DNA from: Alphaproteobacteria bacterium UBA6376
Lineage (GTDB): Bacteria; Pseudomonadota; Alphaproteobacteria; Rs-D84
NCBI GenBank assembly: GCA_002437665.1
Contig: DJQW01000001.1
Coordinates: 65,304-129,303 of the forward strand
Direction of reading: 5' to 3'
Length of the DNA: 64,000 nucleotides
Part shown: positions 1 to 64,000 of the stretch, one piece after another
Position numbering within the stretch: position 1 is the first letter of the stretch
Layout: each line of letters starts with the position of its first letter
Position numbers and translations under genes: made by a program
The notes under the pieces: generated by a model
The model's database searches: none
The model's input: the letters and a program-made list of their open reading frames with translations, nothing else
What the model was told of the DNA's origin: nothing

Positions 1-515
1 ATTCGGTGCGCCTGCGCGCGATGATTGAATTGGTGTATGCATCGGGCCTGCGCGTATCAGAATTGTGTGAATTACCCGTAACCGCAATTCTGGGCGATAA
101 ATTACTGATTCATGGCAAGGGGGCCAAGGAACGCATTGTCCCCATGCACGCGGGCGCGGTTGCGGCATTGAATAAATGGCTGGCAATGCGGGACGATGAA
201 AAATCAAAATATGTTTTCCCGTCCGGCGGCGCGTCCGGTCACATCACCCGCGATGGATTTTTCAAAATATTGAAAAAATGCGCCGTTCTGTCGGGCATTG
301 ACCCACACCGCGTGTCACCACACGTACTGCGTCATTCGTTTGCGTCGCACCTGTTGGCGGGGGGCGCGAACCTGCGCGCGATACAAACAATGCTGGGACA
401 CGAAGATATTTCAACAACGCAAATTTATACCCATGTGATGCCGGAACAACTGCGCGAAACGGTTGTGGCGCATCACCCGCTGGGCCATGCAAAATCAATG
501 GATGATATAAAATGA
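1..515 (+). CDS. site-specific tyrosine recombinase, XerC/XerD family (C-terminal part; 5' end lies outside the window)
   Basis: ORF 6..515 is open to the window edge. Catalytic C-terminal motifs HVLRHSFASHLL and LGHEDISTTQIYTHV are typical of Xer recombinases. Confidence 0.8.
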   Translation, partial: SVRLRAMIELVYASGLRVSELCELPVTAILGDKLLIHGKGAKERIVPMHAGAVAALNKWLAMRDDEKSKYVFPSGGASGHITRDGFFKILKKCAVLSGIDPHRVSPHVLRHSFASHLLAGGANLRAIQTMLGHEDISTTQIYTHVMPEQLRETVVAHHPLGHAKSMDDIK

Positions 516-1009
516 TACGTAAATGCGATCATACGGGCTGCAACAAGGCCGGTACATGTCGCGCGCCAAAATCGCGTGATTTGAAAGATTATTGGTGGTT
601 CTGTCAGGAACACGCGGCGGAATATAACAAGAATTGGAATTTCTATGCCGATATGACCCCTGACGAGATTGAGGCCGATTGGGAACGCCAAACATTTGGC
701 GCGCCATTGAAAGACAAGGACGCCGCCAACAAGGACGAAGCGGACTATGTAAAATTCCTGAACGATTTTATCACCGGCCGCAGCGCATTTGACCACGTTG
801 CGCCACGCGCGCGCCCGAACGCCACCATCAGCAATGCGTTAAAAACGTTGGGCCTGCCCCCGACGGCAACAATGCGCGAAATTGGTGCAAAGTACCGTGC
901 GCTGGCAAAAAAATACCACCCCGATACGGGTGGCATGGCACACGCCGCCGAATTTACCAAGGTAAATAATGCATATCAAACATTGAAAAAACATTTCGGC
1001 AAGAAATAA
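512..1009 (+). CDS. J-domain (DnaJ-like) co-chaperone with a Cys-rich N-terminus
   Basis: C-terminal J-domain signature KYRALAKKYHPDTGG. N-terminal CxxC-rich segment. ATGA overlap with the xer stop codon. Confidence 0.7.
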   Translation: MIRKCDHTGCNKAGTCRAPKSRDLKDYWWFCQEHAAEYNKNWNFYADMTPDEIEADWERQTFGAPLKDKDAANKDEADYVKFLNDFITGRSAFDHVAPRARPNATISNALKTLGLPPTATMREIGAKYRALAKKYHPDTGGMAHAAEFTKVNNAYQTLKKHFGKK

Positions 1010-1013
1010 AGAA

Positions 1014-1042
1014 CAGCGCGCCAATGGCGCGCTGATTTTTTA
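1014..1042 (+). terminator. rho-independent terminator after the J-domain gene
   Basis: Hairpin cagcgcgcc-aatg-ggcgcgctg followed by a T-run. Confidence 0.6.
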
Positions 1043-1321
1043 TTCTGAATAACAACACTTTTCTTGATATACCTCTGTCCCAGAACCAATACTGTTTTCA
1101 AATTCCACCTCTGTCCCTGATGCAAAGCAACACGATGTTATACCACCGGTATTTTTATCGACCGTTGTTGGGTACTGGTCACCCACCGACGGACACCGAT
1201 AGCAATTTGAACCAACCAGATAGTAACCGGCCTCGCACGAATACGATGTTGTTGTCGTGCATGCCGCATGCGCAACATTCACAATAAATATAACAAATAA
1301 TGCAGTAATAATTTTTTTCAT
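1040..1321 (-). CDS. small secreted cysteine-rich protein (hypothetical)
   Basis: Start refined to MKKIITALFVIFIVNVAHA, a signal peptide. The mature part has 9 Cys. It lies 11 nt downstream of a second Cys-rich gene, so a likely operon. Confidence 0.5.
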   Translation of the reverse strand: MKKIITALFVIFIVNVAHAACTTTTSYSCEAGYYLVGSNCYRCPSVGDQYPTTVDKNTGGITSCCFASGTEVEFENSIGSGTEVYQEKCCYSE

Positions 1322-1332
1322 ATCTCTCACTC

Positions 1333-1731
1333 TTATTCTTTCATACATGCTGTACAAGCATTAATAATCGAACCAGATGCAACTGGACAACATGTCTTAC
1401 ATACATCTGCATCACACGCCTTGGCGCAATACCAACGCTCTTCGCTGGTGGTGTTGCACGAACCATACATTGTTGTTACATATCTGTGATTTGTCGTATC
1501 GTGGGTTGTACCTGATGTACGTTTGCAGGTATCGGAATAATTCGTCCACCCTGATGGACAAACGTCCTCCAACACTGAATAACACGCCGCCAACGAACAT
1601 TTTTTTGCACACTCAGACGACGATGTATAATAAAGTTCAAGTTTAGTACCCGGATCTAATGGATCCAATGCCGCCGCAAATGCGCACGGCATCATGACCA
1701 GCATCAGTGGAATCGCAAACAGTTTTCTCAT
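1333..1731 (-). CDS. small secreted cysteine-rich protein (hypothetical)
   Basis: Start refined to MRKLFAIPLMLVMMPCAFAAA, a signal peptide. About 15 Cys in the mature region. Preceded by GGGGGTGTGAA-ATG. Confidence 0.5.
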   Translation of the reverse strand: MRKLFAIPLMLVMMPCAFAAALDPLDPGTKLELYYTSSSECAKKCSLAACYSVLEDVCPSGWTNYSDTCKRTSGTTHDTTNHRYVTTMYGSCNTTSEERWYCAKACDADVCKTCCPVASGSIINACTACMKE

Positions 1732-1875
1732 TTCACACCCCCATGTGTTGTTTTTCACAAACAAAAAACCACCGAAACAATTCAGGTGGTTGGAGGTTCG
1801 AAACAATTATCAAGAATTGTGTGCCTATTCAATATATTCAGCCACCCTCCAACCGCTTGGTTGGGGGTGACGGCA
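1732..1875 (-). promoter_or_regulatory. structured 5' leader (large hairpin plus terminator-like hairpin) upstream of the Cys-rich secreted gene pair
   Basis: On the minus strand: GGTTGGAGGGT, a loop of about 45 nt, AACCTCCAACCACC, then CCACC..GGTGG plus a U-tract, then GGGGGTGTGAA ATG. The same architecture occurs at 21167-21320. Confidence 0.45.
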
Positions 1876-2039
1876 CAAGAAAACAAAACATCGCAAGGAC
1901 GCAAATCCATGCGATGCCGAAATCTCTACCGTCTGTATTTTATGCCGCACTTGTGCGGTCATCTTGATAAAGGGTTTCGACACCCCGCCAATGGAACACC
2001 CACCGGCAAAAGAATACTAGAATAAAAAGAAACTGGACA

Positions 2040-2280
2040 CAAGGGAAAAATGTTTTGTGCCGATTATGAATAGGCAAATTTGAATAAATTAGAATGGTGG
2101 TAGATATGCGAGAGGCGGGTTGCGTAGTGTCAGCCGACCGCGAATAAATTAGAATGGTGCAGATGACACGTGGGGCGGAGAATCAGCCGATTATGAATAA
2201 ATTAGAATGGTGGTATCTATGCGTGAGGCGGGTTGCGTAGTGTACAATCAGTTACATGAGCAACCCGCGTCGCACATAGA
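2040..2280. repeat. array of short repeats with embedded palindromes (non-CRISPR)
   Basis: Three copies of gaataaattagaatggtg at about 57-58 bp spacing. gccgattatgaata occurs twice. The intervening segments resemble each other (gcg(a/t)gaggcgggttgcgtagtg). A long hairpin ggtatctatgcgtgaggcgggttgc...gcaacccgcgtcgcacatagatacc. Confidence 0.7.
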
Positions 2281-2287
2281 TACCCCA

Positions 2288-3193
2288 TTATAATTTATTC
2301 AGGTATGCGATGGCGTCCATGGCCGCCGTACACCCCGTTCCGACGGCGGTTGCAATCTGCATTTTTATATCGGATTCAACATCGCCGGCAACAAACATAC
2401 CGGTGGGCAACGCTGATGGGGCAATGCGCCCCATGTTGTCACGGGCGACATCTTCGGTCAGGTAATCTGTGTTGGCCTCGTGCCCGATGGCAACGAAAAT
2501 GCCGTCAACGGTGATGACATCACCGGTGGTGGTGGTTGCCGCCAAACGATCATCGGCGGTCTGTTCAATTTTAACCAAATCGGTATTAAACAGGCATTCA
2601 ATATTTTCACGTTCGGCAACGCGGCTGCGCACGATGGCCTCGGCACGGGTGAATGCACCCTTGCGATATACGATTTTTACGGTCTTGGCAATGTCAGACA
2701 GATACAACGCGTCGTTCAATGCACTGTTACCACCACCGATAACGATGACTTCTTTGTCATAGTAAAAGAATCCATCACATGTGGCGCAATACGATACGCC
2801 ATGGCCAAACAGTTCGCGCGCGCCCGCAATTTCCAATTTGCGTGGTGACGCGCCGGTGGCAATGATGACAGATTTGCCAACGTATTTTTGGCCATTGTCG
2901 CACGCGACATTAAATGCGCCGACCGCATCACCAGAAATTGTTTTGGCAGATGTGAATACAACCTCGGCCCCGAATGATGTTGCCTGATTTTTCATAAATT
3001 CCGCCAGTTCTGCGCCATTGCCGGCCCACCCTGGGTAATTTTCCAATTTGGCAATGCCCGCCATTTGACCGCCCAGTGTATCGCCACCCAGAACGATGGT
3101 CTTTTTCCCACCGCGCGCGCAATACAGTGCCGCCGTCAGCCCCGCCGGCCCCGACCCCAGAATAATCACATCATACATAACAATATCGGTCAT
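2288..3193 (-). CDS. trxB: thioredoxin-disulfide reductase
   Basis: MTDIVMYDVIILGSGPAGLTAALY FAD motif and redox-active CATCDGFFY. Start chosen at MTDIV, with a GGAAAGG RBS upstream. Confidence 0.9.
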   Translation of the reverse strand: MTDIVMYDVIILGSGPAGLTAALYCARGGKKTIVLGGDTLGGQMAGIAKLENYPGWAGNGAELAEFMKNQATSFGAEVVFTSAKTISGDAVGAFNVACDNGQKYVGKSVIIATGASPRKLEIAGARELFGHGVSYCATCDGFFYYDKEVIVIGGGNSALNDALYLSDIAKTVKIVYRKGAFTRAEAIVRSRVAERENIECLFNTDLVKIEQTADDRLAATTTTGDVITVDGIFVAIGHEANTDYLTEDVARDNMGRIAPSALPTGMFVAGDVESDIKMQIATAVGTGCTAAMDAIAYLNKL

Positions 3194-3454
3194 GATACCC
3201 TTTCCTTTTTGTACTATTATTTTCGCACAGCATAGCATAACAGCACGGCGCACGCAAATCAAAGATTATATTGATTTTGCCCTGAAATAAAATTATAATA
3301 CCCGCGTTATGTCAGATAGTTATGTATTTTTCAGTCGCACATCATCCCCGTTGGGGGAATAATTTTTGCATATTTAATTACATAAAATAATTGCGATTTA
3401 CATCGCACAACCTTATTATAAAGCACATACATAAAAACCCGAAGGATTTAGAAA

Positions 3455-4732
3455 ATGTTGGACATCAGATTTATTCGCGAAAACCCAGACGTGGTTAAAA
3501 ACGCATGCCGTGTCAAGGGATTCGAAGATCACATTGACGAACTGTTGGCATTGGACGCACGCGTGCGCGAATTGAAAACAGCGACACAAACAATGACGGC
3601 TGAAAAGAACAAGGTTACACGTGAAATTCCAACCGCAACCGACAAAGCCCCACTGATTGCACGCAGCAAGGAAATTGCAAACGAAATCGCCGCCGACATG
3701 GCGGAATTGGCGGACAAAGAAGCCGCGCTGAATGATTTAATGCATCGCGTACCACAAATCCCAGATGCGTCCGCCCCAATCGGCCCAGACGACAGTGCAA
3801 ACGTAGAGGTTCGTCGTGTCGGCGCACCACGCGAATTTGATTTCACCCCACGTGCCCAGTGGGATTTACTGGACATGAATGGTTGGTGGTTGCCTGAAAA
3901 AATCGGCAAGATTTGCGGCACACGCACATACGCATTGGTTGGCGAAGCCGCCGAATTGCAACTGGCGATTGAAACATATGTTATTCAAAAATTGATTGCA
4001 AAAGGGTTCACATTTATTGAATGCCCATCTATCACCAAACCACAAACGATTTTCGACGCGGGCCACTTTATGGGCTCTGACCTGTCGGTGATGGACAACG
4101 ACGTATTTATGCTGGCGGGCACAGACCGTTGTTTGGCGGGCACGGCGGAAATCATTTTGAACTCGCTGCACGGTGGCGAAATTCTGAACGAACGCGATTT
4201 GCCAATTAAATACGCTGGATTTTCACCCTGCTTTCGCAAAGAAGCCGGTGCGGCGGGACGCGACACACGTGGACTGGCCCGTTTCCACCAGTTTAACAAG
4301 GTGGAACAGTACATCTATTGCACCCCAGCGCAGTCGAACGAAATGCACGAACACATTTTGAACAATTTGTGCGAGGTCATGGAAGATTTGGAATTGCCAT
4401 ATCGCGTAATTGCAAATTCCACTGGCGACATGGGTTTCAACAAGGTGAAAATGAATGATGTTGAGGCATGGGTTCCATCTGAAAACGCATACAAAGAATT
4501 GGGCAGTTGTTCGTCCATCGGTCAATTTCAGGCGCGCCGCACCAATACCCGTTATCGCGATGCAAACGGCGATGTACAATACGTTGCGACACTGAATAAC
4601 ACGGGTATTGCCGTGCCACGTGCACTGGTTCCTGTTTTGGAAAATCACCAGAATGCCGACGGCAGCGTGAATATTCCAAAGAAGTTGCAACCCCTGATGG
4701 GTGGTCGCACCAAGATTGGTGGCAAGCATTAA
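3455..4732 (+). CDS. serS: serine--tRNA ligase
   Basis: N-terminal MLDIRFIRENPD and the class II aaRS core are typical of SerS. Confidence 0.95.
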   Translation: MLDIRFIRENPDVVKNACRVKGFEDHIDELLALDARVRELKTATQTMTAEKNKVTREIPTATDKAPLIARSKEIANEIAADMAELADKEAALNDLMHRVPQIPDASAPIGPDDSANVEVRRVGAPREFDFTPRAQWDLLDMNGWWLPEKIGKICGTRTYALVGEAAELQLAIETYVIQKLIAKGFTFIECPSITKPQTIFDAGHFMGSDLSVMDNDVFMLAGTDRCLAGTAEIILNSLHGGEILNERDLPIKYAGFSPCFRKEAGAAGRDTRGLARFHQFNKVEQYIYCTPAQSNEMHEHILNNLCEVMEDLELPYRVIANSTGDMGFNKVKMNDVEAWVPSENAYKELGSCSSIGQFQARRTNTRYRDANGDVQYVATLNNTGIAVPRALVPVLENHQNADGSVNIPKKLQPLMGGRTKIGGKH

Positions 4733-4735
4733 AAA

Positions 4736-4759
4736 ACGGGGCAATGCCCCGTTTTTTTA
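4736..4759. terminator. bidirectional rho-independent terminator
   Basis: Hairpin acggggcaatgccccgt with an A-run on one side and a T-run on the other. It sits between convergent serS and the 4757-5272 gene. The identical hairpin recurs at 8992. Confidence 0.65.
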
Positions 4760-5272
4760 TTTCTGGAATTGCTTTTTCGCCGCAAAATATTTCAGTGGCA
4801 AAAATCCAAAATACAAATCTTTGAATTTGTTTTTTGACACCACATAATTCCATTTCTTTATCGCAGTCAGCAAATTGCGTTGTTCAAATTCAAATTTTTC
4901 ATTTCTGTAAAAGTTCTCCAATGTGTGCATCATTTGCATATATTCCAAATACACTGTGTTATCTTGCGTACCATATGGAATAAACACACTGGGCGCGATA
5001 AGCATATCTTCTTTTGCGCGTGTGGCATAATCTGCATATTTACGCGGGTTTTCGGCAATTTTGTGCAACTTGTAAAAAGAACGATAAAATTCTTGTGCTT
5101 CGGCGTAAAAATCGACCGATTTCTTTGTCTTGCGTGCCAAACGTTCATAATTCGCGTTCAACACATCTTCGACCGATGTGAAAAATTTTGCCACCGTCGC
5201 ATTCCAATCAACATACAATAAATCAAATCTGTCCATGTTAAATACCCCTTGTTCCATATACAATATAGACAA
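4757..5272 (-). CDS. hypothetical protein (AT-rich orphan gene)
   Basis: 171-aa ORF with no recognisable motifs. Visibly more AT-rich than its neighbours. Confidence 0.4.
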   Translation of the reverse strand: MSILYMEQGVFNMDRFDLLYVDWNATVAKFFTSVEDVLNANYERLARKTKKSVDFYAEAQEFYRSFYKLHKIAENPRKYADYATRAKEDMLIAPSVFIPYGTQDNTVYLEYMQMMHTLENFYRNEKFEFEQRNLLTAIKKWNYVVSKNKFKDLYFGFLPLKYFAAKKQFQK

Positions 5273-5378
5273 ATTTGTTAAAATGTCAATTTTTTAAGTA
5301 ATTTTTAATGATAATTTCTTGAATTTTGAAAATTATGGTATAATCTAGCGGTTACGAAAAAATTTTAAGGCAAAGCAC

Positions 5379-7208
5379 ATGAATATTCGCAATATTGCAA
5401 TCATTGCACACGTTGACCACGGCAAAACGACCTTGGTCGACAATATGTTGAAACAGGCCGGCACATTCCGCGCCAATGAAAAGGTCGAAGATCGCGTCAT
5501 GGACAGTGGCGATATTGAACGCGAACGCGGTATTACTATTTCGGCAAAGCCAACCTCTATTTTGTGGCACGATTATAAAATCAATATCGTTGACACCCCA
5601 GGGCACGCGGACTTTGGCGGCGAAGTGGAACGTATTTTGTCCATGGTTGACGGTGTGGTTCTGTTGGTTGATGCAGCCGAAGGGCCCCTGCCCCAAACCA
5701 AATTCGTTTTGTCCAAGGCATTGAAACTGGGCCTGCGTCCAATCGTTTGCATCAACAAGGTTGATCGTTCTGATGCCCGCCCTGATGAAGTGCTGAGTGA
5801 AACATTTGACCTGTTTGATAAATTGGGCGCAACCGATGAACAGTTGGATTTCCCATATCTGTACGCCGTTGGTCGTGACGGTTGGGCGGTGCGCGATTTG
5901 AATGACCCGCACAAAGATTTGACCCCACTGTTTGAACTGATTGTAAATCATGTGCCCGCACCTGATTGCAATGGCACACGTTGCCAACTGGACGCGCCTT
6001 TTTCCATGTTGGCCACCACGTTGGAGGCCGATCCATACGTCGGTCGTATTTTGACCGGCAAAATTGAATCCGGTACTGTTCACGTTGGCCAAGCGGTCAA
6101 GGCAATCAATATGCAAGGCGAATTTGTCGAAAACGCCAAGATTACAAAAATCATTGAACACCGCGGTGTTGAAAAAATTTCACGCGACAGTGCGTCTGCG
6201 GGCGACATTGTCGTTGTTGCCGGTTTTTCCAAGGCAACCGTGGCGGACACCCTGTGTGATCCATCGGTTACAGAACCAATTCCCGCAATGCCGATTGACC
6301 CACCAACCCTGACCATGACATTCTTTGTGAACACATCGCCATTGGCCGGTAAATCGGGCAAGAAATTGACATCGCGCATGATTGGCGAACGCCTGTTCAA
6401 AGAAGCGGAAACAAACATCGCGTTAAAGGTCACACAAAGCGCGAACAATGAATCGTTTGAGGTTTCTGGTCGTGGTGAATTGCAGTTGGGTATTCTGATT
6501 GAAACAATGCGCCGCGAAGGATTTGAATTGTCTGTATCGCGTCCACGCGTTGTTATGCACGAAGGTGAAGACGGCGAAAAGTTAGAACCAATCGAAGAAG
6601 TTGTTATCGATGTTGATGATGAATTTTCTGGCGTCGTTATCGAAAAGATGACCAAGCGCAAGGCAACAATCACCGAAATGAAGGCGTCTGGTGCGGGCAA
6701 AACACGTATCGTATTTTCTGCACCATCACGTGGGCTGATTGGTTACCTGTCTGAATTTCGTACCGACACACGTGGCACGGGTATTATGAACCGCGTGTTT
6801 GATAAATATGGCCCATATCGTGGCCCGATTGTTCAGTATCGCCCAGGCGTGCTGGTATCAATGGAAAACGGTGTCACCGCGACATACGCCCTGTTCAACC
6901 TGCAACCACGTGGCACACTGTTTGTTGGCCCCCAGACCGAAGTTTATTCCGGTATGATTATCGGCGAACACAGCAAAGAAAATGATTTGGAGGTAAATCC
7001 AGTCAAGGGTAAAGAACTGACCAACGTCCGCAGCGTGACCGCTGATGAAAAACTGTTCTTGGCCCCACCGCGCAAGATGTCACTGGAAGAAGCCCTGTCT
7101 TATATTCAGGACGACGAATTGGTAGAGGTTACCCCCGCGACAATTCGTCTGCGCAAGAAAGAATTGGACAGCAACATTCGTAAAAAGACACGTAAAAACG
7201 TTGAATAA
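5379..7208 (+). CDS. typA: translational GTPase TypA/BipA
   Basis: AIIAHVDHGKTTLVD G1 motif, DTPGHADF, NKVDR. The length and C-terminus are typical of BipA. Confidence 0.95.
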   Translation: MNIRNIAIIAHVDHGKTTLVDNMLKQAGTFRANEKVEDRVMDSGDIERERGITISAKPTSILWHDYKINIVDTPGHADFGGEVERILSMVDGVVLLVDAAEGPLPQTKFVLSKALKLGLRPIVCINKVDRSDARPDEVLSETFDLFDKLGATDEQLDFPYLYAVGRDGWAVRDLNDPHKDLTPLFELIVNHVPAPDCNGTRCQLDAPFSMLATTLEADPYVGRILTGKIESGTVHVGQAVKAINMQGEFVENAKITKIIEHRGVEKISRDSASAGDIVVVAGFSKATVADTLCDPSVTEPIPAMPIDPPTLTMTFFVNTSPLAGKSGKKLTSRMIGERLFKEAETNIALKVTQSANNESFEVSGRGELQLGILIETMRREGFELSVSRPRVVMHEGEDGEKLEPIEEVVIDVDDEFSGVVIEKMTKRKATITEMKASGAGKTRIVFSAPSRGLIGYLSEFRTDTRGTGIMNRVFDKYGPYRGPIVQYRPGVLVSMENGVTATYALFNLQPRGTLFVGPQTEVYSGMIIGEHSKENDLEVNPVKGKELTNVRSVTADEKLFLAPPRKMSLEEALSYIQDDELVEVTPATIRLRKKELDSNIRKKTRKNVE

Positions 7209-7211
7209 AAA

Positions 7212-7236
7212 ATGCGCCATCTGGCGCATTTTTTTG
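7212..7236 (+). terminator. rho-independent terminator after typA
   Basis: atgcgccatctggcgcat hairpin plus a T-run. Confidence 0.65.
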
Positions 7237-7282
7237 ACTTTTATCCTGTTGTTGAAATTTCTATAAAAAATGTGTACATTAT

Positions 7283-8134
7283 ATGTATATGAAACGCAGA
7301 TTATTTCTTTTGGCGGGTTATAATGCCCACGGTTTAATTGATGAATCACTGATTTTTTATATTCAGGCATTGGCGGCATGCGGCGATGTTGTGCTGTGCA
7401 TGGATTCTGATTGCAGTGCCGCTGAATTACAGCGGGTTGCACCATACGTCTTGCACGCGACCGCGCAACGTCACGGCGAATACGATTTCGGTTCATACAA
7501 GCGTGCATACATGTATGCGGCGGACGCCGACATTTTGAAAAATTACGAATTTGTGTATATGGTAAATGATTCTGTGTATGGCCCACTGATGGACATAGAA
7601 CCATCGCTGCGCCGTATGGAAGCATTAAATCGCGACGCGTTTGGTCTGGTGTATAATCCAACGGCATCGCGTCCGCATATTCAGTCATGGTTTATTGGTA
7701 TGCGCAAAAATGTATTCTTGTCCCCATGGTACGACGAATTTATGCGCGCCATTACCCGTCAACCGGACAAAGGGTCAATCACATACCTGTACGAACAGGG
7801 ATTCACCGAAATGCTGCGCGCACACCGCGTAAAATTTGCATGTTTGTATAATTGCCCCGGACGCAGTGTGTATAACAATGTTGCTGCCCTGTTCCGTCGT
7901 GGTATGCCATTTATGAAAAAGGTTGCGTTCAGTCGCGCAGACGGCGCATTGGGAAATCGCATTTTGTATATCTTACGCAATACGTCGCCCGCGGTGCGCG
8001 ATATGATTTTGGCATCGGCACGCCGCACATGGGGCGACGAATATATCAAATGGTTACTGACACGCAACCCAATAAAAATCACATATCGTCATATCAAACA
8101 CGCTTTGCGCAAGATATTTATAGAGGGGCTGTAA
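7283..8134 (+). CDS. putative polysaccharide/LPS biosynthesis protein (glycosyltransferase-like, possibly of the rhamnan-synthesis-F type)
   Basis: Sits in the glycosyltransferase cluster. The motifs are only weakly recognisable. Confidence 0.4.
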   Translation: MYMKRRLFLLAGYNAHGLIDESLIFYIQALAACGDVVLCMDSDCSAAELQRVAPYVLHATAQRHGEYDFGSYKRAYMYAADADILKNYEFVYMVNDSVYGPLMDIEPSLRRMEALNRDAFGLVYNPTASRPHIQSWFIGMRKNVFLSPWYDEFMRAITRQPDKGSITYLYEQGFTEMLRAHRVKFACLYNCPGRSVYNNVAALFRRGMPFMKKVAFSRADGALGNRILYILRNTSPAVRDMILASARRTWGDEYIKWLLTRNPIKITYRHIKHALRKIFIEGL

Positions 8135-8986
8135 ATGAAAAAAACACAACCACAAAAATCAGACATTCGTATTGCCGCCGTGACAATGGCACGCAATGAT
8201 GAATTTTTCTTGAACCGCTGGATTAAATATTACGGCGGACAAATCGGGTCTGAAAACCTGTATATCTATCTGGACGGATTGGATCAAAAAATCCCATCAG
8301 GTCACGCGAACGCCAACATAACAAAATTACCGCATCGTGACGAAGAACGCCAACGCGGGGACAAGACGCGCATATTACTGTTATCTGATTTGGCGAAAAA
8401 ATTATTCGCCGATGGTTACGATATCGTCATCGGTTGCGATTGCGATGAATTTCTGGTTGTTGACCCTGACATCAAAACAACATTGCCACAGTATTTGTCC
8501 AAAATTAAAAATCGCATAACGGTGTCCGGATTGGGTCTGGACGTTGGAATGGATTTAGAATCCGAAAGTGCATTGGATATAAACGCGCCATTTTTGACCC
8601 AGCGTAAATATGCCGTTCTGTCCACCCGCTATACCAAACCGGTTGTTTTGTTCCGTCCCCGCACATGGGGCAGCGGTTTCCACAGTGTCAAAGGCACAAA
8701 TTTCCACATTGATAAAAATCTGTATCTGTTGCATTTTGGCGGCGTGGATTTGGACATGATAAAAAATAAAATCGGCGACCGCACTGCATCATGGGGCGCG
8801 CACCTGAAAAAGCGCGCGCGCACGATTGACATTATCACACGCGCCCAAAACAAGAATCATTCAATGCGCGCCGCACGCATATTGCAAACGTTCCTGCGCC
8901 CAATTTATGATTTGAACAAGCCCGCAATGCTGGGTCTGAAATGGGTTGCAACAATCCCATCGCGTTTTGTAAAAACAGGAATATAA
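8135..8986 (+). CDS. putative glycosyltransferase (GT-A fold)
   Basis: N-terminal AAVTMARNDEFFLNRWIKYY and an acidic IVIGCDCDEF motif. Start is adjacent to the stop of the previous gene. Confidence 0.5.
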   Translation: MKKTQPQKSDIRIAAVTMARNDEFFLNRWIKYYGGQIGSENLYIYLDGLDQKIPSGHANANITKLPHRDEERQRGDKTRILLLSDLAKKLFADGYDIVIGCDCDEFLVVDPDIKTTLPQYLSKIKNRITVSGLGLDVGMDLESESALDINAPFLTQRKYAVLSTRYTKPVVLFRPRTWGSGFHSVKGTNFHIDKNLYLLHFGGVDLDMIKNKIGDRTASWGAHLKKRARTIDIITRAQNKNHSMRAARILQTFLRPIYDLNKPAMLGLKWVATIPSRFVKTGI

Positions 8987-8991
8987 CACAA

Positions 8992-9012
8992 ACGGGGCAA
9001 TGCCCCGTTTTT
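8992..9012 (+). terminator. rho-independent terminator
   Basis: acggggcaatgccccgt plus ttttt. The hairpin sequence is identical to the one at 4736. Confidence 0.6.
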
Positions 9013-9110
9013 CAAAGTTCAAATACCAAAGTTCAAAGTGCAAATAATGTGTGCGCCATTCGGCGCACTGCTTTATTCATTTGAACTTTGAACTCTGAAC
9101 TTTTAACTTT
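9012..9110. repeat. palindromic repeat element (family A: ttgaactttgaactctgaac arms around a gtgcgcc..ggcgcac core)
   Basis: Arms caaagttcaaagtgcaaataa and ttattcatttgaactttgaactctgaac around the hairpin gtgcgccattcggcgcac. Related copies at 57543, 62655 and, partially, 20089. Confidence 0.75.
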
Positions 9111-10260
9111 ATTTTATCACTTTCATTATCTGTTCTGTGATTTTGGTGGCGTCAAAGCGCGACAGATTTTCTGTGGCGACTGCTATCATTTTTTCTGTGT
9201 CCGCGCGACGCGTCCATGCGTCCATCATACGCAGCGCCAAATCCGTTGCGTCACCAGGCGCGAATAATAACCCAGCGCGTCCATCCATCAGAATCTCGCG
9301 CGGGCCATTACGACAATCCGACGCGATATTCAATGTGTTGGTGGCGGCGGCCTCTATCAATACGGTGGGCAGTCCCTCGGAATAACTAGACAATATATTC
9401 GCGCGCGCATGCGACATATACCCAAACGGATTACCCGCCGCCCCAACAAACTCTATATGACGCTGCGCCGGCAACGTACGCGCAATCTGTTCATATTCGC
9501 CGCGCATATCGCCATCGCCAACAAACACCATTTTAATATTTGGCCGCCCCGCGTTTTGCCAGAACATATCAAACCCACGCAGCACCGTTTCAATATCTTT
9601 TTCCCGCGTCATTCGCGCGACACATACGAAATAGTCACCCCGCATATATTTACCCGCCACCGCCAATTTGCGGGCACGCGCAATATCAATCGGGTTATAA
9701 ATCTGAATAATCTTGTCAGAATATTCGGGATACTTGGTACGCAATTCCGTTGCCGCGTCACGGGTCAGCATTACCAATTTATCATACATTGGCATGTACC
9801 GCATGCGGCCACCCGCATACAGCGCATCAATCGATGAATGCCACCACGTGATTTTTTTGCCACGAAATTTTTTTAATTCACGTGCGAATGAAAAATTATA
9901 GTAATCGATAAACACATCAACATCATCGAAACGATGCGATGACATCATCATATATTTACCAAATCGGTATATATCACGCGCCACGTGTTTTATAATTCGC
10001 CACAGGAAAAAGTGCGGCATCTGCGTTCCCAAAAACCGGCATGGGTACAATGCGGTCAATTTCACATCTGGATGCGCCGCAAACCAATCACGATATTGGG
10101 GAACACTGATATTCGTGTATGTTATCACACGAATGTCCACGTCCCCGCGCGCCAACAGCGCGTCAATCGTCTGAATCACCACGGATTCAACGCCACCAAC
10201 CTGCATATCACGCAGACATATCGCGATTGTTTTACGTTTCATTTTATGCAACACCCACAT
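9109..10260 (-). CDS. glycosyltransferase family 4 (GT-B fold)
   Basis: EX7E-type C-terminal motif SYSEGLPTVLIEAAA. Confidence 0.8.
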   Translation of the reverse strand: MWVLHKMKRKTIAICLRDMQVGGVESVVIQTIDALLARGDVDIRVITYTNISVPQYRDWFAAHPDVKLTALYPCRFLGTQMPHFFLWRIIKHVARDIYRFGKYMMMSSHRFDDVDVFIDYYNFSFARELKKFRGKKITWWHSSIDALYAGGRMRYMPMYDKLVMLTRDAATELRTKYPEYSDKIIQIYNPIDIARARKLAVAGKYMRGDYFVCVARMTREKDIETVLRGFDMFWQNAGRPNIKMVFVGDGDMRGEYEQIARTLPAQRHIEFVGAAGNPFGYMSHARANILSSYSEGLPTVLIEAAATNTLNIASDCRNGPREILMDGRAGLLFAPGDATDLALRMMDAWTRRADTEKMIAVATENLSRFDATKITEQIMKVIK

Positions 10261-11270
10261 TTAATAAATTCTGCAATTCCGCATCTGATTTTGCGCGCCC
10301 ACCCGTATGGCGGCGTGTCCAGCGCACCACAATTTTTCAAATTTGAAAAACATTTCTGTGCCAACGCAACATCGTCCGCATTGTCCAGATATTTAATCTT
10401 GCGATATGCCCACTTGATAAAGTACCAGCGGAAACGCCGCGACCATGCGTCCATTTGATATGGGGTCGCCTGCTCTTTATACAACTTGTACGATGTTTCG
10501 ATTCCGGTGCACAAACTCTGCATTATACGTAATTGCTTTGCAGACAAAACAATTCCGCCAAAATTCGGCACATAGAAATACAGTGGCAACGGCGCAATCG
10601 TCACAACTGGATTTTTCAACATAATCGCACTCCACCACGGGAAATCTTCAAACAAAATCCCCTTGATAAATGGCGTGTCCGCAATCAAACTGCGACGATA
10701 CAGATTCTTCCACACCTGACAGTGTTTAATCAGCCATTTGCGACGCGGGTTAAATGCATTATGCGCACGCTCCGTTGCATATTTATATACATCATCGGTC
10801 AACAATGTTTTAATGCGCGTCACATCATATTTTTTGTGCATGCGATACGGCACAACAGAATCCGTATCCAAATGCAGCACATGTCGCACCATCAGTTGCG
10901 GACGATAAATTCTGTCATACGTGAACGATACAATATCAGAATTATCGCGCGTCGCCAGATAGTGTGTAATTTCCATCGTCTGGGGGTGAATAAAATCGTC
11001 ACTGTCCAGATACAAAACATAATCACCCGTTGCCACCGCCATACCGGCATTGCGCGCATCCGACAGCCCACCATTTGGCTTGTTCACAATTTTGAATCGC
11101 GCATCACGGGCGGCATATTCAGACAAAATGGCGGCAGATCCATCTGGACTGCCGTCATTGACACAAATCGCCTCCCAATCAGAAAAAGTTTGGTTTAATA
11201 CACTGTCCAAACATCTGCGCAAATACCTTTCCACATTGTATATCGGTATTATCACAGAAATTGCAGGCAT
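10239..11270 (-). CDS. glycosyltransferase family 2
   Basis: N-terminus MPAISVIIPIYNVERYLRRCLDSVLNQTF and a DXD motif YLDSDD. Start refined to MPAIS. Confidence 0.85.
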   Translation of the reverse strand: MPAISVIIPIYNVERYLRRCLDSVLNQTFSDWEAICVNDGSPDGSAAILSEYAARDARFKIVNKPNGGLSDARNAGMAVATGDYVLYLDSDDFIHPQTMEITHYLATRDNSDIVSFTYDRIYRPQLMVRHVLHLDTDSVVPYRMHKKYDVTRIKTLLTDDVYKYATERAHNAFNPRRKWLIKHCQVWKNLYRRSLIADTPFIKGILFEDFPWWSAIMLKNPVVTIAPLPLYFYVPNFGGIVLSAKQLRIMQSLCTGIETSYKLYKEQATPYQMDAWSRRFRWYFIKWAYRKIKYLDNADDVALAQKCFSNLKNCGALDTPPYGWARKIRCGIAEFIKCGCCIK

Positions 11271-11284
11271 ATATTTTCCTTTTC

Positions 11285-12211
11285 TTATTTTTTGGTTTTC
11301 GTTTTGTACATGTGATTTATCATCTCGTCCGCGATGCTGCCTGGGATTGGATTTTTCGCCCACGGACTGTTATACGTTGTTTTCTGAAAGAATGCACCTG
11401 ACGTATATTCTTTGAACAACTTCTTGGTATATGGTTCATTCGCGACCGACCACCACAGCGCATGCGTTGGTGCTTGGTCAATATGGGGCATCGCATCAAA
11501 ATACTTTTTGGCAACAGGGTCATGTTCAACCAATGATTTGAACATCAACTGGTGCATAAAGTAATCAAATTCACGGGGTTCACGCGTCCAGAAATTCAGA
11601 ATCATCTGACGCCACGCCGCCAACAAATAAGACCCCTTGCGTGCACGAATGAAACAGTTCTGAATAAAACTGTACGCACTGCCAACCATATTTCCCGCCA
11701 TATAGACAAAGAAGTCCTGATTTATAATTTCATCTGGAATTGGCGCGGTTGCAAATCCGGTTGAATCCAACCAAATGCCACCATGTTCGTACAACAATTC
11801 AACACGACAAATATCGGCAAAGTGCGCATGCTTTATTTGGCCCGCTTTGCGTTTTGCAACAATTTCTGGGGGCAACGTGATATAGTCCCAAATGGTGTTT
11901 TCATCCAAAACAACCAATTCCTGTTTGCAATTTGCACGAATACTGCGGAAACATGCCTTGACCAATTCTGGTGCTTTGTCTTCGCCCTGTAACCACAGCG
12001 TCCAAATCTTTTCACGTTTGTCGTTGTGGACGGGACGAACCTCTGGCACAGTGCCGGCGGCCGGCACATAACGCGCCATATACCGTGGAATGGCAGTTGC
12101 CGCAACATTACATCTATGTTCACGACGCTTGTCACGCGACCACCACAATGGGTTCAAGATATGCGCGCGCAACACAATGTCCGCCAACGCAAATGTTCTG
12201 GAAAGTTTCAT
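11285..12211 (-). CDS. glycosyltransferase with DXD sugar-binding region (capsule-synthesis / GT32-like)
   Basis: HFADICRVELLYEHGGIWLDSTG motif. Paralogous to 37232..38203. Start refined to MKLSR. Confidence 0.6.
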   Translation of the reverse strand: MKLSRTFALADIVLRAHILNPLWWSRDKRREHRCNVAATAIPRYMARYVPAAGTVPEVRPVHNDKREKIWTLWLQGEDKAPELVKACFRSIRANCKQELVVLDENTIWDYITLPPEIVAKRKAGQIKHAHFADICRVELLYEHGGIWLDSTGFATAPIPDEIINQDFFVYMAGNMVGSAYSFIQNCFIRARKGSYLLAAWRQMILNFWTREPREFDYFMHQLMFKSLVEHDPVAKKYFDAMPHIDQAPTHALWWSVANEPYTKKLFKEYTSGAFFQKTTYNSPWAKNPIPGSIADEMINHMYKTKTKK

Positions 12212-12329
12212 GCATGTTCCTTTGTTTTGGTTATCTGAATAAAAACTTTTCTGGCACTTTACCATTCGTCGATATCTCTCATATTTGTCCCCTTTGTTGT
12301 TATGCATCTGTTCCCATCGTTTTTCCCTT

Positions 12330-13412
12330 TTATTCGTCCATTGGCATTACATCATCGTCCGCATCGTCATCGGCTGGGCCGGTGGTCATTTCTTCGGCAA
12401 TACCAGACGCACGTGCCATAATCTTGTCCAACAGTTCCTGTTGCACTTCCTTGTGATCTTTCAGCCACTGACGTGCATTCGCCTCGCCCTGACCCATACG
12501 TTCATTGTTGTACGAATAGAAACTGCCCGCCTTTTCAATCAGGTCATATTTCACACCCATATCCAAGATTTCGCTGATGCGTGAAATCCCTTCGCCATAC
12601 ATGATTTTGAAATCAACTGTGCGGAACGGTGGCGCAACCTTGTTCTTTACAACCTTGACACGGGTTTCGTTACCAATAACGTTTTCTTTGTCTTTAATCT
12701 GGCCGGTGCGACGAATGTCCAAACGTACAGACGCATAGAACTTTAACGCATTCCCCCCCGATGTTGTTTCAGGGTTACCAAACATAACACCAATCTTCAT
12801 ACGAATCTGATTGATGAAAATCAGCAACGTATTACTGCGCGATACCGAACCCGCCAATTTTTTCAAACTCTGTGACATCAAACGCGCGGTTGTGCCAACG
12901 AAAGAATCGCCGATATTCCCTTCCAATTCTGCCTTGGGCACCAGTGCCGCGACCGAGTCAATTACAACCACGTCAACCGCACCAGATTTAATCAGTGTGT
13001 CGGCAATTTCCAACGCCTGTTCACCCGAATCCGGTTGCGAAATAATCAGATTTGCAACATCAACACCCAACTTTTTCGCATACGATGGATCAAGTGCATT
13101 TTCCGCATCAATGTATGCGCACGTACCGCCTTTCTTTTGTGCCTCTGCCACGGCGTGCAATGCCAATGTTGTTTTACCAGAACTTTCCGGCCCATAAATT
13201 TCAACAATACGGCCACGTGGATATCCACCGATACCCAACGCAATGTCCAATCCCAATGAACCGGACGAAATCGCCTCTATATTCTGTTGTGAACCATCAC
13301 CCATTTTCATGATGGCTTCTTTACCAAACTGTTTTTGAATTTGTGCCAACGCCGATTCCAACGCAGGATTTTTTGCGGGTGCGGCGGCGGCTGTTGCTTC
13401 TTTCTTTGCCAT
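12330..13412 (-). CDS. recA: recombinase RecA
   Basis: [20 protein letters not shown] Walker A and conserved RecA sequence throughout. Confidence 0.97.
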
Positions 13413-13501
13413 AAAATTTTCCCCTTTTTCTTATACTGAAATCATACACGGAATCACGTGCGCACGCAACGAAAATAATAGGAATAAAGCACGTACAAAA
13501 T

Positions 13502-14686
13502 TTATTTTTTGGCAACCAGAATAATTGATGTCAGCACACCAATCACCGCCGTCACAACCCATACCGCCGACGTTCCGCCAAACAGCGTAATGCACCCCGC
13601 CGCCAATACCGGCGCAACCACATTCGGCAAATTCACACTGGTACGGAACACGCCATAGAAACGCGTCTGTTCGGATTTTTTTGTATTATCAAAGAACAGC
13701 AAATCATGCACCGATTCCATCAATGCGCCTGAAATCTGCCATGCGACAAAGATAACCAACAACGGATACCCCGTCACAAAAGTTGCCAACACCGACAGTC
13801 CCGCAAACGACAACAGTCCCGCAAACAACCAAATCTTTTTACCAAACGCGCGCACCAGATGGGCCATCGCCTCTGACAAAATCAGATACGGAATAATCCC
13901 CAGTGTCAAAACCCACCCCAGCGCATCATTTGAAAATCCGTTTTCAATAACCACAATCGGCACATACAGGTAACGCATCGCGCGCAATGCATAGTACCCA
14001 AAATTCACGATATACGCACGCAACATTCCGGGCTTTCTGAAAAAGGCAATCGTATTACGCCACAGCGCGCGTGCCGTGCGACGTGGACTGACGGGCTTTA
14101 TCTGTTTATCTTGCTGAACAATACGGAAATACTTAAAGAATCCCCACCCCGCCAAATAAATTACCGCCGATGCAAAGAACGCCGCACGATTACCCGCAGC
14201 ATCTGAAATTGCAACCGCAATCATTGGTGCAAACAGTGCCCCGATATTCAGCCACAAATGATACCGCGAATTTAATCGCGCCATACCAATCCCGCGCGAA
14301 AAATCAGACATAAACAGCGGAATCAACATTGTCACCAACGTCGTCGCAATACCGGTTGTATAGTCCAATATAATAAACGTACTGGGGCGAATAGAAAAAC
14401 TCATCATCGCATAGCACACCGCCAGCATCAGCATCACAAAATAAAACACACGCACCTTGGAAAACTGGCGAAACAGTTCATTGGCAAACAGGCCCACAAT
14501 CATACAGAACGCCGCATACAGACCGACGTACAACCCAACCACCGCGGACGAACGAAATATTTCCAACAATACCAATGAATATACGGCATTATAAATACCG
14601 TCTGCGAATCCTGTGAATAACCCCAGATTTGCAAACGAAAAACCGCTGACTGAACTTCTGACTGATAAATATGTGTCCTTTGCCAT
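13502..14686 (-). CDS. MFS transporter
   Basis: About 12 predicted TM segments; hydrophobic profile typical of the MFS. Confidence 0.7.
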   Translation of the reverse strand: MAKDTYLSVRSSVSGFSFANLGLFTGFADGIYNAVYSLVLLEIFRSSAVVGLYVGLYAAFCMIVGLFANELFRQFSKVRVFYFVMLMLAVCYAMMSFSIRPSTFIILDYTTGIATTLVTMLIPLFMSDFSRGIGMARLNSRYHLWLNIGALFAPMIAVAISDAAGNRAAFFASAVIYLAGWGFFKYFRIVQQDKQIKPVSPRRTARALWRNTIAFFRKPGMLRAYIVNFGYYALRAMRYLYVPIVVIENGFSNDALGWVLTLGIIPYLILSEAMAHLVRAFGKKIWLFAGLLSFAGLSVLATFVTGYPLLVIFVAWQISGALMESVHDLLFFDNTKKSEQTRFYGVFRTSVNLPNVVAPVLAAGCITLFGGTSAVWVVTAVIGVLTSIILVAKK

Positions 14687-14727
14687 AGTGGACAGATTCT
14701 ATCACAAAAACATAAAAAATCCAAACA

Positions 14728-14768
14728 CAGCACAAAAAAATAAAAACGCCCCATACGGGACGTTTTTT
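14728..14768. terminator. terminator downstream of secB (minus strand)
   Basis: Imperfect hairpin acgccccatacgggacgt flanked by an A-run and a T-run. Confidence 0.5.
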
Positions 14769-14791
14769 GGAACGAAAATGAAACAAATAAA

Positions 14792-15232
14792 TTATTTTGC
14801 GTTCGCTGCACTGTTCTGCTTTTGCGCATACAGTTCTGCGAAATCAACCGGCTGCATCGCGAATGTTGGGAATCCGGATTCAGATGTCAGACGGACAATC
14901 AAACTGCGAACCGCTGGGAACAACAGTGTTGGTACATCAATCAACAGTGTACGCTTTTTCGCTTCGTCATCTTTTTCTTCTTCCATTTGAACCAGACCAG
15001 AATATGTCGATTCAATCAAGAAGATGGACTTGTCGCCCGCATCCAGTTTCGAATGAACCTTGGTAATCAAATCAACCATAAACAGGTTGTTTTCTGCGCC
15101 CTTGATTTGAATATCGATATTGATTTCCAATTTTGCCTGACCATTGTCCTGCTTAAAGAACAATTCTGGGACATTTGGGCTCTCGAACGAGATATCTTTC
15201 AGAAACTGTGAAATAATTTTGAATTTTGCCAT
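14792..15232 (-). CDS. secB: protein-export chaperone SecB
   Basis: MAKFKIISQFLKDISFESPNVPELF and an acidic C-terminus are typical of SecB. Confidence 0.9.
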   Translation of the reverse strand: MAKFKIISQFLKDISFESPNVPELFFKQDNGQAKLEINIDIQIKGAENNLFMVDLITKVHSKLDAGDKSIFLIESTYSGLVQMEEEKDDEAKKRTLLIDVPTLLFPAVRSLIVRLTSESGFPTFAMQPVDFAELYAQKQNSAANAK

Positions 15233-15343
15233 TGTGCTTTACTCCTGTTGTACGCTGGGGGTAAAACCCGTCTGGACTTAGCCCCACCTTTTATGATAAT
15301 ATAGCATCATAAAATTATTTTACAAGTGGGGGGATTTACAAAA

Positions 15344-16447
15344 ATGGTTATGCGGAATTTTTTCAAACCGGCGCGATTGATTGCCATGGCGCTCGGGGTT
15401 GTTGCGCTGGCGGCGTGCGACCTGTCTGCGCCGACACACAGCGGTGATAATTCCGTCGTCCCCAGCAATTTGCGCCGCGCGTCTTATGATGACCTGCCCG
15501 GATGGCGCGATGATGATGTGCGCTATGCATTGCAGGCATTCCGCAATTCGTGTCGGGCAAAAATCCAATACACCGGCCGCGTTGTGCCAGACCGCGAATT
15601 GTTCGCAGAAAAATGCCGCATGTTGCCATCTGCATCGGCGGACGTTGCAACCGTACGCGCATGGTTTGAATCAAATTTCCAACCGTACAAGGTATATAAT
15701 GACAACGGCACAGACCGCGGTACATACACGGGATACTATTCCCCAATTATTCCTGGATGTCGCACAAAAACCGCCACATGCAACGAACCACTGATGGGCG
15801 TACCAACCGATGGCCGCACGTACAAGGGTGTGGAAAAGAAAGATATTGTTGAAAAACAAATCGGACGCGTTCTGTACTGGGCAAATATCGTCGATGTCCA
15901 AAACATCCAGATTCAAGGCAGTGGTATGTTACAACTGGACGACGGCAAAATGGTCAAATTGAACTTTGCCGCGGTCAATGATATGCCATTCAAATCCATC
16001 GGCGAAGAATTACGTCGACGCGGCATTCGCCCCGATGGTGGCTATTCTGCCGACGCCGTATGGACATATCTGAAAAAGAACCCTGCATTGGCCAAAGATG
16101 TAATTTACAAGAATCCACGCTATGTGTATTTCTATGAATCCACACCACCAGATGTAATTGGTAAATTGGGTACACCCTTGTCCAAGATACGCTCCATCGC
16201 CATGGATGACAGCATTTATACATTGGGTATGCCGGTCTATATCAGCACAAACCTGTCCGATGGCCGCCGTTTCCGTCGCCTGATGATTGCCCAGGATACC
16301 GGCAGCGCAATTCGCGGATGGATTCGTGCCGACATCTTCTTTGGCAAGGGGGACGAAGCATACAAGTATGCCCACGGTCAACATGCCCAAGGGGAAATGT
16401 TTATTTTGATGCCAAAAGAATATACGTATGTCAAACCAACCAGATAA
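15344..16447 (+). CDS. mltA: murein transglycosylase A (MltA family, lipoprotein)
   Basis: Lipoprotein signal ..LAAC. MltA and 3D domain regions (YTGYYSPII, GVPTDGRTYKG). The ATG at 15344 is preferred over the GTG at 15326. Confidence 0.8.
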   Translation: MVMRNFFKPARLIAMALGVVALAACDLSAPTHSGDNSVVPSNLRRASYDDLPGWRDDDVRYALQAFRNSCRAKIQYTGRVVPDRELFAEKCRMLPSASADVATVRAWFESNFQPYKVYNDNGTDRGTYTGYYSPIIPGCRTKTATCNEPLMGVPTDGRTYKGVEKKDIVEKQIGRVLYWANIVDVQNIQIQGSGMLQLDDGKMVKLNFAAVNDMPFKSIGEELRRRGIRPDGGYSADAVWTYLKKNPALAKDVIYKNPRYVYFYESTPPDVIGKLGTPLSKIRSIAMDDSIYTLGMPVYISTNLSDGRRFRRLMIAQDTGSAIRGWIRADIFFGKGDEAYKYAHGQHAQGEMFILMPKEYTYVKPTR

Positions 16448-16757
16448 GTTTTCACACCGCGTTGCACGCCCCCAAACATTGGCGGGTGCAATGGGCGGTC
16501 TGATGCGCCGTTTTGGTTTTCGCGCATCGGACGCGGATTTGGCGGCGCGCTGGACGGAAATTATGGGTGCTGACATCGCCGCGATTGCACAAATTGCCGC
16601 GATAAAAAAAATGCGCGACGGGCGGTATAACATTGCAATTCGGCCGCTGAATCCGGCATTCACATTACAGTTGTCATACATGACCGACGAAATTACAAAG
16701 AAGTTGAATAACTATTTCGGTCGCGCGGCAATCGGAAAAATCAGTTTCAGGAAATAA
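16428..16757 (+). CDS. DUF721 (DciA-like) family protein
   Basis: Pattern W..IMG..IA..A.I.....G.L.I.V.....A..L......I..K.N..FG resembles DUF721. The ORF start overlaps the end of mltA, so the true start may be internal. Confidence 0.45.
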   Translation: MSNQPDKFSHRVARPQTLAGAMGGLMRRFGFRASDADLAARWTEIMGADIAAIAQIAAIKKMRDGRYNIAIRPLNPAFTLQLSYMTDEITKKLNNYFGRAAIGKISFRK

Positions 16758-16763
16758 ACACAC

Positions 16764-17243
16764 ATGACACGTATTTTGGGCATTGACCCCGGATTACTAC
16801 ATACAGGTTGGGCGGTAATCGATACCGCCGGCAGCAATCGCACATATATTGCCAGTGGCGTAATATTGCCCCCCACCCGCGATGCATTGCCGGTGCGATT
16901 GGCAAATATATTTCGCGGCGTGTCTGAATTGATTGATACATTTTCGCCCGATGCGTGCAGTATTGAAATCACATTCGTAAATAAAAACCCACAAACAACG
17001 TTGGCATTGGGACACGCCCGCGCCGCGGCAATCGTTGCGGTGTCGTCGCGCGATATTCCAATATACGAATACGAACCGAACAAGGTTAAAAAGGCACTGA
17101 CATCTGCGGGTCACGCCGACAAAGATCAGGTGTATAAAATGGTGCGCATATTGCTGCCGGCGGCGCACCCAAAAACACCAGACGAAAGTGACGCATTGGC
17201 CATCGCATTGACGCATGCCAATATGACTAAATTCAAATTCTAA
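16764..17243 (+). CDS. ruvC: crossover junction endodeoxyribonuclease RuvC
   Basis: MTRILGIDPGLLHTGWAVID N-terminus. Confidence 0.92.
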   Translation: MTRILGIDPGLLHTGWAVIDTAGSNRTYIASGVILPPTRDALPVRLANIFRGVSELIDTFSPDACSIEITFVNKNPQTTLALGHARAAAIVAVSSRDIPIYEYEPNKVKKALTSAGHADKDQVYKMVRILLPAAHPKTPDESDALAIALTHANMTKFKF

Positions 17244-17286
17244 AAAAACGCGCTATGTGCTATGATATCTGGCAAAGGGGGAAATT

Positions 17287-17568
17287 ATGAAAAAAGATTT
17301 TTATGAAATGATGAATGCGAAAATGGCAATGAAACAAGGGACACTGTTTCGCGCATTTTTCATCAATTTAATTTTGGGTGTGATTGTTCTGGCACTGACA
17401 TTATTTGTGCCACATTTTCTGTTGGCACTGGTTGTGCTGACGGGAATATCACCAATGGTAATTTTCTTTTCCGCAATCAGCGGTATCGCCCTGTGGCAAA
17501 TGCTGGGGATTTTATTATTCCTGTGCCCTGCAATCGCAATCTGGTGGCAACGGAAACGTATAAACTAA
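17287..17568 (+). CDS. small membrane protein (hypothetical)
   Basis: 93 aa with 2-3 hydrophobic helices. Confidence 0.4.
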   Translation: MKKDFYEMMNAKMAMKQGTLFRAFFINLILGVIVLALTLFVPHFLLALVVLTGISPMVIFFSAISGIALWQMLGILLFLCPAIAIWWQRKRIN

Positions 17569-17584
17569 CGGTTTTAGTGCGCTG

Positions 17585-17800
17585 CGCGCAACATAAATAA
17601 ACTGGATTGCCGCGCGTCGCTTGCGCTTGCTCGCAATGACAAAAATACTAATTTTCTAGAATCGCTGTCATTGCGAGTGTAACGAAGCAATCCAGTAAAT
17701 AAAAATTGTCCGCCATCGGCGGACACATTCATTGCTCTCTGCTCTCTTTATCGCGGCGCAGCGTCAGCGAAGACGGATGCGCTTTGCTCTCTAAATAAAA
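17585..17800. repeat. composite palindromic repeats (family B gtcattgcgagtg.aacgaagcaatccagtaaat, hairpin tgtccgcc..ggcggaca, family C gcgtcagcgaagacggat)
   Basis: An inverted pair aataaactggattgc...ctcgcaatgacaaaaa / ctgtcattgcgagtgtaacgaagcaatccagtaaataaaaa. The same units recur at 57478-57676 and 56612-56687. Confidence 0.75.
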
Positions 17801-17824
17801 ATGCCCCAACCGGGGCATTTTTAT
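17794..17824. terminator. bidirectional terminator downstream of yebC
   Basis: atgccccaaccggggcat hairpin flanked by A and T runs. Confidence 0.6.
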
Positions 17825-18540
17825 TACGCTGCTGCGGTAAATACTTTTTGAACGTCGTCATTATCGTCCAGCGCATCTACCAATTTTTCCAACTTGGCAT
17901 ACGCTTCGTCGTCCAAATCAACCGGCATATTTGGAATCCATGTCAATTCCGCGCTGTCTGGTTCACCCAGCACATCGTTCAACGCCTTTTGCACATTGAT
18001 AAAATCATCTGGCTTGGTTGTGATAATGAAACCTTCGTCCGCGGTTTCGATATTGTCAGCACCGGCGTCCATGATGATTTCCATCATTTCATCTTCGGTT
18101 TTGCCGATTGACGCTGGGTACATAATCTGGCCGGCACGCGTGAACATAAATACAACGCTGCCCTCTTCGCCCATATTGCCGCCATTCTTCGCAAATATGT
18201 TGCGGATTTCTGGCACAGTACGACGTGGGTTATCGGTCAATGCCTCTACAATCACAGGAACTGCGTTTGGGCCGTACCCTTCATAACGAACGGCAACGTA
18301 ACTTTCGGTGTTGCTGCCCGACGCCTTTTCAATCGCGCGTTTGATGTTATCGTTCGGCATAGAATTTTTACGTGCATTCAGAACCGCCAAGCGCAGACGT
18401 GGATTATTGTCCGGATTTTTATCGCCCAGTTTTGCGGCCATCGTGATTTCACGAGCCAGTTTTGTGAACAAACCGCTGCGTGCGGCGTCCACAGCACCTT
18501 TCTTGTGCTGAATATTGTGCCATTTGCTGTGTCCACTCAT
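17824..18540 (-). CDS. yebC: YebC/PmpR family DNA-binding transcriptional regulator
   Basis: MSGHSKWHNIQHKKGAVDAARS N-terminus. Confidence 0.9.
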   Translation of the reverse strand: MSGHSKWHNIQHKKGAVDAARSGLFTKLAREITMAAKLGDKNPDNNPRLRLAVLNARKNSMPNDNIKRAIEKASGSNTESYVAVRYEGYGPNAVPVIVEALTDNPRRTVPEIRNIFAKNGGNMGEEGSVVFMFTRAGQIMYPASIGKTEDEMMEIIMDAGADNIETADEGFIITTKPDDFINVQKALNDVLGEPDSAELTWIPNMPVDLDDEAYAKLEKLVDALDDNDDVQKVFTAAA

Positions 18541-18590
18541 ATTTGACCTTTTTATTTAATTAGGTTAAAATTACGCCAAAAGGATAACAA

Positions 18591-19172
18591 ATGATTGGCA
18601 AATTGCAAGGGGTTGTTGATTATATTGGCGACGGATTCGTAATTTTAATGGTATCCGGCGTCGGATACAAGGTTTTTACCCCTGACGTACTGTCCCCACG
18701 CGAAACGGTCGCATTGTGGATTGAAACCGTCGTGCGCGAGGATTCAATCCGCCTGTACGGGTTCAAGACACTGGCGGGACAAAACCTGTTTGTGCAACTG
18801 ACGGGGGTGTCGGGCGTTGGGCCACGTGGGGCACTGTCTATATTGAACACATTGCCAACCGATACGCTGATGTCCGCGATTGCAACAGGCGACGCAAAAA
18901 CCATCACCGCCGCCCCAGGCGTCGGGAAAAAGGTTGCTGAAAAAATCATTCTGGAATTAAAGAACAAAATTGCCGGCAACGCATTTAACTTTGATGCGGC
19001 GACGGAAACCGGCGGATCTGCCCTGCCCGATTTGCTGGCGGCATTGGAATCATTGGGCTATCGCCGTCTGGACATTGTTGACATGGCACAAAAGTTGGTT
19101 GCCGCCAATCCAGATGCCGACGTCGCCCGCCTTGTTCCAATGGCACTGAAAGAAATATCTGGAAACAAATAA
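18591..19172 (+). CDS. ruvA: Holliday junction DNA helicase RuvA
   Basis: MIGKLQGVVDYIGDGFVILMVSGVGYKV N-terminus and HhH repeats. Confidence 0.92.
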   Translation: MIGKLQGVVDYIGDGFVILMVSGVGYKVFTPDVLSPRETVALWIETVVREDSIRLYGFKTLAGQNLFVQLTGVSGVGPRGALSILNTLPTDTLMSAIATGDAKTITAAPGVGKKVAEKIILELKNKIAGNAFNFDAATETGGSALPDLLAALESLGYRRLDIVDMAQKLVAANPDADVARLVPMALKEISGNK

Positions 19173-20479
19173 TGAATAATAATGATACGATTTTTGCCCT
19201 GTCATCGGGGCATGGGAAAAGCGGCGTTGCCGTTATTCGCATATCTGGCGACAACCTGCGCGATTTGTTTGCGCGAATGCTGGGGCGCGGTAATTTTGAT
19301 GCGCGCCGTACATATTTTGCAAACCTGACCGATAATGCGGGCGATTTGATTGACCAAACGATATTGGTATTCTTTGCCGCGCCACATTCATTCACCGGCA
19401 CGGACGTAATCGAAATCTATTCACATGGCGCACCGGCGGTGATAAATAAAATCTTTGACTTTCTGGGGGCGACGGGTGCACGAATGGCAACCCGTGGGGA
19501 ATTTTCGCGCCGCGCATTTCTGAACGGTAAAATGGATTTGGCGGATGTCGATGGACTGGCCGCATTACTGGACGCCCAAACAGAACGCCAGCGTCGCGCC
19601 GCACTGCAATCAATGACCGGCCGCGACAGTCGTATTTACGACACATGGCGCGCGCAGATGGTTGAAATCGCCGCATACGCCGCCGCAATTTTGGACTATG
19701 CCGATGACGAATTACCAACAAATATCGGCGAAAAAATTCGTGACAAAGCGCAAAAATTATACGACGAAATTGACAATGCAATTTCGCGCTATGCCGCGTC
19801 CCGCGCTATCCGCAGTGGTTTTAACATTACACTGGCAGGTAACACAAACGCGGGTAAATCATCGTTGTTTAACCGTCTGGTTGGTGAAAATCGTGCGATT
19901 GTTTCCGACACCCCTGGGACAACACGTGATGTTGTTTCATGCACACTGGACATCGACGGGTACATGGTAAATATTTCAGATACGGCCGGCCTGCGCGATA
20001 CAGACGATGCGATTGAACAAATCGGGATTCAGCGCACAAATGACGAAATCAAAAACGCCGATTTGATTTTGCATGTAATTGATGGTGGTCAAAGTTCAGA
20101 TTTCAAAGTTCAAAGTTCAAATAATGAAATTACCGTTATAAATAAATCAGACCTGTGTGATTGCAAAAATAAAAACGATGCAATTTATGTATCGGCAAAA
20201 ACAGGCGACGGTATTGATAACCTGATGATTGCAATTCGCCGGCGCATTACCGAATTGGTGGGCACGTCCGAATCCCAACTGACCGTCAACGCGCGCACAC
20301 GTGCATTGTTGACCGATGCTCGCACAGAATTGCACGATGCAATCGCCGCCGGTGATAACTATGATATATTTTCAGAACACGTTCGCCGCGCCGCAGACGC
20401 AATCGGCAAAATTCTGGGGACAATCACCGCATCCGATGTAATGGACGCCACATTTTCACAACTGTGTTTGGGAAAATAA
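19172..20479 (+). CDS. mnmE: tRNA modification GTPase MnmE (TrmE)
   Basis: FALSSGHGKSGVAVIRISG, G-domain motifs and a C-terminal CLGK. An in-frame repeat-derived insertion lies near the G-domain (see repeat 20089-20127). Confidence 0.92.
   Translation: MNNNDTIFALSSGHGKSGVAVIRISGDNLRDLFARMLGRGNFDARRTYFANLTDNAGDLIDQTILVFFAAPHSFTGTDVIEIYSHGAPAVINKIFDFLGATGARMATRGEFSRRAFLNGKMDLADVDGLAALLDAQTERQRRAALQSMTGRDSRIYDTWRAQMVEIAAYAAAILDYADDELPTNIGEKIRDKAQKLYDEIDNAISRYAASRAIRSGFNITLAGNTNAGKSSLFNRLVGENRAIVSDTPGTTRDVVSCTLDIDGYMVNISDTAGLRDTDDAIEQIGIQRTNDEIKNADLILHVIDGGQSSDFKVQSSNNEITVINKSDLCDCKNKNDAIYVSAKTGDGIDNLMIAIRRRITELVGTSESQLTVNARTRALLTDARTELHDAIAAGDNYDIFSEHVRRAADAIGKILGTITASDVMDATFSQLCLGK
20089..20127. 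repeat. fragment of the family-A repeat inserted in frame inside mnmE
   Basis: ttcagatttcaaagttcaaagttcaaataatg matches the arm caaagttcaaagtgcaaataatg of the element at 9012. It encodes an extra QSSDFKVQSSNNE. Confidence 0.65.
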
Positions 20480-20510
20480 AAAAACACCGGCATTTGCCGG
20501 TGTTTTTTTA
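20477..20510. terminator. bidirectional terminator between mnmE and the outer-membrane protein gene
   Basis: acaccggcatttgccggtgt hairpin with flanking A and T runs. A nearly identical hairpin is at 54346. Confidence 0.65.
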
Positions 20511-20518
20511 TTACAATC

Positions 20519-21166
20519 TCAGAACGTATATCTCAATCCAAAATCAATGCTATATGCCCCCTGCAAATCGGCCTTGGCTGATGCATTCAAACCAATAAAC
20601 GTCAGCATTACATTCCACCCAAACCCATTGATTGATGTTTCACTAACCAGACCTAATTTTAATACGCCCATAGCCCCATCATCAGAAACAGAATCTTCAT
20701 ATGTATAATAATAACTTTTTGCTTTTGCTGTTTCGTGCAACCACGAATGTCCAACACCAACTGAAATTAAAAAATCTGAACGCGGTTCTGAATCACCAGA
20801 CAAACGAATATAATTATCATAAGAAAAATAAAGTGTGGTCAAATCCATTGTTCCTTCAAACGTGGAATTGTCATACCAATCTGAACCATTTACAACATCG
20901 CCCAACGTTGGCATATATGACAATGTTGCCGTAACACCACCATTATAAATATTTTCACGTTCTCCAAAACGCATACCACCAGATACAGACAACGCAACAC
21001 CGCCGCTATCATCTTCAAACGTATCATCATCAATAGAATCATTTATATCATCAGAAAATGTTGGGCCGGCATAGCCAATATTTGCACCCACAAACCATTT
21101 CAAATCCGCCATTGCAGGCATTGTCAGAATTGATAACAATCCTGTTGTTAAAAATAACTTTTTCAT
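20519..21166 (-). CDS. outer-membrane beta-barrel protein (OmpA-like/OmpW-like barrel domain)
   Basis: Signal peptide MKKLFLTTGLLSILTMPAMA. Alternating hydrophobic beta strands. C-terminal ...GLRYTF with terminal Phe. Start refined to MKKLF. Confidence 0.6.
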   Translation of the reverse strand: MKKLFLTTGLLSILTMPAMADLKWFVGANIGYAGPTFSDDINDSIDDDTFEDDSGGVALSVSGGMRFGERENIYNGGVTATLSYMPTLGDVVNGSDWYDNSTFEGTMDLTTLYFSYDNYIRLSGDSEPRSDFLISVGVGHSWLHETAKAKSYYYTYEDSVSDDGAMGVLKLGLVSETSINGFGWNVMLTFIGLNASAKADLQGAYSIDFGLRYTF

Positions 21167-21320
21167 TTCACACCCCGTTCGTGCTTTATTAAATAAAAAC
21201 CACATTGGAATACCAAAGTGGTTGGAGGTTGAATACTATTATTTACGGAATAGTGTCGCTTATTCTGATATATCGCGACCCTCCAACCATCAAATATGAT
21301 TGGAGGTGTTTTTTGTCCCC
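21167..21320 (-). promoter_or_regulatory. structured 5' leader (same architecture as 1732-1875)
   Basis: Minus strand: CCTCCAATCA..TGATGGTTGGAGGGT, a loop of about 47 nt, AACCTCCAACCAC, then CCAC..GTGG plus a U-tract, then GGGGTGTGAA ATG. Confidence 0.45.
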
Positions 21321-21419
21321 ACGGACACGTAAATAGAGGGTATTCACACCCTGCACCATTTCTATGGTACACCGTGATTATATTCTATGGCACATTCAAA
21401 TTCCAGATAAAATTTGTGC

Positions 21420-21640
21420 TGATTTCAAAAACAAAAACCGCCCATCAGGGCGGTCTAAATATAAAATAAACTGTTCATTGTGCCGACTGCGCGGGTTTCA
21501 TGCGGCGTAAAAACAAACCGCCCATCAGGGCGGCCTAAATTAAAGAGAACGGTGCAGATGCGCCGATGTCGGCAAGCGTAGTGTATATGTAATACATGAG
21601 CGCGCCGACATCAAGCAGATGTGCCGTTATATTTAATTTA
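21420..21640. repeat. two copies of aaaccgcccatcagggcgg(t/c)ctaaat hairpin repeat plus a palindromic element with gcgtagtgta..tacatgagc core
   Basis: Direct repeats about 100 bp apart. The palindrome cggtgcagatgcgccgatgtcggc...gccgacatcaagcagatgtgccg has a core related to the elements at 2100-2280. Confidence 0.65.
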
Positions 21641-23218
21641 TTCCTTGCGGATTGGGTATTTACCGTCTATCAAATTCTGCCGCACCACATGATGTTTTAC
21701 CTTTTGTGTGCTGGTCATTGGCAGTTCGTCGGTCGTCATGGCAAAGTGCGTTACCCATTTATATGACGCAACCTTTTTGTTCGCCTGTGCAATGGCGGCG
21801 GACAATTTTTCCATTGTCATATCTTTGTCAACGCTGAACACGCCATAGGTCACGGTTTTATCTTTGACCCGATGTTCAAACACGGCAACATTTTTGACGC
21901 CTGGGATTTTCATAAACAGCCCTTCCAGTTCATCTGGATAAACGTTTTTACCACTGTCCAAAACAATCACTTGTTTTTTACGGCCGGCAAAATGCAATTC
22001 GCCGTTTTTGTCCATCGACACCATGTCACCCGTGTTAAAGAATCCGCGTTCATCAAACACCTGTTCGTTGACGGTTGGATTATTCAGATAACCACCAAAC
22101 ACCTGATGACCACGCAGCCACAGAACGCCCACGCCATCTTCGTTTTTATCACGAATTTCGCATTCGTTGTTTGATGTTGGCGCACCAAATGCAAACGGGA
22201 AACGTTTTTTGGTCGGTTTGGAAATACAGATTGGCCCAACGGTTTCTGTCAGACCGTAACCCTGAATAAATGTCAGCCCCAAACGTTCATAGAACTTTTC
22301 CACCTCTGGCTTGGTCGCCGCACCGCCCGCAATCAGCAAACGCGCACGTCCACCAAAGATTTCCAGAACCGGTTTTTGAACCTTGCGCACCAGAAATCCC
22401 AATCCCAGTTTTTCCAATGTTTTTCCGTATTTCAGAACGAACGACGCCATCCACCACATGTGTTTTTCTTTCAGTGCATCGATAATGCGATTTCTGATAA
22501 CCTCAAACAAACGGGGTACGGCCGGAATAATTTGTGGTTTGTACTTTTTGAAATCCGCCATGATTTCTTTTGGATTGACGGTTGGTTGCAACAGCATACC
22601 CGACCCATAGTGCAACGTGGCCAAGATTTCAACTGCGAAACCAAAGATGTGATACATCGGCAAGAAACCATACATGATATCGCCCGCGTTTATCCATTCG
22701 TGCATATCTTCCAATGAATTTGCGCATTCAATCAGGTTAAAGTGTGTAAGCGGCACAACCTTGGGCGTGCCGGTTGAACCCGATGTGAACGACAACGTTG
22801 CAATTTCGGTCGATTCCACCGGCGCGGCGGTCAAATCCGGATTTGGCTTGCCATCTTTCTTGGTAATGTCATAGAAAGTGAATTTGTCTGTCTTGTAAAA
22901 GAATGACTTTTCCGCGCAAACCATTTTGCACTTTGTGATTTCCGCCATATTGTCATATTCAAATGGTGTCAGATTTGTGTCCAGCAACAACACACGTCCG
23001 CCCAAATACCAAATTGCAAACATGGTAATTGGGAATTGTGGTATATTGTGCGACAGCACACCAACAACATCGCCACGTTCAATCCCCGCCGCATGCAGTG
23101 ATGCCGCGCGCGCCTTGACCAAATCCAAGAACGCTGAAAACGTTACTTCTTCGCGAACCAGAATCAAATAATCTGGCCATGTTGCGACTGCCTTTTCCAG
23201 CAGTTGATACATATTCAT
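21638..23218 (-). CDS. long-chain fatty-acid--CoA ligase (AMP-dependent synthetase/ligase family)
   Basis: AMP-binding motif SFTSGSTGTPKVV, an adenylation core and C-terminal TSTQKVKH. Start chosen at MNMYQLLEKA, because the 54 upstream codons look non-coding. Confidence 0.8.
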   Translation of the reverse strand: MNMYQLLEKAVATWPDYLILVREEVTFSAFLDLVKARAASLHAAGIERGDVVGVLSHNIPQFPITMFAIWYLGGRVLLLDTNLTPFEYDNMAEITKCKMVCAEKSFFYKTDKFTFYDITKKDGKPNPDLTAAPVESTEIATLSFTSGSTGTPKVVPLTHFNLIECANSLEDMHEWINAGDIMYGFLPMYHIFGFAVEILATLHYGSGMLLQPTVNPKEIMADFKKYKPQIIPAVPRLFEVIRNRIIDALKEKHMWWMASFVLKYGKTLEKLGLGFLVRKVQKPVLEIFGGRARLLIAGGAATKPEVEKFYERLGLTFIQGYGLTETVGPICISKPTKKRFPFAFGAPTSNNECEIRDKNEDGVGVLWLRGHQVFGGYLNNPTVNEQVFDERGFFNTGDMVSMDKNGELHFAGRKKQVIVLDSGKNVYPDELEGLFMKIPGVKNVAVFEHRVKDKTVTYGVFSVDKDMTMEKLSAAIAQANKKVASYKWVTHFAMTTDELPMTSTQKVKHHVVRQNLIDGKYPIRKE

Positions 23219-23288
23219 CTTACAAATTTCCTTGTTTTTTTTATATTGGACTGCCAGTATTATATAACCAAAGGAAAAGATTGCAAAT

Positions 23289-24059
23289 ATGAAAATTCTG
23301 ACATTAAATATAAATTCAATTCGTGCCCATGCCGAGAGTTTTATTGACATTCTGCGCGCGGGCGAATATGACACAATCATGGTTCAGGAATTAAAGGTCG
23401 AAACCGCCGGATTTCCGCACAACCTGTTTGACGAATACGGCTATAATATCAAGGTTTTTGGCCAAAAGAGTTGGAACGGCGTTGCAACTTTTTCCAAATG
23501 TTCTATCGAAGATGTAACAATGGGTATGCCCACATATTCCGACGTAAACGCACGATTCTTGGAATGCGTCGTCGATGGACGTGTGCGCCTGATAAACGTG
23601 TATATGCCAAATGGCGACACAATCGATTCACCGAAATTCCCGTACAAGATGGAATGGCTGGCGGCATTTACAAAATACATTGAACAATATTTGCATTCCC
23701 CAGAACCCGTTATCGTCGGTGGCGATTTTAACATCGCATTGACAGACCGTGACGTATGGAAACCGGCGAACTATACAAACATCGCCATTGCCGCACCGGC
23801 CGCACGCGCCGTAATGCAATCGTGGATTGATGCCGGCTGGACGGACGTATGGCGCACCATGCACCCAGACGAAATTGCATACACTTGGTTTGGATACCGC
23901 GGTGGCGATACGATTGGCAAAAACATGGGATTGCGGTTGGATTATTTCTTGGCCAATCCCGCGGCAATGCAGATGATTAAAAATTGTGAAATTGATACCG
24001 CACCACGTATGGCGACAAAGCCAACCGATCATTGCGGATTGATGTTGACAATTAAATAA
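23289..24059 (+). CDS. xth: exodeoxyribonuclease III
   Basis: MKILTLNINSIRAH and C-terminal DHCGL are typical of Xth-family AP endonucleases. Confidence 0.9.
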   Translation: MKILTLNINSIRAHAESFIDILRAGEYDTIMVQELKVETAGFPHNLFDEYGYNIKVFGQKSWNGVATFSKCSIEDVTMGMPTYSDVNARFLECVVDGRVRLINVYMPNGDTIDSPKFPYKMEWLAAFTKYIEQYLHSPEPVIVGGDFNIALTDRDVWKPANYTNIAIAAPAARAVMQSWIDAGWTDVWRTMHPDEIAYTWFGYRGGDTIGKNMGLRLDYFLANPAAMQMIKNCEIDTAPRMATKPTDHCGLMLTIK

Positions 24060-24061
24060 TA

Positions 24062-26572
24062 TCAGTCACGGTTGCGCGCCAAATCATCATAGATATGATA
24101 TTTTTGGTCACCGGTTTCCCTGTACTCATACGGCGCACCACCCGCAGAATACATATTAAATAATTCTGTTGTTTTTTCGACCGCCGCCGCAATCATTTGT
24201 GCCGTGTCGTCCGCGCTGTATTCAATCGGTTTTACCGCCCCACTCTTTAATTGTAAAAACACCATCACAGGCGTGCGTGATTTTTCAGTTGTCGGAATCG
24301 TGAACCCGCCGGATTGCAGTATATACGCCTCTAAGGGTAACTGTGGCATAGTCCCTTCGACCAGTTTATTTTTCGTTGGCGGCGTACCAGTTTTAATATC
24401 TAACACCCCACCGTCCCAAATACGATCCGCGCGTGCGCGAACATTGCGTCCCGCAATATTTACCACACCCGCCGTTTCTGCAACCGATGGTGGCAAAGCA
24501 TTCAAATATTCCAACGCCACCGGCGCGATTTCCAAGAATCGTTTATGCCAGAAATGATATATTATGCTGTCCGCGCCCAGAATATTGCGCGCACGCGCGT
24601 CCATATCGGCAACCAACGCCGCCGCATCTTTATTAGCAAATGATTCTAACGCCGCATGCACCAAATCACCAAACTGGCGCGCATCAGGTGTGGCCCAGTA
24701 ATCATCCAACACGCGCAATTTCAAAATATGATTTACATAAAATGTGTATGGGTTGTGTATCAATTTTTCCAACGCCGTCACATATACATCAGACCAATCG
24801 GCGGGTGGCACGGGCGCGCTGTAATCCAGTGGGCGGGGCGCGACATCATCACGGGCGCGCACCACGCGCAAAATATCCGCGCCCACCGCCGTATCAAACG
24901 CACCACCACGTGCACGCACGCGTGATATAAAACGCGATTCCGCCGTCTGAACACCACCGGACGCGCCACTGCGTGTCCAATACACATCCGCCCCACACGA
25001 CAGATTCATAAAATCCAACGCCTGCAAAGAAACCTTTCTGTCGGCAGATGGCAATCCAATCTGCGTCGCCAAACGTACGGGCAACCATGCGTTCTCAAAA
25101 CCGCGCGCGGGAAACATCCCCTCGTTCAAGCCGGTTAAAATCACAACATCGGCGGTCTGCATACGTGATTCGATTGTCCCCAAAACAACCACGCGCGCCG
25201 CACTGTTCATCGCGCCACGCACCGATACGCCGGAAATCGCATCTGTTAAAAAAGCATACGCATCAGACAATGATAATTTTATATCGGCATCGCGAATACA
25301 ATCAGACATATTCTTTATCGCCGCCCAAATTTGCATTGATGCCGCATCAGATATATCAAACGCCGGTGCAAACATGTCACGATTTTCGTCCACCATGCGC
25401 ACAATCATTTCAAACAAGTTACCGTCCGCCGCCGCATACAACCGTTCAAACGTCGCATTGTCACCCGCATCAATCCAATCTGAAAATACATTCAGAATAC
25501 CGCGACCGGTATTTGTCATTGTACCGGAAATGCCCCCTGAAAAGTCCGCATCAATCCCACACGCACGCAATGCAAATGCCGCACGCTGGTTACCCGCCGC
25601 ATCGGGCGTAATAATTAAAACAGATTTGTTTTCATGCGTCGCGCGCGATGCAATTTCCGCAACAACGGCGGCCTCTTCACTTTCGCGGGCGCATTCAATC
25701 AAATGACAATGACGCACCATCGCACCATCATCTGGGATTTGTGGATTATTGCTGAATGCATAGTTCAAGAAATCAATCGGTGACGCGCCGACATCAATCG
25801 GTTGCACATCTGATTCCGCCAATCCCAATGATGCCAGAAATTTATACTCGGCATTATACGGATGCGTCGCGCGCACTAAATCGCCCTCAGTCCCAGAATA
25901 TTTACCAGACAAAATTATTCGCCCATGTGGCGCACGCGCCACCGCACGCATTAAATCCGCGGTTGCGGGTACACTGGCGGTTGATGCACATACAACAACC
26001 AAATCATAATCGTTCAGATGCGCCGTCCAACCACGTATCGCGGCATTGCGCGCGGCGGTCTGGGTCGGTCGCCCCGCATAGTACGCCGGCAACACACGTG
26101 TGATAATTTCCAGTAATTTCGCCTTGTGCTGAAAATGCGCTGCATATTCGTCGCCGACCAGCGCATTCCAATCAATCGTACTGGCGTCCACCCCTTCGTT
26201 TTCCAGATAGTCCGTCATACGCACCAAATCGCGCGCCACCGGCAATGCCGTTGTAATATTTTTTATACTGGCGTCGGCGGCCAATAATTTTGCCAGCATA
26301 ACGACGCGCGCCATATTTGAAATTGTGTCACACGCAATATCATCATCAACCTCGTCAGGTGCACCTTCGCCCAATGCGACCAGTTCCGGCAAAATCACCG
26401 CCCCACCCGATTTTTCCGCCAGCATTTTTTCCACCGTGCGCACGGCGCGACGGCTGGGCAAAAATATCAACATACGCGATAAATCCACACCCGACGCAGA
26501 TAACACATGCCACAGCGCATCTGACATCTTCGCAGGATTTGTTGCACAAAAGATATTTTTATTTGATTCCAA
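24062..26572 (-). CDS. AddB-like double-strand break repair nuclease (PD-(D/E)XK family)
   Basis: 836 aa. C-terminal RADRIWDGGVLDIKTG...PQLPLEAYIL nuclease motif. N-terminal degenerate helicase-like region. No adjacent addA. Confidence 0.55.
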   Translation of the reverse strand: MESNKNIFCATNPAKMSDALWHVLSASGVDLSRMLIFLPSRRAVRTVEKMLAEKSGGAVILPELVALGEGAPDEVDDDIACDTISNMARVVMLAKLLAADASIKNITTALPVARDLVRMTDYLENEGVDASTIDWNALVGDEYAAHFQHKAKLLEIITRVLPAYYAGRPTQTAARNAAIRGWTAHLNDYDLVVVCASTASVPATADLMRAVARAPHGRIILSGKYSGTEGDLVRATHPYNAEYKFLASLGLAESDVQPIDVGASPIDFLNYAFSNNPQIPDDGAMVRHCHLIECARESEEAAVVAEIASRATHENKSVLIITPDAAGNQRAAFALRACGIDADFSGGISGTMTNTGRGILNVFSDWIDAGDNATFERLYAAADGNLFEMIVRMVDENRDMFAPAFDISDAASMQIWAAIKNMSDCIRDADIKLSLSDAYAFLTDAISGVSVRGAMNSAARVVVLGTIESRMQTADVVILTGLNEGMFPARGFENAWLPVRLATQIGLPSADRKVSLQALDFMNLSCGADVYWTRSGASGGVQTAESRFISRVRARGGAFDTAVGADILRVVRARDDVAPRPLDYSAPVPPADWSDVYVTALEKLIHNPYTFYVNHILKLRVLDDYWATPDARQFGDLVHAALESFANKDAAALVADMDARARNILGADSIIYHFWHKRFLEIAPVALEYLNALPPSVAETAGVVNIAGRNVRARADRIWDGGVLDIKTGTPPTKNKLVEGTMPQLPLEAYILQSGGFTIPTTEKSRTPVMVFLQLKSGAVKPIEYSADDTAQMIAAAVEKTTELFNMYSAGGAPYEYRETGDQKYHIYDDLARNRD

Positions 26573-27110
26573 TTTGCGCCCTTATGGCCTCTAACCCAAA
26601 TTTCTTTTCGGCCGATGTTTCCAGAATTTCTGCCATCATTGCGGGATGATTTTCGTGTGACAATGCGTGCTGCTGCTCTTCGCGAACGCGCTTGTCCTTT
26701 TTGGTCATAACAACCTGATACCCGATACCATGCGCATCACAGAAATCCATTAAATCCAAATCAGACGCACGCGCACCAATTCGCGAATCAATCAATATAT
26801 ACAGACGCGCCAACTTGCGTGTCATCAGGTATTCTTCCAATCGGGCCAGCCACCGCATTGCGTCCGCACGTGACGCGCGCGCATAACCGTACCCCGGCAA
26901 ATCAACAATCATTGCACGATCGTCCAAGTTAAATAAGTTGATTGTCTGTGTCCGCCCAGGGGTATTTGATGTACGCGCAACATTTTGCCCGACAACCGCA
27001 TTTATCAGCGACGATTTACCAACATTACTGCGCCCAATAAACGCATATTCTGGGAACTGGGTACGTGGCAATGACGCAACCGTTTCAAAACCACCAACAA
27101 ATCTAATCAT
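26559..27110 (-). CDS. engB: ribosome biogenesis GTP-binding protein YihA/EngB
   Basis: GRSNVGKSSLINA G1 motif and DLPGYGY. Confidence 0.9.
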   Translation of the reverse strand: MIRFVGGFETVASLPRTQFPEYAFIGRSNVGKSSLINAVVGQNVARTSNTPGRTQTINLFNLDDRAMIVDLPGYGYARASRADAMRWLARLEEYLMTRKLARLYILIDSRIGARASDLDLMDFCDAHGIGYQVVMTKKDKRVREEQQHALSHENHPAMMAEILETSAEKKFGLEAIRAQIGIK

Positions 27111-27903
27111 GCGTGTCCCCTTTGTCCAACAGGCGGCGATACGCCTCTTTCTTGGAAATACCGGTGCGCGCAGCCAAATCTGCCGCCGCAGATTTCATAG
27201 ATGTGCCCGCAATGTCATTTACAATTTCGGTAATTTCATCGTCCGTCATCTTGTGTTCAGGCGCGGGCGCAACAACAATCACAATTTCACCACGCGGTGG
27301 TTCAATCCCCACCAAATCCGCAGGATATCCGATAATGGTTTCCTCGTGAATCTTGGTAATTTCGCGCACGATTGCAATCTGGCGTTCGGGCATAACACGC
27401 GCCAACGCCGCAATGGTTGCCATAATGCGATTAGGACTCTCGTAATAAATAATCGTATGACGAATTTTGTTATCATCACGTAATTTCTTTTCATCAAAGA
27501 AACCACAGAACGTAAATCTGTCTGATGGAAATCCCGACAGCACCAGCGCAGAAACAAATGCTGTTGGCCCCGGCACAACAAAGACCGGAATGTCCGCCGC
27601 ACGTGCCGCACGAACCAATCTAAACCCTGGGTCAGACACCGCCGGCATCCCCGCGTCAGACACGGCCGCAATTGTCGCCCCGCCCCGCAATTTTTCAATC
27701 AGTTCCGGCACAACATCACGTTCATTATGATCATGGCATGCAACCCGTGGGGTTTTAATATCAAAATGCGATGCCAATTTGCCAAACACACGCGTATCTT
27801 CGGCGGCAATCAAATCCGCGTTCTGCAAAACCTCTATCGCGCGTGGCGACATATCAGACAAATTTCCAATCGGCGTTCCAACAACATAAAGCCCTGTTTG
27901 CAT
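27103..27903 (-). CDS. rsmI: 16S rRNA (cytidine1402-2'-O)-methyltransferase RsmI
   Basis: LYVVGTPIGNLSDMSPRAIEVLQNADLIAAEDTR. Confidence 0.9.
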   Translation of the reverse strand: MQTGLYVVGTPIGNLSDMSPRAIEVLQNADLIAAEDTRVFGKLASHFDIKTPRVACHDHNERDVVPELIEKLRGGATIAAVSDAGMPAVSDPGFRLVRAARAADIPVFVVPGPTAFVSALVLSGFPSDRFTFCGFFDEKKLRDDNKIRHTIIYYESPNRIMATIAALARVMPERQIAIVREITKIHEETIIGYPADLVGIEPPRGEIVIVVAPAPEHKMTDDEITEIVNDIAGTSMKSAAADLAARTGISKKEAYRRLLDKGDTHD

Positions 27904-27951
27904 TCGTAATCCTTTTATAGTAAAATAATACCAAACAGAACGGATTTTTCA

Positions 27952-29529
27952 ATGTTTATGAACAGATTTTTTGGCTTTTGTACGCTGGGATTGATTCTGG
28001 CGGGATGCAGTGGTGATTACACAAGTCGCGATTGGTCAACCGATTACGGCACGGACGTGGCTGGCGCACCATCACAGATGCAATACGGCGGATTTTCAGA
28101 CAACGCAACCGATAATCACCGCGTGGCGGTACTGTTACCATTGTCGGGCGAAAACGCGGCAACGGGCCGTGCAATCCGCACATCTATTGAAATCGCCACA
28201 CTGCAAAGCGCACCCCAGAGTATGTCTGTCGCATTCTATGACACCGCACGCGATGGCGCAATTTCAGAGGCATTGATGGAAAGTCCCGAAATCGTAATCG
28301 GGCCGGTCTTTGCGGGCGACGCGCGCATTGTTCGTGCAACAAAACCAATGGAAATGCCGGTCTTGTCATTTACATCGGACGCAACCGCATTGGGCGACGG
28401 CGTTATGACAATGAACCTGATGCCCACAAACAGTGTAGAGGCGATTGCCACCGAAATGTCAGCGGACGGCATCAAGAAATTTATTATCTTGGCCCCCGAT
28501 ACGGCGTCCGGTCGCCTGATGGCGGGCACGGCAAAGAATGCCGCATCAATTTATAATATGGATTTGATTGGCATATTCTATTACACATCCGGTAATTCTG
28601 ATTCAATCAAAGACGCAGCGGCCGCCGCATCTATGAACGCGGCACGCACCGCGGCAAACACACGCGCGCGCGAAATCTTGTCTGATATCTTGACACGCGA
28701 ACGCCTGACCGCGATTGAAAAATCATCATTGGAAATTCAACTGGAAAAGATATCAAAGTCCGACACACTGGGCACAATTCCATACGATGGTATTTTGTTC
28801 CTTGGGGGTGCGGCCGATACAACCAGTATCGCATCATTCTTGCGCTATTATGGTGTTGCAGCGCGCGATGCACGCATGTATGGCACGGCCATGTGGGACG
28901 GTTCAAACATTACATCTGATATAACAATGTCGGGCGCAAAATTCGCCGCATTGCCAGAAATGTCTGCAACATTCACAGATGTATATTCACGCGTTGCGGG
29001 TAACGCCCCATCGCACTTGGCGGCATTTGGTTACGACGCCGCAAATTTGGCCATGGGAATGATGTATTCACAGAAATCCAATGCGGCATACCTGCTTGAC
29101 CCCAGTGGTTATGTCGGCACAGACGGCCTGTTCCGTCTGATGCCAAATGGCGACAGCCAACGCGCATTGCGCATCATGCAATTAAACGGCACAGGCGATG
29201 CAACGGTTGTGCGCGCCGCACCACAAAACTTTATTCGTCCAATATATAATATTGAACAGCGTCACATCGCGCCTGCCGCCGCGATGGCATTGGAATCAGA
29301 CGGCATAAATCCAATGGATTATATTCGCATCCCAGAACGCCTGCGCGGCACATATAAATCAAAAACATTTGGTGCAAATATTACGCACCCTGCCGCGCCC
29401 GTACAGCAGGAAAATATAACCGTCCTGCCCGAAGATGACAGCGAACCCATCGCCGCCACGGATTACGAACCAGTAAAACTGGAATCCGTTGACCGCACGT
29501 ATATCGACAGTGTGGAAATATCAGAATAA
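27952..29529 (+). CDS. periplasmic-binding-protein-like lipoprotein (LpoA/LppC-like penicillin-binding protein activator family)
   Basis: Lipoprotein signal ..LAGCSG. VAVLLPLSGENAATGRAIRTSIEIA is typical of the type-1 periplasmic binding fold seen in LpoA. Confidence 0.5.
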   Translation: MFMNRFFGFCTLGLILAGCSGDYTSRDWSTDYGTDVAGAPSQMQYGGFSDNATDNHRVAVLLPLSGENAATGRAIRTSIEIATLQSAPQSMSVAFYDTARDGAISEALMESPEIVIGPVFAGDARIVRATKPMEMPVLSFTSDATALGDGVMTMNLMPTNSVEAIATEMSADGIKKFIILAPDTASGRLMAGTAKNAASIYNMDLIGIFYYTSGNSDSIKDAAAAASMNAARTAANTRAREILSDILTRERLTAIEKSSLEIQLEKISKSDTLGTIPYDGILFLGGAADTTSIASFLRYYGVAARDARMYGTAMWDGSNITSDITMSGAKFAALPEMSATFTDVYSRVAGNAPSHLAAFGYDAANLAMGMMYSQKSNAAYLLDPSGYVGTDGLFRLMPNGDSQRALRIMQLNGTGDATVVRAAPQNFIRPIYNIEQRHIAPAAAMALESDGINPMDYIRIPERLRGTYKSKTFGANITHPAAPVQQENITVLPEDDSEPIAATDYEPVKLESVDRTYIDSVEISE

Positions 29530-29533
29530 AATC

Positions 29534-29556
29534 GCCCGCCAAATGGCGGGTATTTT
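29534..29556 (+). terminator. rho-independent terminator after the LpoA-like gene
   Basis: cccgcc-aaat-ggcggg hairpin plus tatttt. It abuts the left direct repeat of the island. Confidence 0.55.
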
Positions 29557-29719
29557 AGTGGTGGGAGTGGCTGATTCCCTCGCCCACACGGGGGCGTGGG
29601 ACTGCGGGGCATTCGTATGTTGTGTTCCGCGGCGCACACACCGCGCCACACAACAACTCATAGTCGAACCGGCAATCAAATGATTGCGTGCTTCCAATTC
29701 AACACCACATATCACCAAA

Positions 29720-29752
29720 ATAAAAACACCCGCGCGTCGGGTGTTTTTATTT
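29720..29752. terminator. bidirectional terminator inside the island's left arm
   Basis: acacccgcgcgtcgggtgt hairpin flanked by A and T runs. Confidence 0.5.
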
Positions 29753-30341
29753 TGGTGGGGCGCACTTTACTCACGATATTCAGACATACAAAATCTCCTA
29801 CCAAGAATTACCCCAGAACAGGGATTATCAGGGAATTTTTATAAAAAACGTCATATAAAGGCCCAACTAATACAACTTATGGTTGTATTACACCCACAAA
29901 AACCAACAAAATTTCCAAAAATTCCCTATACAACAAAACAGGGAATTATTTTCTTAATATCAGGGATATCTTTTGTCATTTTCCTATATTAACAGACCTA
30001 CCTGAACACATAAACTTTAAGGACGCTTTATAAGAAGGGAAGTGAAGCATTTTTCATGGCTGTGCCACGAGTAAACTTTCATTTTCCCTTATATATAGAG
30101 GTCCCTAAAAAATTTTAGGACCGATAAAAAACTTATAAGGAGTGTTTTATGAACAACTTAAACATACAAAACATAGAAATCGCCCGGATACGAGAATACT
30201 AAAACAACCCAAATTCGCATACCTCTAGTTCGCCTAGGATATTTTTACACTAAAAACATCTTTTTTTATTATCTACACAACTCATGCACCTTGGGTTTTA
30301 ATTTCCGCAAAACATTACATCTCATTAAAAATGATACATTT

Positions 30342-33300
30342 TCATTTTAAAGACGCTATAAATCTTTTCAACTTCATTACTTCTTTATCTTTTTCTTCAA
30401 ACCAATTCGTTGACCAGATTCTATAAAACTCAAACCCAAAATGATTTTCTATCCATTTTTGCCTATGCATATCTGCTGCATATGCCTGATCTGTATTATG
30501 ATATGCCTTCCCATCGCACTCTAAAGCTACTTTATGACCGTTTACTTCTAACATAAAATCAAGTCTATACCCACCAACAGGATATTGTAAATGTATGTGT
30601 TTTTTATCTATAAATTTAAGTAATTCATTATATACTTCTTCTTCAAAAACAGATTCAGTAAGTCCCTCCATTGTTGGTTGCGACGAATCTTCAACAATCG
30701 TTGTTGTGCCACTTCTCCGTATATCGTAGCTATACTTACACAATTGACTTAATATATCTTCCACAGTTGCTTTATCACCATCAGAAACGGCTTTTGCATA
30801 TGCAATATAAGCATAAAATATGGCTGCCCTATTATTTTCATGCGACCTGTCTAACAGTTCCTTGTATGTTGAATATGCCTTTTTTGGAATGGACGTTACA
30901 ACATACAGTTTACTTTTTGCTCTTGTTATCAAAACATTTAACAATTTGTATCCATTATCTGTCAATATAGATCCAAAACGTTGATAAAACTTTCCTGATT
31001 CATCTGGCCCAAATGTAGTAGATATTATAATGATATCCTTTTCATCGCCCTGAATATTTTCTAGATTTTTAACAAAAAGCCCCGCTTGTTGCAATTTTTC
31101 AAATCTATCTTTAAAAGCTTCATCTTTATATGATGTTTCATATAACAATGTTTTTATACAATTTCTCTGATGTATATTAAATGTTGCTATTCCAACAGAT
31201 GGCATTGTGCCATCCGAATTCGGTTTTATTTCATTAAGGATAGAAATAACCTCTACTGCTTCTTTTGGATTAATGTTGCTTGCTTTTCCGGAACTATAAA
31301 TACCACTTACTTCTCTTATTTCTATTGGGTTATAATCTTTTCCAACGACTGGCAAAGGACACAAATTACCACCATAAAATGCAGCATTAGAAAAGTTGAT
31401 TAAAGCAGGATGCTTTGAACGATAATGAAAATCTAAATATGACATATTTTTATATTTTAAATTTTCTGCAAATACCAACAAGGATTCTGCATCAAGTTGT
31501 GCATTTACAAGCATATTTCCGTCTGTATTACCACCATTATTCCCGTCTAAACCAGTTTGGAAATAATTAGAAGGCGGCATTTGGTGTTGATCTCCAGCAA
31601 TTATTTTATACTTTCCTCTTATCATTGCCGTATAAACATCTTCTATTCTTAATTGACTGGCTTCGTCAAAAATAACCAAATCAAAAGACCCCTGCTCCAA
31701 TTTAAACAATGTATTAGCTACAATTGGATTTACTAAAATAACAGGGAAAATTGTCGTAAAAGAAGCAAAATCTTTATCAATAATCTGTTTTAGAGATAAC
31801 CTTTTCCCAAATTTTTGATTTTTCTTTAATGCAAATAATGCTTTAAAACCATATTTGTCATCTAACCTTGTCATTGCATTTTGTATTCTTTCGTCCCACA
31901 TACTAAATGTACGCTTCAAATTCTGCTTTTCTAAATCACTATAAATACTCTTTAACAAATTCAAATTCGTGTCGTTTTTATGAAATCTTATCTTTGTTTT
32001 TGATTCAAAATCCAACAACATATAATAATAATATGAAGCAAGAAATGTATTTTCCCAATTATCAACATTGACTGTTTCTAAGATGTCCATCAAGCTTCGA
32101 TTGGCTTTTTCAAACTTTACCCATGTGTTATAATCTTCAATTTTATCCATATTGTCTTTCAAATCAAACAAAGATGACAACACGTTATTAAACATTAATT
32201 TACACTCTTTAATATCAGAAAAATGTTGTAAATCGTCATTAATTAACGGGAACTGTTTAACAATATCGTGCTTTAAAGAATCTATACGATTTTTACAATC
32301 AATTATATTTTTATACTCATTTTTATGCTCCGCAAACGTCAAATTGCATTCAACTAACGCCTTATATGCTCCATCTAAATTTTTATATATTTTGCTTTGC
32401 TGAGACCTTACTTTTTTCTCTAAAATAGACATATCTTTTAATAACGTTTTTAAATCGATGTATTCTTTCCATTTTCCTAATTTGTTATCCAGTTCTTGAT
32501 ATTTGTTATATTGAGAAACATTTGACTGCACAGAAGCCAACAACCGTTTGATGGTTATTAAAATATCATATGCCTCAGAAACATTCTTAGAAAACAATCT
32601 ATTAAATATACCAAATTTCCCTATATCAAAATTCTCTCCCAACAAATCATTACCTTGCTTATATTTTTCCTTTATCAAGGTAATATTGTCTAAAATATTA
32701 CTTAAAAGTTGTGTTTTTTCAACAGCCGTATCATCAAAATCTATTTCAACATCAAGAGATTCTGCCTTTTCATTAAATGCACTAAATAATACATTTAAAG
32801 CTTCTATCTCATTTGGCGTTAATTCATTTTTATATAACTTTTTTATATCCTTATAAATTGGCTCTATTGACTCAAGATACGCTATCTTTTCTTCAATACA
32901 CTCTTTATTAGAAACTATTGATACGTCATTACATTCAAAATTAGATTTTTTCACATATGCATCGAACTCTTCTATAAAAGATATCGAATCGTTTAATTTT
33001 TTCTCTATTTCCTTCTTTTGCTTTATGTTTATCACATCCGCGAAATCATCAAAATCTATATATTTAAAATACGAACTATTCGTATCTTTTATATAGGAAA
33101 ACAGTAATGCTCCCTTTTTGATAATATTTAAATATTCATTTAAAGCATCTTCAGTAAACGTAAACTTAAAGTTTCCAAAATCATTCTTAGTTGATTCAAA
33201 TTCTGGATTTTTAGAAAATCTCAAATACTCACCGACTAAATCTTTCCAATTTTTCCCAGCAAAAATAGGCTTACTAGACTCTTTATACGATGCGTTAACA

Positions 33301-34631
33301 GAATCTCTAAGCTCTATAAATTGGTTATATTTTTGTTCAAAAACCCCTTCATCAAAGCCATACAAATTATGAGAATAACCATCCCCATCATATATTCTAC
33401 GTGCCTTTTCAACAATGCTTTTTCTGTCTTTTACAACATCGTCTATTACTGCACAAAAACAATCTAATTTTTTAGATTCTAAATTTTTTACAAGAACATC
33501 CAATGCTGTTTTCTTCTCGCAAACAACCAATGTCTTTGCGCCATTCGCCAACGCATTTGAAATAATTGCAGAAATAGCCTGAGATTTACCAGTTCCCGGA
33601 GGCCCTTGAATAATTTTGAACTCATCAGAATTTAATGTATCTATTATTTCTCTTTGGCTTGGGTCAACTTCAAAAGAGGTAGTTGTGCTAGTCTGAAATG
33701 GCTCAATAGTCAATTCTTCTGAATTAAATTTATCTACATTTTCTAATAATTCTCTTGTTGCTTCGATTATAGGCTCCTTTTGCGACCTAAACAATCCAAA
33801 CACACCGCTCCACTGAACCCAAGCGGTTCCACTAGTTATTTTTTCTACCTTCTCTTTATTTTCTGGACACTTTTGTAAAGAAATATTAGTTATGTCTTCT
33901 TTGATTCCTAAACCTTTATTAAGGTTATTAACATAAGCTATTATCTCATCTTCAGACAAAACCCCGTCATCCAATTCATCATTTGTTAATTTTGGTAATA
34001 CTACTTTTTCATCATTTTCTATATGCGATACCAATAATTCATTAACTTTGATAGGACTATCTTCCGTTTTTGATATAAACCACTCATTTCTTCTGTTTGA
34101 TTTTTCTATATCCAAAGACCATATAAATATTGGAGCTATGATTATTTTTTTAGGGTCTTTCTTATCCGGCTTTACTAACAGAGGATATCCAAAACCAAAA
34201 TTCTTTAAACCTGTTTCCAGATACATGTCTTCGTTATCTGCGACGATATTGTCTAACTTTCTAGAAACGTCAAACAATTTGCTCTTTTCATCTTCTGACA
34301 TTTTAGTCTGGGATTTTTCATCCCACGATATAGAAAATTTAAATTTCGGTTTTGTCAAAAGGCTTTCCAAAAAACTACCAGCAAGAGTGCTACTTTTGTT
34401 TTCTTCACCAACAGACAAATCAAACAAATCCAATCTTGTATGATTTCTACCAGGTATAGCATTAAGATGGATTGACCTACCATTTCCAACAGTTAACTTA
34501 CTAAGAAGTTTTTCTAAAAAAAACTTGTCAAATTTAATTTGTGATACAATACTCGCGCCTACCTTTTTGACATTTCTCTTTGGTGTATCAACATATTCTC
34601 TATTTGAAGGTTTTAAAAAAGTAAACGCCAT
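30342..34631 (-). CDS. DUF4011-like / Upf1-like SF1 helicase (AAA_11+AAA_12) / C-terminal DUF559 (Vsr-like PD-(D/E)XK) endonuclease fusion protein
   Basis: 1429 aa. Walker A IIQGPPGTGKSQAIS; motif II VIFDEASQL; motif III IIAGDQHQMPP; motifs V and VI QGDEKDIIIIST and LLNVLITRAKSKLYVV. C-terminus GYRLDFMLEVNGHKVALECDGKAYH (DUF559-like). N-terminal LKNFGFGYPLLVKP...IIAPIFIWSLDIEKS resembles DUF4011. Very AT-rich. Confidence 0.85.
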   Translation of the reverse strand: MAFTFLKPSNREYVDTPKRNVKKVGASIVSQIKFDKFFLEKLLSKLTVGNGRSIHLNAIPGRNHTRLDLFDLSVGEENKSSTLAGSFLESLLTKPKFKFSISWDEKSQTKMSEDEKSKLFDVSRKLDNIVADNEDMYLETGLKNFGFGYPLLVKPDKKDPKKIIIAPIFIWSLDIEKSNRRNEWFISKTEDSPIKVNELLVSHIENDEKVVLPKLTNDELDDGVLSEDEIIAYVNNLNKGLGIKEDITNISLQKCPENKEKVEKITSGTAWVQWSGVFGLFRSQKEPIIEATRELLENVDKFNSEELTIEPFQTSTTTSFEVDPSQREIIDTLNSDEFKIIQGPPGTGKSQAISAIISNALANGAKTLVVCEKKTALDVLVKNLESKKLDCFCAVIDDVVKDRKSIVEKARRIYDGDGYSHNLYGFDEGVFEQKYNQFIELRDSVNASYKESSKPIFAGKNWKDLVGEYLRFSKNPEFESTKNDFGNFKFTFTEDALNEYLNIIKKGALLFSYIKDTNSSYFKYIDFDDFADVINIKQKKEIEKKLNDSISFIEEFDAYVKKSNFECNDVSIVSNKECIEEKIAYLESIEPIYKDIKKLYKNELTPNEIEALNVLFSAFNEKAESLDVEIDFDDTAVEKTQLLSNILDNITLIKEKYKQGNDLLGENFDIGKFGIFNRLFSKNVSEAYDILITIKRLLASVQSNVSQYNKYQELDNKLGKWKEYIDLKTLLKDMSILEKKVRSQQSKIYKNLDGAYKALVECNLTFAEHKNEYKNIIDCKNRIDSLKHDIVKQFPLINDDLQHFSDIKECKLMFNNVLSSLFDLKDNMDKIEDYNTWVKFEKANRSLMDILETVNVDNWENTFLASYYYYMLLDFESKTKIRFHKNDTNLNLLKSIYSDLEKQNLKRTFSMWDERIQNAMTRLDDKYGFKALFALKKNQKFGKRLSLKQIIDKDFASFTTIFPVILVNPIVANTLFKLEQGSFDLVIFDEASQLRIEDVYTAMIRGKYKIIAGDQHQMPPSNYFQTGLDGNNGGNTDGNMLVNAQLDAESLLVFAENLKYKNMSYLDFHYRSKHPALINFSNAAFYGGNLCPLPVVGKDYNPIEIREVSGIYSSGKASNINPKEAVEVISILNEIKPNSDGTMPSVGIATFNIHQRNCIKTLLYETSYKDEAFKDRFEKLQQAGLFVKNLENIQGDEKDIIIISTTFGPDESGKFYQRFGSILTDNGYKLLNVLITRAKSKLYVVTSIPKKAYSTYKELLDRSHENNRAAIFYAYIAYAKAVSDGDKATVEDILSQLCKYSYDIRRSGTTTIVEDSSQPTMEGLTESVFEEEVYNELLKFIDKKHIHLQYPVGGYRLDFMLEVNGHKVALECDGKAYHNTDQAYAADMHRQKWIENHFGFEFYRIWSTNWFEEKDKEVMKLKRFIASLK

Positions 34632-34775
34632 TGATGTTTCTCGCTCTATTTTGCGATGTGAATGGTATCATATATACATACAAATCTCAATATTTTTATA
34701 TTATATACCGTCTTTATTAACTTGACTTCTTGCTTCTTTAGAGCGGTAATTGGACGACATTACAAAGGAGTACAT

Positions 34776-35219
34776 ATGTCAAGTTTCACAAAACTGCCGC
34801 AGAGTTTGGTAGAGTTAAAACGCCTGCCATTTGCTGACCGACAGCGATTATGGGCAAAATACTCGCCCCACCCATTTCGCCGGCAAAATACAGCACTGTG
34901 GTATTACATGCAATGCGACCGATTAAAACTGCGAATATTGCCAAAACATATGGTAAAAATTCGCAAATATATGAACAATCCTGACGCTTGTTTAACCCAT
35001 GTTTATCGTAATAAATATAACCTGGGGTCTGGCACGATCATTACCAAAATATTTCGTGGAAAACAACATATCATAACGGTCGGCGACAATAATGTATTCG
35101 CGTATAACGGGAAATCATACCACAGTTTATCCGGCATAGCACGCGAAATTACCGGAATTAAAATATCTGGTCCAGACTTCTTTGGACTAACCCCAGGGAA
35201 TAAAAATGTCAATCAATAA
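34776..35219 (+). CDS. DUF2924 family protein (recombinase-associated)
   Basis: C-terminus LGSGTIITKIFRGKQHIITVGDNNVFAYNGKSYHSLSGIAREITGIKISGPDFFGL matches the DUF2924 hallmark (SLSAIA..ITGT.WNGP.FFGL). aaaggag RBS. Its stop overlaps the recombinase start by 14 nt. Confidence 0.75.
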   Translation: MSSFTKLPQSLVELKRLPFADRQRLWAKYSPHPFRRQNTALWYYMQCDRLKLRILPKHMVKIRKYMNNPDACLTHVYRNKYNLGSGTIITKIFRGKQHIITVGDNNVFAYNGKSYHSLSGIAREITGIKISGPDFFGLTPGNKNVNQ

Positions 35220-36795
35220 GTGCGCGATTTATGTTAGAAAATCCACAGAACACGGGTTAGACATGGAATTTAACTCCCTGCAAAACCAGGAAGAATCATG
35301 CCTGGCATATATCGCGTCACAATCATTTAACGGATGGAAATACTGCAAAACATATACCGATGCGGCGATATCTGGCGGAACCATGGAACGGCCCGCATTA
35401 AAACAAATGCTGGACGATATGGCACACGGTTTAATAAACACGGTTGTTGTGTACAAGGTTGATCGCCTGTCGCGTTCAATTCTGGATTTTCACAACATGA
35501 TGAAATATTTTGAAAAATATGGCGTAAATTTCGTGTCCATCACCCAGTCATTTGATACTTCCAATTCTATGGGGAAATTGACATTAAATATGTTGCTATC
35601 ATTCGCACAATTTGAACGCGAAGTGGCCGGTGAACGCGTACGAGACAAGATACGAGCCAGCAAAGCCAAAGGAATCTGGGTCGGCGGAAATCCACGCCTG
35701 GGATACGATATCATAAATAAAAAATTGGTTGTAAATAAAACTGAAGCAGGCACAGTAAAATTACTGTTTAACAAATACTTGGAACTGCAATCTGTCACCC
35801 TATTAAAGAAATTTGCGAACTCCAATAATATTCACAACAAACAGTGGACAACCAAAACTGGAAAGATCCGTGGCGGTCGACCATTTCAAAATCAAACCTT
35901 GTTAAACCTGTTGCACGATAAAATCTATATTGGAATTATGGAGTGTAAATCAGCAAAAACATCAGCACCAGGCGAACATACCGCCATTATCGCAACGGAA
36001 TTATTTAACCGCGTTCAAGCGGCACTGCGCAACAACACAAATGGCAAGATTGGGAATTCACACAACGCCCCCAACCTGCTGACCGGAAAATTATTTAATG
36101 ATGATGGCATAAAATTCACAAACCAACAGACGCGACAACAGAATAAACAAACCAAATATTATTATGCAATCCCTGGTTTATATATTCAGTCATCCCCAGT
36201 GGACGAAATTGTTATAAATATCATTGATGAATTTATGAATGCCAATCTGGAACGAATCCACAGCGATTTTGGCAACGCATTAAAACACATAGATTTTTCA
36301 AATTTACCATTTCCGACCAAGCGCGATTTTATCAGACGAATCTTACAAAAAGTCATTTATTCCGAAAACAGGCTGACGCTGTTTATTGACCAAAATGCAG
36401 ATATAAAGGAATTCATAAACACAGAATTTACAAACGAAAATCAAAACAAAATGGATTACGTCATTGGCGACAAAAGTATAATAGTAAGACGCGAATTCAT
36501 CATGCAACGATATAACAAACGAAATGATTATAACGCTGGGAAATCCGCCGCAATCAGCATAAGCGATAACAATCATCTGGTTGTGCGGGCATTTGCACGC
36601 GCATTTAAATATCGCAAAATGTATGAAGAATGCGGTGATTATAAATCAATCGCCAAAATGGAAAACACATCAGAAAGCAGTGTTTATCGTCACCTGAAAC
36701 TGGCCTATATGCACCCGGACACCGTCAATGCAATTATGTCCGGCACCATGCAATGCAGTGTGGATAAGTTATTCAATATTCAAAACAATCTATAA
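35206..36795 (+). CDS. large serine recombinase (resolvase/invertase N-terminal domain + recombinase domain)
   Basis: AIYVRKSTEHG... catalytic Ser context, ...VYKVDRLSRS..., FEREVAGERVRDK. 529 aa, a length typical of large serine recombinases. Confidence 0.9.
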   Translation: MSINKCAIYVRKSTEHGLDMEFNSLQNQEESCLAYIASQSFNGWKYCKTYTDAAISGGTMERPALKQMLDDMAHGLINTVVVYKVDRLSRSILDFHNMMKYFEKYGVNFVSITQSFDTSNSMGKLTLNMLLSFAQFEREVAGERVRDKIRASKAKGIWVGGNPRLGYDIINKKLVVNKTEAGTVKLLFNKYLELQSVTLLKKFANSNNIHNKQWTTKTGKIRGGRPFQNQTLLNLLHDKIYIGIMECKSAKTSAPGEHTAIIATELFNRVQAALRNNTNGKIGNSHNAPNLLTGKLFNDDGIKFTNQQTRQQNKQTKYYYAIPGLYIQSSPVDEIVINIIDEFMNANLERIHSDFGNALKHIDFSNLPFPTKRDFIRRILQKVIYSENRLTLFIDQNADIKEFINTEFTNENQNKMDYVIGDKSIIVRREFIMQRYNKRNDYNAGKSAAISISDNNHLVVRAFARAFKYRKMYEECGDYKSIAKMENTSESSVYRHLKLAYMHPDTVNAIMSGTMQCSVDKLFNIQNNL

Positions 36796-36906
36796 CAGAA
36801 TCTCCAGTTCCCGAAATGCCGATTGTATGTATATCGGTATTTTTGGGCTATTTCGCCATACATACAAAATATGTGCAGGCCGCACAATCGCCCAAATTCG
36901 GGCAAT

Positions 36907-36938
36907 AAAAACACCGACCACAACGGGTCGGTATTTTC
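36907..36938. terminator. terminator after the recombinase gene, abutting the tRNA-Tyr 3' end
   Basis: accgaccacaacgggtcggt hairpin plus atttt. Confidence 0.55.
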
Positions 36939-37025
36939 TGGTGGGAGTGGCTGGATTCGAACCAGCTCAGGCTTAAGCCAACAGATTTACAGTCTGCCCC
37001 GGCTCTCCAACTCCGGCGCACGCCC
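36939..37025 (-). tRNA. tRNA-Tyr (GTA), 87 nt with long variable arm; slightly non-canonical
   Basis: Minus-strand read: GGGCGTG-CG-CCGG-AGTTGGAGAG-CCGG-G-GCAGA-CTGTAAA-TCTGT-TGGCTTAAGCCTGA-GCTGG-TTCGAAT-CCAGC-CACTCCC-A-CCA. Anticodon GTA. One C:U mismatch in the acceptor stem and no U8. Confidence 0.6.
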
Positions 37026-37105
37026 AATCTCTGTTTGTCCGGCTTCGTTATTCTACGCCGCGACAATGAATTTTCAGCCCTTGCTTTCGCTGTGGTGAAA
37101 ATTCT

Positions 37106-37180
37106 TGGTGCGGGCAGCGGGAATCGAACCCGCATTTCAAGCTTGGAAGGCTTGCATACTAGCCTTTGTACTATGCCCGC
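37106..37180 (-). tRNA. tRNA-Gly (TCC)
   Basis: Minus-strand read: GCGGGCA-TA-...-CAAGC-CTTCCAA-GCTTG-AAAT-GCGGG-TTCGATT-CCCGC-TGCCCGC-A-CCA. Anticodon TCC. Confidence 0.85.
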
Positions 37181-37231
37181 AACAAATTAAAGCGTGCCTA
37201 TTATAAATCATATTTCAAAAAACGCAAGTGT

Positions 37232-38203
37232 TTATTCTGGCACGCCATTTGGCGGTGTGATGTCGGCCGCCCCCGTTTCGTACACGGTTTGAAACACCGG
37301 CGCACCAGCCGCCGATGCATCGCCCCCTGGGTGCGGCAACGCATGTGCACGATACATATTTAACAAGAAATAATACCAACTGTTCGGTTGCTTTTTTGCA
37401 AACTCGCTGCGCCGATGAATTTTGTATATGAAGCATGTGCGCGACAAATACCGCCACGCGTCCATATCAGCGGCGCGCCCCAAGAAGTACGAAAAATACT
37501 TTACATTACTGTTCAGATATGGAATCTGGCTGAACCAAATACGGTGACACCACGGGTGATATGTAAACAACACCGTCACAAACCAATGAAAGAAAAAGTA
37601 ATCAATCGCCCTGCGTTCGTGACGCCAATACTCTTCCAGAAAAACACGTATACAACGTATGAAATAGTTGTTCGGTGCGGCGTGAATAAAGAAATTAGAT
37701 ACATCTTTCTTGTTCGGATTTTGCAATATGAAAAACGTCTGTTTCATAATAAAGTTCGGTATTTTGTCCATCATCAGACACGACGCATCAATCCACGTGC
37801 CACCATACATGTCCAACAATGCCACCCGCACATAGTCCGAAAAATGTGCAGGTTCAATAATTCCGCGACGATATTTATCCATAATATGCGCCGGAATATC
37901 CAAATACTGTGACACATTTTTCTCAGTAATAATTACCGCTTGCGGGTAAAAGCAAAATATAGAATTCAATCCCATTTGAATAAAATCTGGACGTTCATCT
38001 TGCAGCCACATTGTCCACACGCGGTTGACCGGCGGAACCGTCAAATTGCACTTTGGAATTTGATGTTGCGGCATACCCTGCACCATTTTAGTGACATACA
38101 AATACCGACGCAGGTAATCCTTGGTTGCCGATTTTTTCCCACAAAAAATTTTGCGTATATAAAAGCGTACCCAACGATACCAGTTTTCAAATATTCTGAA
38201 CAT
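37232..38203 (-). CDS. glycosyltransferase with DXD sugar-binding region (paralog of 11285..12211)
   Basis: VWTMWLQDERPDF...HFSDYVRVALLDMYGGTWIDAS parallels IWTLWLQGEDKAPE...HFADICRVELLYEHGGIWLDST. Confidence 0.55.
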   Translation of the reverse strand: MFRIFENWYRWVRFYIRKIFCGKKSATKDYLRRYLYVTKMVQGMPQHQIPKCNLTVPPVNRVWTMWLQDERPDFIQMGLNSIFCFYPQAVIITEKNVSQYLDIPAHIMDKYRRGIIEPAHFSDYVRVALLDMYGGTWIDASCLMMDKIPNFIMKQTFFILQNPNKKDVSNFFIHAAPNNYFIRCIRVFLEEYWRHERRAIDYFFFHWFVTVLFTYHPWCHRIWFSQIPYLNSNVKYFSYFLGRAADMDAWRYLSRTCFIYKIHRRSEFAKKQPNSWYYFLLNMYRAHALPHPGGDASAAGAPVFQTVYETGAADITPPNGVPE

Positions 38204-38257
38204 ATTTTCGTCCCAATGTATAAACGCCCACCACAGCGGCGGGCGTTACTTATTCAA

Positions 38258-38944
38258 TCAGCGTTCTACGATTACACCTGTATTTTCACCACGATCTGAT
38301 TTGGTCTCTATCGGTGGGAAACAATCCCCCCCGCTCTTTGGGCAACATGCAAACGAACCACCCAAATCTTTGAATTGTTCATCGCCACAGCAACCGTATT
38401 TATTCGGCTTTGTGCCGTCACCACACAATCCCTTGGCAATATTGCTTTTGATTTCAGCAGCGATTTCTTCGGCTGTTTTTTCAGGGGCGGCAGGCTTTTC
38501 TTCCTTTAACACCACCATTGGCACAAAGCAGATATCGCCATCGTTCTGGCAACAATATTGCACACCATCAACCGTTGAAAATGTTTCATTTGGACAGCAA
38601 CCATATTCGTCCGGCGCATCACACGCGGGTGCGGTTATTTGTTCAGGCGCACTGTTGGTGGTATTTGCGGACGCATCCGACACATTTTTCAAACGCGCAT
38701 TGGCGATTGTGCGGCTGCCACGCGCCGCGCCCGCGCGACGCATACATGTGTTACGATATTTCGTGCGCAATTCAGACAACTTTGTCGCATCTGCATCAGA
38801 CATATTTTCATTCGCAGACATTTCTGTAATCTGGGCCTGCATATCAACGCATGTTGTGCGTTCTGTAACATTCGTGGTCGCGTCATCGGCAAACGCCGGC
38901 ATACATAACACAACAGCAAATATTGTGGTCAGTATTGTTTTCAT
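38258..38944 (-). CDS. secreted cysteine-rich protein with internal YGCC...CC...GD(I)CF repeats (hypothetical)
   Basis: Signal peptide MKTILTTIFAVVLCMPAFA. Repeats DEYGCCPNETFSTVDGVQYCCQNDGDICF and KYGCCGDEQFKDLGGSFACCPKSGGDCF. Confidence 0.5.
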   Translation of the reverse strand: MKTILTTIFAVVLCMPAFADDATTNVTERTTCVDMQAQITEMSANENMSDADATKLSELRTKYRNTCMRRAGAARGSRTIANARLKNVSDASANTTNSAPEQITAPACDAPDEYGCCPNETFSTVDGVQYCCQNDGDICFVPMVVLKEEKPAAPEKTAEEIAAEIKSNIAKGLCGDGTKPNKYGCCGDEQFKDLGGSFACCPKSGGDCFPPIETKSDRGENTGVIVER

Positions 38945-38948
38945 GGAA

Positions 38949-39524
38949 TCAGTCCTCCAATATTTTTTCCAGTTTCAAGATAAAATCAATCGCGGGCTCT
39001 GATGCCTGTTGCAACTTGTCAATCACCTGTTGCGCGGCGGCCTGCATTTTCGCCTTTTTATATGTATCAACAACTTCTTCGACATCATATTCTGACATTT
39101 CTTCAACCGGCATCAGCGCAACGGCAATTTGTGTTTCACGCACCGCCATTGCACGATATTTATCGCTGTGTTCCGCACACCCATTGTCCGCCAGACGATT
39201 ATATATTTCGGCATTATACATATGTTTTTCGTACCCCTGTGAATCTTCGGGGGTCAACTGTTGTTCCAACAACTGTTCAATGCGTGTGCATGTCGCAATC
39301 GGTTCTGGGTTTTCAACAATCGTCATCTCTTGTGCAGTGGGGCATTCAGTTGCGCGTTGCGCATTGTCTGGTTTGGCCATAATTCCACCCAGAATATACC
39401 CACACGCAAACAGCCCCGCCAACGCAATCACACCCCATACCTTGCGCGATGCTGGCACGGTGCATACAGGCGCAGCCGCGACCGTCTTTTTCGATTGTGT
39501 TTTCTTTGACTGTACTTTTTTCAT
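38949..39524 (-). CDS. membrane-anchored hypothetical protein
   Basis: Basic N-terminus and one TM helix (VWGVIALAGLFACGYILGGIMA). No recognisable domain. Confidence 0.4.
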   Translation of the reverse strand: MKKVQSKKTQSKKTVAAAPVCTVPASRKVWGVIALAGLFACGYILGGIMAKPDNAQRATECPTAQEMTIVENPEPIATCTRIEQLLEQQLTPEDSQGYEKHMYNAEIYNRLADNGCAEHSDKYRAMAVRETQIAVALMPVEEMSEYDVEEVVDTYKKAKMQAAAQQVIDKLQQASEPAIDFILKLEKILED

Positions 39525-39555
39525 TTGGTTCTCTCCCTCTGCTCTCTGGTTTTTA

Positions 39556-40266
39556 TTATTTTACGATTCCGTCTTGGATTGTGATTCTGCTGTCTGCGCG
39601 CGATGCCAGATTCATATCATGCGTAACAAACAACATTGCCATCTTATTCTTGCGCACCAAATCCAATAACAATTCAAATACAGCGGTCGCATGTGCGGGG
39701 TCTAAACTGCCCGTGGGTTCGTCCGCCAACAGAATTTCTGGATTATTTGCCAACGCGCGCGCCACCGCCGTACGCTGTTGTTCACCACCCGACATTTCCC
39801 CCGGCAGGTGCGACGCACGATGTGCAACATTTGCCACCCGCATCAGTTTCATTGCGCGCGCATTTGCAGAATTTTCGTCCATACCATTTGCCAACATTGG
39901 CAACATAACATTTTCCAACGCGGTAAAGTCAGACAGCAAATTATGCCGCTGGTACACAAATCCGATTTTCTGGCGACGTGAAATCGTGCGTGCTTCTTCG
40001 TCCATACGCGACGTAGAAACACCATCCAGCAAAATGCTGCCCCCTGTTGGTTTGTCCAACAACCCAACACATTGCAACAATGTGGATTTACCACTGCCCG
40101 ACGGGCCAACCAATGCGATAATTTCACCACGATGTAAATCAAACCCACCGCCACGCAAAATATGTAACGGCTGGCCACCCTCTATGAATGTCTTTTTAAT
40201 ATCGCGCACCGACAGGACAACATCTGATTTGCGTACACGTGATAAAGAACTTAAAATATTTGCCAT
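39556..40266 (-). CDS. lolD: lipoprotein-releasing ABC transporter ATP-binding protein LolD
   Basis: GEIIALVGPSGSGKSTLLQ Walker A and LSGGEQQRTAVARAL signature. Immediately downstream of the LolC/E-like permease. Confidence 0.88.
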   Translation of the reverse strand: MANILSSLSRVRKSDVVLSVRDIKKTFIEGGQPLHILRGGGFDLHRGEIIALVGPSGSGKSTLLQCVGLLDKPTGGSILLDGVSTSRMDEEARTISRRQKIGFVYQRHNLLSDFTALENVMLPMLANGMDENSANARAMKLMRVANVAHRASHLPGEMSGGEQQRTAVARALANNPEILLADEPTGSLDPAHATAVFELLLDLVRKNKMAMLFVTHDMNLASRADSRITIQDGIVK

Positions 40267-40281
40267 CAGATTTTTCCTTTT

Positions 40282-41556
40282 CTATTCATTTCGCAATACA
40301 TCAACGGGGTCGGTGGACGCCGCCTTCCATGCGGGATACAGCGTTGCCAAAAACGCCAGCGCAATCGCCAGCACCGCAATTCCAATAACCGTTGACGGCA
40401 CCAGTTTCGACGGCAATTCCGACAAATAATACAATTCCGATGGGAACAAATCGCGCCCTGTTACCCATTGAAAGAATTGACGTATTGGTTCGATATAAAT
40501 CGCAACAACGACGCCTAATACCGTGCCAAAGAACGCGCCAATCACACCAATACTTGTCCCCGACAGAACAAATATTTTCATCATGGATCTACGCGACACA
40601 CCAAACGTGCGCAGTACCGCAATGTCTTTGTTTTTATCTTTGACCAACATGACCAACGACGACACAATGTTAAATGCCGCCACAATCACAATCAGCATCA
40701 GAATTAAAAACATTACATTTGACTCAACCTGTAATGCGCCAACAAAACCGCGATTTAATTCACGCCAATCGCGCACAACAAATCCATCTGGCAACAGACG
40801 CGCCAACGCATCGCGTACGGCGGTGGTATCTTCGGGATTACGCAAGAACAGGTCAATATGCGTTACCGCATTTCCGATATTCAAATATTTCTGGGCGGTT
40901 TCCAGTGGCATAAATATATATCCGGAATCATATTCGTACATTCCCATAAAGAATGATGACATCACCGGATATGCCATAATGCGTGGCATTGTACCAAATG
41001 GTGTTGGTGTTGCACCCGACGCCGATACCAACGACACCTTGTCACCCATACCGATACGCAAACTGCGCGCCAGTGACGCACCCGCCACCAATTCGCCATC
41101 ATGAATTTCTGATAATTTTTTACCATATATTTTTGTGCCGGTCTCGGTCTTGGCCGCTAAATCCGTCATACGAATCCCGCGCACCATTGCGCCAGTATTA
41201 TTACCACCGGCGGTTGCCATAACCTGCCCTTCGGCAATCGGGACAATGCCGGTTGCATGCGCGGCAACAACCTTGTTCTGTTGCATTTTATCAATCAGAT
41301 AATCGTAATCGGTAATCGCGCCATCTTGGTGATAAACAACGACATGACCATTCATACCAACAATACGCGACAGTAATGTTTCATGAAATCCGCCCATCAC
41401 CGACATCACAACAATCAATGTCGCAACGCCCAGCGTAATACCAATCAACGACACCCACGATATCACAGAACCAAAACCGCGCTTCTTGGCGGCCAGATAT
41501 CTGAATGCGATTTTTCTTTCCAGTTTTGAAAACAACATACTTTCAACCTTATTCAC
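40282..41556 (-). CDS. lipoprotein-releasing system transmembrane permease (LolC/LolE family)
   Basis: FRYLAAKKRGFGSVISWVSLIGITLGVATLIVVMSVMGGF N-terminal TM1 and the MacB-like/FtsX permease architecture. Confidence 0.85.
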   Translation of the reverse strand: MNKVESMLFSKLERKIAFRYLAAKKRGFGSVISWVSLIGITLGVATLIVVMSVMGGFHETLLSRIVGMNGHVVVYHQDGAITDYDYLIDKMQQNKVVAAHATGIVPIAEGQVMATAGGNNTGAMVRGIRMTDLAAKTETGTKIYGKKLSEIHDGELVAGASLARSLRIGMGDKVSLVSASGATPTPFGTMPRIMAYPVMSSFFMGMYEYDSGYIFMPLETAQKYLNIGNAVTHIDLFLRNPEDTTAVRDALARLLPDGFVVRDWRELNRGFVGALQVESNVMFLILMLIVIVAAFNIVSSLVMLVKDKNKDIAVLRTFGVSRRSMMKIFVLSGTSIGVIGAFFGTVLGVVVAIYIEPIRQFFQWVTGRDLFPSELYYLSELPSKLVPSTVIGIAVLAIALAFLATLYPAWKAASTDPVDVLRNE

Positions 41557-42889
41557 TTAAAAACGCACGCAACGCATCACCAACCAGTGGCGTCATTTCA
41601 CCCGATGGAATTTGTGCAGCATCAACAATCGAAATAATACGTGGCGACATAAATACCACCAATTCCGCAAACGGTGAAATCAACGTTTCAGGCGTCGTTA
41701 CAAACGAATGCGTTGGAATACCAATTATCACATAGTTGTCACCAACACTGGACGGAATATTAAATGATGTCAGTTCACCATTGCTGGTGCGCAAAACAAT
41801 TTTAGCATCAATTTTATTACGACCACCAAAATCACCATATTTACCCGTTGCCCCGACAATCAGGTCTGTTTCTAGGCGTTCTTCCTTGCTGCATTGGCCA
41901 ATATCAAAACGCGATTGCCAACCATTTGGAATCACAAATTGCCCACGCGAAATCAGAACAACATTCGCCTGTTGCGACAAAAATTCTTGCAATGTTTTTG
42001 TATTCACCTCTGGACTGACGACCAGCGCACGTCCAACCACCCCTGGGATTGACATTTTAATATTATTTTCACCAAACGCCGGCAACATATTCATCCAAAC
42101 AATCGGATTGTCCGTGCGCGGATACACACGATACACATCAATATCCCACGCCAACATATATTTTTTCGACGCAATGTCGGCGATGATTCTGGAAACCTCA
42201 CGCTCGGTCTGGTAATTGCCTTCGAACACCAATGTCTTGTCATTCCAGTCCACCAACAGGTTGCGCACATCTGCGCCACGCATCGCATCAATCAACGCCA
42301 TAATAATCGATTGATCGTGTGGCATTTTAACCAACCACTTTGCACGATGCGTCAAATGAATTTCACCCGCGTCCGCATCATATGAATAATACGCGCGCCC
42401 CATTTTCGCCATCAGTTCAACCGCATCGGCCAGCGTTCCTGCGGAAATAGACCCTGATATTTTTTCATACATTTCTTCGTCAGCAACAACCGCAATATCT
42501 GACCCATCTAACAGTTTTTCCAGCGCACGTTTAACCGTCAAATCGCGAAATTCGTAATCTGACACCGCCAATTCTGGTAATGCATCACCGGTGTTCAGAC
42601 GCACCATTTCAATTTTTTCTTCGGGCACAACCGACACAACCGTTTGATTGTCCCAGTTGACCTCGCACCGCTTTGGCAAATCCAACGAAAAGCGTCGCGC
42701 CGTATCGGTGGTCAATGCCGCCTTTTTCGGGAAAATAGGCACAGAATTTTCATCAATGACCAAATTATCAACAACCGTAACCGTGTCATACTGCGGTTCT
42801 TCATCGTTGTTTTGGACACACGCCACCAACGCCATGCACATGCACGCCGCCCCCAGCATTTTGCCCAACCAATTATCGATTATTTTCAT
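41549..42889 (-). CDS. lipoprotein, possibly secretin-like (STN-like N-terminal segment), co-transcribed with lolCD
   Basis: Lipobox ..ALVAC. Segment RDLTVKRALEKLLDGSDIAVVAD resembles STN domains. The secretin assignment is weak. Start refined to MKIIDNW with an AGAAAGG RBS. 8-nt overlap with the lol permease gene. Confidence 0.35.
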   Translation of the reverse strand: MKIIDNWLGKMLGAACMCMALVACVQNNDEEPQYDTVTVVDNLVIDENSVPIFPKKAALTTDTARRFSLDLPKRCEVNWDNQTVVSVVPEEKIEMVRLNTGDALPELAVSDYEFRDLTVKRALEKLLDGSDIAVVADEEMYEKISGSISAGTLADAVELMAKMGRAYYSYDADAGEIHLTHRAKWLVKMPHDQSIIMALIDAMRGADVRNLLVDWNDKTLVFEGNYQTEREVSRIIADIASKKYMLAWDIDVYRVYPRTDNPIVWMNMLPAFGENNIKMSIPGVVGRALVVSPEVNTKTLQEFLSQQANVVLISRGQFVIPNGWQSRFDIGQCSKEERLETDLIVGATGKYGDFGGRNKIDAKIVLRTSNGELTSFNIPSSVGDNYVIIGIPTHSFVTTPETLISPFAELVVFMSPRIISIVDAAQIPSGEMTPLVGDALRAFLSE

Positions 42890-42921
42890 TCCGCCTTTCT
42901 CCTTTGCTGCACTGCACAATA

Positions 42922-43266
42922 TCAGATATTCATCAATCTTTCAAATTCTGCCAGTGTCATTTCATAAATCGGTTTCTGTGTCGGTGTTGTCAAATCTTTG
43001 ACCCGCGCATAGTTTTCATTAAATCGATTTATCACCGAAATAATTTCCGGCGTCAATTCATGTTTTTTGTCCGCCATCAGACGACGTCCATATTCTGCAA
43101 CAAATTCCAACGTGTCCGCCGCAAAAAAACGTCCAACATAGTTTTCAATCGCAATACCGCCCTTTTCCACACAGATGGCCGACATCATCATTGTCATCTG
43201 GTTGTAAAAATTTGCCAGTTTTATAAAATTTGCAACTGTTATTGCCATGTTATTCTCTTGCTCCAT
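42922..43266 (-). CDS. hypothetical protein
   Basis: 114-aa ORF upstream of the lipoprotein gene; no motifs recognised. Confidence 0.35.
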   Translation of the reverse strand: MEQENNMAITVANFIKLANFYNQMTMMMSAICVEKGGIAIENYVGRFFAADTLEFVAEYGRRLMADKKHELTPEIISVINRFNENYARVKDLTTPTQKPIYEMTLAEFERLMNI

Positions 43267-43314
43267 TTTTCCCTATTATAAAAACTATTGCCCCATCAAC
43301 GCAAATAAATTATA

Positions 43315-43704
43315 ATGCATTGCATGAGATTTATATACCTGATTTTAATAGCAACTGTCGCGGCATGTGCATCGCCAAATCGTGGCAATATTGATGACGC
43401 AACTGTTTTGAATTGGGAAAACGAAGCCGTCACGATGGAACAGTTCGTCCGTGATCACAAGGCATGCTTGGGCGTGAACAAGCCATCGTATATGCCACGC
43501 AGCCGTATTTCAAAATTGCTGGCCCCAAATCAGAGTGGCCAAATGCCCGACTGGGACGGCCTGTGGGTGACATTCCAATCGAACGAGTACAAGGACACCA
43601 GCCAGCGTTCATTGCTGTCCGTGCCACGCAACACAACATCTAAAACCGTCGGTGCATATCGCAAGTGCATGTTTAGACGCGGTTATTTATTGCGTGCCAG
43701 TTGA
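43315..43704 (+). CDS. hypothetical lipoprotein
   Basis: Signal/lipobox LILIATVAACASP. Confidence 0.4.
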   Translation: MHCMRFIYLILIATVAACASPNRGNIDDATVLNWENEAVTMEQFVRDHKACLGVNKPSYMPRSRISKLLAPNQSGQMPDWDGLWVTFQSNEYKDTSQRSLLSVPRNTTSKTVGAYRKCMFRRGYLLRAS

Positions 43705-43762
43705 TTTTTATTTTTAAGGCACACGCTTTCAAAACCCACCTTTTTGTGATATAATTGCCGGT

Positions 43763-44443
43763 ATGAAACGGACAATTTGGTTTTGGGTTTATTTTATCGT
43801 TGCCATTGTTTTGGCAACCTACTTTTCTGTACGTGTTATTATGACCAGTATGGGGCGTGGTGACCTGTCGCGCGTGCGCAGCATTTCAATATCAGCCGAC
43901 ATCGCGGACAAGGATATGTCCGCATTGGCGGCCGCCGCCGCGGTTGCACCGGGGACATCGGCACTGACAGTCAATTTGAACCAGTTAAATCATCGTATTG
44001 GTGCGGTTGCAGGTGTGCGCGCATCCGCGGTGCGTCGCTTGCCAAATGGTAATTTGGTTGTACGCGTAAAATTATACCGCGCGGTCGCGCTGTGGACGGA
44101 TGGTATGAATTATTTTCCGCTGTCCGCCGATGGCACAATTGTAAACCAACCCAGCACAGAGCGCAAAGCCGGCACGGTTCTGTTCCGTGGCACATTACCA
44201 AATGATATCAGTGAAATTACAACCGTTGCGCATAACATGATTGGCGATTTGAACTATATGGAATGGATTGAAAACCGCCGCTGGGATTTGGTCACGACCG
44301 GTGGCATTACGGTAATGCTGCCTGAAAAATCGCCGGACGCCGCGATTGCGCAACTGATTGTCTTGAACAAGAATCACCATATTTTGGATCGTGATATCAG
44401 TGTTATCGACATGCGCGACGATGCGCGAATATTGGTAAAATAA
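43763..44443 (+). CDS. ftsQ: cell division protein FtsQ (POTRA domain)
   Basis: N-terminal TM helix followed by a periplasmic domain. Sits directly upstream of ftsA. Confidence 0.65.
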   Translation: MKRTIWFWVYFIVAIVLATYFSVRVIMTSMGRGDLSRVRSISISADIADKDMSALAAAAAVAPGTSALTVNLNQLNHRIGAVAGVRASAVRRLPNGNLVVRVKLYRAVALWTDGMNYFPLSADGTIVNQPSTERKAGTVLFRGTLPNDISEITTVAHNMIGDLNYMEWIENRRWDLVTTGGITVMLPEKSPDAAIAQLIVLNKNHHILDRDISVIDMRDDARILVK

Positions 44444-44449
44444 GAAACA

Positions 44450-46225
44450 ATGAACCTGTTTGATTCGGCTTTTTTATGTCTGGACATTGGCACGTCGGGT
44501 GTACGTGGCATGGGACATCGCGTGCGCGGTGGCCGACTGGACAAATCCGCCGTATTCAGCGTGGACAGTTTTGATACCGTTTTCGCGATAAAGTCCGTTA
44601 TTGACGAACTGGAACGTATGGTTGGCGCACGATTTGACGACGCATATGTCACGGGTAATTTTGGCGCATCAATCTTTGATATGTCCGCCAAAAGCACAAA
44701 ATGGAACGGCGAACACAAAATCACCGCATCGGATGTCCGCGCGCAAATCGCACAAATCAGTGTCCCAGACGGCTATTTTCCAATGCATATTATACCACTG
44801 CGCTATGATACACCAACGGCGCGCAATATGGTATCACCCGTTGGTTACACTGATCGCCAGTTGATATCGGCATTTGGAACAATTATGTACCAGCGTGATG
44901 CGTTTGAAAGCGTATCAACAAAACTGCGCCATGCGCACATTTTACCAAACAGTTTCTATGACCCACAATGGTTGCTGAATGCCGCCCTGCGCCAGAAAAA
45001 ACAGACCGTTATGTTTCTGGATTTGGGCGCAGAATTTACATCTGTATCCATTTGGATGGATCGTGGGCCGGTATGGCACGCCAAGATTCCATTGGGCGGG
45101 ACACATATATCACGCGACATCTCAGAAAAACTGCATATCGGATTTGATGATGCCGAACGCATCAAACGCGCGGTCGCATGTCTGTACCCAAAGGAAATGG
45201 ACAGATTTACCCCCGCTGACACCGCATACGAATTTTCACGCGGCGATATAAATGACATATTCTTGCCGCACATGGTTGAAATCGCATCGCAAATTGCGAA
45301 TGCATCCAGTGGCGCGATTGCAAAATATCACCCAACAAAAATCATTCTGACGGGTGGCGGCGCAACAACCGACGGCGCAACAGAATTTATTGAAAATGCA
45401 TTTTCAATTCCAACCGAAAACATCGGCGGCGATGCATCGGTACGCGCCCTGTCCGCATTTATCTGGAATGCAGAGGCCGCACATCGTGGCGCATATCTGG
45501 CACGACATGACCGCTGGGCACGACGCTGGGCGCGCATTACAAAATTATTCCACCACAAACAAAAACGCCGCACGCAGTTTATTCCGATTATGCCCAGTAC
45601 ACTGTGCTTTAACATGCGCAAGCAATCAACGTATTCAATGTTTCGTGCGGGCGGCATATCGATGATACACGTCGATATTATGGACGGTTTTTACGTTGAC
45701 CGTGTTGCCGGCGGAATCCCCGAATTAAAATTGATTCGCGCCCACACCGACGCGCACCTGCATGTACACCTGATGACCGAGAGTCCATCTGTCTGGGCGG
45801 CTGATGCCGTTGCGGCGGGTGCAAACACCGTAATCATGTCAACAAATACGTCCGGCCTGCGTGCGGCGGTGCGGGGCGTACGTGCGGCGGGCGTGCGCGC
45901 GGGCGTTGCAATCAACCCAGAAACATCGGTTGATATATTAAAGCCAATCCTGCGTGATTTGGACGAGGTTATGATTATGACCGTGCGCCCAGGTGCGGCT
46001 GGGCAAGAGTTCCAGACCGAATGTCTGAAAAAAATCGAAATATTGGCGGCAACACGTCGTCGCTATGGCTTAAAATTCGTAATATCTGTTGATGGTGGCG
46101 TGAACGATAAAACGGCACAAATGTGCTGGGCCGCCGGCGCGGATTTACTGGTCAGCGGTTCATATCTGGCGCGCAGTCCGGATTTCCCATTGGCGGTTCA
46201 GAGTTTATTGAAAAAACAAAAATAA
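44450..46225 (+). CDS. ftsA: FtsA fused in frame to a ribulose-phosphate 3-epimerase-like domain
   Basis: N-terminal 385 aa or so is FtsA (LDIGTSGVRG, ILTGGGATTDG, amphipathic RWARRWARITKLF). The C-terminal 200 aa or so is Rpe-like (IMPSTLCFN.., HVDIMDGFYV, HVHLM, VAINPET, MIMTVRPGAAGQEF, ISVDGGV). No stop codon lies between them. Confidence 0.75.
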   Translation: MNLFDSAFLCLDIGTSGVRGMGHRVRGGRLDKSAVFSVDSFDTVFAIKSVIDELERMVGARFDDAYVTGNFGASIFDMSAKSTKWNGEHKITASDVRAQIAQISVPDGYFPMHIIPLRYDTPTARNMVSPVGYTDRQLISAFGTIMYQRDAFESVSTKLRHAHILPNSFYDPQWLLNAALRQKKQTVMFLDLGAEFTSVSIWMDRGPVWHAKIPLGGTHISRDISEKLHIGFDDAERIKRAVACLYPKEMDRFTPADTAYEFSRGDINDIFLPHMVEIASQIANASSGAIAKYHPTKIILTGGGATTDGATEFIENAFSIPTENIGGDASVRALSAFIWNAEAAHRGAYLARHDRWARRWARITKLFHHKQKRRTQFIPIMPSTLCFNMRKQSTYSMFRAGGISMIHVDIMDGFYVDRVAGGIPELKLIRAHTDAHLHVHLMTESPSVWAADAVAAGANTVIMSTNTSGLRAAVRGVRAAGVRAGVAINPETSVDILKPILRDLDEVMIMTVRPGAAGQEFQTECLKKIEILAATRRRYGLKFVISVDGGVNDKTAQMCWAAGADLLVSGSYLARSPDFPLAVQSLLKKQK

Positions 46226-46228
46226 AAA

Positions 46229-46251
46229 ACGGGGCATACGCCCCGTTTTTT
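46229..46251 (+). terminator. rho-independent terminator after the ftsA-rpe gene
   Basis: acggggcatacgccccgt hairpin plus a T-run. Confidence 0.65.
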
Positions 46252-46412
46252 GAACACTGCGTTTTTTGCAAATCTGTTCAGACCCGCATAGGGATGTGGT
46301 TCGGAACCTTGTGGCAAGGCCCGTATACACGATGTGTTCATATGCACTTGCAACTGCATACACATTATTACGCATCACGCGCATCCGCGCCACAGGTCAG
46401 ATTTCCTAACAC

Positions 46413-46811
46413 TTATTTTATAACCAGTTTGCGACCCGCCCCATTTTCGCTCAGGTGCACATGGATTGTATCCGCCGGCAAAATGTTCGCCGCAATGTCC
46501 GGCCATTCAATCAATGTAATATCGTTCGCAATAGCATACGGCAAACCAATTTCCACCAATTCCGACGCATCGTTTATACGATACAGGTCAAAATGCGATA
46601 TTCCATCATAGTTCTGGACAATGGTAAATGTCGGACTGGGTACGACGGTGTCCGCCCCGCGCAATGTCTGGATTATAGTACGTGCAATCTCGCTCTTGCC
46701 CATACCCAAATCGCCATGCAATGCCACACATACCGGCGCATGCAAGGTTTTCGCAAAATCCCGCGCCCACGCCCGCGTTTCTTCAACACTGTTCAACAAA
46801 TATTCTTTCAT
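46413..46811 (-). CDS. tsaE: tRNA threonylcarbamoyladenosine biosynthesis protein TsaE
   Basis: VCVALHGDLGMGKSEIARTII P-loop. Confidence 0.85.
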   Translation of the reverse strand: MKEYLLNSVEETRAWARDFAKTLHAPVCVALHGDLGMGKSEIARTIIQTLRGADTVVPSPTFTIVQNYDGISHFDLYRINDASELVEIGLPYAIANDITLIEWPDIAANILPADTIHVHLSENGAGRKLVIK

Positions 46812-47068
46812 CGCTGATTTTCACCCCCTATTACATGAACCAGTGGTTTATATTCTGGCACTTTATATGTTTCGGTTTTTCCCGCCAAATAATCCAACAT
46901 TTGATGTGCACCCGCACGCGTTCTGTATGGACTGCGCACACGATACATCATTCCTTTTACACGAACAATATAATCTGCTGCATACCAATCACGCCATAAT
47001 TGCGAAATATATAATCCGTTTATTTGAACTACTTGCGCCCTATTTATTTTATTTGCTGTTTTTGTCAT
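46808..47068 (-). CDS. hypothetical small protein
   Basis: 86-aa ORF overlapping the tsaE start by 4 nt. Confidence 0.35.
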   Translation of the reverse strand: MTKTANKINRAQVVQINGLYISQLWRDWYAADYIVRVKGMMYRVRSPYRTRAGAHQMLDYLAGKTETYKVPEYKPLVHVIGGENQR

Positions 47069-47071
47069 TTC

Positions 47072-49084
47072 TTACTCCACCAATAACAGGTCGTCTTCCA
47101 GTTTATGAATCTGGTCGCGCAATTCGGCCGCGTCTTCAAATTCCAGATTCTCGGCCGCGGTGCGCATCTTTTTGGTCAAATCCTTTATCTGCTTGCGGAT
47201 GCTATCTGCGTCCATAACACCGCCCGATTTATCATACACAAAACGACGCGCCTTGTCTGTCTTGTCTGTTTTTTCACCAACCTCTGCAAATACGGCCTTG
47301 GACACGGTTGTTGGCGTAATGCCATGCGCCGCGTTATACGCCATTTGCTTTTCACGACGACGCGCGGTTTCTGTCAATGCCGCATTCATAGAATCCGTCA
47401 TAACATCGGCATACAGAATCACACGCCCTTTTGCATTACGTGCCGCACGACCAATGGTCTGAATCAGCGAACGCGTCGAACGCAAGAAACCTTCTTTGTC
47501 CGCGTCCATAATCGCGACCAATTCGCATTCTGGCACATCCAACCCTTCGCGCAACAAATTGATACCAACCAAGACATCATATTTACCTAAACGCAAATCA
47601 CGTAACAGTTCAATGCGTTCCAGCGTTTCAATATCACTGTGCAGATACTTTGCCCGAACACCATTTTCATTCAGGTAATCGGTCAACTGTTCCGCCATCT
47701 TTTTGGTCAGTGTTGTAACCAATACGCGACCAGACGTTTTCTTGATTTGCGCCAACAAATCATCAACCTGATTTTCCGTTGGACGCACGTCACATTCCGG
47801 ATCAAGTAATCCGGTTGGACGAATAACCTGCTCTGCCACAATGCCACCCGCCTGTGTCATTTCCCATTCGGCGGGCGTTGCCGATACAAATATAGTTTGC
47901 GGACGCAACGCATCCCATTCATCAAATGTCAGCGGTCTGTTATCAATACACGCCGGCAGGCGGAATCCATACTGTGACAGCGTTTCCTTGCGCGCACGGT
48001 CACCACGTGACATCGCCGAAATTTGCGGTACTGTAACATGGCTTTCATCAATAAATAAAATCGCATCGCGTGGCAGGTATTCAAACAATGTCGGTGGTGG
48101 CATACCCGCCGCACGTCCCGACAGATACCGCGAATAATTTTCAATCCCGCGACACGTCCCCGTTGATTCCATCATTTCAATATCAAAATTCACACGTTCG
48201 CGCAGACGTTGTTCCTCTATATACTTCATATTTTCATGAAAGTATTTCAAGCGTTCTTCCAAATCAGTTCTGATTTGACCGATTGCCTGTAAAACACTGG
48301 GCATTGGCGTTGCATAGTGCGTATTTGGGTAAATCGCAATTCTGTCCAACTTTTGCAACTTTGCCCCCGTCAAGGTGTCAAATTCCCAAATCTCTTCGAT
48401 TTCGTCGCCCCAGAACGACAGTTTCCACGCCCTGTCCTGTGAATGTGATGGGAATACGTCCAGCGTATCGCCACGCACACGAAAATCGCCGCGCTCAAAC
48501 GCCATATCATTACGCTTGTACTGAATATCAACCAGCGCATGCATCACATCATTTTGACCAATTTTATCACCCGCATGCAGAACCAGTTTCATACCCGAAT
48601 ACTGTTCCGGTGACCCCATACCATAAATAGATGACACGGACGATACGACGATAACATCGCGTTCTTCCAACATGGCGCGCGTCGCACTGTGGCGCATACG
48701 ATCCAACTGTTCATTGATGGACGCGTCCTTGTCAATGTATGTGTCGGTGGTGGGCATATACGCCTCTGGCTGGTAATAATCATAGTACGACACAAAGTAT
48801 TCAACGTGGTTGTGCGGGAAAAACGATTTCATTTCCGTGTACAACTGGGCCGCCAAGATTTTATTTGGTGCCATAATCAACGCCGGCCGCGACAGTTCTG
48901 CAATCACATTCGCCATTGTGAATGTTTTCCCAGACCCCGTCACCCCCAGCAAAACCTGACTGCGTCGGCCATCACGAACACCCGCCACCAAATCAGAAAT
49001 GGCGGCCGGCTGGTCACCCATTGGGGCGTAATTACTTTCCAGTGAAAATATGCTTTTTTTGTTCACACTATTATTGTAATTCAT
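47072..49084 (-). CDS. uvrB: excinuclease ABC subunit B
   Basis: [20 protein letters not shown] and helicase motifs through the C-terminal UvrB/UvrC interaction domain. Start refined to MNYNNSV. Confidence 0.95.
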
Positions 49085-49112
49085 TATAATCAAATTACAA
49101 GGACAGAAGAGA

Positions 49113-51587
49113 ATGGCATTAAAACCCAGATACAAGCGCAGAATAATATGGTCTGTGGTGGCGATTGTTGCCACCGCGATTGTGGCATTGGTCATAATTC
49201 CACCAATGATTACACTGGACAGTATGCGCGGCAAAATCGAACAGGCGATTGAAACCCAGACCGGAATCACCGCCCAAATAAACGGCAATGTGCATTTCAG
49301 TTTGCTGGGACGCGCCACAATCGTTGCGCATAATGTTGTTATTCCAAACGGTCATATTGACGCGGTAATGTTTTCAGTGCCATTGACACATATTTTCAAT
49401 CTGGCGGATGCGCCATTGTCCAATCGCATCATTGTTGGTGGCGCAGAATTGGAAATCAGTTCGTTGGACGCACCTGATTTTGCACATGCGGTTGACATAT
49501 ACGATTCCAACGTAAAATTCCATGGCAAAAACTATGAAATTCAGCGGGCACGTTTTACCGATGGTAAACTGAACGGCACGGTTCGCACGCGCGATCACAA
49601 ATACGATGTAGAATTTGAAAACGACGAATTTATAATCCGCAATTACAATAATAATTTGGAAATCACGGGGCAACTGTTTTCGGACGGAACGGCGCGTGGC
49701 CACTTGGACATTGAAACCGCAAACGTCAATGAATGGTTTGAATTTCGTACACCGCGCATTGACCGCGAAATAAAACTGAGTATGGATTTCAGTTGGGACG
49801 GCGGTTACGGTTTTGAATTTACAAATATTGAATCTGATAATTTTTCAGGCAGTATAAAATTATCACCCGATGGTAATCGGGACATTCACCTGCGCGCCAC
49901 TGACCTAGATTATGATTTTTCATTCTTGATGAATCCATCACGCCTGTATGCACGCACAACATTTGATTTGGATTTATACGGCAAACTAAAAATCGGCGGA
50001 CGCACTTTCCAGCATTTACGTCTGGACGCAATCGGCACACATGATTTAATCCAGATATCGACAATCATCGCCGACAATATCGCAATCACCGGTGGCACGA
50101 TTGATGCAAATGGTGCGCACGATATCTTGATAAATATGCCGGTCGATGGTGTACAAACAATGTGCCTGTTTTCGGGCACACCGGACAAATGGACATGCAA
50201 CAAATTTGCATACGGCAATATCGGTGGCAGTGTTGCGGTTGATCAGGATTCTTTTAACGCATTTATGTCCGCCGACGAAAATATGCCCGATGCAGACAAA
50301 TTGATTCGTGCGGCGCGCCGTTTGGGCACACGTGGTGCGTTAAATTTCAGGTTCAAAAACATCGCCGGCACATTTGATATTGACGGCGATCGGGTAAATT
50401 CATCATACACATTTGCGCAAAATAAAAACCTGCGTTGGGCAATGCCAACGTTCAAATACCTGCCTGATTTTATGCTGGACGCGGCGGGCGATTTCACATG
50501 GAATGGCGCAATCATGAAATTTACGCCATACAATAAAAAATGGAATATCACGGTTGCAAAAAATCAGTTCTATTTATCAGGCAAAAGTTTCAAAGAATTA
50601 TTACCAGATGTAAACCTGCAATCTGTAAATGATTTTGAATATACAATATCCGGAACATTTAATGACCGCAATATATCTAATCTGGAATTGCAAATTGCGG
50701 GTCACACATTTACTGGCACGGCCAGTGGGCGTAACATAACCCTGCGCACAGACGCGTTAAACATCGATGCATTCGCGAACCAATATTATATTGATAATTA
50801 CGACGAACTGGAATTTTTGGGGCCGTCCCCTTTGACCGTGCCATTTACGTTACCTGTGAATATTTCGCTGTCCGCAGATACAGTAATTTATAACGGCACA
50901 GAATATAAAAACTTTGTCTATGCCTTGAAACCAAATACGCAAATATTGTCCATCACAGACCGTGCGCGTGGCAACCTGTTGGCAACAATTTCGCGCACCG
51001 ACAATCGGTACGACATATCGGCCCAGTTAAATCGTTTTGTGATTGATGGGTATTTATTGTCGGGACGTATGCCAATAAATATTCGCGATTCTGTGATTAC
51101 CGCCGATATCAATATGAAAACCCACGGCATAATTGCACATGACATATTCTATAACTTGGCGGGTGATATTGATATGATTGTCGATGGCGGTTATCTGGTC
51201 GGATTGGGATTTGATAATTTTTACGCCAGCGCAAATCAAATCACATCGTTCAATGCCGAATACGCATTGGCAGATGCACTGACCAGTGGCGAAACAAAAA
51301 TCAAGAATATGCACATTATCGGTAAATACGATAATGGCGGATTTATTACGTCGAGGCCCCTGACATTGCAAATGCGCCACGTTGATGCGTATGGTGAATT
51401 TGATGTTGATAATGGCAATATGACGGTTATGCTGAATATGGTGCTGCGCGGCACATCGCCCACGCCCGCACCGGTGCGCCTGACCATTGCGCCTGATGGG
51501 ACACGTAATTATTCACTGACCGATATTATGACGAATTTCGACAGCGGTTTTATGCGCAGTTTTGTAAAAACGCATTCGCAATTCTAG
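49113..51587 (+). CDS. AsmA family outer-membrane biogenesis protein
   Basis: N-terminal TM anchor and the long repetitive beta-rich region typical of AsmA-like proteins. Confidence 0.65.
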
Positions 51588-51955
51588 TGTAATTGTTCCG
51601 ATATTGCGCGATGCGCAACATCGGACGTAATTATATTTCCGTATTTATCAGACCACAGTTTTCCATTGTCTGTTCTGATACAGTGATATCCACCCGCCAC
51701 CAGTTTAACATTACGTGACGCATGCATCAGTATTTTGTCGCGTCCAATCAAATCTGCATACGGCGCGGAAAATGGGTGTAACAACCAGTTAAACAAACCG
51801 CGCACACGATTGCGTGGCGCATACAGCACCCCACCCCGCAGCACCAAATGACAAACATCATATTTACCATAGTTTTGTTTCAGCACACGTGTCTGATATT
51901 CATTCAAACCCAATACGTATGCTAATTTATCAATATCTGGCTTTGCGCGTGGCAT
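51584..51955 (-). CDS. hypothetical protein
   Basis: 123-aa ORF convergent with the AsmA gene. Confidence 0.35.
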   Translation of the reverse strand: MPRAKPDIDKLAYVLGLNEYQTRVLKQNYGKYDVCHLVLRGGVLYAPRNRVRGLFNWLLHPFSAPYADLIGRDKILMHASRNVKLVAGGYHCIRTDNGKLWSDKYGNIITSDVAHRAISEQLH

Positions 51956-52086
51956 ATTACACCCCTTTGATTACCTGTATATGAATTATACCCGCACTGC
52001 GTCCATATTTTCATAGGTTTGATTTCATATAAAAAAATCAGCCCGCATTACGCGGACTGAATAAACACATAACATATATGTTTTGT

Positions 52087-53859
52087 TTAGTTTTTCTTGC
52101 GAACCTGAATGTGGTCTTCGCGCAGTTGCTGTTCTGTAACCGGCGATGGTGACCCCATCATCAAATCCTGACCACGCTGGTTGGTTGGGAACAACACAAC
52201 CTCGCGCAAATTTGGTTCGCGGCGCATGATTTGTACCAAGCGGTCAATACCAAACGCGCAACCACCGTGCGGTGGCGCACCGTATTGGAACGCGGTGTAC
52301 ATTCCACCAAACTTTTCTTTAACCGTTTCTTCGTCATAGCCGGTAATGTCAAAACATTTAACCATGATTTCTGGGTTAAAGTTACGCAAACCACCACTGC
52401 AAATTTCAGCACCGTTTAACACCATATCAAACTGTGCCGCCTTGATAGACAACGGATCGCGTGTATTTAATTCTTCCAATGTTGCCATCGGGAACGAGAA
52501 TGGATTATGTGTAAACGCGATACCCGTCGGTGATTCTGGGTCTGCTTCAAAGAATGGAAATTCTTCAATCCAGCACAGGCGGAAATCGTTTTCGTCAATC
52601 AATCCCAAATCTTCGCCTAATTTGTTGCGCAGTTTTCCCGCCGCCTTGGCCGCGTTGTCCACCGCATCACATACAAAGAACAATGATGCATTGTCACCCG
52701 CGATTTCATGCAATTTGGCAATGCGCGCTGCGTCCAGTTTCTTGGCAACTGGGCCTTTGGCCTCGCCCGCAAAGACGATATAGCCCAAACCACCCAAGCC
52801 CAATTCTTTGACCGCATAATCGCCCAGTTTATCAAACCAACTGCGCGGTTTGTCGGCGGAATTTGGTGCTGGGATTGCGCGAACAACCGCACCACCTTCA
52901 ATCGCGTTTGCAAAGATACCAAAATCAGACCCGCGGAAAATGTCCGTCACATCTGAAATGATAATAGGGTTACGCAAATCTGGTTTATCAGAACCGTACT
53001 TTAACATCGCTTCGTCAAATGGTATGTGCGGAATTTCTGGACATACATTTGCATTCGGAACAAATTCACGAATGATTGCAGGAATCAGTTCGTTACCCAC
53101 CGCCTGAATATCAGGCAGGTCAACAAACGACATTTCCATATCCAACTGGTAAAATTCCAACAAGCGGTCTGCACGCAAATCTTCGTCACGGAAACATGGC
53201 GCGATTTGGAAATAGCGGTCAAATCCAGAAATCTGAATCAACTGTTTGAACTGTTGCGGTGCTTGTGGCAATGCATAGAACATACCGTGATGATTACGTG
53301 ATGGCACGATAAAGTCACGTGCGCCCTCAGGGCTGGACACGGTCAAAATTGGTGTCTGAAATTCCGAGAATCCCATATTCCACATCTGATCACGCATAAA
53401 TTTAATCATACGGTTGCGGAATAAAATATTTTGGTGCAGTGATTCACGACGCAAATCGATATAGCGATATTTCAAACGTAAATCTTCGGAAACAGTGTCG
53501 TCGTCACCAAACACTTGGAATGGCAAAACATTTGCGTTGGTCAAAACGTTCCACTTTTCCGCCTTGATTTCAATCGCACCGGTTGGGATTTTATCATTGA
53601 CCGCGGACGCATCACGCGCAACAACCGTACCGGTAATCTGAATCACAGATTCCGGACGCACACGTTCCAATGCCTCGTCCCCACCATCAAATACACATTG
53701 GGTAATTCCATAATTATCGCGCAGGTCGATAAACAGCAATGACCCGTGGTCACGCTTGCGATGAACCCAGCCCGACAGAACAACAGATTGCCCAACATTG
53801 GACGCATTCAGTTCGCCACAAGTATGGGTTCTGTACTTTGATTTTAATGATACAACCAT
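52087..53859 (-). CDS. aspS: aspartate--tRNA ligase
   Basis: N-terminal OB-fold region (RTHTCGEL, GWVHRKRDHGSLLFIDLRD) and class II motifs. Confidence 0.95.
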   Translation of the reverse strand: MVVSLKSKYRTHTCGELNASNVGQSVVLSGWVHRKRDHGSLLFIDLRDNYGITQCVFDGGDEALERVRPESVIQITGTVVARDASAVNDKIPTGAIEIKAEKWNVLTNANVLPFQVFGDDDTVSEDLRLKYRYIDLRRESLHQNILFRNRMIKFMRDQMWNMGFSEFQTPILTVSSPEGARDFIVPSRNHHGMFYALPQAPQQFKQLIQISGFDRYFQIAPCFRDEDLRADRLLEFYQLDMEMSFVDLPDIQAVGNELIPAIIREFVPNANVCPEIPHIPFDEAMLKYGSDKPDLRNPIIISDVTDIFRGSDFGIFANAIEGGAVVRAIPAPNSADKPRSWFDKLGDYAVKELGLGGLGYIVFAGEAKGPVAKKLDAARIAKLHEIAGDNASLFFVCDAVDNAAKAAGKLRNKLGEDLGLIDENDFRLCWIEEFPFFEADPESPTGIAFTHNPFSFPMATLEELNTRDPLSIKAAQFDMVLNGAEICSGGLRNFNPEIMVKCFDITGYDEETVKEKFGGMYTAFQYGAPPHGGCAFGIDRLVQIMRREPNLREVVLFPTNQRGQDLMMGSPSPVTEQQLREDHIQVRKKN

Positions 53860-54067
53860 TTTGGTCCCTTTTGCTTTGTCATGGACGCCAAAATTTCATC
53901 ATATAAGATTGGATTCGGCACCCAAATGATTTCCACAGGGGCGCGGAATCCGCGCGGTGCCACCCTGATTTATAACTTGTACGTGGGTTATGATTATTCC
54001 GTGGTTGTCAGTCACATCAACACAATCGTCCCCATAAAAAATCAAGCAACAGCGAAACACATCACAA

Positions 54068-54200
54068 ACAAACGCAAAGTAGATGGTGTATTTCGTGAAA
54101 TGTATCAGATACTGCGTATTGTGCAGTTTTTGTGATGGGAGTGTATTAAACATACATGACCTGAACAAAAACAAACAAACGCAAAGTAGATGATATATTT
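54068..54200. repeat. 30-bp direct repeat pair aacaaacaaacgcaaagtagatg(g/a)t(g/a)tatttc, about 100 bp apart, abutting the tRNA-Thr 3' end
   Basis: Copies at about 54068-54099 and 54169-54200. The second ends 1 nt before the tRNA CCA end. Confidence 0.6.
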
Positions 54201-54201
54201 C

Positions 54202-54275
54202 TGGTGCCCTAAGCAAGAATCGGACTTGCGACTCGTCCTTACCAAGGACGTGTTTTACCACTAGACTATTAGGGC
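54202..54275 (-). tRNA. tRNA-Thr (GGT), with non-canonical T-loop (TCCGATT) and one D-stem mismatch
   Basis: Minus-strand read: GCCCTAA-TA-GTCT-AGTGGTA-AAAC-A-CGTCC-TTGGTAA-GGACG-AGTC-GCAAG-TCCGATT-CTTGC-TTAGGGC-A-CCA. Confidence 0.55.
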
Positions 54276-54334
54276 AATTTTACCATTGCCCCGCAATTAT
54301 ACGGTATTGCGCCTAAAAATCAAGAACAAATACG

Positions 54335-54369
54335 TAAAATAAAAAACACCGGCATTTACCGGTGTTTTC
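54335..54369. terminator. terminator downstream of the 54373-54966 gene
   Basis: acaccggcatttaccggtgt hairpin flanked by A and T runs. It differs from the hairpin at 20484 by a single base. Confidence 0.55.
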
Positions 54370-54372
54370 TCG

Positions 54373-54966
54373 TTATTCCAAACAACAATTTACAGCATTT
54401 TTTACCCAGTTTTTCAGGCGCGACATTGTACCTGTGCCGCCCGCGTCCGTGGCAACCATTGTGGCTGGCGCGGTTGCGCTTTTTGATGCGACATCCGCGG
54501 TAATTGGGCATTGCTTTTTTTCTGGCTGGGCCTTGACGTATTTTACATCACCACCAATCATACCCATATTTAATCCCCAGAACATGCAATACAGTCCATA
54601 CGATTCATCAAACAGTTCATTTGCCTGCGTGGTATCACCCGCTGATTGGGCCTTTGTGCCAACCTCAAACAAACGCATGGCGGCCGCCAACAGATGTTTT
54701 GATATACACCAAACCTCGCCCTCGTACGATGGAATAATTTTTTGCATCATACGTTTACGTAAATCACGCACATCGTTTATCATATCGTAAAATTCGTGTT
54801 TGCCCGTTTTCGCACCCGAAAACATCAAATGCTCTTCGATTGAAATCAGATTCATAATGCCGATTGATAAATCCTGATCAGACGACAAATCTTTTGGATT
54901 TACCTTTTTCGCGGCATCCATTTTTTCAACGTATTCTTTGACACTCTTGATTTTTTCCATTGCCAT
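54373..54966 (-). CDS. hypothetical protein
   Basis: 197-aa ORF with a C-terminal CC motif. Confidence 0.4.
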   Translation of the reverse strand: MAMEKIKSVKEYVEKMDAAKKVNPKDLSSDQDLSIGIMNLISIEEHLMFSGAKTGKHEFYDMINDVRDLRKRMMQKIIPSYEGEVWCISKHLLAAAMRLFEVGTKAQSAGDTTQANELFDESYGLYCMFWGLNMGMIGGDVKYVKAQPEKKQCPITADVASKSATAPATMVATDAGGTGTMSRLKNWVKNAVNCCLE

Positions 54967-54996
54967 TGTTTTTCTCCTTTGTTTTTTGTCTTATTT

Positions 54997-55497
54997 TTAT
55001 AAACATGCCACCATCACCCAACTGACCAATGCCAGCGCGATAACAGGCAACACAACCTTTTCAAATGGGAAATGTGCGTGACCACCATTGCGCACTTTCA
55101 TAAAATCGTACAATTTTTCAGTCACTATAAATATCGCCGCCCCACACAATGTGCCAAATAAAACAGGGTCGGCACGAAACATACCGCAAATCCACACAGG
55201 ATTATATTTAACAGTCCCTAAATACGCAAATCCGATTGTCGAAACAGACAATACCATCAACATAAAATTTCGTCCCCACCAATTCCAACCACGCATATCA
55301 AAAAACTTTATTGTCCAATACCCCAACAACGCCAACATTGCCCCAGCCCACAGGCCAACAACACTGTCTGGAACACCAATATGTCGCGCAACTTCCAGTG
55401 ATGCGCCGATTGCAACCGTGCACACCGGACACGCCGGATTTGCAAATGCAGATACCGGCAATAACACTCCCATCAATAACCCAAACATTTTTTTCAT
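54997..55497 (-). CDS. membrane protein with N-terminal CPVC motif (hypothetical)
   Basis: Signal/TM region followed by NPACPVCT. About 4 TM helices. Confidence 0.45.
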   Translation of the reverse strand: MKKMFGLLMGVLLPVSAFANPACPVCTVAIGASLEVARHIGVPDSVVGLWAGAMLALLGYWTIKFFDMRGWNWWGRNFMLMVLSVSTIGFAYLGTVKYNPVWICGMFRADPVLFGTLCGAAIFIVTEKLYDFMKVRNGGHAHFPFEKVVLPVIALALVSWVMVACL

Positions 55498-55623
55498 ACC
55501 CTTTACTCCTTTTATATATCAATTTCAATACATATTATAATTCATATCTATTAAAAAGTCAAATTATTTATTTGCCGCGACAAAAAATCTTTGCTATTGT
55601 TCAAATATCAACAGGATACAAAT

Positions 55624-56277
55624 ATGACAGAACCAAAATTATCATCACAAATACCACCAGAAATTATGCGTCGCGCCGCGCGTGCTTTGACATATGTTGG
55701 CCACCCGCTGCGCCTGCGCATATTGGAATTTTTAGATGTTTTTGGCGCATCATCTGTATCGGCAATCGCACACGGTCTGGACACAGAACAGGTTATAATT
55801 TCCCAGCATCTGCGCAAAATGCGCGATGCGCATTTAGTTCAAACAACACGCCGTGGGATTTTTATTTATTACGAAATATGCACCGAATACCCCGCCAGTA
55901 TATTTGTGTGTCTGCGCAAATTATACGGACACATGACCGACAACCTGCAATTTTTGCGCCGCGGTTTTCGTGAAATTTTGCCAACCGATTACACAACAAT
56001 GGCGGCAAACAGAATCAAACTGTTTGCAAATTATGACAAAATGCGCATTCTGGAATACCTGACGTGGCGTGGGGAATCGTGCGTGTCTGATATCGTTCGC
56101 GGTACGGAAATCCCCCAGATAAAGGTATCCCAGTACCTAAAAAAAATGTCCGATGATGATTTTGTTGCATCACGCCGCGATGGCCGGCATATATATTACA
56201 GAATTACCGCCGGCGTACATCAAACAACAATACGCTGTATCCACCGCCGCTATGATTTGGTTGGTAATGATTTTTGA
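55624..56277 (+). CDS. tandem ArsR/SmtB-family winged-helix transcriptional regulator
   Basis: Two HTH_20-like segments: LRLRILEFLDVFGASSVSAIAHGLDTEQVIISQHLRKM and MRILEYLTWRGESCVSDIVRGTEIPQIKVSQYLKKM. Confidence 0.7.
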   Translation: MTEPKLSSQIPPEIMRRAARALTYVGHPLRLRILEFLDVFGASSVSAIAHGLDTEQVIISQHLRKMRDAHLVQTTRRGIFIYYEICTEYPASIFVCLRKLYGHMTDNLQFLRRGFREILPTDYTTMAANRIKLFANYDKMRILEYLTWRGESCVSDIVRGTEIPQIKVSQYLKKMSDDDFVASRRDGRHIYYRITAGVHQTTIRCIHRRYDLVGNDF

Positions 56278-56331
56278 TAGAATATAGATACAGCGAGAGA
56301 GGGAATTCATTTCACGCATGCATGTGTAAAG

Positions 56332-56571
56332 TTAAAAATGCTTTTTTATAAATTCACGCCCGCATTGGGACTTCAAGTATTTTTCAAAATCTTTCGCCTT
56401 TTGTTCATCATCTAATGCGAAATAATCTTTGATTTTCCATGGACGATATTTTTCCGTATGACCTGCGTGCTCATTATTATGTTGCATCAGCCGTCTTTTC
56501 AAATCATTGGTATAACCAATATAAAACTTGTCTGGGAAATTTACGCTTTGTAATATGTACACATAATACAT
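56332..56571 (-). CDS. GIY-YIG nuclease family protein (UPF0213-like)
   Basis: MYYVYILQSVNFPDKFYIGYTNDLKRRLMQHN. Start refined to MYYVYIL. Confidence 0.8.
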   Translation of the reverse strand: MYYVYILQSVNFPDKFYIGYTNDLKRRLMQHNNEHAGHTEKYRPWKIKDYFALDDEQKAKDFEKYLKSQCGREFIKKHF

Positions 56572-56611
56572 TATGTTGCCCGTCTTCGTTCGCATTGCTC
56601 ACTTCGTCGTG

Positions 56612-56687
56612 GCATCCGTTTCGCGTGATTAAAATCACATCGCCCCGCCCGATTGTACCAATCGCGACGGAGCGAAGCGAAGACGGA
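56612..56687. repeat. family-C repeat fragment (gcgacggagcgaagcgaagacggat) next to the tRNA-Met 3' end
   Basis: Related to the tandem units at 57573-57676 and to 17757-17785. Confidence 0.55.
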
Positions 56688-56764
56688 TGGTAGCGGGAGA
56701 GGGACTTGAACCCCCGACACGCGGATTATGATTCCGCTGCTCTAACCAGCTGAGCTATCCCGCC
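56688..56764 (-). tRNA. tRNA-Met (CAT); could instead be tRNA-Ile2 read with lysidine
   Basis: Minus-strand read: GGCGGGA-TA-GCTC-AGCTGGTTA-GAGC-A-GCGGA-ATCATAA-TCCGC-GTGTC-GGGGG-TTCAAGT-CCCTC-TCCCGCT-A-CCA. Confidence 0.7.
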
Positions 56765-56913
56765 AACGCCCGCGCATTATAAACATAAAAAAATTAAATG
56801 TCCACAAAATTATACGCGCGCACCGCAATCGGATTTTATTCTGATTGCATAATTATTATATTTTTTAATATTTTGTTTGAAAGGTGGGCTAAAATAGTGT
56901 ATTATACTGCGTC

Positions 56914-57471
56914 ATGAAAAAATTCTTAGCATCTTTATTTTGCACTATTTTTGCAGCAAATGCCGTCGCCGCCGACAACCCATTTTTCGGCAAGTATGAA
57001 AACCAACTGGCATTCCATTTTGGCCAAGGTATCGACAGTGGATTCTTGGTTCCGCCACCAGCGCGCCCCGTGCCGTTCTATATGCTGCATTTCCAGTATT
57101 CCCAGCCGACAACATTCTTTCGCGTGCCGGCACGTCAATCGCTGAATATCGGACAAACACTGGGGTTCGGCAAAAAGTATGGTTGGCATTGGGACAAGTA
57201 CACCATTCCAATGGTATTTATCAGCGAAGATGTCGTTCTGCTCCATGGCCGTCGGTGGTACTATGCCAACGGCGCGGGCGTCGGATTACAGGCACAACAA
57301 AATGAACGTCTGGGCGCAAAGTTATTATTCCAGTGGAAAATGATTGGCGGGTACAAGGTAAACGACCGCATGAATGTTGAATTATTTATGCAGCATTTTT
57401 CCAATGCCAACACCGCGCGCGAAAATTATTCGTACGCATTTTACGGTCTGGGATTTACATATAATTTCTAA
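56914..57471 (+). CDS. lipid A 3-O-deacylase (PagL)-like outer-membrane acyloxyacyl hydrolase
   Basis: Signal peptide. Small beta-barrel ending ...GLGFTYNF. HFSNA motif typical of PagL-family His-Ser hydrolases. Confidence 0.55.
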   Translation: MKKFLASLFCTIFAANAVAADNPFFGKYENQLAFHFGQGIDSGFLVPPPARPVPFYMLHFQYSQPTTFFRVPARQSLNIGQTLGFGKKYGWHWDKYTIPMVFISEDVVLLHGRRWYYANGAGVGLQAQQNERLGAKLLFQWKMIGGYKVNDRMNVELFMQHFSNANTARENYSYAFYGLGFTYNF

Positions 57472-57477
57472 TAATTC

Positions 57478-57676
57478 TAGCTCTTTTGTCATTGCGAGTG
57501 CAACGAAGCAATCCAGTAAATTAAACATGTCCGCCAATGGCGGACACAAAATTTGAACTTTGAACTCTGTACTTTGAACTTTTTATCGAGACGCAGCCGC
57601 AGCGGAGACGGATTTATCACGACGGAGCGTCAGCGAAGACGGATTTATCACGACGGAGCGTCAGCGAAGACGGATT
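57478..57676. repeat. composite repeat block: family B (tgtcattgcgagtgcaacgaagcaatccagtaaat + tgtccgccaatggcggaca), family A (ttgaactttgaactctgtactttgaacttt), then tandem 31-bp family C units
   Basis: ttatcacgacggagcgtcagcgaagacggat occurs twice in tandem plus a partial third copy that ends at the ung stop codon. Confidence 0.75.
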
Positions 57677-58337
57677 ACCACTCTATTGGTGTTTTTCCAT
57701 GCTGAACCAGATATTCGTTCGCGCGTGAAAAATGATGATTGCCAAAGAACCCACGATGCGCCGACAGTGGTGATGGATGCACCGATTTCAATATCAGATT
57801 GCGTGATGGATCAACAAATTCTGCCTTGCGTTGGGCATATGACCCCCACAGCATATAAACAATATTATCACGTGACGCCACCGCACGAATAACCGCATCG
57901 GTAAATTGTTCCCATCCGCGCCCCGCATGCGATGCCGCCCGATGTGCCGCCACCGTCAGCGTAGAATTTAACAGCAGCACACCCTGACGCGCCCACGCGG
58001 TTAAATCACCATGCGTTGCACTGGGACGCCCCAAATCAGATTCAATTTCTTTGTAAATATTTATCAAACTGGGTGGTACAGGCGTTGGTGGCAACACCGA
58101 AAAACACAGACCGTGCGCCTGTCCTGGTTCGTGATATGGATCTTGGCCAATAATCACAACCTTGACATCCGGCAGCGGACACAGGTTAAACGCATTGAAT
58201 ATATTTTGTGGTGCGGGGTACACCGCATGTCCCGCCAGATATTCATTACGTACAAAGTCCGTCAGTTTGATAAAATAATCTTTATCAAATTCACCCGCCA
58301 ACGCGTCTTTCCATGACTGTTCAATTTTTACATTCAT
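57675..58337 (-). CDS. ung: uracil-DNA glycosylase
   Basis: [24 protein letters not shown] and [13 protein letters not shown] motifs. Start refined to MNVKIEQSW. Confidence 0.92.
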
Positions 58338-58981
58338 AATTTTATCAACCCTGTTTGTAACGCTTTCCATAAAACCACATCAATATACCCACGCGGCAGT
58401 GATGTTTCAGCACACAATTTTTCAAACATTGCATCACACGCGGCGCGAATATCTGGATTTAATTTTTTATTATCGATTTTTTTGTACAGCATAGAATCCC
58501 CGCTGTACATCGCCCCCAAACGCTGAATCCAAATATCATATTTCACAACATCTTCGCCCAAGTTTCGTGCCAAATGATTTGCCGTGATTTTTCCGATATG
58601 CGGCAAACGCGACAAGAACCCCAAACGCGCATCAACGTCATTCAATTTATAATATTCCGCGCATAACGCATTACGATTTTCCCAGATTTTACAAATCGCA
58701 TTTATTTTATTTTTATTATGAAAAATCGAAAACAGATAATCAAAATCTGCGCCACGCGCGCGCAACGCAGACATAATTTTTTCATGAATTGATTTTGCCG
58801 TTTTTTGTGAAAACCCACCCGCCAAAATCACATAAGCACATTGCGACGCAAACGCGTCTGCATCACAAATATGCCGATGCATCAGGTTATCTTTGATTTG
58901 GTCAAACGATTGCGCATCACTGTCCAATCCCGCCGCACGCAACCGCGAATCCAAATCAAAGAACCATTTTGCATCAAACAT
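58334..58981 (-). CDS. HhH-GPD-superfamily DNA glycosylase-like protein (putative)
   Basis: Helix-hairpin-helix [33 protein letters not shown], analogous to LPGVGRKTANVVL...DTHIFRV of EndoIII. 4-nt overlap with ung. Confidence 0.45.
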
Positions 58982-58985
58982 AATG

Positions 58986-59294
58986 TTATTCTTTCTCAGC
59001 CATACTGGCCAACGCCGCCATCATTTCTGGCGACATTGTGTTAGCATTCATTTTTGCCTTTAACTTATCATTGGCCGCATTGAACTTTGATTTTTTATCA
59101 CCGCCCGCCAGTTCCTGATTCAGTTGTTCCAACCGGCGACGCGCAAAATCAATATTTCCCATTCTGTCTGAATTGTTATACACCACATCTTCCAGTTCGG
59201 CGCGTTCTTTCTGTTTTGCAACCAATTCTGGCGAAACCAGATCGTTCACAACCGCGCGATGAACCTGACCATACTTATCAACAAATTCAGCCAT
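58986..59294 (-). CDS. hypothetical protein
   Basis: 102-aa charged and coiled-coil-like ORF between gyrB and the glycosylase genes. Confidence 0.35.
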   Translation of the reverse strand: MAEFVDKYGQVHRAVVNDLVSPELVAKQKERAELEDVVYNNSDRMGNIDFARRRLEQLNQELAGGDKKSKFNAANDKLKAKMNANTMSPEMMAALASMAEKE

Positions 59295-59308
59295 TTGCCA
59301 GCCCCCGA

Positions 59309-61708
<2,400 letters not shown>

Positions 61709-61784
61709 TTATATTCCTTTCTTTTTTCTATGTGAAAAATAGCAATTTCTGGTATAATTATCAAGAAAAAAGGGGACAAAAATT

Positions 61785-62057
61785 ATGGTAGAAAACAAAG
61801 CACCAGTATTTTCAAAATCTGACTATCTGTCGGCTGCGGCGGCGGCTAAAAAGTACGGCACAGACAAACTGACCGCGGCCCAGATTATGCATGAACAATT
61901 CAAACGCGGAACAAAAATCCTGACAAAATACGGTTCGCGTCCAATGATTACAATCGATCCATTGGTTCATTCCAAGACCAAGGACGGATTTCCTGCGTAC
62001 CGCTTGCACCCACTGGCGGACGAAAAATTCAAAGAATTACTGGCCAAGGAGAAATAA
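61785..62057 (+). CDS. hypothetical small protein
   Basis: 90-aa ORF with the RBS-like aaaagggga upstream. Confidence 0.35.
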   Translation: MVENKAPVFSKSDYLSAAAAAKKYGTDKLTAAQIMHEQFKRGTKILTKYGSRPMITIDPLVHSKTKDGFPAYRLHPLADEKFKELLAKEK

Positions 62058-62060
62058 TCC

Positions 62061-62630
62061 ATGAAATTCAAATTATTGTATTTTGGTGATATTTTAATCA
62101 ATCCAAAGAAACGCTCGCAACATATTGCCGATATTCGCATGCAATTTCACCCGCAACTGAAAAAGTTGGTGGAACACCAGCCATGGAATAACCTGACGCA
62201 ATATATGGTACCCACCGCCACCAAGAGTCCAATTACAACCCGCCACGTGGGTGGTATTGACTGGAATCCAATTATCACGCCAAACCTGAAATTATTGGCG
62301 GAAATCGATATTCAAATGATGCACCCTGAAATTGTGGGTGTCCCGCGCCGCGATATTGATAACCGCGTTAAAACATTGCTGGACGGGCTGCGTTGCCCCC
62401 AGAATGAACACGAGGTTGGCGAAAACACACCTCGCGATATCGGGCCAATTTATACATTGCTGGACGACGACCATTTGATAACAAAACTGTCGGTCAACAC
62501 CAGCCACTTGCTGGGCACAGAATTATTCAGCGAAAGCATTCCGAAAACGCCTGATGCGGTGTTTATAATGTTGGACGTCAATGTCCGTGTCGCCGAAGGC
62601 ACACTGGAAAACCTGCCGTTTATGGTATAA
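62061..62630 (+). CDS. hypothetical protein
   Basis: 189-aa ORF 3 nt downstream of the previous gene, so a likely bicistronic pair. Confidence 0.4.
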   Translation: MKFKLLYFGDILINPKKRSQHIADIRMQFHPQLKKLVEHQPWNNLTQYMVPTATKSPITTRHVGGIDWNPIITPNLKLLAEIDIQMMHPEIVGVPRRDIDNRVKTLLDGLRCPQNEHEVGENTPRDIGPIYTLLDDDHLITKLSVNTSHLLGTELFSESIPKTPDAVFIMLDVNVRVAEGTLENLPFMV

Positions 62631-62632
62631 AA

Positions 62633-62655
62633 ATGCCCCACTGGGGCATTTTTAT
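62633..62655 (+). terminator. rho-independent terminator
   Basis: atgccccactggggcat hairpin plus a T-run. Confidence 0.65.
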
Positions 62656-62740
62656 TAGAGCATAGGTAATAGATAGTGCGCCGAATGGCGCACTTGCTTT
62701 ACTCATTTGAACTTTGAACTCTGTACTTTGAACTTTCTTT
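62655..62740. repeat. family-A palindromic repeat element
   Basis: gtgcgccgaatggcgcac hairpin plus the ttactcatttgaactttgaactctgtactttgaacttt arm. Confidence 0.75.
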
Positions 62741-63812
62741 ATGATAACGCTGCGGTGATTTGGTCTTGCATCTGGAATGTCCCCAGCACAACCCACGCAA
62801 TAACCGCAGATACCAGCAAGATTCCAACACTGTTCAACATATTGGAAATCGATTCAATCTTGCGTACGGATTCGTCCAGATAATCGTTTGCCACCCGCGA
62901 CAGGTTCTTGTCAAATCCATTCATATCAGCATAAATAGTCAAATCGCCAATCAGTTCTTCGTTTGGAAAATCACGCCCAGAATGCGCCAACGCCATACCT
63001 AAATTATCACCATTTGCAATATAACGCAATGTTGCGTCCAATATACTGCGCAAGTATCTGTTCGAATTGTCCGCCAACATACGCATTGCATCTGGTATTG
63101 TAATACCCGCCGCCACCATTGACGCCAACCCCATCAGCCAGCCAACCGACAACTGAATCTTGTAAATATTCCATGGCGGCAATTTATCAAAAACACGACG
63201 CAACGGGCCCGACCAGTGAGACAAACTGGCCCACACAATCAAAATCGCCGAACAGAACACAATCACAAACACATACCAGTATTTAATCGAAAATTCCGAC
63301 AGCGCAATCAACGACGCTGCCCCAGATTGCCAAACAACGGAATTACCGGCAACCTCTGCCAATGGCGGAACCAGATACAATCCAACCATAATTATTATAC
63401 CAAATGTCAACGCCAGCAAGAACAGCGGGTACGCAAATGCACCAATCATCGCACGCTTGATACGCTGTGCGCCATCAACAACGCGACTGATACTTTCCAG
63501 CGCAATCACCAAATCAGACAAATTTCCAGACGTCAGCAGCAACGTTTCATCCGCGGGCACCCAATCACGCGTCGCGTCAGAAAAACTCATACCACGTTCC
63601 AGATTTTGCTGAAATTCACGCAACGCAATGGCGAATGGTTCATTTGGCTTTGCACCATTTTTGGATTCGACCATTTCCAAACGACCCAACGCGTCCATCA
63701 ATGAAAAATCATTACGCAACAGCGACGCCAATTTGCGCGCAATCGCCATACGCTTTTCAGTGTTCAATTTGAACACGATTTTCGCATAAATCTTGTCCAG
63801 TTTGGTTGTCAT
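62739..63812 (-). CDS. type II secretion / type IV pilus platform protein (GspF/PilC family)
   Basis: Two T2SSF-like repeats and three TM segments. Start refined to MTTKLDKIY, 2 nt after the stop of the upstream ATPase gene. Confidence 0.75.
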   Translation of the reverse strand: MTTKLDKIYAKIVFKLNTEKRMAIARKLASLLRNDFSLMDALGRLEMVESKNGAKPNEPFAIALREFQQNLERGMSFSDATRDWVPADETLLLTSGNLSDLVIALESISRVVDGAQRIKRAMIGAFAYPLFLLALTFGIIIMVGLYLVPPLAEVAGNSVVWQSGAASLIALSEFSIKYWYVFVIVFCSAILIVWASLSHWSGPLRRVFDKLPPWNIYKIQLSVGWLMGLASMVAAGITIPDAMRMLADNSNRYLRSILDATLRYIANGDNLGMALAHSGRDFPNEELIGDLTIYADMNGFDKNLSRVANDYLDESVRKIESISNMLNSVGILLVSAVIAWVVLGTFQMQDQITAALS

Positions 63813-63814
63813 AT

Positions 63815-64000
63815 CAATACACCCCTGGTCTGTCCAATAATCCAACCCAACGTTCCAATTCATCGACGCCAATGATACCTTGTAACATCAGTGCCATTGC
63901 CGCCTCTTTCAATGTGCGACCATCCATATCTTCCAACCAGTAACGCACCGCGCCATCGGTATTACCCGCCAACGCCAGACGCAAAAATTCACTGTTTGTA
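63815..64000 (-). CDS. type II/IV secretion ATPase (GspE/PilB family), C-terminal fragment (5' part outside window)
   Basis: Reverse-strand translation ...EFLRLALAGNTDGAVRYWLEDMDGRTLKEAAMALMLQGIIGVDELERWV resembles GspE C-termini. Stop TGA at 63815-63817. Confidence 0.6.

Follow-up and report, generated by a model that had tools for sequence, protein, structure and literature searches.

The locus raises the question of whether a long reading frame carried on a small mobile island encodes a defence protein or an enzyme of another kind. The analysed window, a 64-kb stretch from an uncultured alphaproteobacterium, holds the helicase-nuclease gene at positions 30342..34631 of the minus strand. 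The ORF list and the translation confirmed the coordinates and the length of 1429 aa (plus a stop codon) stated in an earlier note on this DNA; the frame has an ATG start and runs for 4.3 kb without internal stops in DNA of 30% G+C. The product is probably a defence enzyme that targets nucleic acids as a single polypeptide and belongs to the Hhe/ProA (PDC-S37) superfamily. Its gene was probably acquired horizontally as a low-G+C cassette, which sits in the cargo slot of a tRNA-Tyr element.

All motifs quoted in the earlier note were located in the protein: helicase motifs I (GPPGTGKS, residues 343-350), II (DEASQ, 989-993), III (GDQHQMPP, 1013-1020), V (QGDEKDIIIIST, 1194-1205) and VI (VLITRAKSKL, 1233-1242), the nuclease motif GYRLDFMLEVNGHKVALECDGKAYH (1354-1378) and the N-terminal block with GFGYPLL at 146-152 and IIAPIFIWSLDI at 164-175. 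Motifs I and II, said to lie about 600 aa apart, were found to be separated by 639 aa. From the N-terminus, a DUF4011-like domain is followed by an Upf1-like SF1B helicase, which an insert of ~500-600 aa interrupts, and then by a Vsr-type nuclease; each of these assignments was verified, the first one weakly. In the Pfam search proposed as a check, AAA_11 and AAA_12 were recovered and DUF4011 gave a weak and partial match, but the expected DUF559 was replaced by its sister family MTES_1575.

The first part of helicase domain 1A, with the Walker A motif, covers residues 321-430 (33342..33671, minus strand; AAA_11, AAA_30 and AAA_19 matches), and the remainder of the core with motifs II, III, V and VI covers residues 936-1250 (30882..31826, minus strand; AAA_12). 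The Pfam scores were 53.7 bits for AAA_11 and 62.2 bits for AAA_12, with a cut-off of 27 bits for both, and the motifs were invariant in an alignment of 44 homologs. As judged from motifs I, II, III, V and VI and the two Pfam matches, the protein has the full signature of Upf1-like SF1B helicases. The NCBIfam model TIGR00376 (IGHMBP2 family) matched the core with 85 bits, and the PDB sequence matches were SEN1, IGHMBP2 and ZNFX1, the nearest proteins of solved structure in a sequence comparison, with matching motifs. These are RNA/DNA-RNA helicases of housekeeping pathways; the likeness is confined to the ATPase core, and they possess neither the Vsr nuclease nor the DUF4011-like N-terminus. 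Upf1-like helicases often act on RNA, which counts against a role in defence.

The Vsr/DUF559-type (MTES_1575) endonuclease domain occupies residues 1329-1429 (30345..30647, minus strand). Residues 1329-1425 matched the whole MTES_1575 profile (positions 1-96 of 96) with 75.4 bits at a cut-off of 38.2, and PF04480 (DUF559) had no Pfam match in the protein. The MTES_1575 domain was originally defined as a Vsr-family REase, and the C-terminus also aligned to the solved DUF559 protein 3hrl. Structure prediction, another of the checks proposed earlier, gave an AF2 model with a pLDDT of 84.7 that supported the Vsr-like fold; its best Foldseek matches were 3r3p (I-Bth0305I, E 3e-4) and 3hrl (E 8e-4). 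D1358, E1371, D1373 and H1378 aligned with the D/E/D/H residues of 3hrl, were invariant or at least 90% conserved among the homologs and are the putative catalytic residues. These residues and the ATPase motifs are all intact. Vsr-type nucleases include repair enzymes. This, together with the fact that SEN1 and IGHMBP2 are the solved structures most similar to the helicase core, would suit a cellular DNA-repair or RNA-surveillance enzyme (like Upf1, IGHMBP2, SEN1 or DNA2) that came to lie on the island by chance.

The N-terminal domain (residues 1-320; 33672..34631, minus strand) scored 26.8 bits with Pfam DUF4011 (gathering cut-off 22.2), the match being limited to profile positions 59-155 of 158. 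A phmmer search with residues 1-320 showed that only 318 clusters contain this domain, and neither a solved structural match nor a functional precedent was found for it. It is a candidate sensor or regulatory domain. The insert between motifs I and II, delimited by alignment and composition, spans residues 431-935 (~505 aa; 31827..33341, minus strand). It is poorly conserved among the homologs and low in Pro+Gly (3%), and an insert of comparable kind occurs in ProA/PDC-S37 members.

Comparison with homologs of 86-90% identity gave a dN/dS of 0.07-0.10 for the whole protein at a dS of ~0.7, with 0.11-0.14 for the insert and 0.008-0.04 for the nuclease domain. Hence, the helicase-nuclease is under strong purifying selection, and each of its domains is under purifying selection as well. 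At least 20 metagenomic contigs also encoded the identical protein. The truncated gene remnant at 30150-30221 and the likeness of the island to a reduced prophage-like element might point to a passenger gene in decay, or to an annotation artefact, devoid of current function. The uninterrupted frame in such AT-rich DNA and the recurrence of the identical protein speak against this explanation, while the invariance of all catalytic motifs in the 44 homologs and the dN/dS values effectively refute it; we give it hardly any credence.

The island is bounded on the left by a direct repeat, TGGTGGGAGTGGCTG (29559..29573, plus strand), which duplicates the tRNA-Tyr 3' end at a site displaced from the gene. 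This 15-nt repeat is present in exactly two copies in the window (0 expected in shuffles), and its right copy, 36939-36953, is the 3' end of the tRNA-Tyr (GTA) gene itself (36939..37025, minus strand; ARAGORN and Rfam tRNA), so tRNA-Tyr was the integration target. No empty integration site was observed. Next to the left repeat lies the left arm of the integrated element (29574..30149), a non-coding stretch defined by blastn against conspecific strains. The arm is 97-99.7% identical to that of strains with other cargo, the shared sequence reaching position 30221 in strain L011 and 29993 in L022, and it includes a perfect 20-nt hairpin at 29713-29757. It is followed by the 72-nt remnant (30150..30221, plus strand), recognised by base-by-base comparison with L011 as the first 24 codons of a ParB_N/N6_N4 methylase gene, now with an in-frame stop. 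The gene is intact in strains that we call type C, and the comparison shows that a type-C-like element had its interior exchanged for the cassette.

The helicase-nuclease replacement cassette (30222..34710, minus strand, 4.5 kb), with breakpoints set against L011, L022 and L023, comprises the gene, 120 bp downstream and ~79 bp upstream. Its G+C content is 0.305 in comparison with 0.46-0.47 in the flanks, the island as a whole ranging from 0.31 to 0.40. Divergently oriented to the helicase gene is a DUF2924 gene (34776..35219, plus strand; Pfam DUF2924 62.6 bits), which according to the gene calls of L001 and L020 starts with the ATG at 34776 and encodes 147 aa; being 97% shared with other-cargo strains, it belongs to the constant part of the element. 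The large serine recombinase of 529 aa (35206..36795, plus strand; Pfam Resolvase 136 bits, Recombinase 41.5 bits) is the presumed integrase. It resembles NCBIfam CcrB and XisF, with scores below their cut-offs. The recombinase, the direct repeats at a tRNA gene and the deviant composition mark the region ~29574-36938 as an integrative element with a backbone of ~7.4 kb; in type C strains it extends to ~17 kb or more. The proposal that a small mobile island carries this one gene as its cargo was correct and can be refined, since the gene forms a discrete replacement cassette and the island also retains the methylase remnant and the shared non-coding arm.

In conspecific strains the proteins flanking the slot are identical and the cargo alternates. 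The alternative cargo consists of two type II methyltransferases and REase_II (237 bits), together with either a KAP NTPase resembling PDC-S20 or a DUF7380 protein resembling PDC-S39; a PD-T4-7-like gene may be added. The presence of restriction-modification (R-M) and PADLOC-candidate genes in the helicase slot bears out the earlier suggestion that the locus fits a defence island, and on these grounds the island behaves as a defence hotspot. The genomic context, read from the gene content, strongly supports a defence role. The gene could instead work for the benefit of the mobile element, not of the host, through inter-element competition (degrading competing plasmids, prophages or satellites) or as an addiction module killing cells that lose the island, and would be carried because the recombinase element is thereby stabilised or advantaged. 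The close clade is indeed always accompanied by mobile-element genes, 505 plasmid records (211 conjugative) carried distant relatives, and Hhe is toxic once triggered. Nevertheless, strains whose cargo is entirely different retain the backbone (recombinase, DUF2924 and both arms), and the gene is therefore not needed for the maintenance of the element. Moreover, the modules found in its place are classical anti-phage ones, and the cassette contains no antitoxin-like partner gene. We consider the service to the element unlikely, and it overlaps with defence instead of excluding it.

The distribution of the gene bears on the repair or surveillance enzyme introduced above. The gene occurs in a subset of strains only: at 90% clustering, the flanking LppC protein had 284 members and the helicase 2. 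R-M and other defence genes replace it in the other strains, its G+C content lies 16 points under that of the host, and its closest relatives come from other phyla, Bacteroidota and Patescibacteria. The cassette segment 30325-34702 has an 87% identical copy in an unrelated element (L007), where it adjoins a VirB4/PLD/methylase element; a further copy (L008) adjoins a terminase/ParB-methylase/Macro/ADP-ribosylglycohydrolase region, and a 52% identical homolog (P0014) lies among type III R-M, HipBA and GmrSD genes. Housekeeping contexts of orthologs, named in the earlier note as contrary evidence, were encountered only around distant Patescibacteria relatives (~41% identity) and not in the closer clade. 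A DUF4011 gene also belongs to the core genome of Pseudomonas aeruginosa. Both observations show that not all of the superfamily serves defence, and they favour a cellular function, but for the gene analysed here we regard a repair or surveillance enzyme as very unlikely.

If the gene product acts in defence, the following course may be envisaged. The 4.5-kb low-G+C cassette was probably gained horizontally and sits in the cargo slot of the tRNA-Tyr element, which the large serine recombinase is presumed to mobilise. The N-terminal domain and the insert would hold the enzyme inactive until a trigger is encountered, possibly a phage replication/recombination intermediate or a protein-DNA complex. 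The helicase could then load on single-stranded nucleic acid and translocate 5'->3' at the expense of ATP, and the C-terminal Vsr-like nuclease would nick or degrade the invading DNA; host DNA might also be cut, with an abortive outcome. We infer these steps (autoinhibition, trigger, translocation and cleavage) from published work on Hhe, Nhi, Hna and Hachiman.

The island resembles mobile-element defence hotspots in its constant backbone and ends and its exchangeable defence cargo. Known hotspots of this type are those of P2/P4 prophages and hotspot 5 of the SXT ICE. Their backbones differ from that of the present ~7.4-kb tRNA-Tyr-integrated element with a large serine recombinase and DUF2924 in an uncultured alphaproteobacterium. 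The cDHS concept was described for Pseudomonas cDHS1 (PMC10250203).

Among single defence proteins, Nhi (nuclease-helicase immunity) of Staphylococcus, with which the earlier note compared the product, also combines nuclease and helicase activities in one polypeptide. Its nuclease lies N-terminal to the helicase. According to a proposed mechanism, phage replication complexes including SSB activate Nhi, which then degrades the DNA of the phage. No such family appeared among the PADLOC matches at E <= 0.1, the presence of an Nhi model in the profile set being unconfirmed. The resemblance to Nhi is a functional analogy, drawn from shared activities, and no family assignment; the closest known relatives are instead Hhe and ProA. 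The PADLOC search suggested earlier returned PDC-S37 with 445 bits (E 1.6e-133) and Hhe (PDLC02194) with 233.6 bits (E 7e-70), and NCBIfam returned ProA (NF058533) with 429 bits (E 4e-128) and Hhe (NF042953) with 284.4 bits (E 2e-84). The experimental status of the architecture, left as unknown in the note, can be updated: it has already been tested as that of Hhe, and ProA is also curated by NCBIfam.

Hhe (Gao et al. 2020), annotated as DUF4011-containing, is likewise a single-gene defence protein joining a helicase with a Vsr endonuclease. It was active against lambda, T3, T7 and PhiV-1, and in the E. coli protein the nuclease mutation E1731A abolished defence. Toxicity was seen on co-expression with a phage trigger gene, T7 DNA-metabolism genes acting as triggers. 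One study hinted at NAD+/adenine depletion as a part of Hhe defence, a link for which its helicase and nuclease domains offer no obvious explanation. Full-length Hhe membership of the window protein was rejected, as 284.4 bits in three stretches (the best at residues 539-1249) fell short of the curated cut-off of 2000 bits. The match was confined mainly to the C-terminal half of the helicase, and the Hhe models have ~1800-1900 positions in comparison with 1429 aa.

ProA ('anti-phage protein ProA' in NCBIfam) corresponds to the PADLOC candidate PDC-S37 and is the best-scoring known family. Its members are single polypeptides with the same order of DUF4011, AAA_11, a long insert, AAA_12 and the MTES_1575 Vsr nuclease, and a true PDC-S37/ProA protein is 33% identical over 506 aa (second helicase half and nuclease). 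Here too full-length membership failed: the ProA score of 429 bits lies below the curated cut-off of 1500, and 445 bits is about one-fifth of the PDC-S37 scores of true members, the controls L058 and L060 reaching 1901 and 2042 bits (ProA, 1642 and 1466 bits). DUF4011 was full-length in true members with 140-148 bits. The DUF3320 tail, scoring 50-52 bits in both controls, had no match at E <= 0.1 in the window protein, which ends four residues past the nuclease, leaves PDC-S37 profile positions 1341-1550 unmatched and is 160-425 aa shorter than true members. Lacking this winged-helix tail, the enzyme would have to recruit its target via the N-terminal domain or the insert. The scores far below both cut-offs, the missing DUF3320 tail and the rare, unmatched N-terminal domain place the protein in a separate compact clade of the Hhe/ProA superfamily. 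As it encodes a distant, shortened relative of Hhe and ProA, the gene probably serves defence but is of a fairly ordinary kind.

The helicase-nuclease open reading frame (ATG start, 1429 codons and a stop) lay on the minus strand at 30342..34631, where the earlier note had placed it, and every peptide quoted in that note was located in the translation. The Walker A motif GPPGTGKS occupied residues 343-350, DEASQ residues 989-993 and GDQHQMPP residues 1013-1020, followed by QGDEKDIIIIST at 1194-1205 and VLITRAKSKL at 1233-1242; 639 residues separated motif I from motif II. The N-terminal GFGYPLL / IIAPIFIWSLDI block mapped to residues 146-175 and the C-terminal GYRLDF...ECDGKAYH stretch to residues 1354-1378. 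A reading frame that stays open for 4.3 kb cannot be a product of chance in DNA of 30% G+C, and exactly this protein was encoded on no fewer than 20 independent metagenomic contigs.

Four Pfam families scored above their gathering thresholds. The REase family MTES_1575, first described under the name "novel Vsr-REase" (PMC3710099), matched over its full profile at residues 1329-1425 (75.4 bits), AAA_12 reached 62.2 bits and AAA_11 53.7 bits. DUF4011 scored 26.8 bits vs a cut-off of 22.2, with profile positions 59-155 alone matched, so that the proposed DUF4011-like N-terminus holds as a weak and partial resemblance. The AAA matches confirmed the proposed SF1 helicase, whose core is, judging by its sequence, of the Upf1-like SF1B type; the closest solved proteins by sequence were SEN1, IGHMBP2 and ZNFX1, and NCBIfam TIGR00376 (IGHMBP2 family) gave 85 bits. 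Structure predictions covered residues 1-330 and 1250-1429. No solved structural counterpart was found for the fold of the N-terminal domain. The model of the C-terminal 180 residues (pLDDT 84.7) best matched the Vsr-like homing endonuclease I-Bth0305I (3r3p) and the DUF559 protein NGO0050 (3hrl). In the residue alignment, the D/E/D/H of 3hrl corresponded to D1358, E1371, D1373 and H1378, all invariant or at least 90% conserved among 44 homologs. The full-profile match and the predicted fold with its aligned catalytic residues thus bear out the suggested Vsr-like nuclease.

Two close homologs were found, P0001 (90% identity) and P0002 (86%), the next being at most 62% identical. Against these two, dS was approximately 0.7 and dN/dS 0.07-0.10 overall: 0.008-0.04 in the nuclease region, 0.02-0.09 in the helicase parts, 0.05-0.09 in the N-terminal domain and 0.11-0.14 in the insert (residues 431-935), which was poorly conserved and low in Pro/Gly. 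All parts of the gene are maintained by purifying selection.

The gene is carried by an island integrated at tRNA-Tyr. The 15-nt sequence TGGTGGGAGTGGCTG occurred in exactly two copies in the 64-kb window (none being expected by chance), at 29559-29573 and at 36939-36953, the latter forming the tRNA-Tyr 3' end. From the left copy onwards the island began with a non-coding arm and 72 nt left over from a ParB-methylase gene (30150-30221). The helicase-nuclease gene came next, then a DUF2924 gene transcribed divergently from it and a gene for a large serine recombinase of 529 aa. The G+C content rose from 0.305 in the cassette to approximately 0.40 in the recombinase module, and the DNA beyond the island had 0.46-0.47. 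None of the conspecific contigs examined had an empty, island-free tRNA-Tyr site, so we infer the exact att crossover from the 15-nt repeat alone. The Rfam scan of the island returned two tRNAs only, promoter-like sites were not more numerous than in shuffled sequences, and any excess of terminator-like sites was marginal (8 vs 4.4 +/- 2.2 in shuffles). The segment 29574-29760 was G+C-rich, in contrast to the remainder of the island. Within 29713-29765 a perfect 20-nt hairpin, CACCAAAATAAAAACACCCG / CGGGTGTTTTTATTTTGGTG, was followed by TGGTGGGGCGCAC, which resembles the 3' end of another tRNA; an earlier integration may have left this scar, or it may stem from a tandem element.

Contigs encoding identical flanking proteins (LppC-like and Caps_synth) were used for the strain comparison. 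In the conspecific strains the recombinase/DUF2924 module was 97% identical and the left arm the same, and the interior varied. Type A is the arrangement of the window with the helicase-nuclease cargo, and type A' has in addition a 336-aa gene beside the tRNA. In type B the interior holds a pair of type II methyltransferase genes together with those for an HNH restriction enzyme and a KAP NTPase. Type C has the restriction-modification genes of type B and, besides these, genes for a DUF7380 protein, a terminase large subunit, a DUF5681 protein and a ParB-methylase, as well as two small genes. PADLOC assigned the alternative cargos to MTase_II and REase_II (237 bits), PDC-S20 (153 bits), PDC-S39 (200 bits) and PD-T4-7 (70 bits). 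The cassette breakpoints, 30222-34710, were located with a precision of some ten bases or better. Since 24 codons of the type-C ParB-methylase were kept in the window, the cassette took the place of what had been the interior of a type-C-like element.

The same cassette was present in other settings: in contig L007 (87% nucleotide identity) beside a different serine recombinase and VirB4, PLD and methylase genes, and in contigs L008 and L009 (82% identity) with DUF2924 and the recombinase, the differing neighbours there being HSDR_N_2, Macro, ADP-ribosylglycohydrolase and terminase genes. The idea that the product is a replication or transfer helicase of the element itself was rejected, because the backbone persists without the gene and the L007 cassette is accompanied by a different recombinase.

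Several further features of these elements were observed. At L008 14910-17975, beside the 86% identical homolog, HSDR_N_2, two ADP-ribosylglycohydrolases, a Macro domain protein and DUF2130 form a cluster, possibly a further module for defence or counter-defence. The 336-aa gene, the source of the PD-T4-7 match, lies between the recombinase gene and tRNA-Tyr in sister strains (L021 11444-12454 and L003 6787-7797); in the window this interval (36774-36907) is just 135 bp, and the recombinase has 529 aa vs 526 aa in the sister strains. The interval looks like a second variable mini-slot of the element. A trio of ParB_N/N6_N4-methylase, DUF5681 and large-terminase genes (L011 12198-15246 and L008 19408-22538) adjoins serine-recombinase elements in two differing genomic settings, and its recurrence suggests that the backbone is a reduced prophage or phage satellite.

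Away from the island, the uvrB-tsaE interval is a second site of strain polymorphism involving a Vsr-type nuclease: an 86-aa ORF without a family match (46808-47068, minus strand) is found in the window and a stand-alone 127-aa DUF559 (Vsr-like) gene in other conspecific strains (L021-L023, 1000-1383). A 228-aa gene at 20519-21205 (minus strand; G+C 0.41; weak sub-threshold OMP beta-barrel match) lies between mnmE and an AMP-binding gene in window-type strains and is absent from strains of the L011/L015/L016 type. The start site of the PD-(D/E)XK (AddB-like) gene at 24062-26572 (minus strand) is ambiguous, since gene calls on different contigs give a product of either 836 aa (with a TTG start that makes it overlap the GTPase gene) or 821 aa.

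By its flanking proteins, the host is an uncultured alphaproteobacterium. Among collections with one genome per species, Bacteroidota and Patescibacteria supplied the closest full-length relatives (38-45% identity), in keeping with the cassette's 30% G+C. No relative above 45% was present in these species-representative genomes, and therefore the donor lineage can be given in rough terms only, as low-G+C Bacteroidota or Patescibacteria-like. The compact clade comprised 318 clusters at 50% identity, mostly from Bacteroidota, Patescibacteria and their mobile elements. Distant superfamily members occurred in 505 plasmid records; the phage collection gave a single distant match, so the gene is not typical cargo of sequenced phages. 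The surroundings of the more distant homologs were mixed: P0014 was surrounded by type III restriction-modification, HipBA and GmrSD genes and P0012 adjoined integrase fragments, BstA_C and VirB3/4, whereas P0062 and P0026 (Patescibacteria, approximately 41% identical) were placed among housekeeping genes.

Among known families, the best PADLOC match was PDC-S37 (445 bits, E 1.6e-133), followed by Hhe at 234 bits; Nhi was not among the PADLOC family matches. The NCBIfam models "anti-phage protein ProA" and "DUF4011 domain-containing anti-phage protein Hhe" gave 429 bits vs a cut-off of 1500 and 284 bits vs a cut-off of 2000, respectively. For calibration, two distant relatives from the genome scan were scored, a protein of 1854 aa from Atlantibacter (L058) and one of 1587 aa from Pseudomonas moorei (L060). 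Their respective scores were 1901 and 2042 bits with PDC-S37 and 1642 and 1466 bits with ProA, and therefore the two profiles essentially describe one family. Its true members have a strong DUF4011 match (140-148 bits vs 26.8, partial, in the window protein), MTES_1575 at 133 bits (vs 75.4) and a DUF3320 tail, which overlaps a winged helix-turn-helix (PMC3710099) and which the window protein lacks. BLASTP aligned L060 with the window protein across the second helicase half and nuclease (33% identity) and near motif I (31%), and gave no alignment of the N-termini. The literature search found no papers for PDC-S37 and none relevant for ProA.

According to one preprint, Hhe of E. coli gives protection from lambda, T3, T7 and PhiV-1, and E1731A in its Vsr domain abolishes activity (bioRxiv 10.1101/2022.06.16.496414). 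Another describes a phage gene that sickens Hhe-carrying cells, T7 DNA-metabolism genes acting as triggers, and NAD+/adenine depletion that may take part in Hhe defence (bioRxiv 10.1101/2024.10.10.617714). Such depletion has no obvious explanation in the helicase and nuclease domains. Nhi, Hna and Hachiman are activated by phage SSB or replication complexes, or by DNA damage, and then degrade DNA (PMC10732053; PMC12278908). No resolved biochemical mechanism for Hhe/ProA-type enzymes was found in the literature searched. By analogy, the window enzyme would most likely be autoinhibited until it encounters a phage replication or recombination intermediate; the helicase would then probably move 5'->3' on ATP, and the Vsr-like domain would finally nick or degrade the DNA. 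It is conceivable, though we consider it unlikely, that the compact clade without DUF3320 is a mechanistically distinct third branch beside Hhe and ProA, whose private N-terminal domain senses a different trigger or substrate (e.g., RNA or R-loop/replication intermediates, not duplex DNA ends) and gates the Vsr nuclease allosterically via the helicase insert.

The analysis shows the architecture of the gene, its intact catalytic residues, purifying selection on it and its hotspot context, and the interpretation as a defence protein is supported. The locus is a clean natural case of cargo replacement in a serine-recombinase element, with three or four alternative cargos, all of them defence modules, and supports "same slot, different cargo" comparisons of metagenomes for nominating defence genes. 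With its distinct N-terminal domain and no winged-helix tail, this shorter natural variant could offer a minimal model for separating sensing from effector functions. Neither point upsets current views; a specialist would expect such defence cargo. The main value lies in the minimal variant and the well-resolved replacement. Experiments on Hhe have already tested this architecture, which carries an anti-phage name as ProA. The domain order is that of ProA/PDC-S37, but the window protein is shorter and its N-terminal domain has diverged; the low scores and the comparison with the controls therefore place it as a homolog outside both curated families, best seen as a compact new form of a known helicase-nuclease type and not as a new class.

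Follow-up and report, generated by a model that had tools for sequence, protein, structure and literature searches.

A DUF2924 gene and an atypical large serine recombinase in a small tRNA-Tyr island of an alphaproteobacterium

Does the small DUF2924 gene of this island help its neighbour, a large serine recombinase, to integrate and excise? Large serine integrases are prized in genome engineering for their short sites and for needing one partner protein to reverse, and this reversal logic rests on a coiled-coil motif. The window (the whole 64,000-nucleotide stretch analysed here) carries a minimal island that has two arms and no more than two conserved genes; its attL and attR are defined and its empty attB has been sequenced in related contigs, which makes the island a compact test system for DUF2924 (Table 1). 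A preliminary description had called the role of DUF2924 unknown, and a literature search likewise found no described function and no link to serine-integrase directionality factors. We hypothesize, tentatively and at somewhat below even confidence, that DUF2924 is a DNA-binding accessory subunit of this recombinase clade, acting as a directionality factor or as a cofactor in both directions.

Table 1. Features of the island and its flanks (positions in the window)
Feature	Position	Strand	Basis
Chromosomal bidirectional terminator hairpin	29534..29551	.	Terminator-like on both strands; homologous hairpin in L102, L103
attL core (TGGTGGGAGTGGCTG), displaced copy of last 15 nt of tRNA-Tyr	29559..29573	.	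Exact 15-mer repeat
Island left arm, P' side of attP, with ~400 bp non-coding	29574..29973	.	93% identity to L001 831-1268
Cargo helicase-nuclease, 1429 aa	30342..34631	-	Pfam, PADLOC, NCBIfam
DUF2924 gene, 147 aa	34776..35219	+	Pfam, PHROGs, homologue alignment, AlphaFold model
Atypical large serine recombinase, 529 aa	35206..36795	+	Pfam, PHROGs, structure model
Island right arm, P side of attP	36796..36938	.	Architecture conserved in 55 distinct arms
tRNA-Tyr(GTA)	36939..37025	-	ARAGORN; Rfam tRNA 39.3 bits; empty-site comparison

Island boundaries and the tRNA-Tyr target

The module lies on a low-GC mobile island of 7,380 bp (29574-36953) inserted at the 3' end of tRNA-Tyr, and GC falls from ~50% in the flanks to 27–43% inside it. 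A 15-bp core is exact at both ends with a spacing of 7,380 bp, and its attR copy (36939-36953) forms the last 15 nt of tRNA-Tyr(GTA). The core copies belong to direct repeat D16 (18/20 matches), in which the similarity of the left copy, with indels, spans 29551-29578; the repeat from which att sites had earlier been proposed (29551-29578 and 36932-36959) is real and contains the exact core in both copies. The intact tRNA-Tyr, the displaced fragment and the recombinase between them make up the Islander signature, although that definition presupposes a tyrosine-family integrase and this one belongs to the serine recombinases.

Two metagenome contigs, the related L102 and L103, carry the predicted empty junction (GGCGGGTATTTTAG, TGGTGGGAGTGGCTG and GATTCGAACC in succession) without interruption; there, attB reads ...CCGCCATTCGGCGGGTATTTTAG TGGTGGGAGTGGCTG GATTCGAACCAGCTCAGG... 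and a hairpin homologous to that at the left flank of the window lies directly 3' of the tRNA-Tyr end. This comparison indicates that the left-flank hairpin is native pre-insertion sequence 3' of tRNA-Tyr, now parted from the tRNA by the island, and that the island provides a replacement tRNA 3' end and terminator. A 97%-identical strain (L001) shows the same displaced-core arrangement, with arms and module as in the window and wholly different cargo; its left arm is 93% identical despite the entirely different cargo adjoining it. A further locus (L040) holds tandem islands with a right arm-core-left arm junction. Occupied and empty sites, cargo-swapped sister and tandem junction agree in pointing to site-specific integration by the recombinase, which by these alignments cuts and rejoins inside or at the edge of the 15-bp core common to island and tRNA. 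The region is thus read, from its sequence, as the module by which a small integrative island inserts site-specifically. The earlier placement of the module beside attR is borne out by the tRNA-Tyr call, the direct repeat and the empty sites, as is the view of the island as compact and well bounded.

The left arm starts with ATTCCC followed by a hairpin, and Serine-type islands start with the related GTCTGATTCCC and a hairpin. An Rfam search of 29400-37300 at E ≤ 1 returned two tRNAs and no other RNA, and an exact search of IMG/VR with the reconstructed attP junction gave no match.

The right arm contains an inverted repeat, TTGTATGTA (36823-36831) and TACATACAA (36859-36867). Right beside the tRNA end it has a terminator hairpin (36913-36932). 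This architecture is kept in 55 distinct arms, with or without cargo between the recombinase gene and the arm. The inverted repeat spans 41–51 bp, lies 70–90 bp from the crossover, and has co-varying arms (110/144 matches vs 69.3 ± 5.1 in shuffles, with 0 of 10,000 shuffles as high). We regard it as a candidate accessory site; it could also be bound by the recombinase alone or act as RNA, and the right arm had no Rfam match. In length it matches a serine-integrase att site, yet we rejected it as the crossover site: integrated islands carry it unbroken, and comparison with the empty sites places the crossover in the 15-bp tRNA core.

An atypical recombinase and a probable RAMA-fold partner

The recombinase (MSINKCAIYVRKSTE...VDRLSRS) matches Pfam Resolvase (PF00239, E 1e-39), Recombinase (PF07508, E 1.7e-10, residues 179–277) and PHROGs integrase phrog_95 (E 7e-90). 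Its domains comprise a catalytic domain (1–160, with R11/S13), a recombinase domain (~167–277), a ribbon-like, cysteine-free third domain (~286–395) and a C-terminal helix-turn-helix (HTH) domain (~456–523); R11, S13, D86 and R87 are invariant in 40 homologues. The best structural matches of the model are large serine recombinase complexes (9dxh, 6e-15; 4kis; Bxb1; PhiC31), the catalytic domain aligns with that of TP901-1 integrase (E 2e-28), and residues 163–325 align with the A118 integrase C-terminal fragment 4kis. The Recombinase domain, the ribbon-like third domain and these structure matches uphold the earlier assignment to large serine recombinases as opposed to small resolvases.

The third domain departs from the usual pattern. 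Zn_ribbon_recom (PF13408) gave no match to the recombinase even at E ≤ 10, residues 286–395 hold no cysteine, and none is conserved past C32 in the 40 homologues; zinc-ribbon cysteines are present in the relatives AcaML1 gp3 and L100. The model nevertheless has a ribbon-shaped beta-hairpin region at 296–328, and its helices 329–344, 354–359 and 369–379 sit between the ribbon hairpins and the closing strands 380–395. No long coiled coil was predicted in the recombinase, with short helices alone at the expected place (AlphaFold, moderate pLDDT of 71). The third domain has ~110 residues, which we take to be about the size of that of A118 integrase minus its coiled coil (4KIS). The C-terminal domain aligns with AcaML1 gp2, a separate 'small subunit' (E 1e-07). 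Sequence and model together characterize the enzyme as an atypical large serine recombinase whose ribbon is free of cysteines, for which no long coiled coil is predicted and to which an HTH is fused.

The DUF2924 protein (ending in ...KSYHSLSGIAREITGIKISGPDFFGLTPGNKNVNQ) starts at an ATG at 34776. The open reading frame could begin as early as 34662, but 67 homologues of 140–150 aa start at the equivalent Met, which makes 34776 the correct start. The earlier DUF2924 assignment stood up in an HMM search: Pfam PF11149 matches residues 39–138 on model positions 37–134 of 135 (E 3.3e-17, 63.5 bits, gathering cut-off 31.2). PHROGs returned phrog_11806, of unknown function (E 8e-18), and a profile search found 6,151 cluster representatives of the family at E ≤ 0.001. 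The AlphaFold model (pLDDT 78.6) comprises an N-terminal helical part (~10–75) and a C-terminal beta-rich RAMA-like part (~85–138).

The RAMA model (PF18755) did not match the window protein even at E ≤ 10. It does match relatives found with the DUF2924 profile, on equivalent residues (P0245, 44.9 bits; P0306, 77 bits; cut-off 35.2), and the C-terminal half of DUF2924 is a repeated module in such large proteins. Weak fold matches (E ~0.9, TM 0.26–0.40) link the model to the MPND RAMA domain (TM 0.40; structures 7ydt and 7ydw, covering free and DNA-bound forms) and to CcrM, the only structurally sensible matches among those obtained with the predicted structure. RAMA is said by the group that defined it to match DUF2924 in part (PMC11342252). 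Profile and model evidence suggests that the C-terminal half probably belongs to the RAMA DNA-binding fold, and that the protein probably binds DNA. Searching PDB sequences with the DUF2924 profile gave nothing below E 0.9, whole-protein Foldseek against PDB and BFVD gave no match at E ≤ 0.001, comparison with solved directionality factors revealed no sequence or fold similarity, and a Pfam search found no HTH_17 domain in the protein.

Linkage and co-divergence of the two genes

DUF2924 followed by a same-strand recombinase gene occurs in 81/82 related loci of gut Alphaproteobacteria, many labelled Candidatus Enterousia, with tRNA-Ser, Tyr, Pro and Gln as targets. In IMG/VR, 12/14 loci hold both genes, with the recombinase downstream on the same strand, and the other two are windows on one contig with one gene each. 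Distant pairs (26–38% identity) were found in Acidithiobacillus phage AcaML1 and on plasmids of Agarilytica and Eleftheria, and gene order and orientation do not change between Alpha-, Beta- and Gammaproteobacteria and Acidithiobacillia. No tRNA genes were found within the 7–10 kb stretches around distant annotated modules. The recurrence in 81/82 loci means that the pairing is not due to chance, in line with the earlier remark that DUF2924 genes repeatedly lie just upstream of large serine recombinases. The linkage is strong, not absolute: on a Sphingopyxis plasmid, DUF2924 is followed by a protein without a recombinase domain.

In the window the two reading frames overlap by 14 nt (35206-35219), as first described. 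Overlaps of -11, -14 or -55 nt occur in 52/78 scorable loci, and in 24/78 the genes are parted by 268–3260 bp of mostly antisense cargo. The translational coupling proposed earlier is plausible here, but these 24 loci argue that it is not a conserved requirement. One locus (L027) has an in-frame DUF2924::recombinase fusion, which we considered as proof of interaction and set aside. An A-run shorter by 1 nt puts the two genes in frame in this metagenome-assembled genome, and the recombinase is broken in the sister copy (L039); decay or sequencing error could be the cause.

DUF2924 and the recombinase co-diverge (r = 0.72). Mean identity is 0.59 for DUF2924, 0.62, 0.53 and 0.49 for the recombinase DNA-binding domains and 0.89 for the catalytic domain; by these alignments DUF2924 evolves at the pace of the DNA-binding domains, unlike the catalytic domain. 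Might DUF2924 then be a targeting subunit that recognizes the tRNA site or part of attB/attP, brings in the recombinase and is needed for integration? Its identity is 0.525 between different tRNA targets vs 0.62 within the same target, it has a domain of DNA-binding type, and the recombinase lacks the usual zinc-binding residues. However, the target-linked drop in the recombinase is equal or larger (RD 0.65 to 0.52, ribbon 0.56 to 0.44, C-terminal 0.53 to 0.38), the enzyme already has three putative DNA-binding domains, and distant pairs occur on plasmids with no tRNA nearby. We consider a targeting role very doubtful.

Many integrase genes are preceded by small regulators, and DUF2924 could likewise be a transcriptional regulator of the recombinase operon or of neighbouring cargo, with no part in recombination. 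It is small, has a probable DNA-binding domain, is the first gene of the operon and adjoins the cargo slot in all loci. A regulator would nevertheless not require co-divergence with the recombinase DNA-binding domains. The right-arm inverted repeat, the sole conserved non-coding motif found, has its locus-specific repeat motif upstream of DUF2924 in only 4/52 loci, and the upstream sequence common to the 97%-identical strain amounts to only 65 bp. A promoter scan (33 sites vs 33.1 expected) was uninformative, also on an internal promoter inside DUF2924. We rate regulation as unlikely. A third exact TTGTATGTA copy lies in the window at 34675-34683, ~100 nt 5' of the DUF2924 start; as a conserved operator it was rejected on the same count of 4/52 loci.

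The wider family raises a further alternative, in which DUF2924 plays no part in recombination and is a mere passenger beside the recombinase gene, its task being, for example, to handle or package DNA for a phage or satellite or to counter defence systems. RAMA/DUF2924 C-terminal modules are also fused to Phage_Mu_F head proteins and GIY-YIG nucleases, the gene directly follows a terminase-like gene in three IMG/VR contigs (read by eye), and the Sphingopyxis plasmid copy has no neighbouring recombinase. In contrast, DUF2924 stays intact and constant in length in minimal islands that carry no phage genes and in which all other genes are replaceable, and its order and orientation relative to the recombinase persist across the four proteobacterial and acidithiobacillial groups above. 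An unrelated job appears improbable.

A possible accessory role, related systems and cargo

For the accessory subunit that we favour, the C-terminal RAMA-type domain would have its binding site in the island, close to att. The right-arm inverted repeat would be the obvious candidate site, which the extra HTH of the recombinase could bind instead. The N-terminal helical domain would contact the recombinase or dimerize, and DUF2924 would help to decide or enable direction (excision vs integration) or the assembly of the synaptic complex, a job that falls in other systems to Xis or a recombination directionality factor. Direction is set by a long coiled coil in the canonical enzymes; since none is predicted in this recombinase, DUF2924 would most likely help to set it. 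A true directionality factor takes the larger share of this accessory reading, though it is by itself somewhat unlikely, and the remainder falls to a cofactor needed in both directions. Like lambda xis in relation to int, the DUF2924 gene directly precedes the integrase gene and overlaps it.

Several points speak against an accessory role. Overlapping genes would be co-expressed at all times, which does not suit a factor expected to be missing while integration takes place; lambda handles xis/int co-expression with an internal promoter. In 24 loci here, the genes lie apart. AcaML1 encodes, in addition to DUF2924, a separate HTH_17 'excisionase', and if this is the real directionality factor there, DUF2924 would act otherwise. 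To our knowledge, known serine-integrase directionality factors act via integrase binding, not DNA binding.

A more specific proposal, which we judge unlikely, is that the clade, which has no long predicted coiled coil, steers direction by a higher-order complex of the DUF2924 RAMA domain and/or the HTH on the inverted repeat. Such a complex beside the crossover would be closer to a resolvase res site or the arms of the lambda intasome than to PhiC31 or Bxb1 sites. If it exists, DUF2924 would be the first of a class of DNA-binding proteins that serve serine integrases as directionality or architectural factors, and the clade would represent widespread serine integrases targeting tRNA and tmRNA genes.

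The phage large serine integrases (PhiC31 Int/gp3, Bxb1 Int/gp47, A118 Int/gp44, SPbeta SprA/SprB) are the best structural matches, alike in the catalytic, recombinase and ribbon-like domains and in site-specific integration with a small partner gene, which in SPbeta lies just upstream of the integrase gene. Unlike them, the window recombinase has no zinc-ligand cysteines, no Zn_ribbon_recom match and no long predicted coiled coil, and has an extra C-terminal HTH domain. Unlike their partners, DUF2924 probably has a RAMA-type fold and resembles no solved directionality factor. The target also differs, a tRNA 3' end with a 15-bp identity block as opposed to a simple site with a 2-bp overlap. 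A sizeable natural clade appears to do without the coiled-coil motif and the zinc ligands, keeping a small RAMA-type protein and an extra HTH domain instead.

AcaML1 gp4-gp3-gp2 has the same parts in the same order: DUF2924 (gp4, 27% identity), a serine recombinase (gp3, 'large subunit') and an HTH (gp2, 'small subunit', aligning with the recombinase C-terminus of the window). The AcaML1 target, too, is the 3' end of a gene for a small stable RNA, in this case ssrA, with a repeat of 10 bp (PMC3826726). In contrast to the window, the phage has retained a zinc ribbon in gp3 (Pfam 29.3 bits) and encodes its HTH separately, and it is a functional prophage of 59 kb with the 'excisionase' gene as well. 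In Wolbachia phage WO a DUF2924 gene is annotated beside a large serine recombinase (PMC10299305, PMC11376236); these ~65 kb prophages are not reported at tRNA genes and are likened to the window by annotation only.

Lambda-type tyrosine islands share with the window a small gene for a DNA-binding protein (probable for DUF2924) that directly precedes the integrase gene and overlaps it, insertion at a tRNA 3' end regenerated by the element, and one arm by the crossover with conserved, protein-site-like repeats, but their enzyme is a tyrosine recombinase. The island signature of a tRNA and a displaced fragment was described by the Islander authors, who stated in 2015 that no serine integrase was known to use tRNA genes as targets (PMC4383910); the clade described here targets tRNA 3' ends. 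Small, cargo-carrying islands with a conserved integration module and variable cargo occur at ssrA in Dehalococcoides (PMC3146451), and a minority of tycheposons, small islands at tRNA/ssrA 3' ends, have a large serine recombinase (bioRxiv 10.1101/2020.12.28.424599). Neither paper mentions DUF2924, and in Dehalococcoides DsiB/DsiA the partner DsiA is a second, small serine recombinase. The res sites of Tn3/gamma-delta, Sin and beta, with their crossover and accessory sites, offer a resemblance only to the window arm: a serine recombinase with a C-terminal HTH and a candidate inverted-repeat site tens of bp from the crossover. Unlike in res systems, the repeat is on one arm only, and the recombinase and ribbon domains are absent from resolvases.

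If DUF2924 proves to be a directionality or assembly factor, a domain family of thousands of proteins would gain a function, and new orthogonal integrase/partner pairs could be obtained.

DUF2924 and the recombinase are the only conserved genes in related loci, with cargo swapped around the pair. We looked for a third conserved gene, for instance one for a separate directionality factor, on both sides of the recombinase gene, towards DUF2924 and towards the tRNA, and rejected the idea; these intervals hold only unrelated, mostly antisense cargo ORFs. The cargo of the window (GC 27–35% vs ~50% in the flanks) encodes DUF4011, an SF1 helicase (AAA_11/AAA_12) and a C-terminal MTES_1575 restriction-endonuclease-like domain (Pfam). 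It matches PDC-S37 (E 1.6e-133 over residues 320–1427) and Hhe (7e-70) in PADLOC, and ProA (4e-128, 429 bits vs cut-off 1500) and Hhe (2e-84, 284 bits vs cut-off 2000) in NCBIfam. By these scores it is a relative of candidate anti-phage PDC-S37/Hhe/ProA, not a member of the named equivalogs. Much of the swapped cargo in related islands is likewise defence-like, and the islands appear to shuttle defence genes in little-known, small-genome gut Alphaproteobacteria.

An island with swappable cargo at tRNA-Tyr

The DUF2924 gene and the overlapping serine recombinase gene named in the preliminary description were both recovered by ORF, Pfam, and PHROGs analyses (see table). An HMM search upheld the DUF2924 assignment (63.5 bits, E 3.3e-17, cut-off 31.2); the product also matched phrog_11806 (without known function), and the recombinase matched phrog_95 'integrase' at 7e-90. 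The recombinase ORF opens 14 nt ahead of the DUF2924 stop codon. Position 34662 is a possible frame limit for the DUF2924 ORF, but the initial methionine of all 67 homologues sized 140–150 aa is equivalent to the ATG at 34776, which we favor as the start.

Features of the tRNA-Tyr island and its target gene (window positions)
Feature	Position	Strand	Remarks
Cargo helicase-nuclease gene	30342-34631	-	1429 aa; DUF4011, SF1 helicase core, MTES_1575 nuclease-like domain
DUF2924 gene	34776-35219	+	ATG at 34776; 147 aa; C-terminus ...SLSGIAREITGIKISGPDFFGLTPGNKNVNQ
Serine recombinase gene	35206-36795	+	529 aa; Resolvase E 1e-39, Recombinase E 1.7e-10
Inverted repeat GTATnnn...nnnATAC	36823-36831 / 36859-36867	n/a	inward of hairpins; 70-90 bp from tRNA end
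tRNA-Tyr(GTA)	36939-37025	-	3' end towards recombinase gene, gap 143 bp

The final 15 nt of tRNA-Tyr (TGGTGGGAGTGGCTG) recur exactly at 29559–29573, inside the att repeat claimed earlier at 29551–29578, across which the likeness is looser. GC content falls from about 50% outside the repeats to 27–43% between them. Searching public metagenome contigs with the predicted uninterrupted-site junction yielded two contigs (L102 and L103) with the predicted empty junction, 86–92% identical to the window flanks, in which a chromosomal terminator directly follows the tRNA-Tyr 3' end. The repeated tRNA fragment, the drop in GC, and these empty sites together define an island of 7,380 bp (29574–36953) and place the recombination event inside the 15-bp core or on its border.

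The island holds only three genes: cargo, DUF2924, and recombinase. The cargo protein is related to the candidate anti-phage PDC-S37, Hhe, and ProA, with scores under curated cut-offs. The sister strain L001 shares ~97% identity with the window over the module and right flank, and 93% across 440 bp of left arm, but its cargo between the same arms and module is wholly different (1285–9873 vs. 29974–34710 in the window). Where the window has a single helicase-nuclease, L001 encodes a DpnII-type restriction-modification system, AIPR and KAP NTPase proteins, and an OLD-TOPRIM ATPase paired with a UvrD helicase that together look Gabija-like. The left neighbour of L001 differs from that of the window because the L102 lineage carries an MFS gene and a DUF488 gene between the terminator and an lpoA-like gene. 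The L001 recombinase gene appears truncated at its N-terminus. Just past tRNA-Gly, a 323-aa gene (37232–38203, minus strand) matches an L001 gene called Caps_synth (PF05704) and, given the local GC dip around it (0.39 at 37500–37999), may be another acquired gene.

Related loci across tRNA genes

A one-genome-per-species scan returned 80 further loci, most of them belonging to uncultured Alphaproteobacteria of the gut and rumen, for which Candidatus Enterousia is a frequent label; some genomes hold several copies. The counts below refer to a set of 82 loci (L001–L082). The suggestion that DUF2924 genes repeatedly precede large serine recombinases held in this set: the recombinase lay downstream on the same strand in 81/82 loci, the remaining one being cut by a contig end. 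The genes overlap by 11 nt in 30 loci, 14 nt in 19, and 55 nt in 3; in 24 loci they lie 268–3260 bp apart, separated by unrelated, mostly antisense ORFs. A tRNA gene faces the recombinase 3' end in every locus whose contig extends far enough (Ser in 41 loci with three different anticodons, Tyr in 7, Pro in 4, Gln in 2), at an interval of 140–1450 bp that also harbors variable cargo. Since variable cargo fills the gaps between DUF2924, recombinase, and tRNA, only the two module genes are conserved. Comparison of the loci shows a serine recombinase-based island that enters tRNA 3' ends and regenerates them, and whose cargo is replaceable.

About a dozen recombinase genes in L001–L082 are split or truncated, so some island copies are evidently decaying. 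A right arm–19-bp tRNA-Ser core–left arm junction in L040 (10076–10190), as expected of tandem islands, and a stray 3' fragment of tRNA-Ser in L035 (about 8200–8560) indicate putative islands that lie in tandem, or arrived in succession, at one and the same tRNA. A second, unrelated arm type lies beside tRNA-Ser in four loci (L035, L025, L037, and L077). In L027 (5931–7995), the module forms a single frame, with the A-run at the overlap one base shorter, and its sister L039 has a normal overlap and a broken recombinase; the L027 fusion could reflect decay or a fault in the assembly. Between DUF2924 and recombinase in L069, a 398-aa cargo ORF (6441–7921, minus strand) with HLGH and MMSKS motifs resembles, by eye, a TyrRS/TrpRS-type class I aminoacyl-tRNA synthetase.

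Recombinase architecture and distant relatives

The alternative of a small resolvase-type enzyme was not borne out. A Recombinase domain is present, and the modelled fold is that of a large serine recombinase with an atypical ribbon and C-terminal part: the best Foldseek matches were solved synaptic complexes and the A118, Bxb1, and PhiC31 integrases, and the profile aligns with A118 integrase (residues 163–325). A zinc-ribbon HMM did not match the window recombinase even at E ≤ 10, residues 286–395 contain no cysteine, and no cysteine beyond C32 is conserved among 40 homologues. Only short helices are modelled at the position of the long coiled coil (pLDDT 71). The C-terminal helical domain (about 456–523) has weak HTH matches and aligns to gp2 of the Acidithiobacillus phage AcaML1 (E 1e-07) through the motif ...YRHLKLAYMHPDTVNAIMSG. 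AcaML1 encodes, in order, gp4 (DUF2924), gp3 ('recombinase large subunit'), and gp2 (HTH 'small subunit'); whereas gp2 is a separate gene, its counterpart is fused to the C-terminus of the window recombinase, so the ancestral module seems to have had three genes, the last two fused here. AcaML1 gp3 and the relative L100 retain the cysteines, hence their loss in the window enzyme is derived.

The order DUF2924–recombinase, as in AcaML1, recurs in an Agarilytica plasmid and in an Eleftheria replicon from a plasmid collection. In a Ralstonia megaplasmid, the gene annotated downstream of DUF2924 is a LacI-family regulator, resembling the post-recombinase gene of Agarilytica; the interval is unannotated, with stop codons in the expected frame. 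A Sphingopyxis plasmid is an exception, the gene after DUF2924 having no recombinase domain. Both genes occur in 12/14 loci on IMG/VR viral contigs, the other two being windows on one contig with one gene each. By eye, a terminase large subunit-like gene directly precedes the pair in three of these (L088 6685–9847, L096 6751–9927, and L099 286–1771), in two together with a ParB-domain DNA methyltransferase, which suggests that some relatives are prophages or satellites instead of bare islands.

The adjacency itself can already be seen in annotations, and the Wolbachia literature touches on it briefly: three papers note DUF2924 next to the serine recombinase of phage WO. For AcaML1, integration in ssrA is reported, with a repeat of 10 bp (PMC3826726). 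Earlier work describes serine recombinases at ssrA and, in rare cases, at tRNA genes (PMC3146451; bioRxiv 10.1101/2020.12.28.424599); a 2015 paper knew of none at tRNA genes (PMC4383910). In the literature, we found no description of a cysteine-free recombinase with a fused HTH and without the long predicted coiled coil, of a RAMA-type partner that is invariably linked, of an arm repeat that co-varies, or of systematic tRNA targeting by a minimal swappable-cargo island family.

DUF2924 and the conserved right arm

No paper in the library searched assigns DUF2924 a function. The model (pLDDT 78.6) is helical in its N-terminal part and beta-rich, then helical, in its C-terminal part. Among 1.84 billion representatives searched by profile, 6,151 are relatives (E ≤ 0.001), mostly about 150 aa. 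The C-terminal half also occurs alone, often repeated, inside large proteins, where the Pfam RAMA model covers the same residues and is joined to, among other partners, GIY-YIG/DUF4357 domains and head proteins of the phage Mu F type; the sole sensible fold matches, all weak, were the MPND RAMA domain (free and DNA-bound) and CcrM. A remark by the group that defined RAMA agrees with this likeness (PMC11342252). On our reading, the C-terminal half is a putative DNA-binding module, and the N-terminal half is the family-specific part. A DNA-handling role unrelated to recombination is quite improbable; a role as transcriptional regulator is unlikely, though less so.

DUF2924 and recombinase diverge together (r = 0.72), DUF2924 changing at about the rate of the recombinase DNA-binding domains, not the catalytic domain. 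That DUF2924 is a targeting subunit is the most doubtful reading we weighed. DUF2924 would be a DNA-binding partner of this recombinase clade. In canonical large serine integrases, the long coiled coil is the direction-setting element; because none is predicted in this clade, DUF2924 would most likely contribute to setting direction or to building the complex, a job that Xis performs for lambda Int, and xis holds the same position relative to int. We hold this reading tentatively, at slightly less than an even chance: AcaML1 also encodes an HTH_17 'excisionase', the gene overlap implies co-expression, and the serine-integrase directionality factors known to us bind the enzyme, not DNA. The system, of moderate interest now, would gain in interest if DUF2924 turned out to be a directionality or architectural factor of a new type.

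The 140–190 bp at the tRNA-facing end of the island share one architecture in 55 distinct sequences, whatever the position of the recombinase gene: one or two hairpins with T-runs fitting tRNA transcript termination, then the inverted repeat. The repeat spans 49–51 bp (e.g. L008 9103–9153, L062 6351–6400), or 41 bp in the window's subgroup, and keeps its place whether an island targets tRNA-Tyr, -Ser, -Pro, or -Gln. Three variable positions per arm co-vary within loci (110/144 matches vs. 69.3 ± 5.1 with arms shuffled between loci; reached in 0/10,000 shuffles, a figure that overstates independence as the sequences are related). The repeat is a candidate accessory site to which the extra HTH domain or DUF2924 may bind; it could also act as an RNA stem, and had no Rfam match. 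A crossover site was rejected because the repeat is intact in integrated islands. A third exact copy of TTGTATGTA at 34675–34683 (minus strand), some 100 nt ahead of the DUF2924 start codon, is probably a chance occurrence, since an equivalent locus-specific motif upstream of DUF2924 is absent in 48/52 related loci.

Both attL and attR retain GATTC (GANTC) at the inner core edge (29569–29575 and 36953–36958), in the tRNA T-loop region (attR) and in the look-alike CTGATTCCC at the island's left end; GTCTGATTCCC also starts the Ser-type left arms. Given the association of RAMA domains with adenine methylases, CcrM among them, a link between these sites and methylation state is conceivable.

Follow-up and report, generated by a model that had tools for sequence, protein, structure and literature searches.

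A conserved FtsA–ribulose-phosphate 3-epimerase gene fusion in reduced-genome gut Alphaproteobacteria of the order Rs-D84

Results

The fusion gene and its neighbourhood

The window, i.e. the whole stretch of 64,000 nucleotides analysed here, carries on its forward (+) strand an uninterrupted 591-aa ORF (44450..46225, stop codon 46223-46225) in which an FtsA part, a linker and a ribulose-phosphate 3-epimerase (Rpe) part follow each other in a single frame. The first-pass annotation had proposed that ftsA reads in frame into an Rpe-like domain, and this was confirmed by matches of the two parts to PF14450 and PF00834, respectively; all the motifs it had quoted (IMPSTLCFN, HVDIMDG, HVHLM, MTVRPGAAGQ, ISVDGGV and RWARRWARITKLF) are present. 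The ftsQ gene (43763..44443, +), coding for a protein of 226 aa (Pfam FtsQ_DivIB_C, E 1e-9), is located upstream. Its stop codon is separated from the start codon of the fusion gene by 6 nt in the window, and in relatives the two genes overlap by 4 nt. An ftsQ homologue lies immediately 5' of the fusion gene in all 87 loci with enough upstream sequence.

On the 3' side, the convergent tsaE and uvrB genes were found and ftsZ was not, as the first-pass annotation had also noticed. Searches by tblastn with the E. coli protein as query detected no FtsZ-like sequence, either in the window (64 kb) or in the 80 related loci searched, and a search of the same kind for Rpe found in these sequences only the fused copy. 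The gene order lolD-lolC-unknown-unknown / unknown-ftsQ-fusion / tsaE-uvrB persists down to 30% identity. A GC-rich hairpin between runs of A and T (46224..46251, without strand assignment) separates the fusion gene from tsaE; it was detected by a consensus scan and consists of 12 pairs, 6 of them GC, followed by the T run. By its pattern it is likely a bidirectional intrinsic terminator, although the number of terminator-like sites in the region does not exceed the expectation from shuffled sequences.

The FtsA part

Residues 1-342 (44450..45475, +) form the FtsA core, as indicated by PF14450 (49.1 bits vs cut-off 31.8, E 9e-13), by the AlphaFold (AF2) model and by Foldseek. The TIGR01174 model (ftsA equivalog) aligned with residues 30-333 at 86.2 bits, below its cut-off of 175.85, and NF007009 scored 17.6, below its cut-off of 409. 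The N-terminal part could be aligned with gammaproteobacterial FtsA over residues 16-337, and its best sequence match to an FtsA in the PDB reached only E ~1e-6.

The AF2 model of the fusion protein has an overall pLDDT of 91.2, with values of about 90-97 for residues 1-342. In this model, the N-terminal part adopts an actin-like ATPase fold with the FtsA-type subdomains 1A, 1C/SHS2 insert, 2A and 2B; the SHS2-type 1C insert (approximately residues 74-161) is a strand-helix-strand-strand module. When residues 1-342 were compared with the PDB by Foldseek, the 19 best matches were all FtsA (TM 0.64-0.72), and PilM scored lower (0.54-0.56). The nucleotide-binding motifs D12-I-G14 (phosphate-1), D191-L-G193 (phosphate-2) and G302-G303-G304 (adenosine) are present, and G193, G302 and G304 vary little or not at all among divergent fusions. 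P0138 lacks these motifs and the P0139 clade has lost part of them, and the Asp of the first phosphate motif is gone in some clades. Taken together, sequence and model suggest that the N-terminal part is a divergent but complete FtsA; its score below the ftsA equivalog cut-off means that orthologous function is not guaranteed.

The amphipathic helix and the linker

The core is followed by a long helix predicted at residues 343-365 (45476..45544, +; AF2 pLDDT 83-88). A basic amphipathic segment, RWARRWARITKLF, covers residues 355-367 (nt 45512-45550, +) and is a candidate membrane-targeting sequence in an internal position. Its hydrophobic moment is 0.77-0.86, compared with a value of 0.57 for the membrane-targeting sequence of E. 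coli FtsA. A comparable segment (moment >= 0.6, i.e. at least 0.6) occurs in 84% of 143 fusions, with a z score of only about 0.8-2 against composition-shuffled linkers, and it is absent from the P0142-P0146 clade. The basic helix may correspond to the membrane-targeting sequence of FtsA. The C-terminal membrane-targeting helix of FtsA is generally taken to require a free C-terminus. A helix of this type with a domain of about 210 residues behind it is unusual.

Residues 366-378 (45545..45583, +) constitute a basic linker, FHHKQKRRTQFIP, which is predicted to be disordered (pLDDT below 50 at residues 368-374 in the AF2 model). The linker is the fastest-evolving region of the protein (dN/dS 0.15-0.8), and its median net charge in the 143 fusions is +10. 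M381 was considered as an internal start and rejected, as this residue varies between M, L, Y, F, I and Q across the fusions.

The Rpe barrel and its active site

Residues 379-591 (45584..46222, +) form a (beta/alpha)8 barrel of the ribulose-phosphate 3-epimerase family. PF00834 (Ribul_P_3_epim) matched residues 382-573 with 149.5 bits (cut-off 21.1, E 1e-43), so that the similarity proposed by the first-pass annotation is clearly significant in an HMM search. NF004076 scored 173.2 bits, above its cut-off of 165, and TIGR01163 (rpe equivalog) 155.4, below its cut-off of 212.6; orthologous Rpe function is, by the latter score, not guaranteed. The best sequence match in the PDB was 2FLI (137 bits), and Foldseek superposed the predicted barrel on the Rpe structures 2FLI, 7SBJ, 5UMF and 3OVR with TM 0.85-0.91 and rmsd 1.4-2.0 Å. 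The nearest named stand-alone relatives are enzymes of Lactobacillales (36-39% identity), not of proteobacteria.

The roles of the catalytic, cushioning and docking residues of Rpe have been described (PMC9978339; PMC5312968), and the barrel encoded in the window carries every one of those listed. The His/Asp/His/Asp tetrad involved in metal binding and acid-base catalysis (H407, D409, H440 and D548) aligns with the E. coli Rpe residues and is kept in 137-138 of 139 fusions. The three-Met cushion comprises M411 (132/139), M442 (139/139) and M510 (134/139); the docking residues are S383 (135/139), G518 (135/139), G550 (137/139) and G570 (133/139). The first-pass annotation had described the catalytic and metal-binding contexts as partly degenerate. 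The metal-binding His and Asp residues, the Met cushion and the docking residues do not bear this out, and the changes are confined to two flexible capping loops, DGFYVDR (residues 412-418) instead of DG[H]FVPN and RPGAAGQ (513-519) instead of (N/E)PGFGGQ. The states F414, D417, R/K418, A516 and A517 are conserved among the fusions and rare in 108 stand-alone Rpe sequences; judged from these alignments, the altered positions are family-specific conserved states, not decay. The substrate specificity of the barrel could differ from that of canonical Rpe as a consequence of the differing loops. The His of the first loop has been assigned to the dimer interface of LdRPE in a homology model (PMC8756792).

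Distribution, conservation and selection

Intact fusion ORFs of 566-598 aa were found in all 88 related genome loci, where they span 571-598 aa, and in two metagenome loci. The fusion also recurs in over 120 protein clusters (64-94% identity), all 588-599 aa long, and in matches in 301 species-level genomes. Full-length fusions were found down to 28-30% identity, and those at 28-53% identity keep the same gene neighbourhood. A four-sequence alignment of the N-terminal domain retrieved three loci of divergent metagenome relatives, of which two contain complete fusions and the third is ended by the contig edge. No unfused FtsA scored above about 113 bits among 1.84 billion representative proteins. 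A profile of 12 divergent fusions gave only 5 matches in a large protein database, where the pre-selection of candidates was probably swamped; P0139 and P0271-P0273 came from this search. A search with P0138 gave only 3 matches. P0137 (209 aa, beginning at residue 381) might have been a barrel without FtsA, but this reading was discarded, since its cluster consists of fragments of 148-269 aa on contigs of 0.8-5.6 kb.

All carriers are gut Alphaproteobacteria with reduced genomes (<1 Mb) of the order Rs-D84 / Candidatus Enterousia. Most of these genomes, which are smaller than 1 Mb, were reported to encode the non-oxidative steps of the pentose-phosphate pathway except transaldolase (PMC12306168). 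The dN/dS values were 0.04-0.14 for the FtsA half and 0.02-0.09 for the Rpe half; no other part of the protein is as constrained as the barrel. These ratios indicate strong purifying selection on the two halves. The loss of a stop codon by error or recent mutation, which had been offered as one explanation of the reading-through, is refuted by dN/dS values well below 1 and by the comparison with related loci, every one of the 88 containing the same intact in-frame fusion, as well as by the protein clusters and the relatives at 28-53% identity.

Fusions lacking the catalytic residues

The distant fusions P0138, P0274 and P0141 have H407 replaced by Y or N, D409 by T and D548 by C or Y, and have lost the phosphate loop. 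The loss in P0141 is separate from that in the AT-rich sublineage of P0138 and P0274, whose proteins lack the PGAAGQ loop and are nevertheless full length. The dN/dS of the P0138/P0274 barrel is about 0.20, an approximate value from one pair at 25% GC. The fold is still predicted in the catalytically depleted members (pLDDT 87.9). These sequences suggest that a non-catalytic role exists somewhere in the fusion family, and the retention of the barrel under selection in the AT-rich sublineage hints at a second, structural role. The alternative explanation of the first-pass annotation, a genuine fusion of FtsA with a pseudoepimerase, holds in its fusion, FtsA and amphipathic-helix components, whereas the prefix "pseudo" fits the distant AT-rich sublineage of P0138 and P0274 and not the protein of the window, in which the catalytic and docking set is intact.

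Discussion

The gene is probably a genuine ancient fusion, fixed across Rs-D84, which joins FtsA, an amphipathic helix, a linker and a catalytically equipped Rpe barrel. The analyses show that the fusion is real and single-frame, that both its halves are under purifying selection, and both folds and the catalytic residues are retained. The FtsA part would serve as the divisome membrane anchor of the cell. The Rpe part would be an active epimerase of the Ru5P/Xu5P type, probably the pentose-phosphate Rpe of the genome, held at the membrane or the divisome.

The barrel is probably structural as well, its most likely role being to oligomerise or position FtsA. Solved stand-alone Rpe enzymes are dimers or hexamers, and it is for this reason, together with the catalytically depleted barrel kept in the AT-rich sublineage, that we propose such a role. 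It is a tentative further suggestion, of which we are rather doubtful, that the barrel has become part of the divisome anchor itself, where it would set the assembly state of FtsA as a platform for oligomerisation or a sensor of pentose phosphates, with catalysis being dispensable, and that it couples division to the supply of sugar phosphates. As a bolder extension, FtsZ in Rs-D84 may be tethered by a mechanism other than the canonical C-terminal membrane-targeting helix.

It is unlikely that the barrel in the window has lost catalysis and is now a mere appendage of FtsA with a function in structure, oligomerisation or ligand sensing. The altered capping loops (GHFVPN to GFYVDR and PGFGGQ to PGAAGQ), the TIGR01163 score and the domains still under selection in P0138 and P0274, and separately in P0141, in spite of missing catalytic residues would fit such an appendage. 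However, the protein of the window and about 98% of the sampled fusions have an intact tetrad, Met cushion and set of Ser/Gly docking residues, the strongest constraint falls on the barrel, and NF004076 scored above its cut-off. Moreover, Rs-D84 genomes were reported to possess the Rpe step (PMC12306168), and a second Rpe-like sequence was seen in none of the 80 loci.

Still less can be said for two separate products, according to which cleavage in the linker or an internal start would yield FtsA ending in the membrane-targeting helix and a free Rpe. The amphipathic helix is placed exactly at the usual end of FtsA, the disordered, basic and fast-evolving residues 366-378 behind it might be a protease site, and such an arrangement would guarantee joint expression in a genome that has little regulation. 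However, neither a Shine-Dalgarno-like sequence before M381 nor an evident conserved cleavage motif was seen, and the junction is always in frame over deep divergence, which argues against separate products since selection would not need it.

We also find it improbable, slightly more so, that the N-terminal domain is an FtsA/PilM-like paralogue, e.g. a scaffold or regulator of the epimerase, the true FtsA being encoded elsewhere or absent. Its low TIGR01174 score (86 bits vs 176), the weak best FtsA match in the PDB, the non-adjacent ftsZ and the loss of the first phosphate-motif Asp in some clades are in line with a paralogue. On the other hand, the position directly after ftsQ in 87/87 loci, often with the 4-nt overlap, the higher rank of every FtsA structure over PilM in the fold search, and the presence of a 1C insert of the FtsA type together with a helix where the membrane-targeting sequence would be expected speak for FtsA, and a second FtsA would be unlikely in genomes below 1 Mb. 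Finally, a biologically meaningless artefact or recent lesion, in which sequencing or assembly error or a mutation removed the stop between neighbouring ftsA and rpe genes, has nothing in its favour besides the unusual architecture and can be practically dismissed, since the identical in-frame junction is found in 88/88 assemblies, obtained independently by many studies from many hosts, and is shared by the clusters and distant relatives, purifying selection acts on the two domains and on the linker, the searches yielded no close relative in unfused form, and a systematic error common to Illumina and long-read circular assemblies is implausible.

If the gene is the ancient fusion that we favour, its FtsA-epimerase polypeptide ties the division machinery physically to central metabolism across a whole order, in a way not described before; our literature searches on an FtsA-epimerase fusion found nothing relevant. 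A whole order of gut bacteria would then keep a metabolic enzyme of 213 residues behind the membrane-targeting helix of a much-studied core divisome protein. With an active barrel, a pentose-phosphate step would be tethered at the membrane or the division site, and with a structural one, the fusion would be a natural experiment in the control of FtsA oligomerisation. In public databases, the fusion proteins are annotated as "ribulose-phosphate 3-epimerase" or "hypothetical protein", so automated reconstruction of Rs-D84 genomes will probably count FtsA as absent.

With known FtsA proteins (1E4G, 4A2A, 7Q6D/F/G/I and 3WQT) the N-terminal part shares the fold, the 1C (SHS2) insert and the three nucleotide motifs; its gene likewise lies directly 3' of ftsQ, and a basic amphipathic helix likewise follows the core. 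It is, however, only 14-18% identical to the solved FtsA structures, its amphipathic helix is internal and followed by the enzyme domain, and ftsZ is not the next gene. The C-terminal part has the barrel fold, the tetrad, the Met cushion and the Ser and three Gly residues in common with Rpe (PF00834, NF004076; 2FLI, 1RPX, 3OVP and 1TQJ), and differs in being joined to FtsA instead of standing alone, in its capping loops and in scoring below the TIGR01163 cut-off.

Several metabolic enzymes are known to moonlight as regulators of division, namely UgtP in Bacillus subtilis, OpgH in E. coli, and GdhZ and KidO in Caulobacter. The fusion resembles them in concept, as an enzyme of central metabolism is physically tied to the FtsZ/FtsA machinery and could couple nutrients to division. 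In contrast to these separate proteins, which bind FtsZ conditionally, the enzyme described here from its sequence is covalently part of FtsA.

Results

An uninterrupted ORF on the + strand of the window (44450..46225) encodes the 591-aa fusion, in which the Pfam families PF14450 (FtsA) and Ribul_P_3_epim match residues 189-322 (E 9e-13) and 382-573 (E 1e-43), respectively. The NCBIfam ftsA equivalog TIGR01174 aligned with residues 30-333 but, at 86 bits, missed its cut-off of 176. Of two rpe models, the subfamily model NF004076 exceeded its cut-off of 165 with 173 bits, and the equivalog TIGR01163 fell short of its cut-off of 213 with 155 bits. The ftsQ gene (43763..44443) lies upstream; tsaE and uvrB lie 3' of the fusion gene and converge on it, with a terminator-like hairpin in between. 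No FtsZ-like sequence was found within the 64-kb window; the probes used in this work were the FtsZ, Rpe and FtsA of E. coli. The first-pass annotation had described the ORF, its FtsA and Rpe-like parts and the lack of a downstream ftsZ accurately. The longest uvrB ORF (47072-49318, − strand) starts with a GTG about 90 codons before the UvrB model match and overlaps a divergent 824-aa gene (49113-51587, + strand); the true uvrB start is probably further inside. The 824-aa protein has no family match, but AsmA is matched faintly or weakly by the corresponding proteins of relatives.

Among 5.8 billion proteins searched, more than 120 clusters matched at 64-94% identity; their proteins are 588-599 aa long and all have both Pfam domains. 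When each species was represented by a single genome, 301 genomes matched the fusion. The best 80 of these are MAGs from the gut, and their labels are Candidatus Enterousia, uncultured Alphaproteobacteria or uncultured Rickettsiales, apart from one, Bacteroides fragilis, that evidently belongs to a mislabelled bin. Among them are a circular assembly of 958,618 bp and L001, which shares 97% identity with the window. When 1.84 billion representative proteins were scanned exhaustively with HMMER, full-length fusions were found down to 28-30% identity, below which only stand-alone Rpe proteins (at most 40% identity) were ranked, and no unfused FtsA scored above about 113 bits. Three more divergent relatives came from JGI metagenomes, two of them complete fusions (566 and 571 aa) and one ending at a contig edge. 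The ORF was intact (571-598 aa) in 88 of 88 related loci, and ftsQ directly preceded it in all 87 with enough sequence. The order lolD-lolC-two unknown genes / unknown-ftsQ-fusion / tsaE-uvrB was kept at about 30% identity. Compared with close relatives, the FtsA core gave dN/dS values of 0.04-0.14 and the Rpe barrel 0.02-0.09, with higher values in the linker. A lost stop codon, as the first-pass annotation had considered, a sequencing error and a decaying gene are thus excluded, and on this comparative evidence from sequences the fusion is real.

Three genes between lolC and ftsQ (41549-43704), encoding 456 and 114 aa (− strand) and 129 aa (+ strand), have no Pfam or NCBIfam match. Their counterparts in five loci (L081, L083, L085, L087 and L088) whose fusions are only about 30% identical agree in size, position and strand, and they look like a conserved module adjoining the division genes. 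Elsewhere in the window, an apparent inserted island (30342-36795) may be a mobile or defence element. It encodes, in this order, a 1429-aa protein that combines DUF4011 with AAA_11/AAA_12 helicase and MTES_1575 restriction-endonuclease-like domains, a DUF2924 protein and a CcrB- and XisF-like large serine recombinase of 529 aa. A glycosyltransferase/capsule-synthesis cluster (RgpF-like, GT2, GT4, Caps_synth; 7283-12307) adjoins recA, and a second Caps_synth gene (37232-38203) lies near the recombinase island.

The Rpe active site consists of a His/Asp/His/Asp tetrad and three cushioning methionines (PMC9978339); the substrate is docked by a Ser and three Gly, and two flexible loops cap the site (PMC5312968). 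When 139 fusions were aligned with 108 stand-alone Rpe proteins and the E. coli enzyme, all of these residues were present in the window protein, as S383, H407, D409, M411, H440, M442, M510, G518, D548, G550 and G570, and each was kept in 132-139 of the 139 fusions. The suspected degeneration of the active site is therefore not borne out for this protein. The changed motifs do exist, DGFYVDR for DGHFVPN and RPGAAGQ for NPGFGGQ, but they are the two capping loops and are fixed across the fusions (F414 in 133, D417 and R or K418 in 123 each, A516 in 127 and A517 in 121 of 139). Judged from this alignment, they are lineage-specific adaptations rather than drift. As the His at the F414 position is reported to form the dimer-interface salt bridge in a homology model of Leishmania RPE (PMC8756792), the F414 change may concern oligomerisation or lid behaviour and not chemistry.

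Catalytic residues were lost in two very divergent representatives, P0138 (with the 75%-identical P0274) and P0141. In P0138, H407 is replaced by Y, D409 by T and D548 by C, the PGAAGQ loop is missing, and its FtsA part has degenerate nucleotide motifs as well. P0138 and P0274 are still full length, and their contigs (24-26% GC) show the synteny of the window. The P0138 model kept both folds (pLDDT 87.9, with non-degenerate members in the alignment), and dN/dS for P0138 and P0274, a single pair of extreme composition, was approximately 0.20 in the barrel and 0.37 in the FtsA part. P0138 and P0274 represent an AT-rich Rs-D84 sublineage (L085, L086 at 10001-11770 and L087 at 3001-4773) whose fusions lack the Rpe catalytic residues and FtsA nucleotide motifs. 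Retention of these barrels suggests that the barrel has a value independent of catalysis, and points to a structural role besides the enzymatic one.

The AlphaFold2 model of the fusion, built on 49 sequences, had a mean pLDDT of 91.2. It comprises an actin-like fold (residues 1-342) with a strand-helix-strand-strand insert corresponding to the FtsA 1C subdomain (about 74-161), a continuous helix (343-365, pLDDT 83-88), a disordered stretch (368-374, pLDDT <50) and a (beta/alpha)8 barrel (379-591). The top 19 PDB fold matches were all FtsA (target-normalised TM 0.64-0.72), PilM being lower (0.54-0.56), and the C-terminal part matched Rpe structures with TM 0.85-0.91 and rmsd 1.4-2.0 Å. For nucleotide binding, the protein carries the motifs D12-I-G14, D191-L-G193 and G302-G304.

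Part of the 343-365 helix, RWARRWARITKLF, has a hydrophobic moment of 0.77-0.86, compared with 0.57 for the E. coli FtsA membrane-targeting sequence. Across 143 fusions the linker is highly basic, with a median net charge of +10, and 84% of these 143 contain a stretch whose moment reaches 0.6 or more. Composition-matched shuffles are exceeded only modestly, and the segment is absent from the P0142-P0146 clade; the helix is therefore only a probable membrane-targeting helix, unusually internal. This GC-richer clade (P0142, P0143, P0144 and P0146; L089-L091), with Rickettsiales MAG labels, has a short, Pro/Arg-rich linker, and would need another way to bind the membrane, if it does.

Discussion

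In the fusion, one polypeptide keeps both folds intact; its junction is conserved, and both halves are under selection. We propose that the FtsA part would act as a divisome anchor and the barrel as an active epimerase tethered to the membrane or division site. The barrel would probably also influence the oligomeric state of FtsA, since solved stand-alone Rpe enzymes are dimers or hexamers. A purely non-catalytic barrel is a rival reading; the degenerate P0138 and P0274 resemble it, and the near-universal retention of the catalytic residues speaks for an active enzyme. A less probable alternative is that the N-terminal part is an FtsA-like paralogue with a non-division role; its score below the ftsA equivalog cut-off favours this, and the position directly behind ftsQ speaks against it. 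Processing into two proteins at the disordered linker is likewise less probable, and the conserved junction speaks against it. Production of the Rpe part from an internal start at M381 is unlikely because this residue is not conserved.

The fusion belongs to the order Rs-D84, whose members are all reported to have reduced genomes and are also reported to encode MreB, RodA and MrdA; most are reported to have the non-oxidative pentose-phosphate steps except transaldolase (PMC12306168). Because no second Rpe-like sequence was found in the window or in 80 related loci, the Rpe step credited to the order (PMC12306168) is probably the fusion. The barrel (45584-46222) may be of non-alphaproteobacterial origin: the nearest named stand-alone Rpe proteins, with 36-39% identity, belong to Lactobacillales (Lactovum, Trichococcus, Aerococcus), and the best PDB match is from Streptococcus pyogenes, E. 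coli Rpe being only 29-32% identical.

In GenBank and JGI, five of the fusions (P0032, P0139, P0146, P0147 and P0271) are named 'ribulose-phosphate 3-epimerase' or 'hypothetical protein', never FtsA, and annotation-based surveys are therefore likely to score FtsA as absent from Rs-D84. No account of FtsA fused to an epimerase emerged from full-text literature searches, and what we put forward as new is an enzyme domain appended to FtsA behind its putative membrane-targeting helix.
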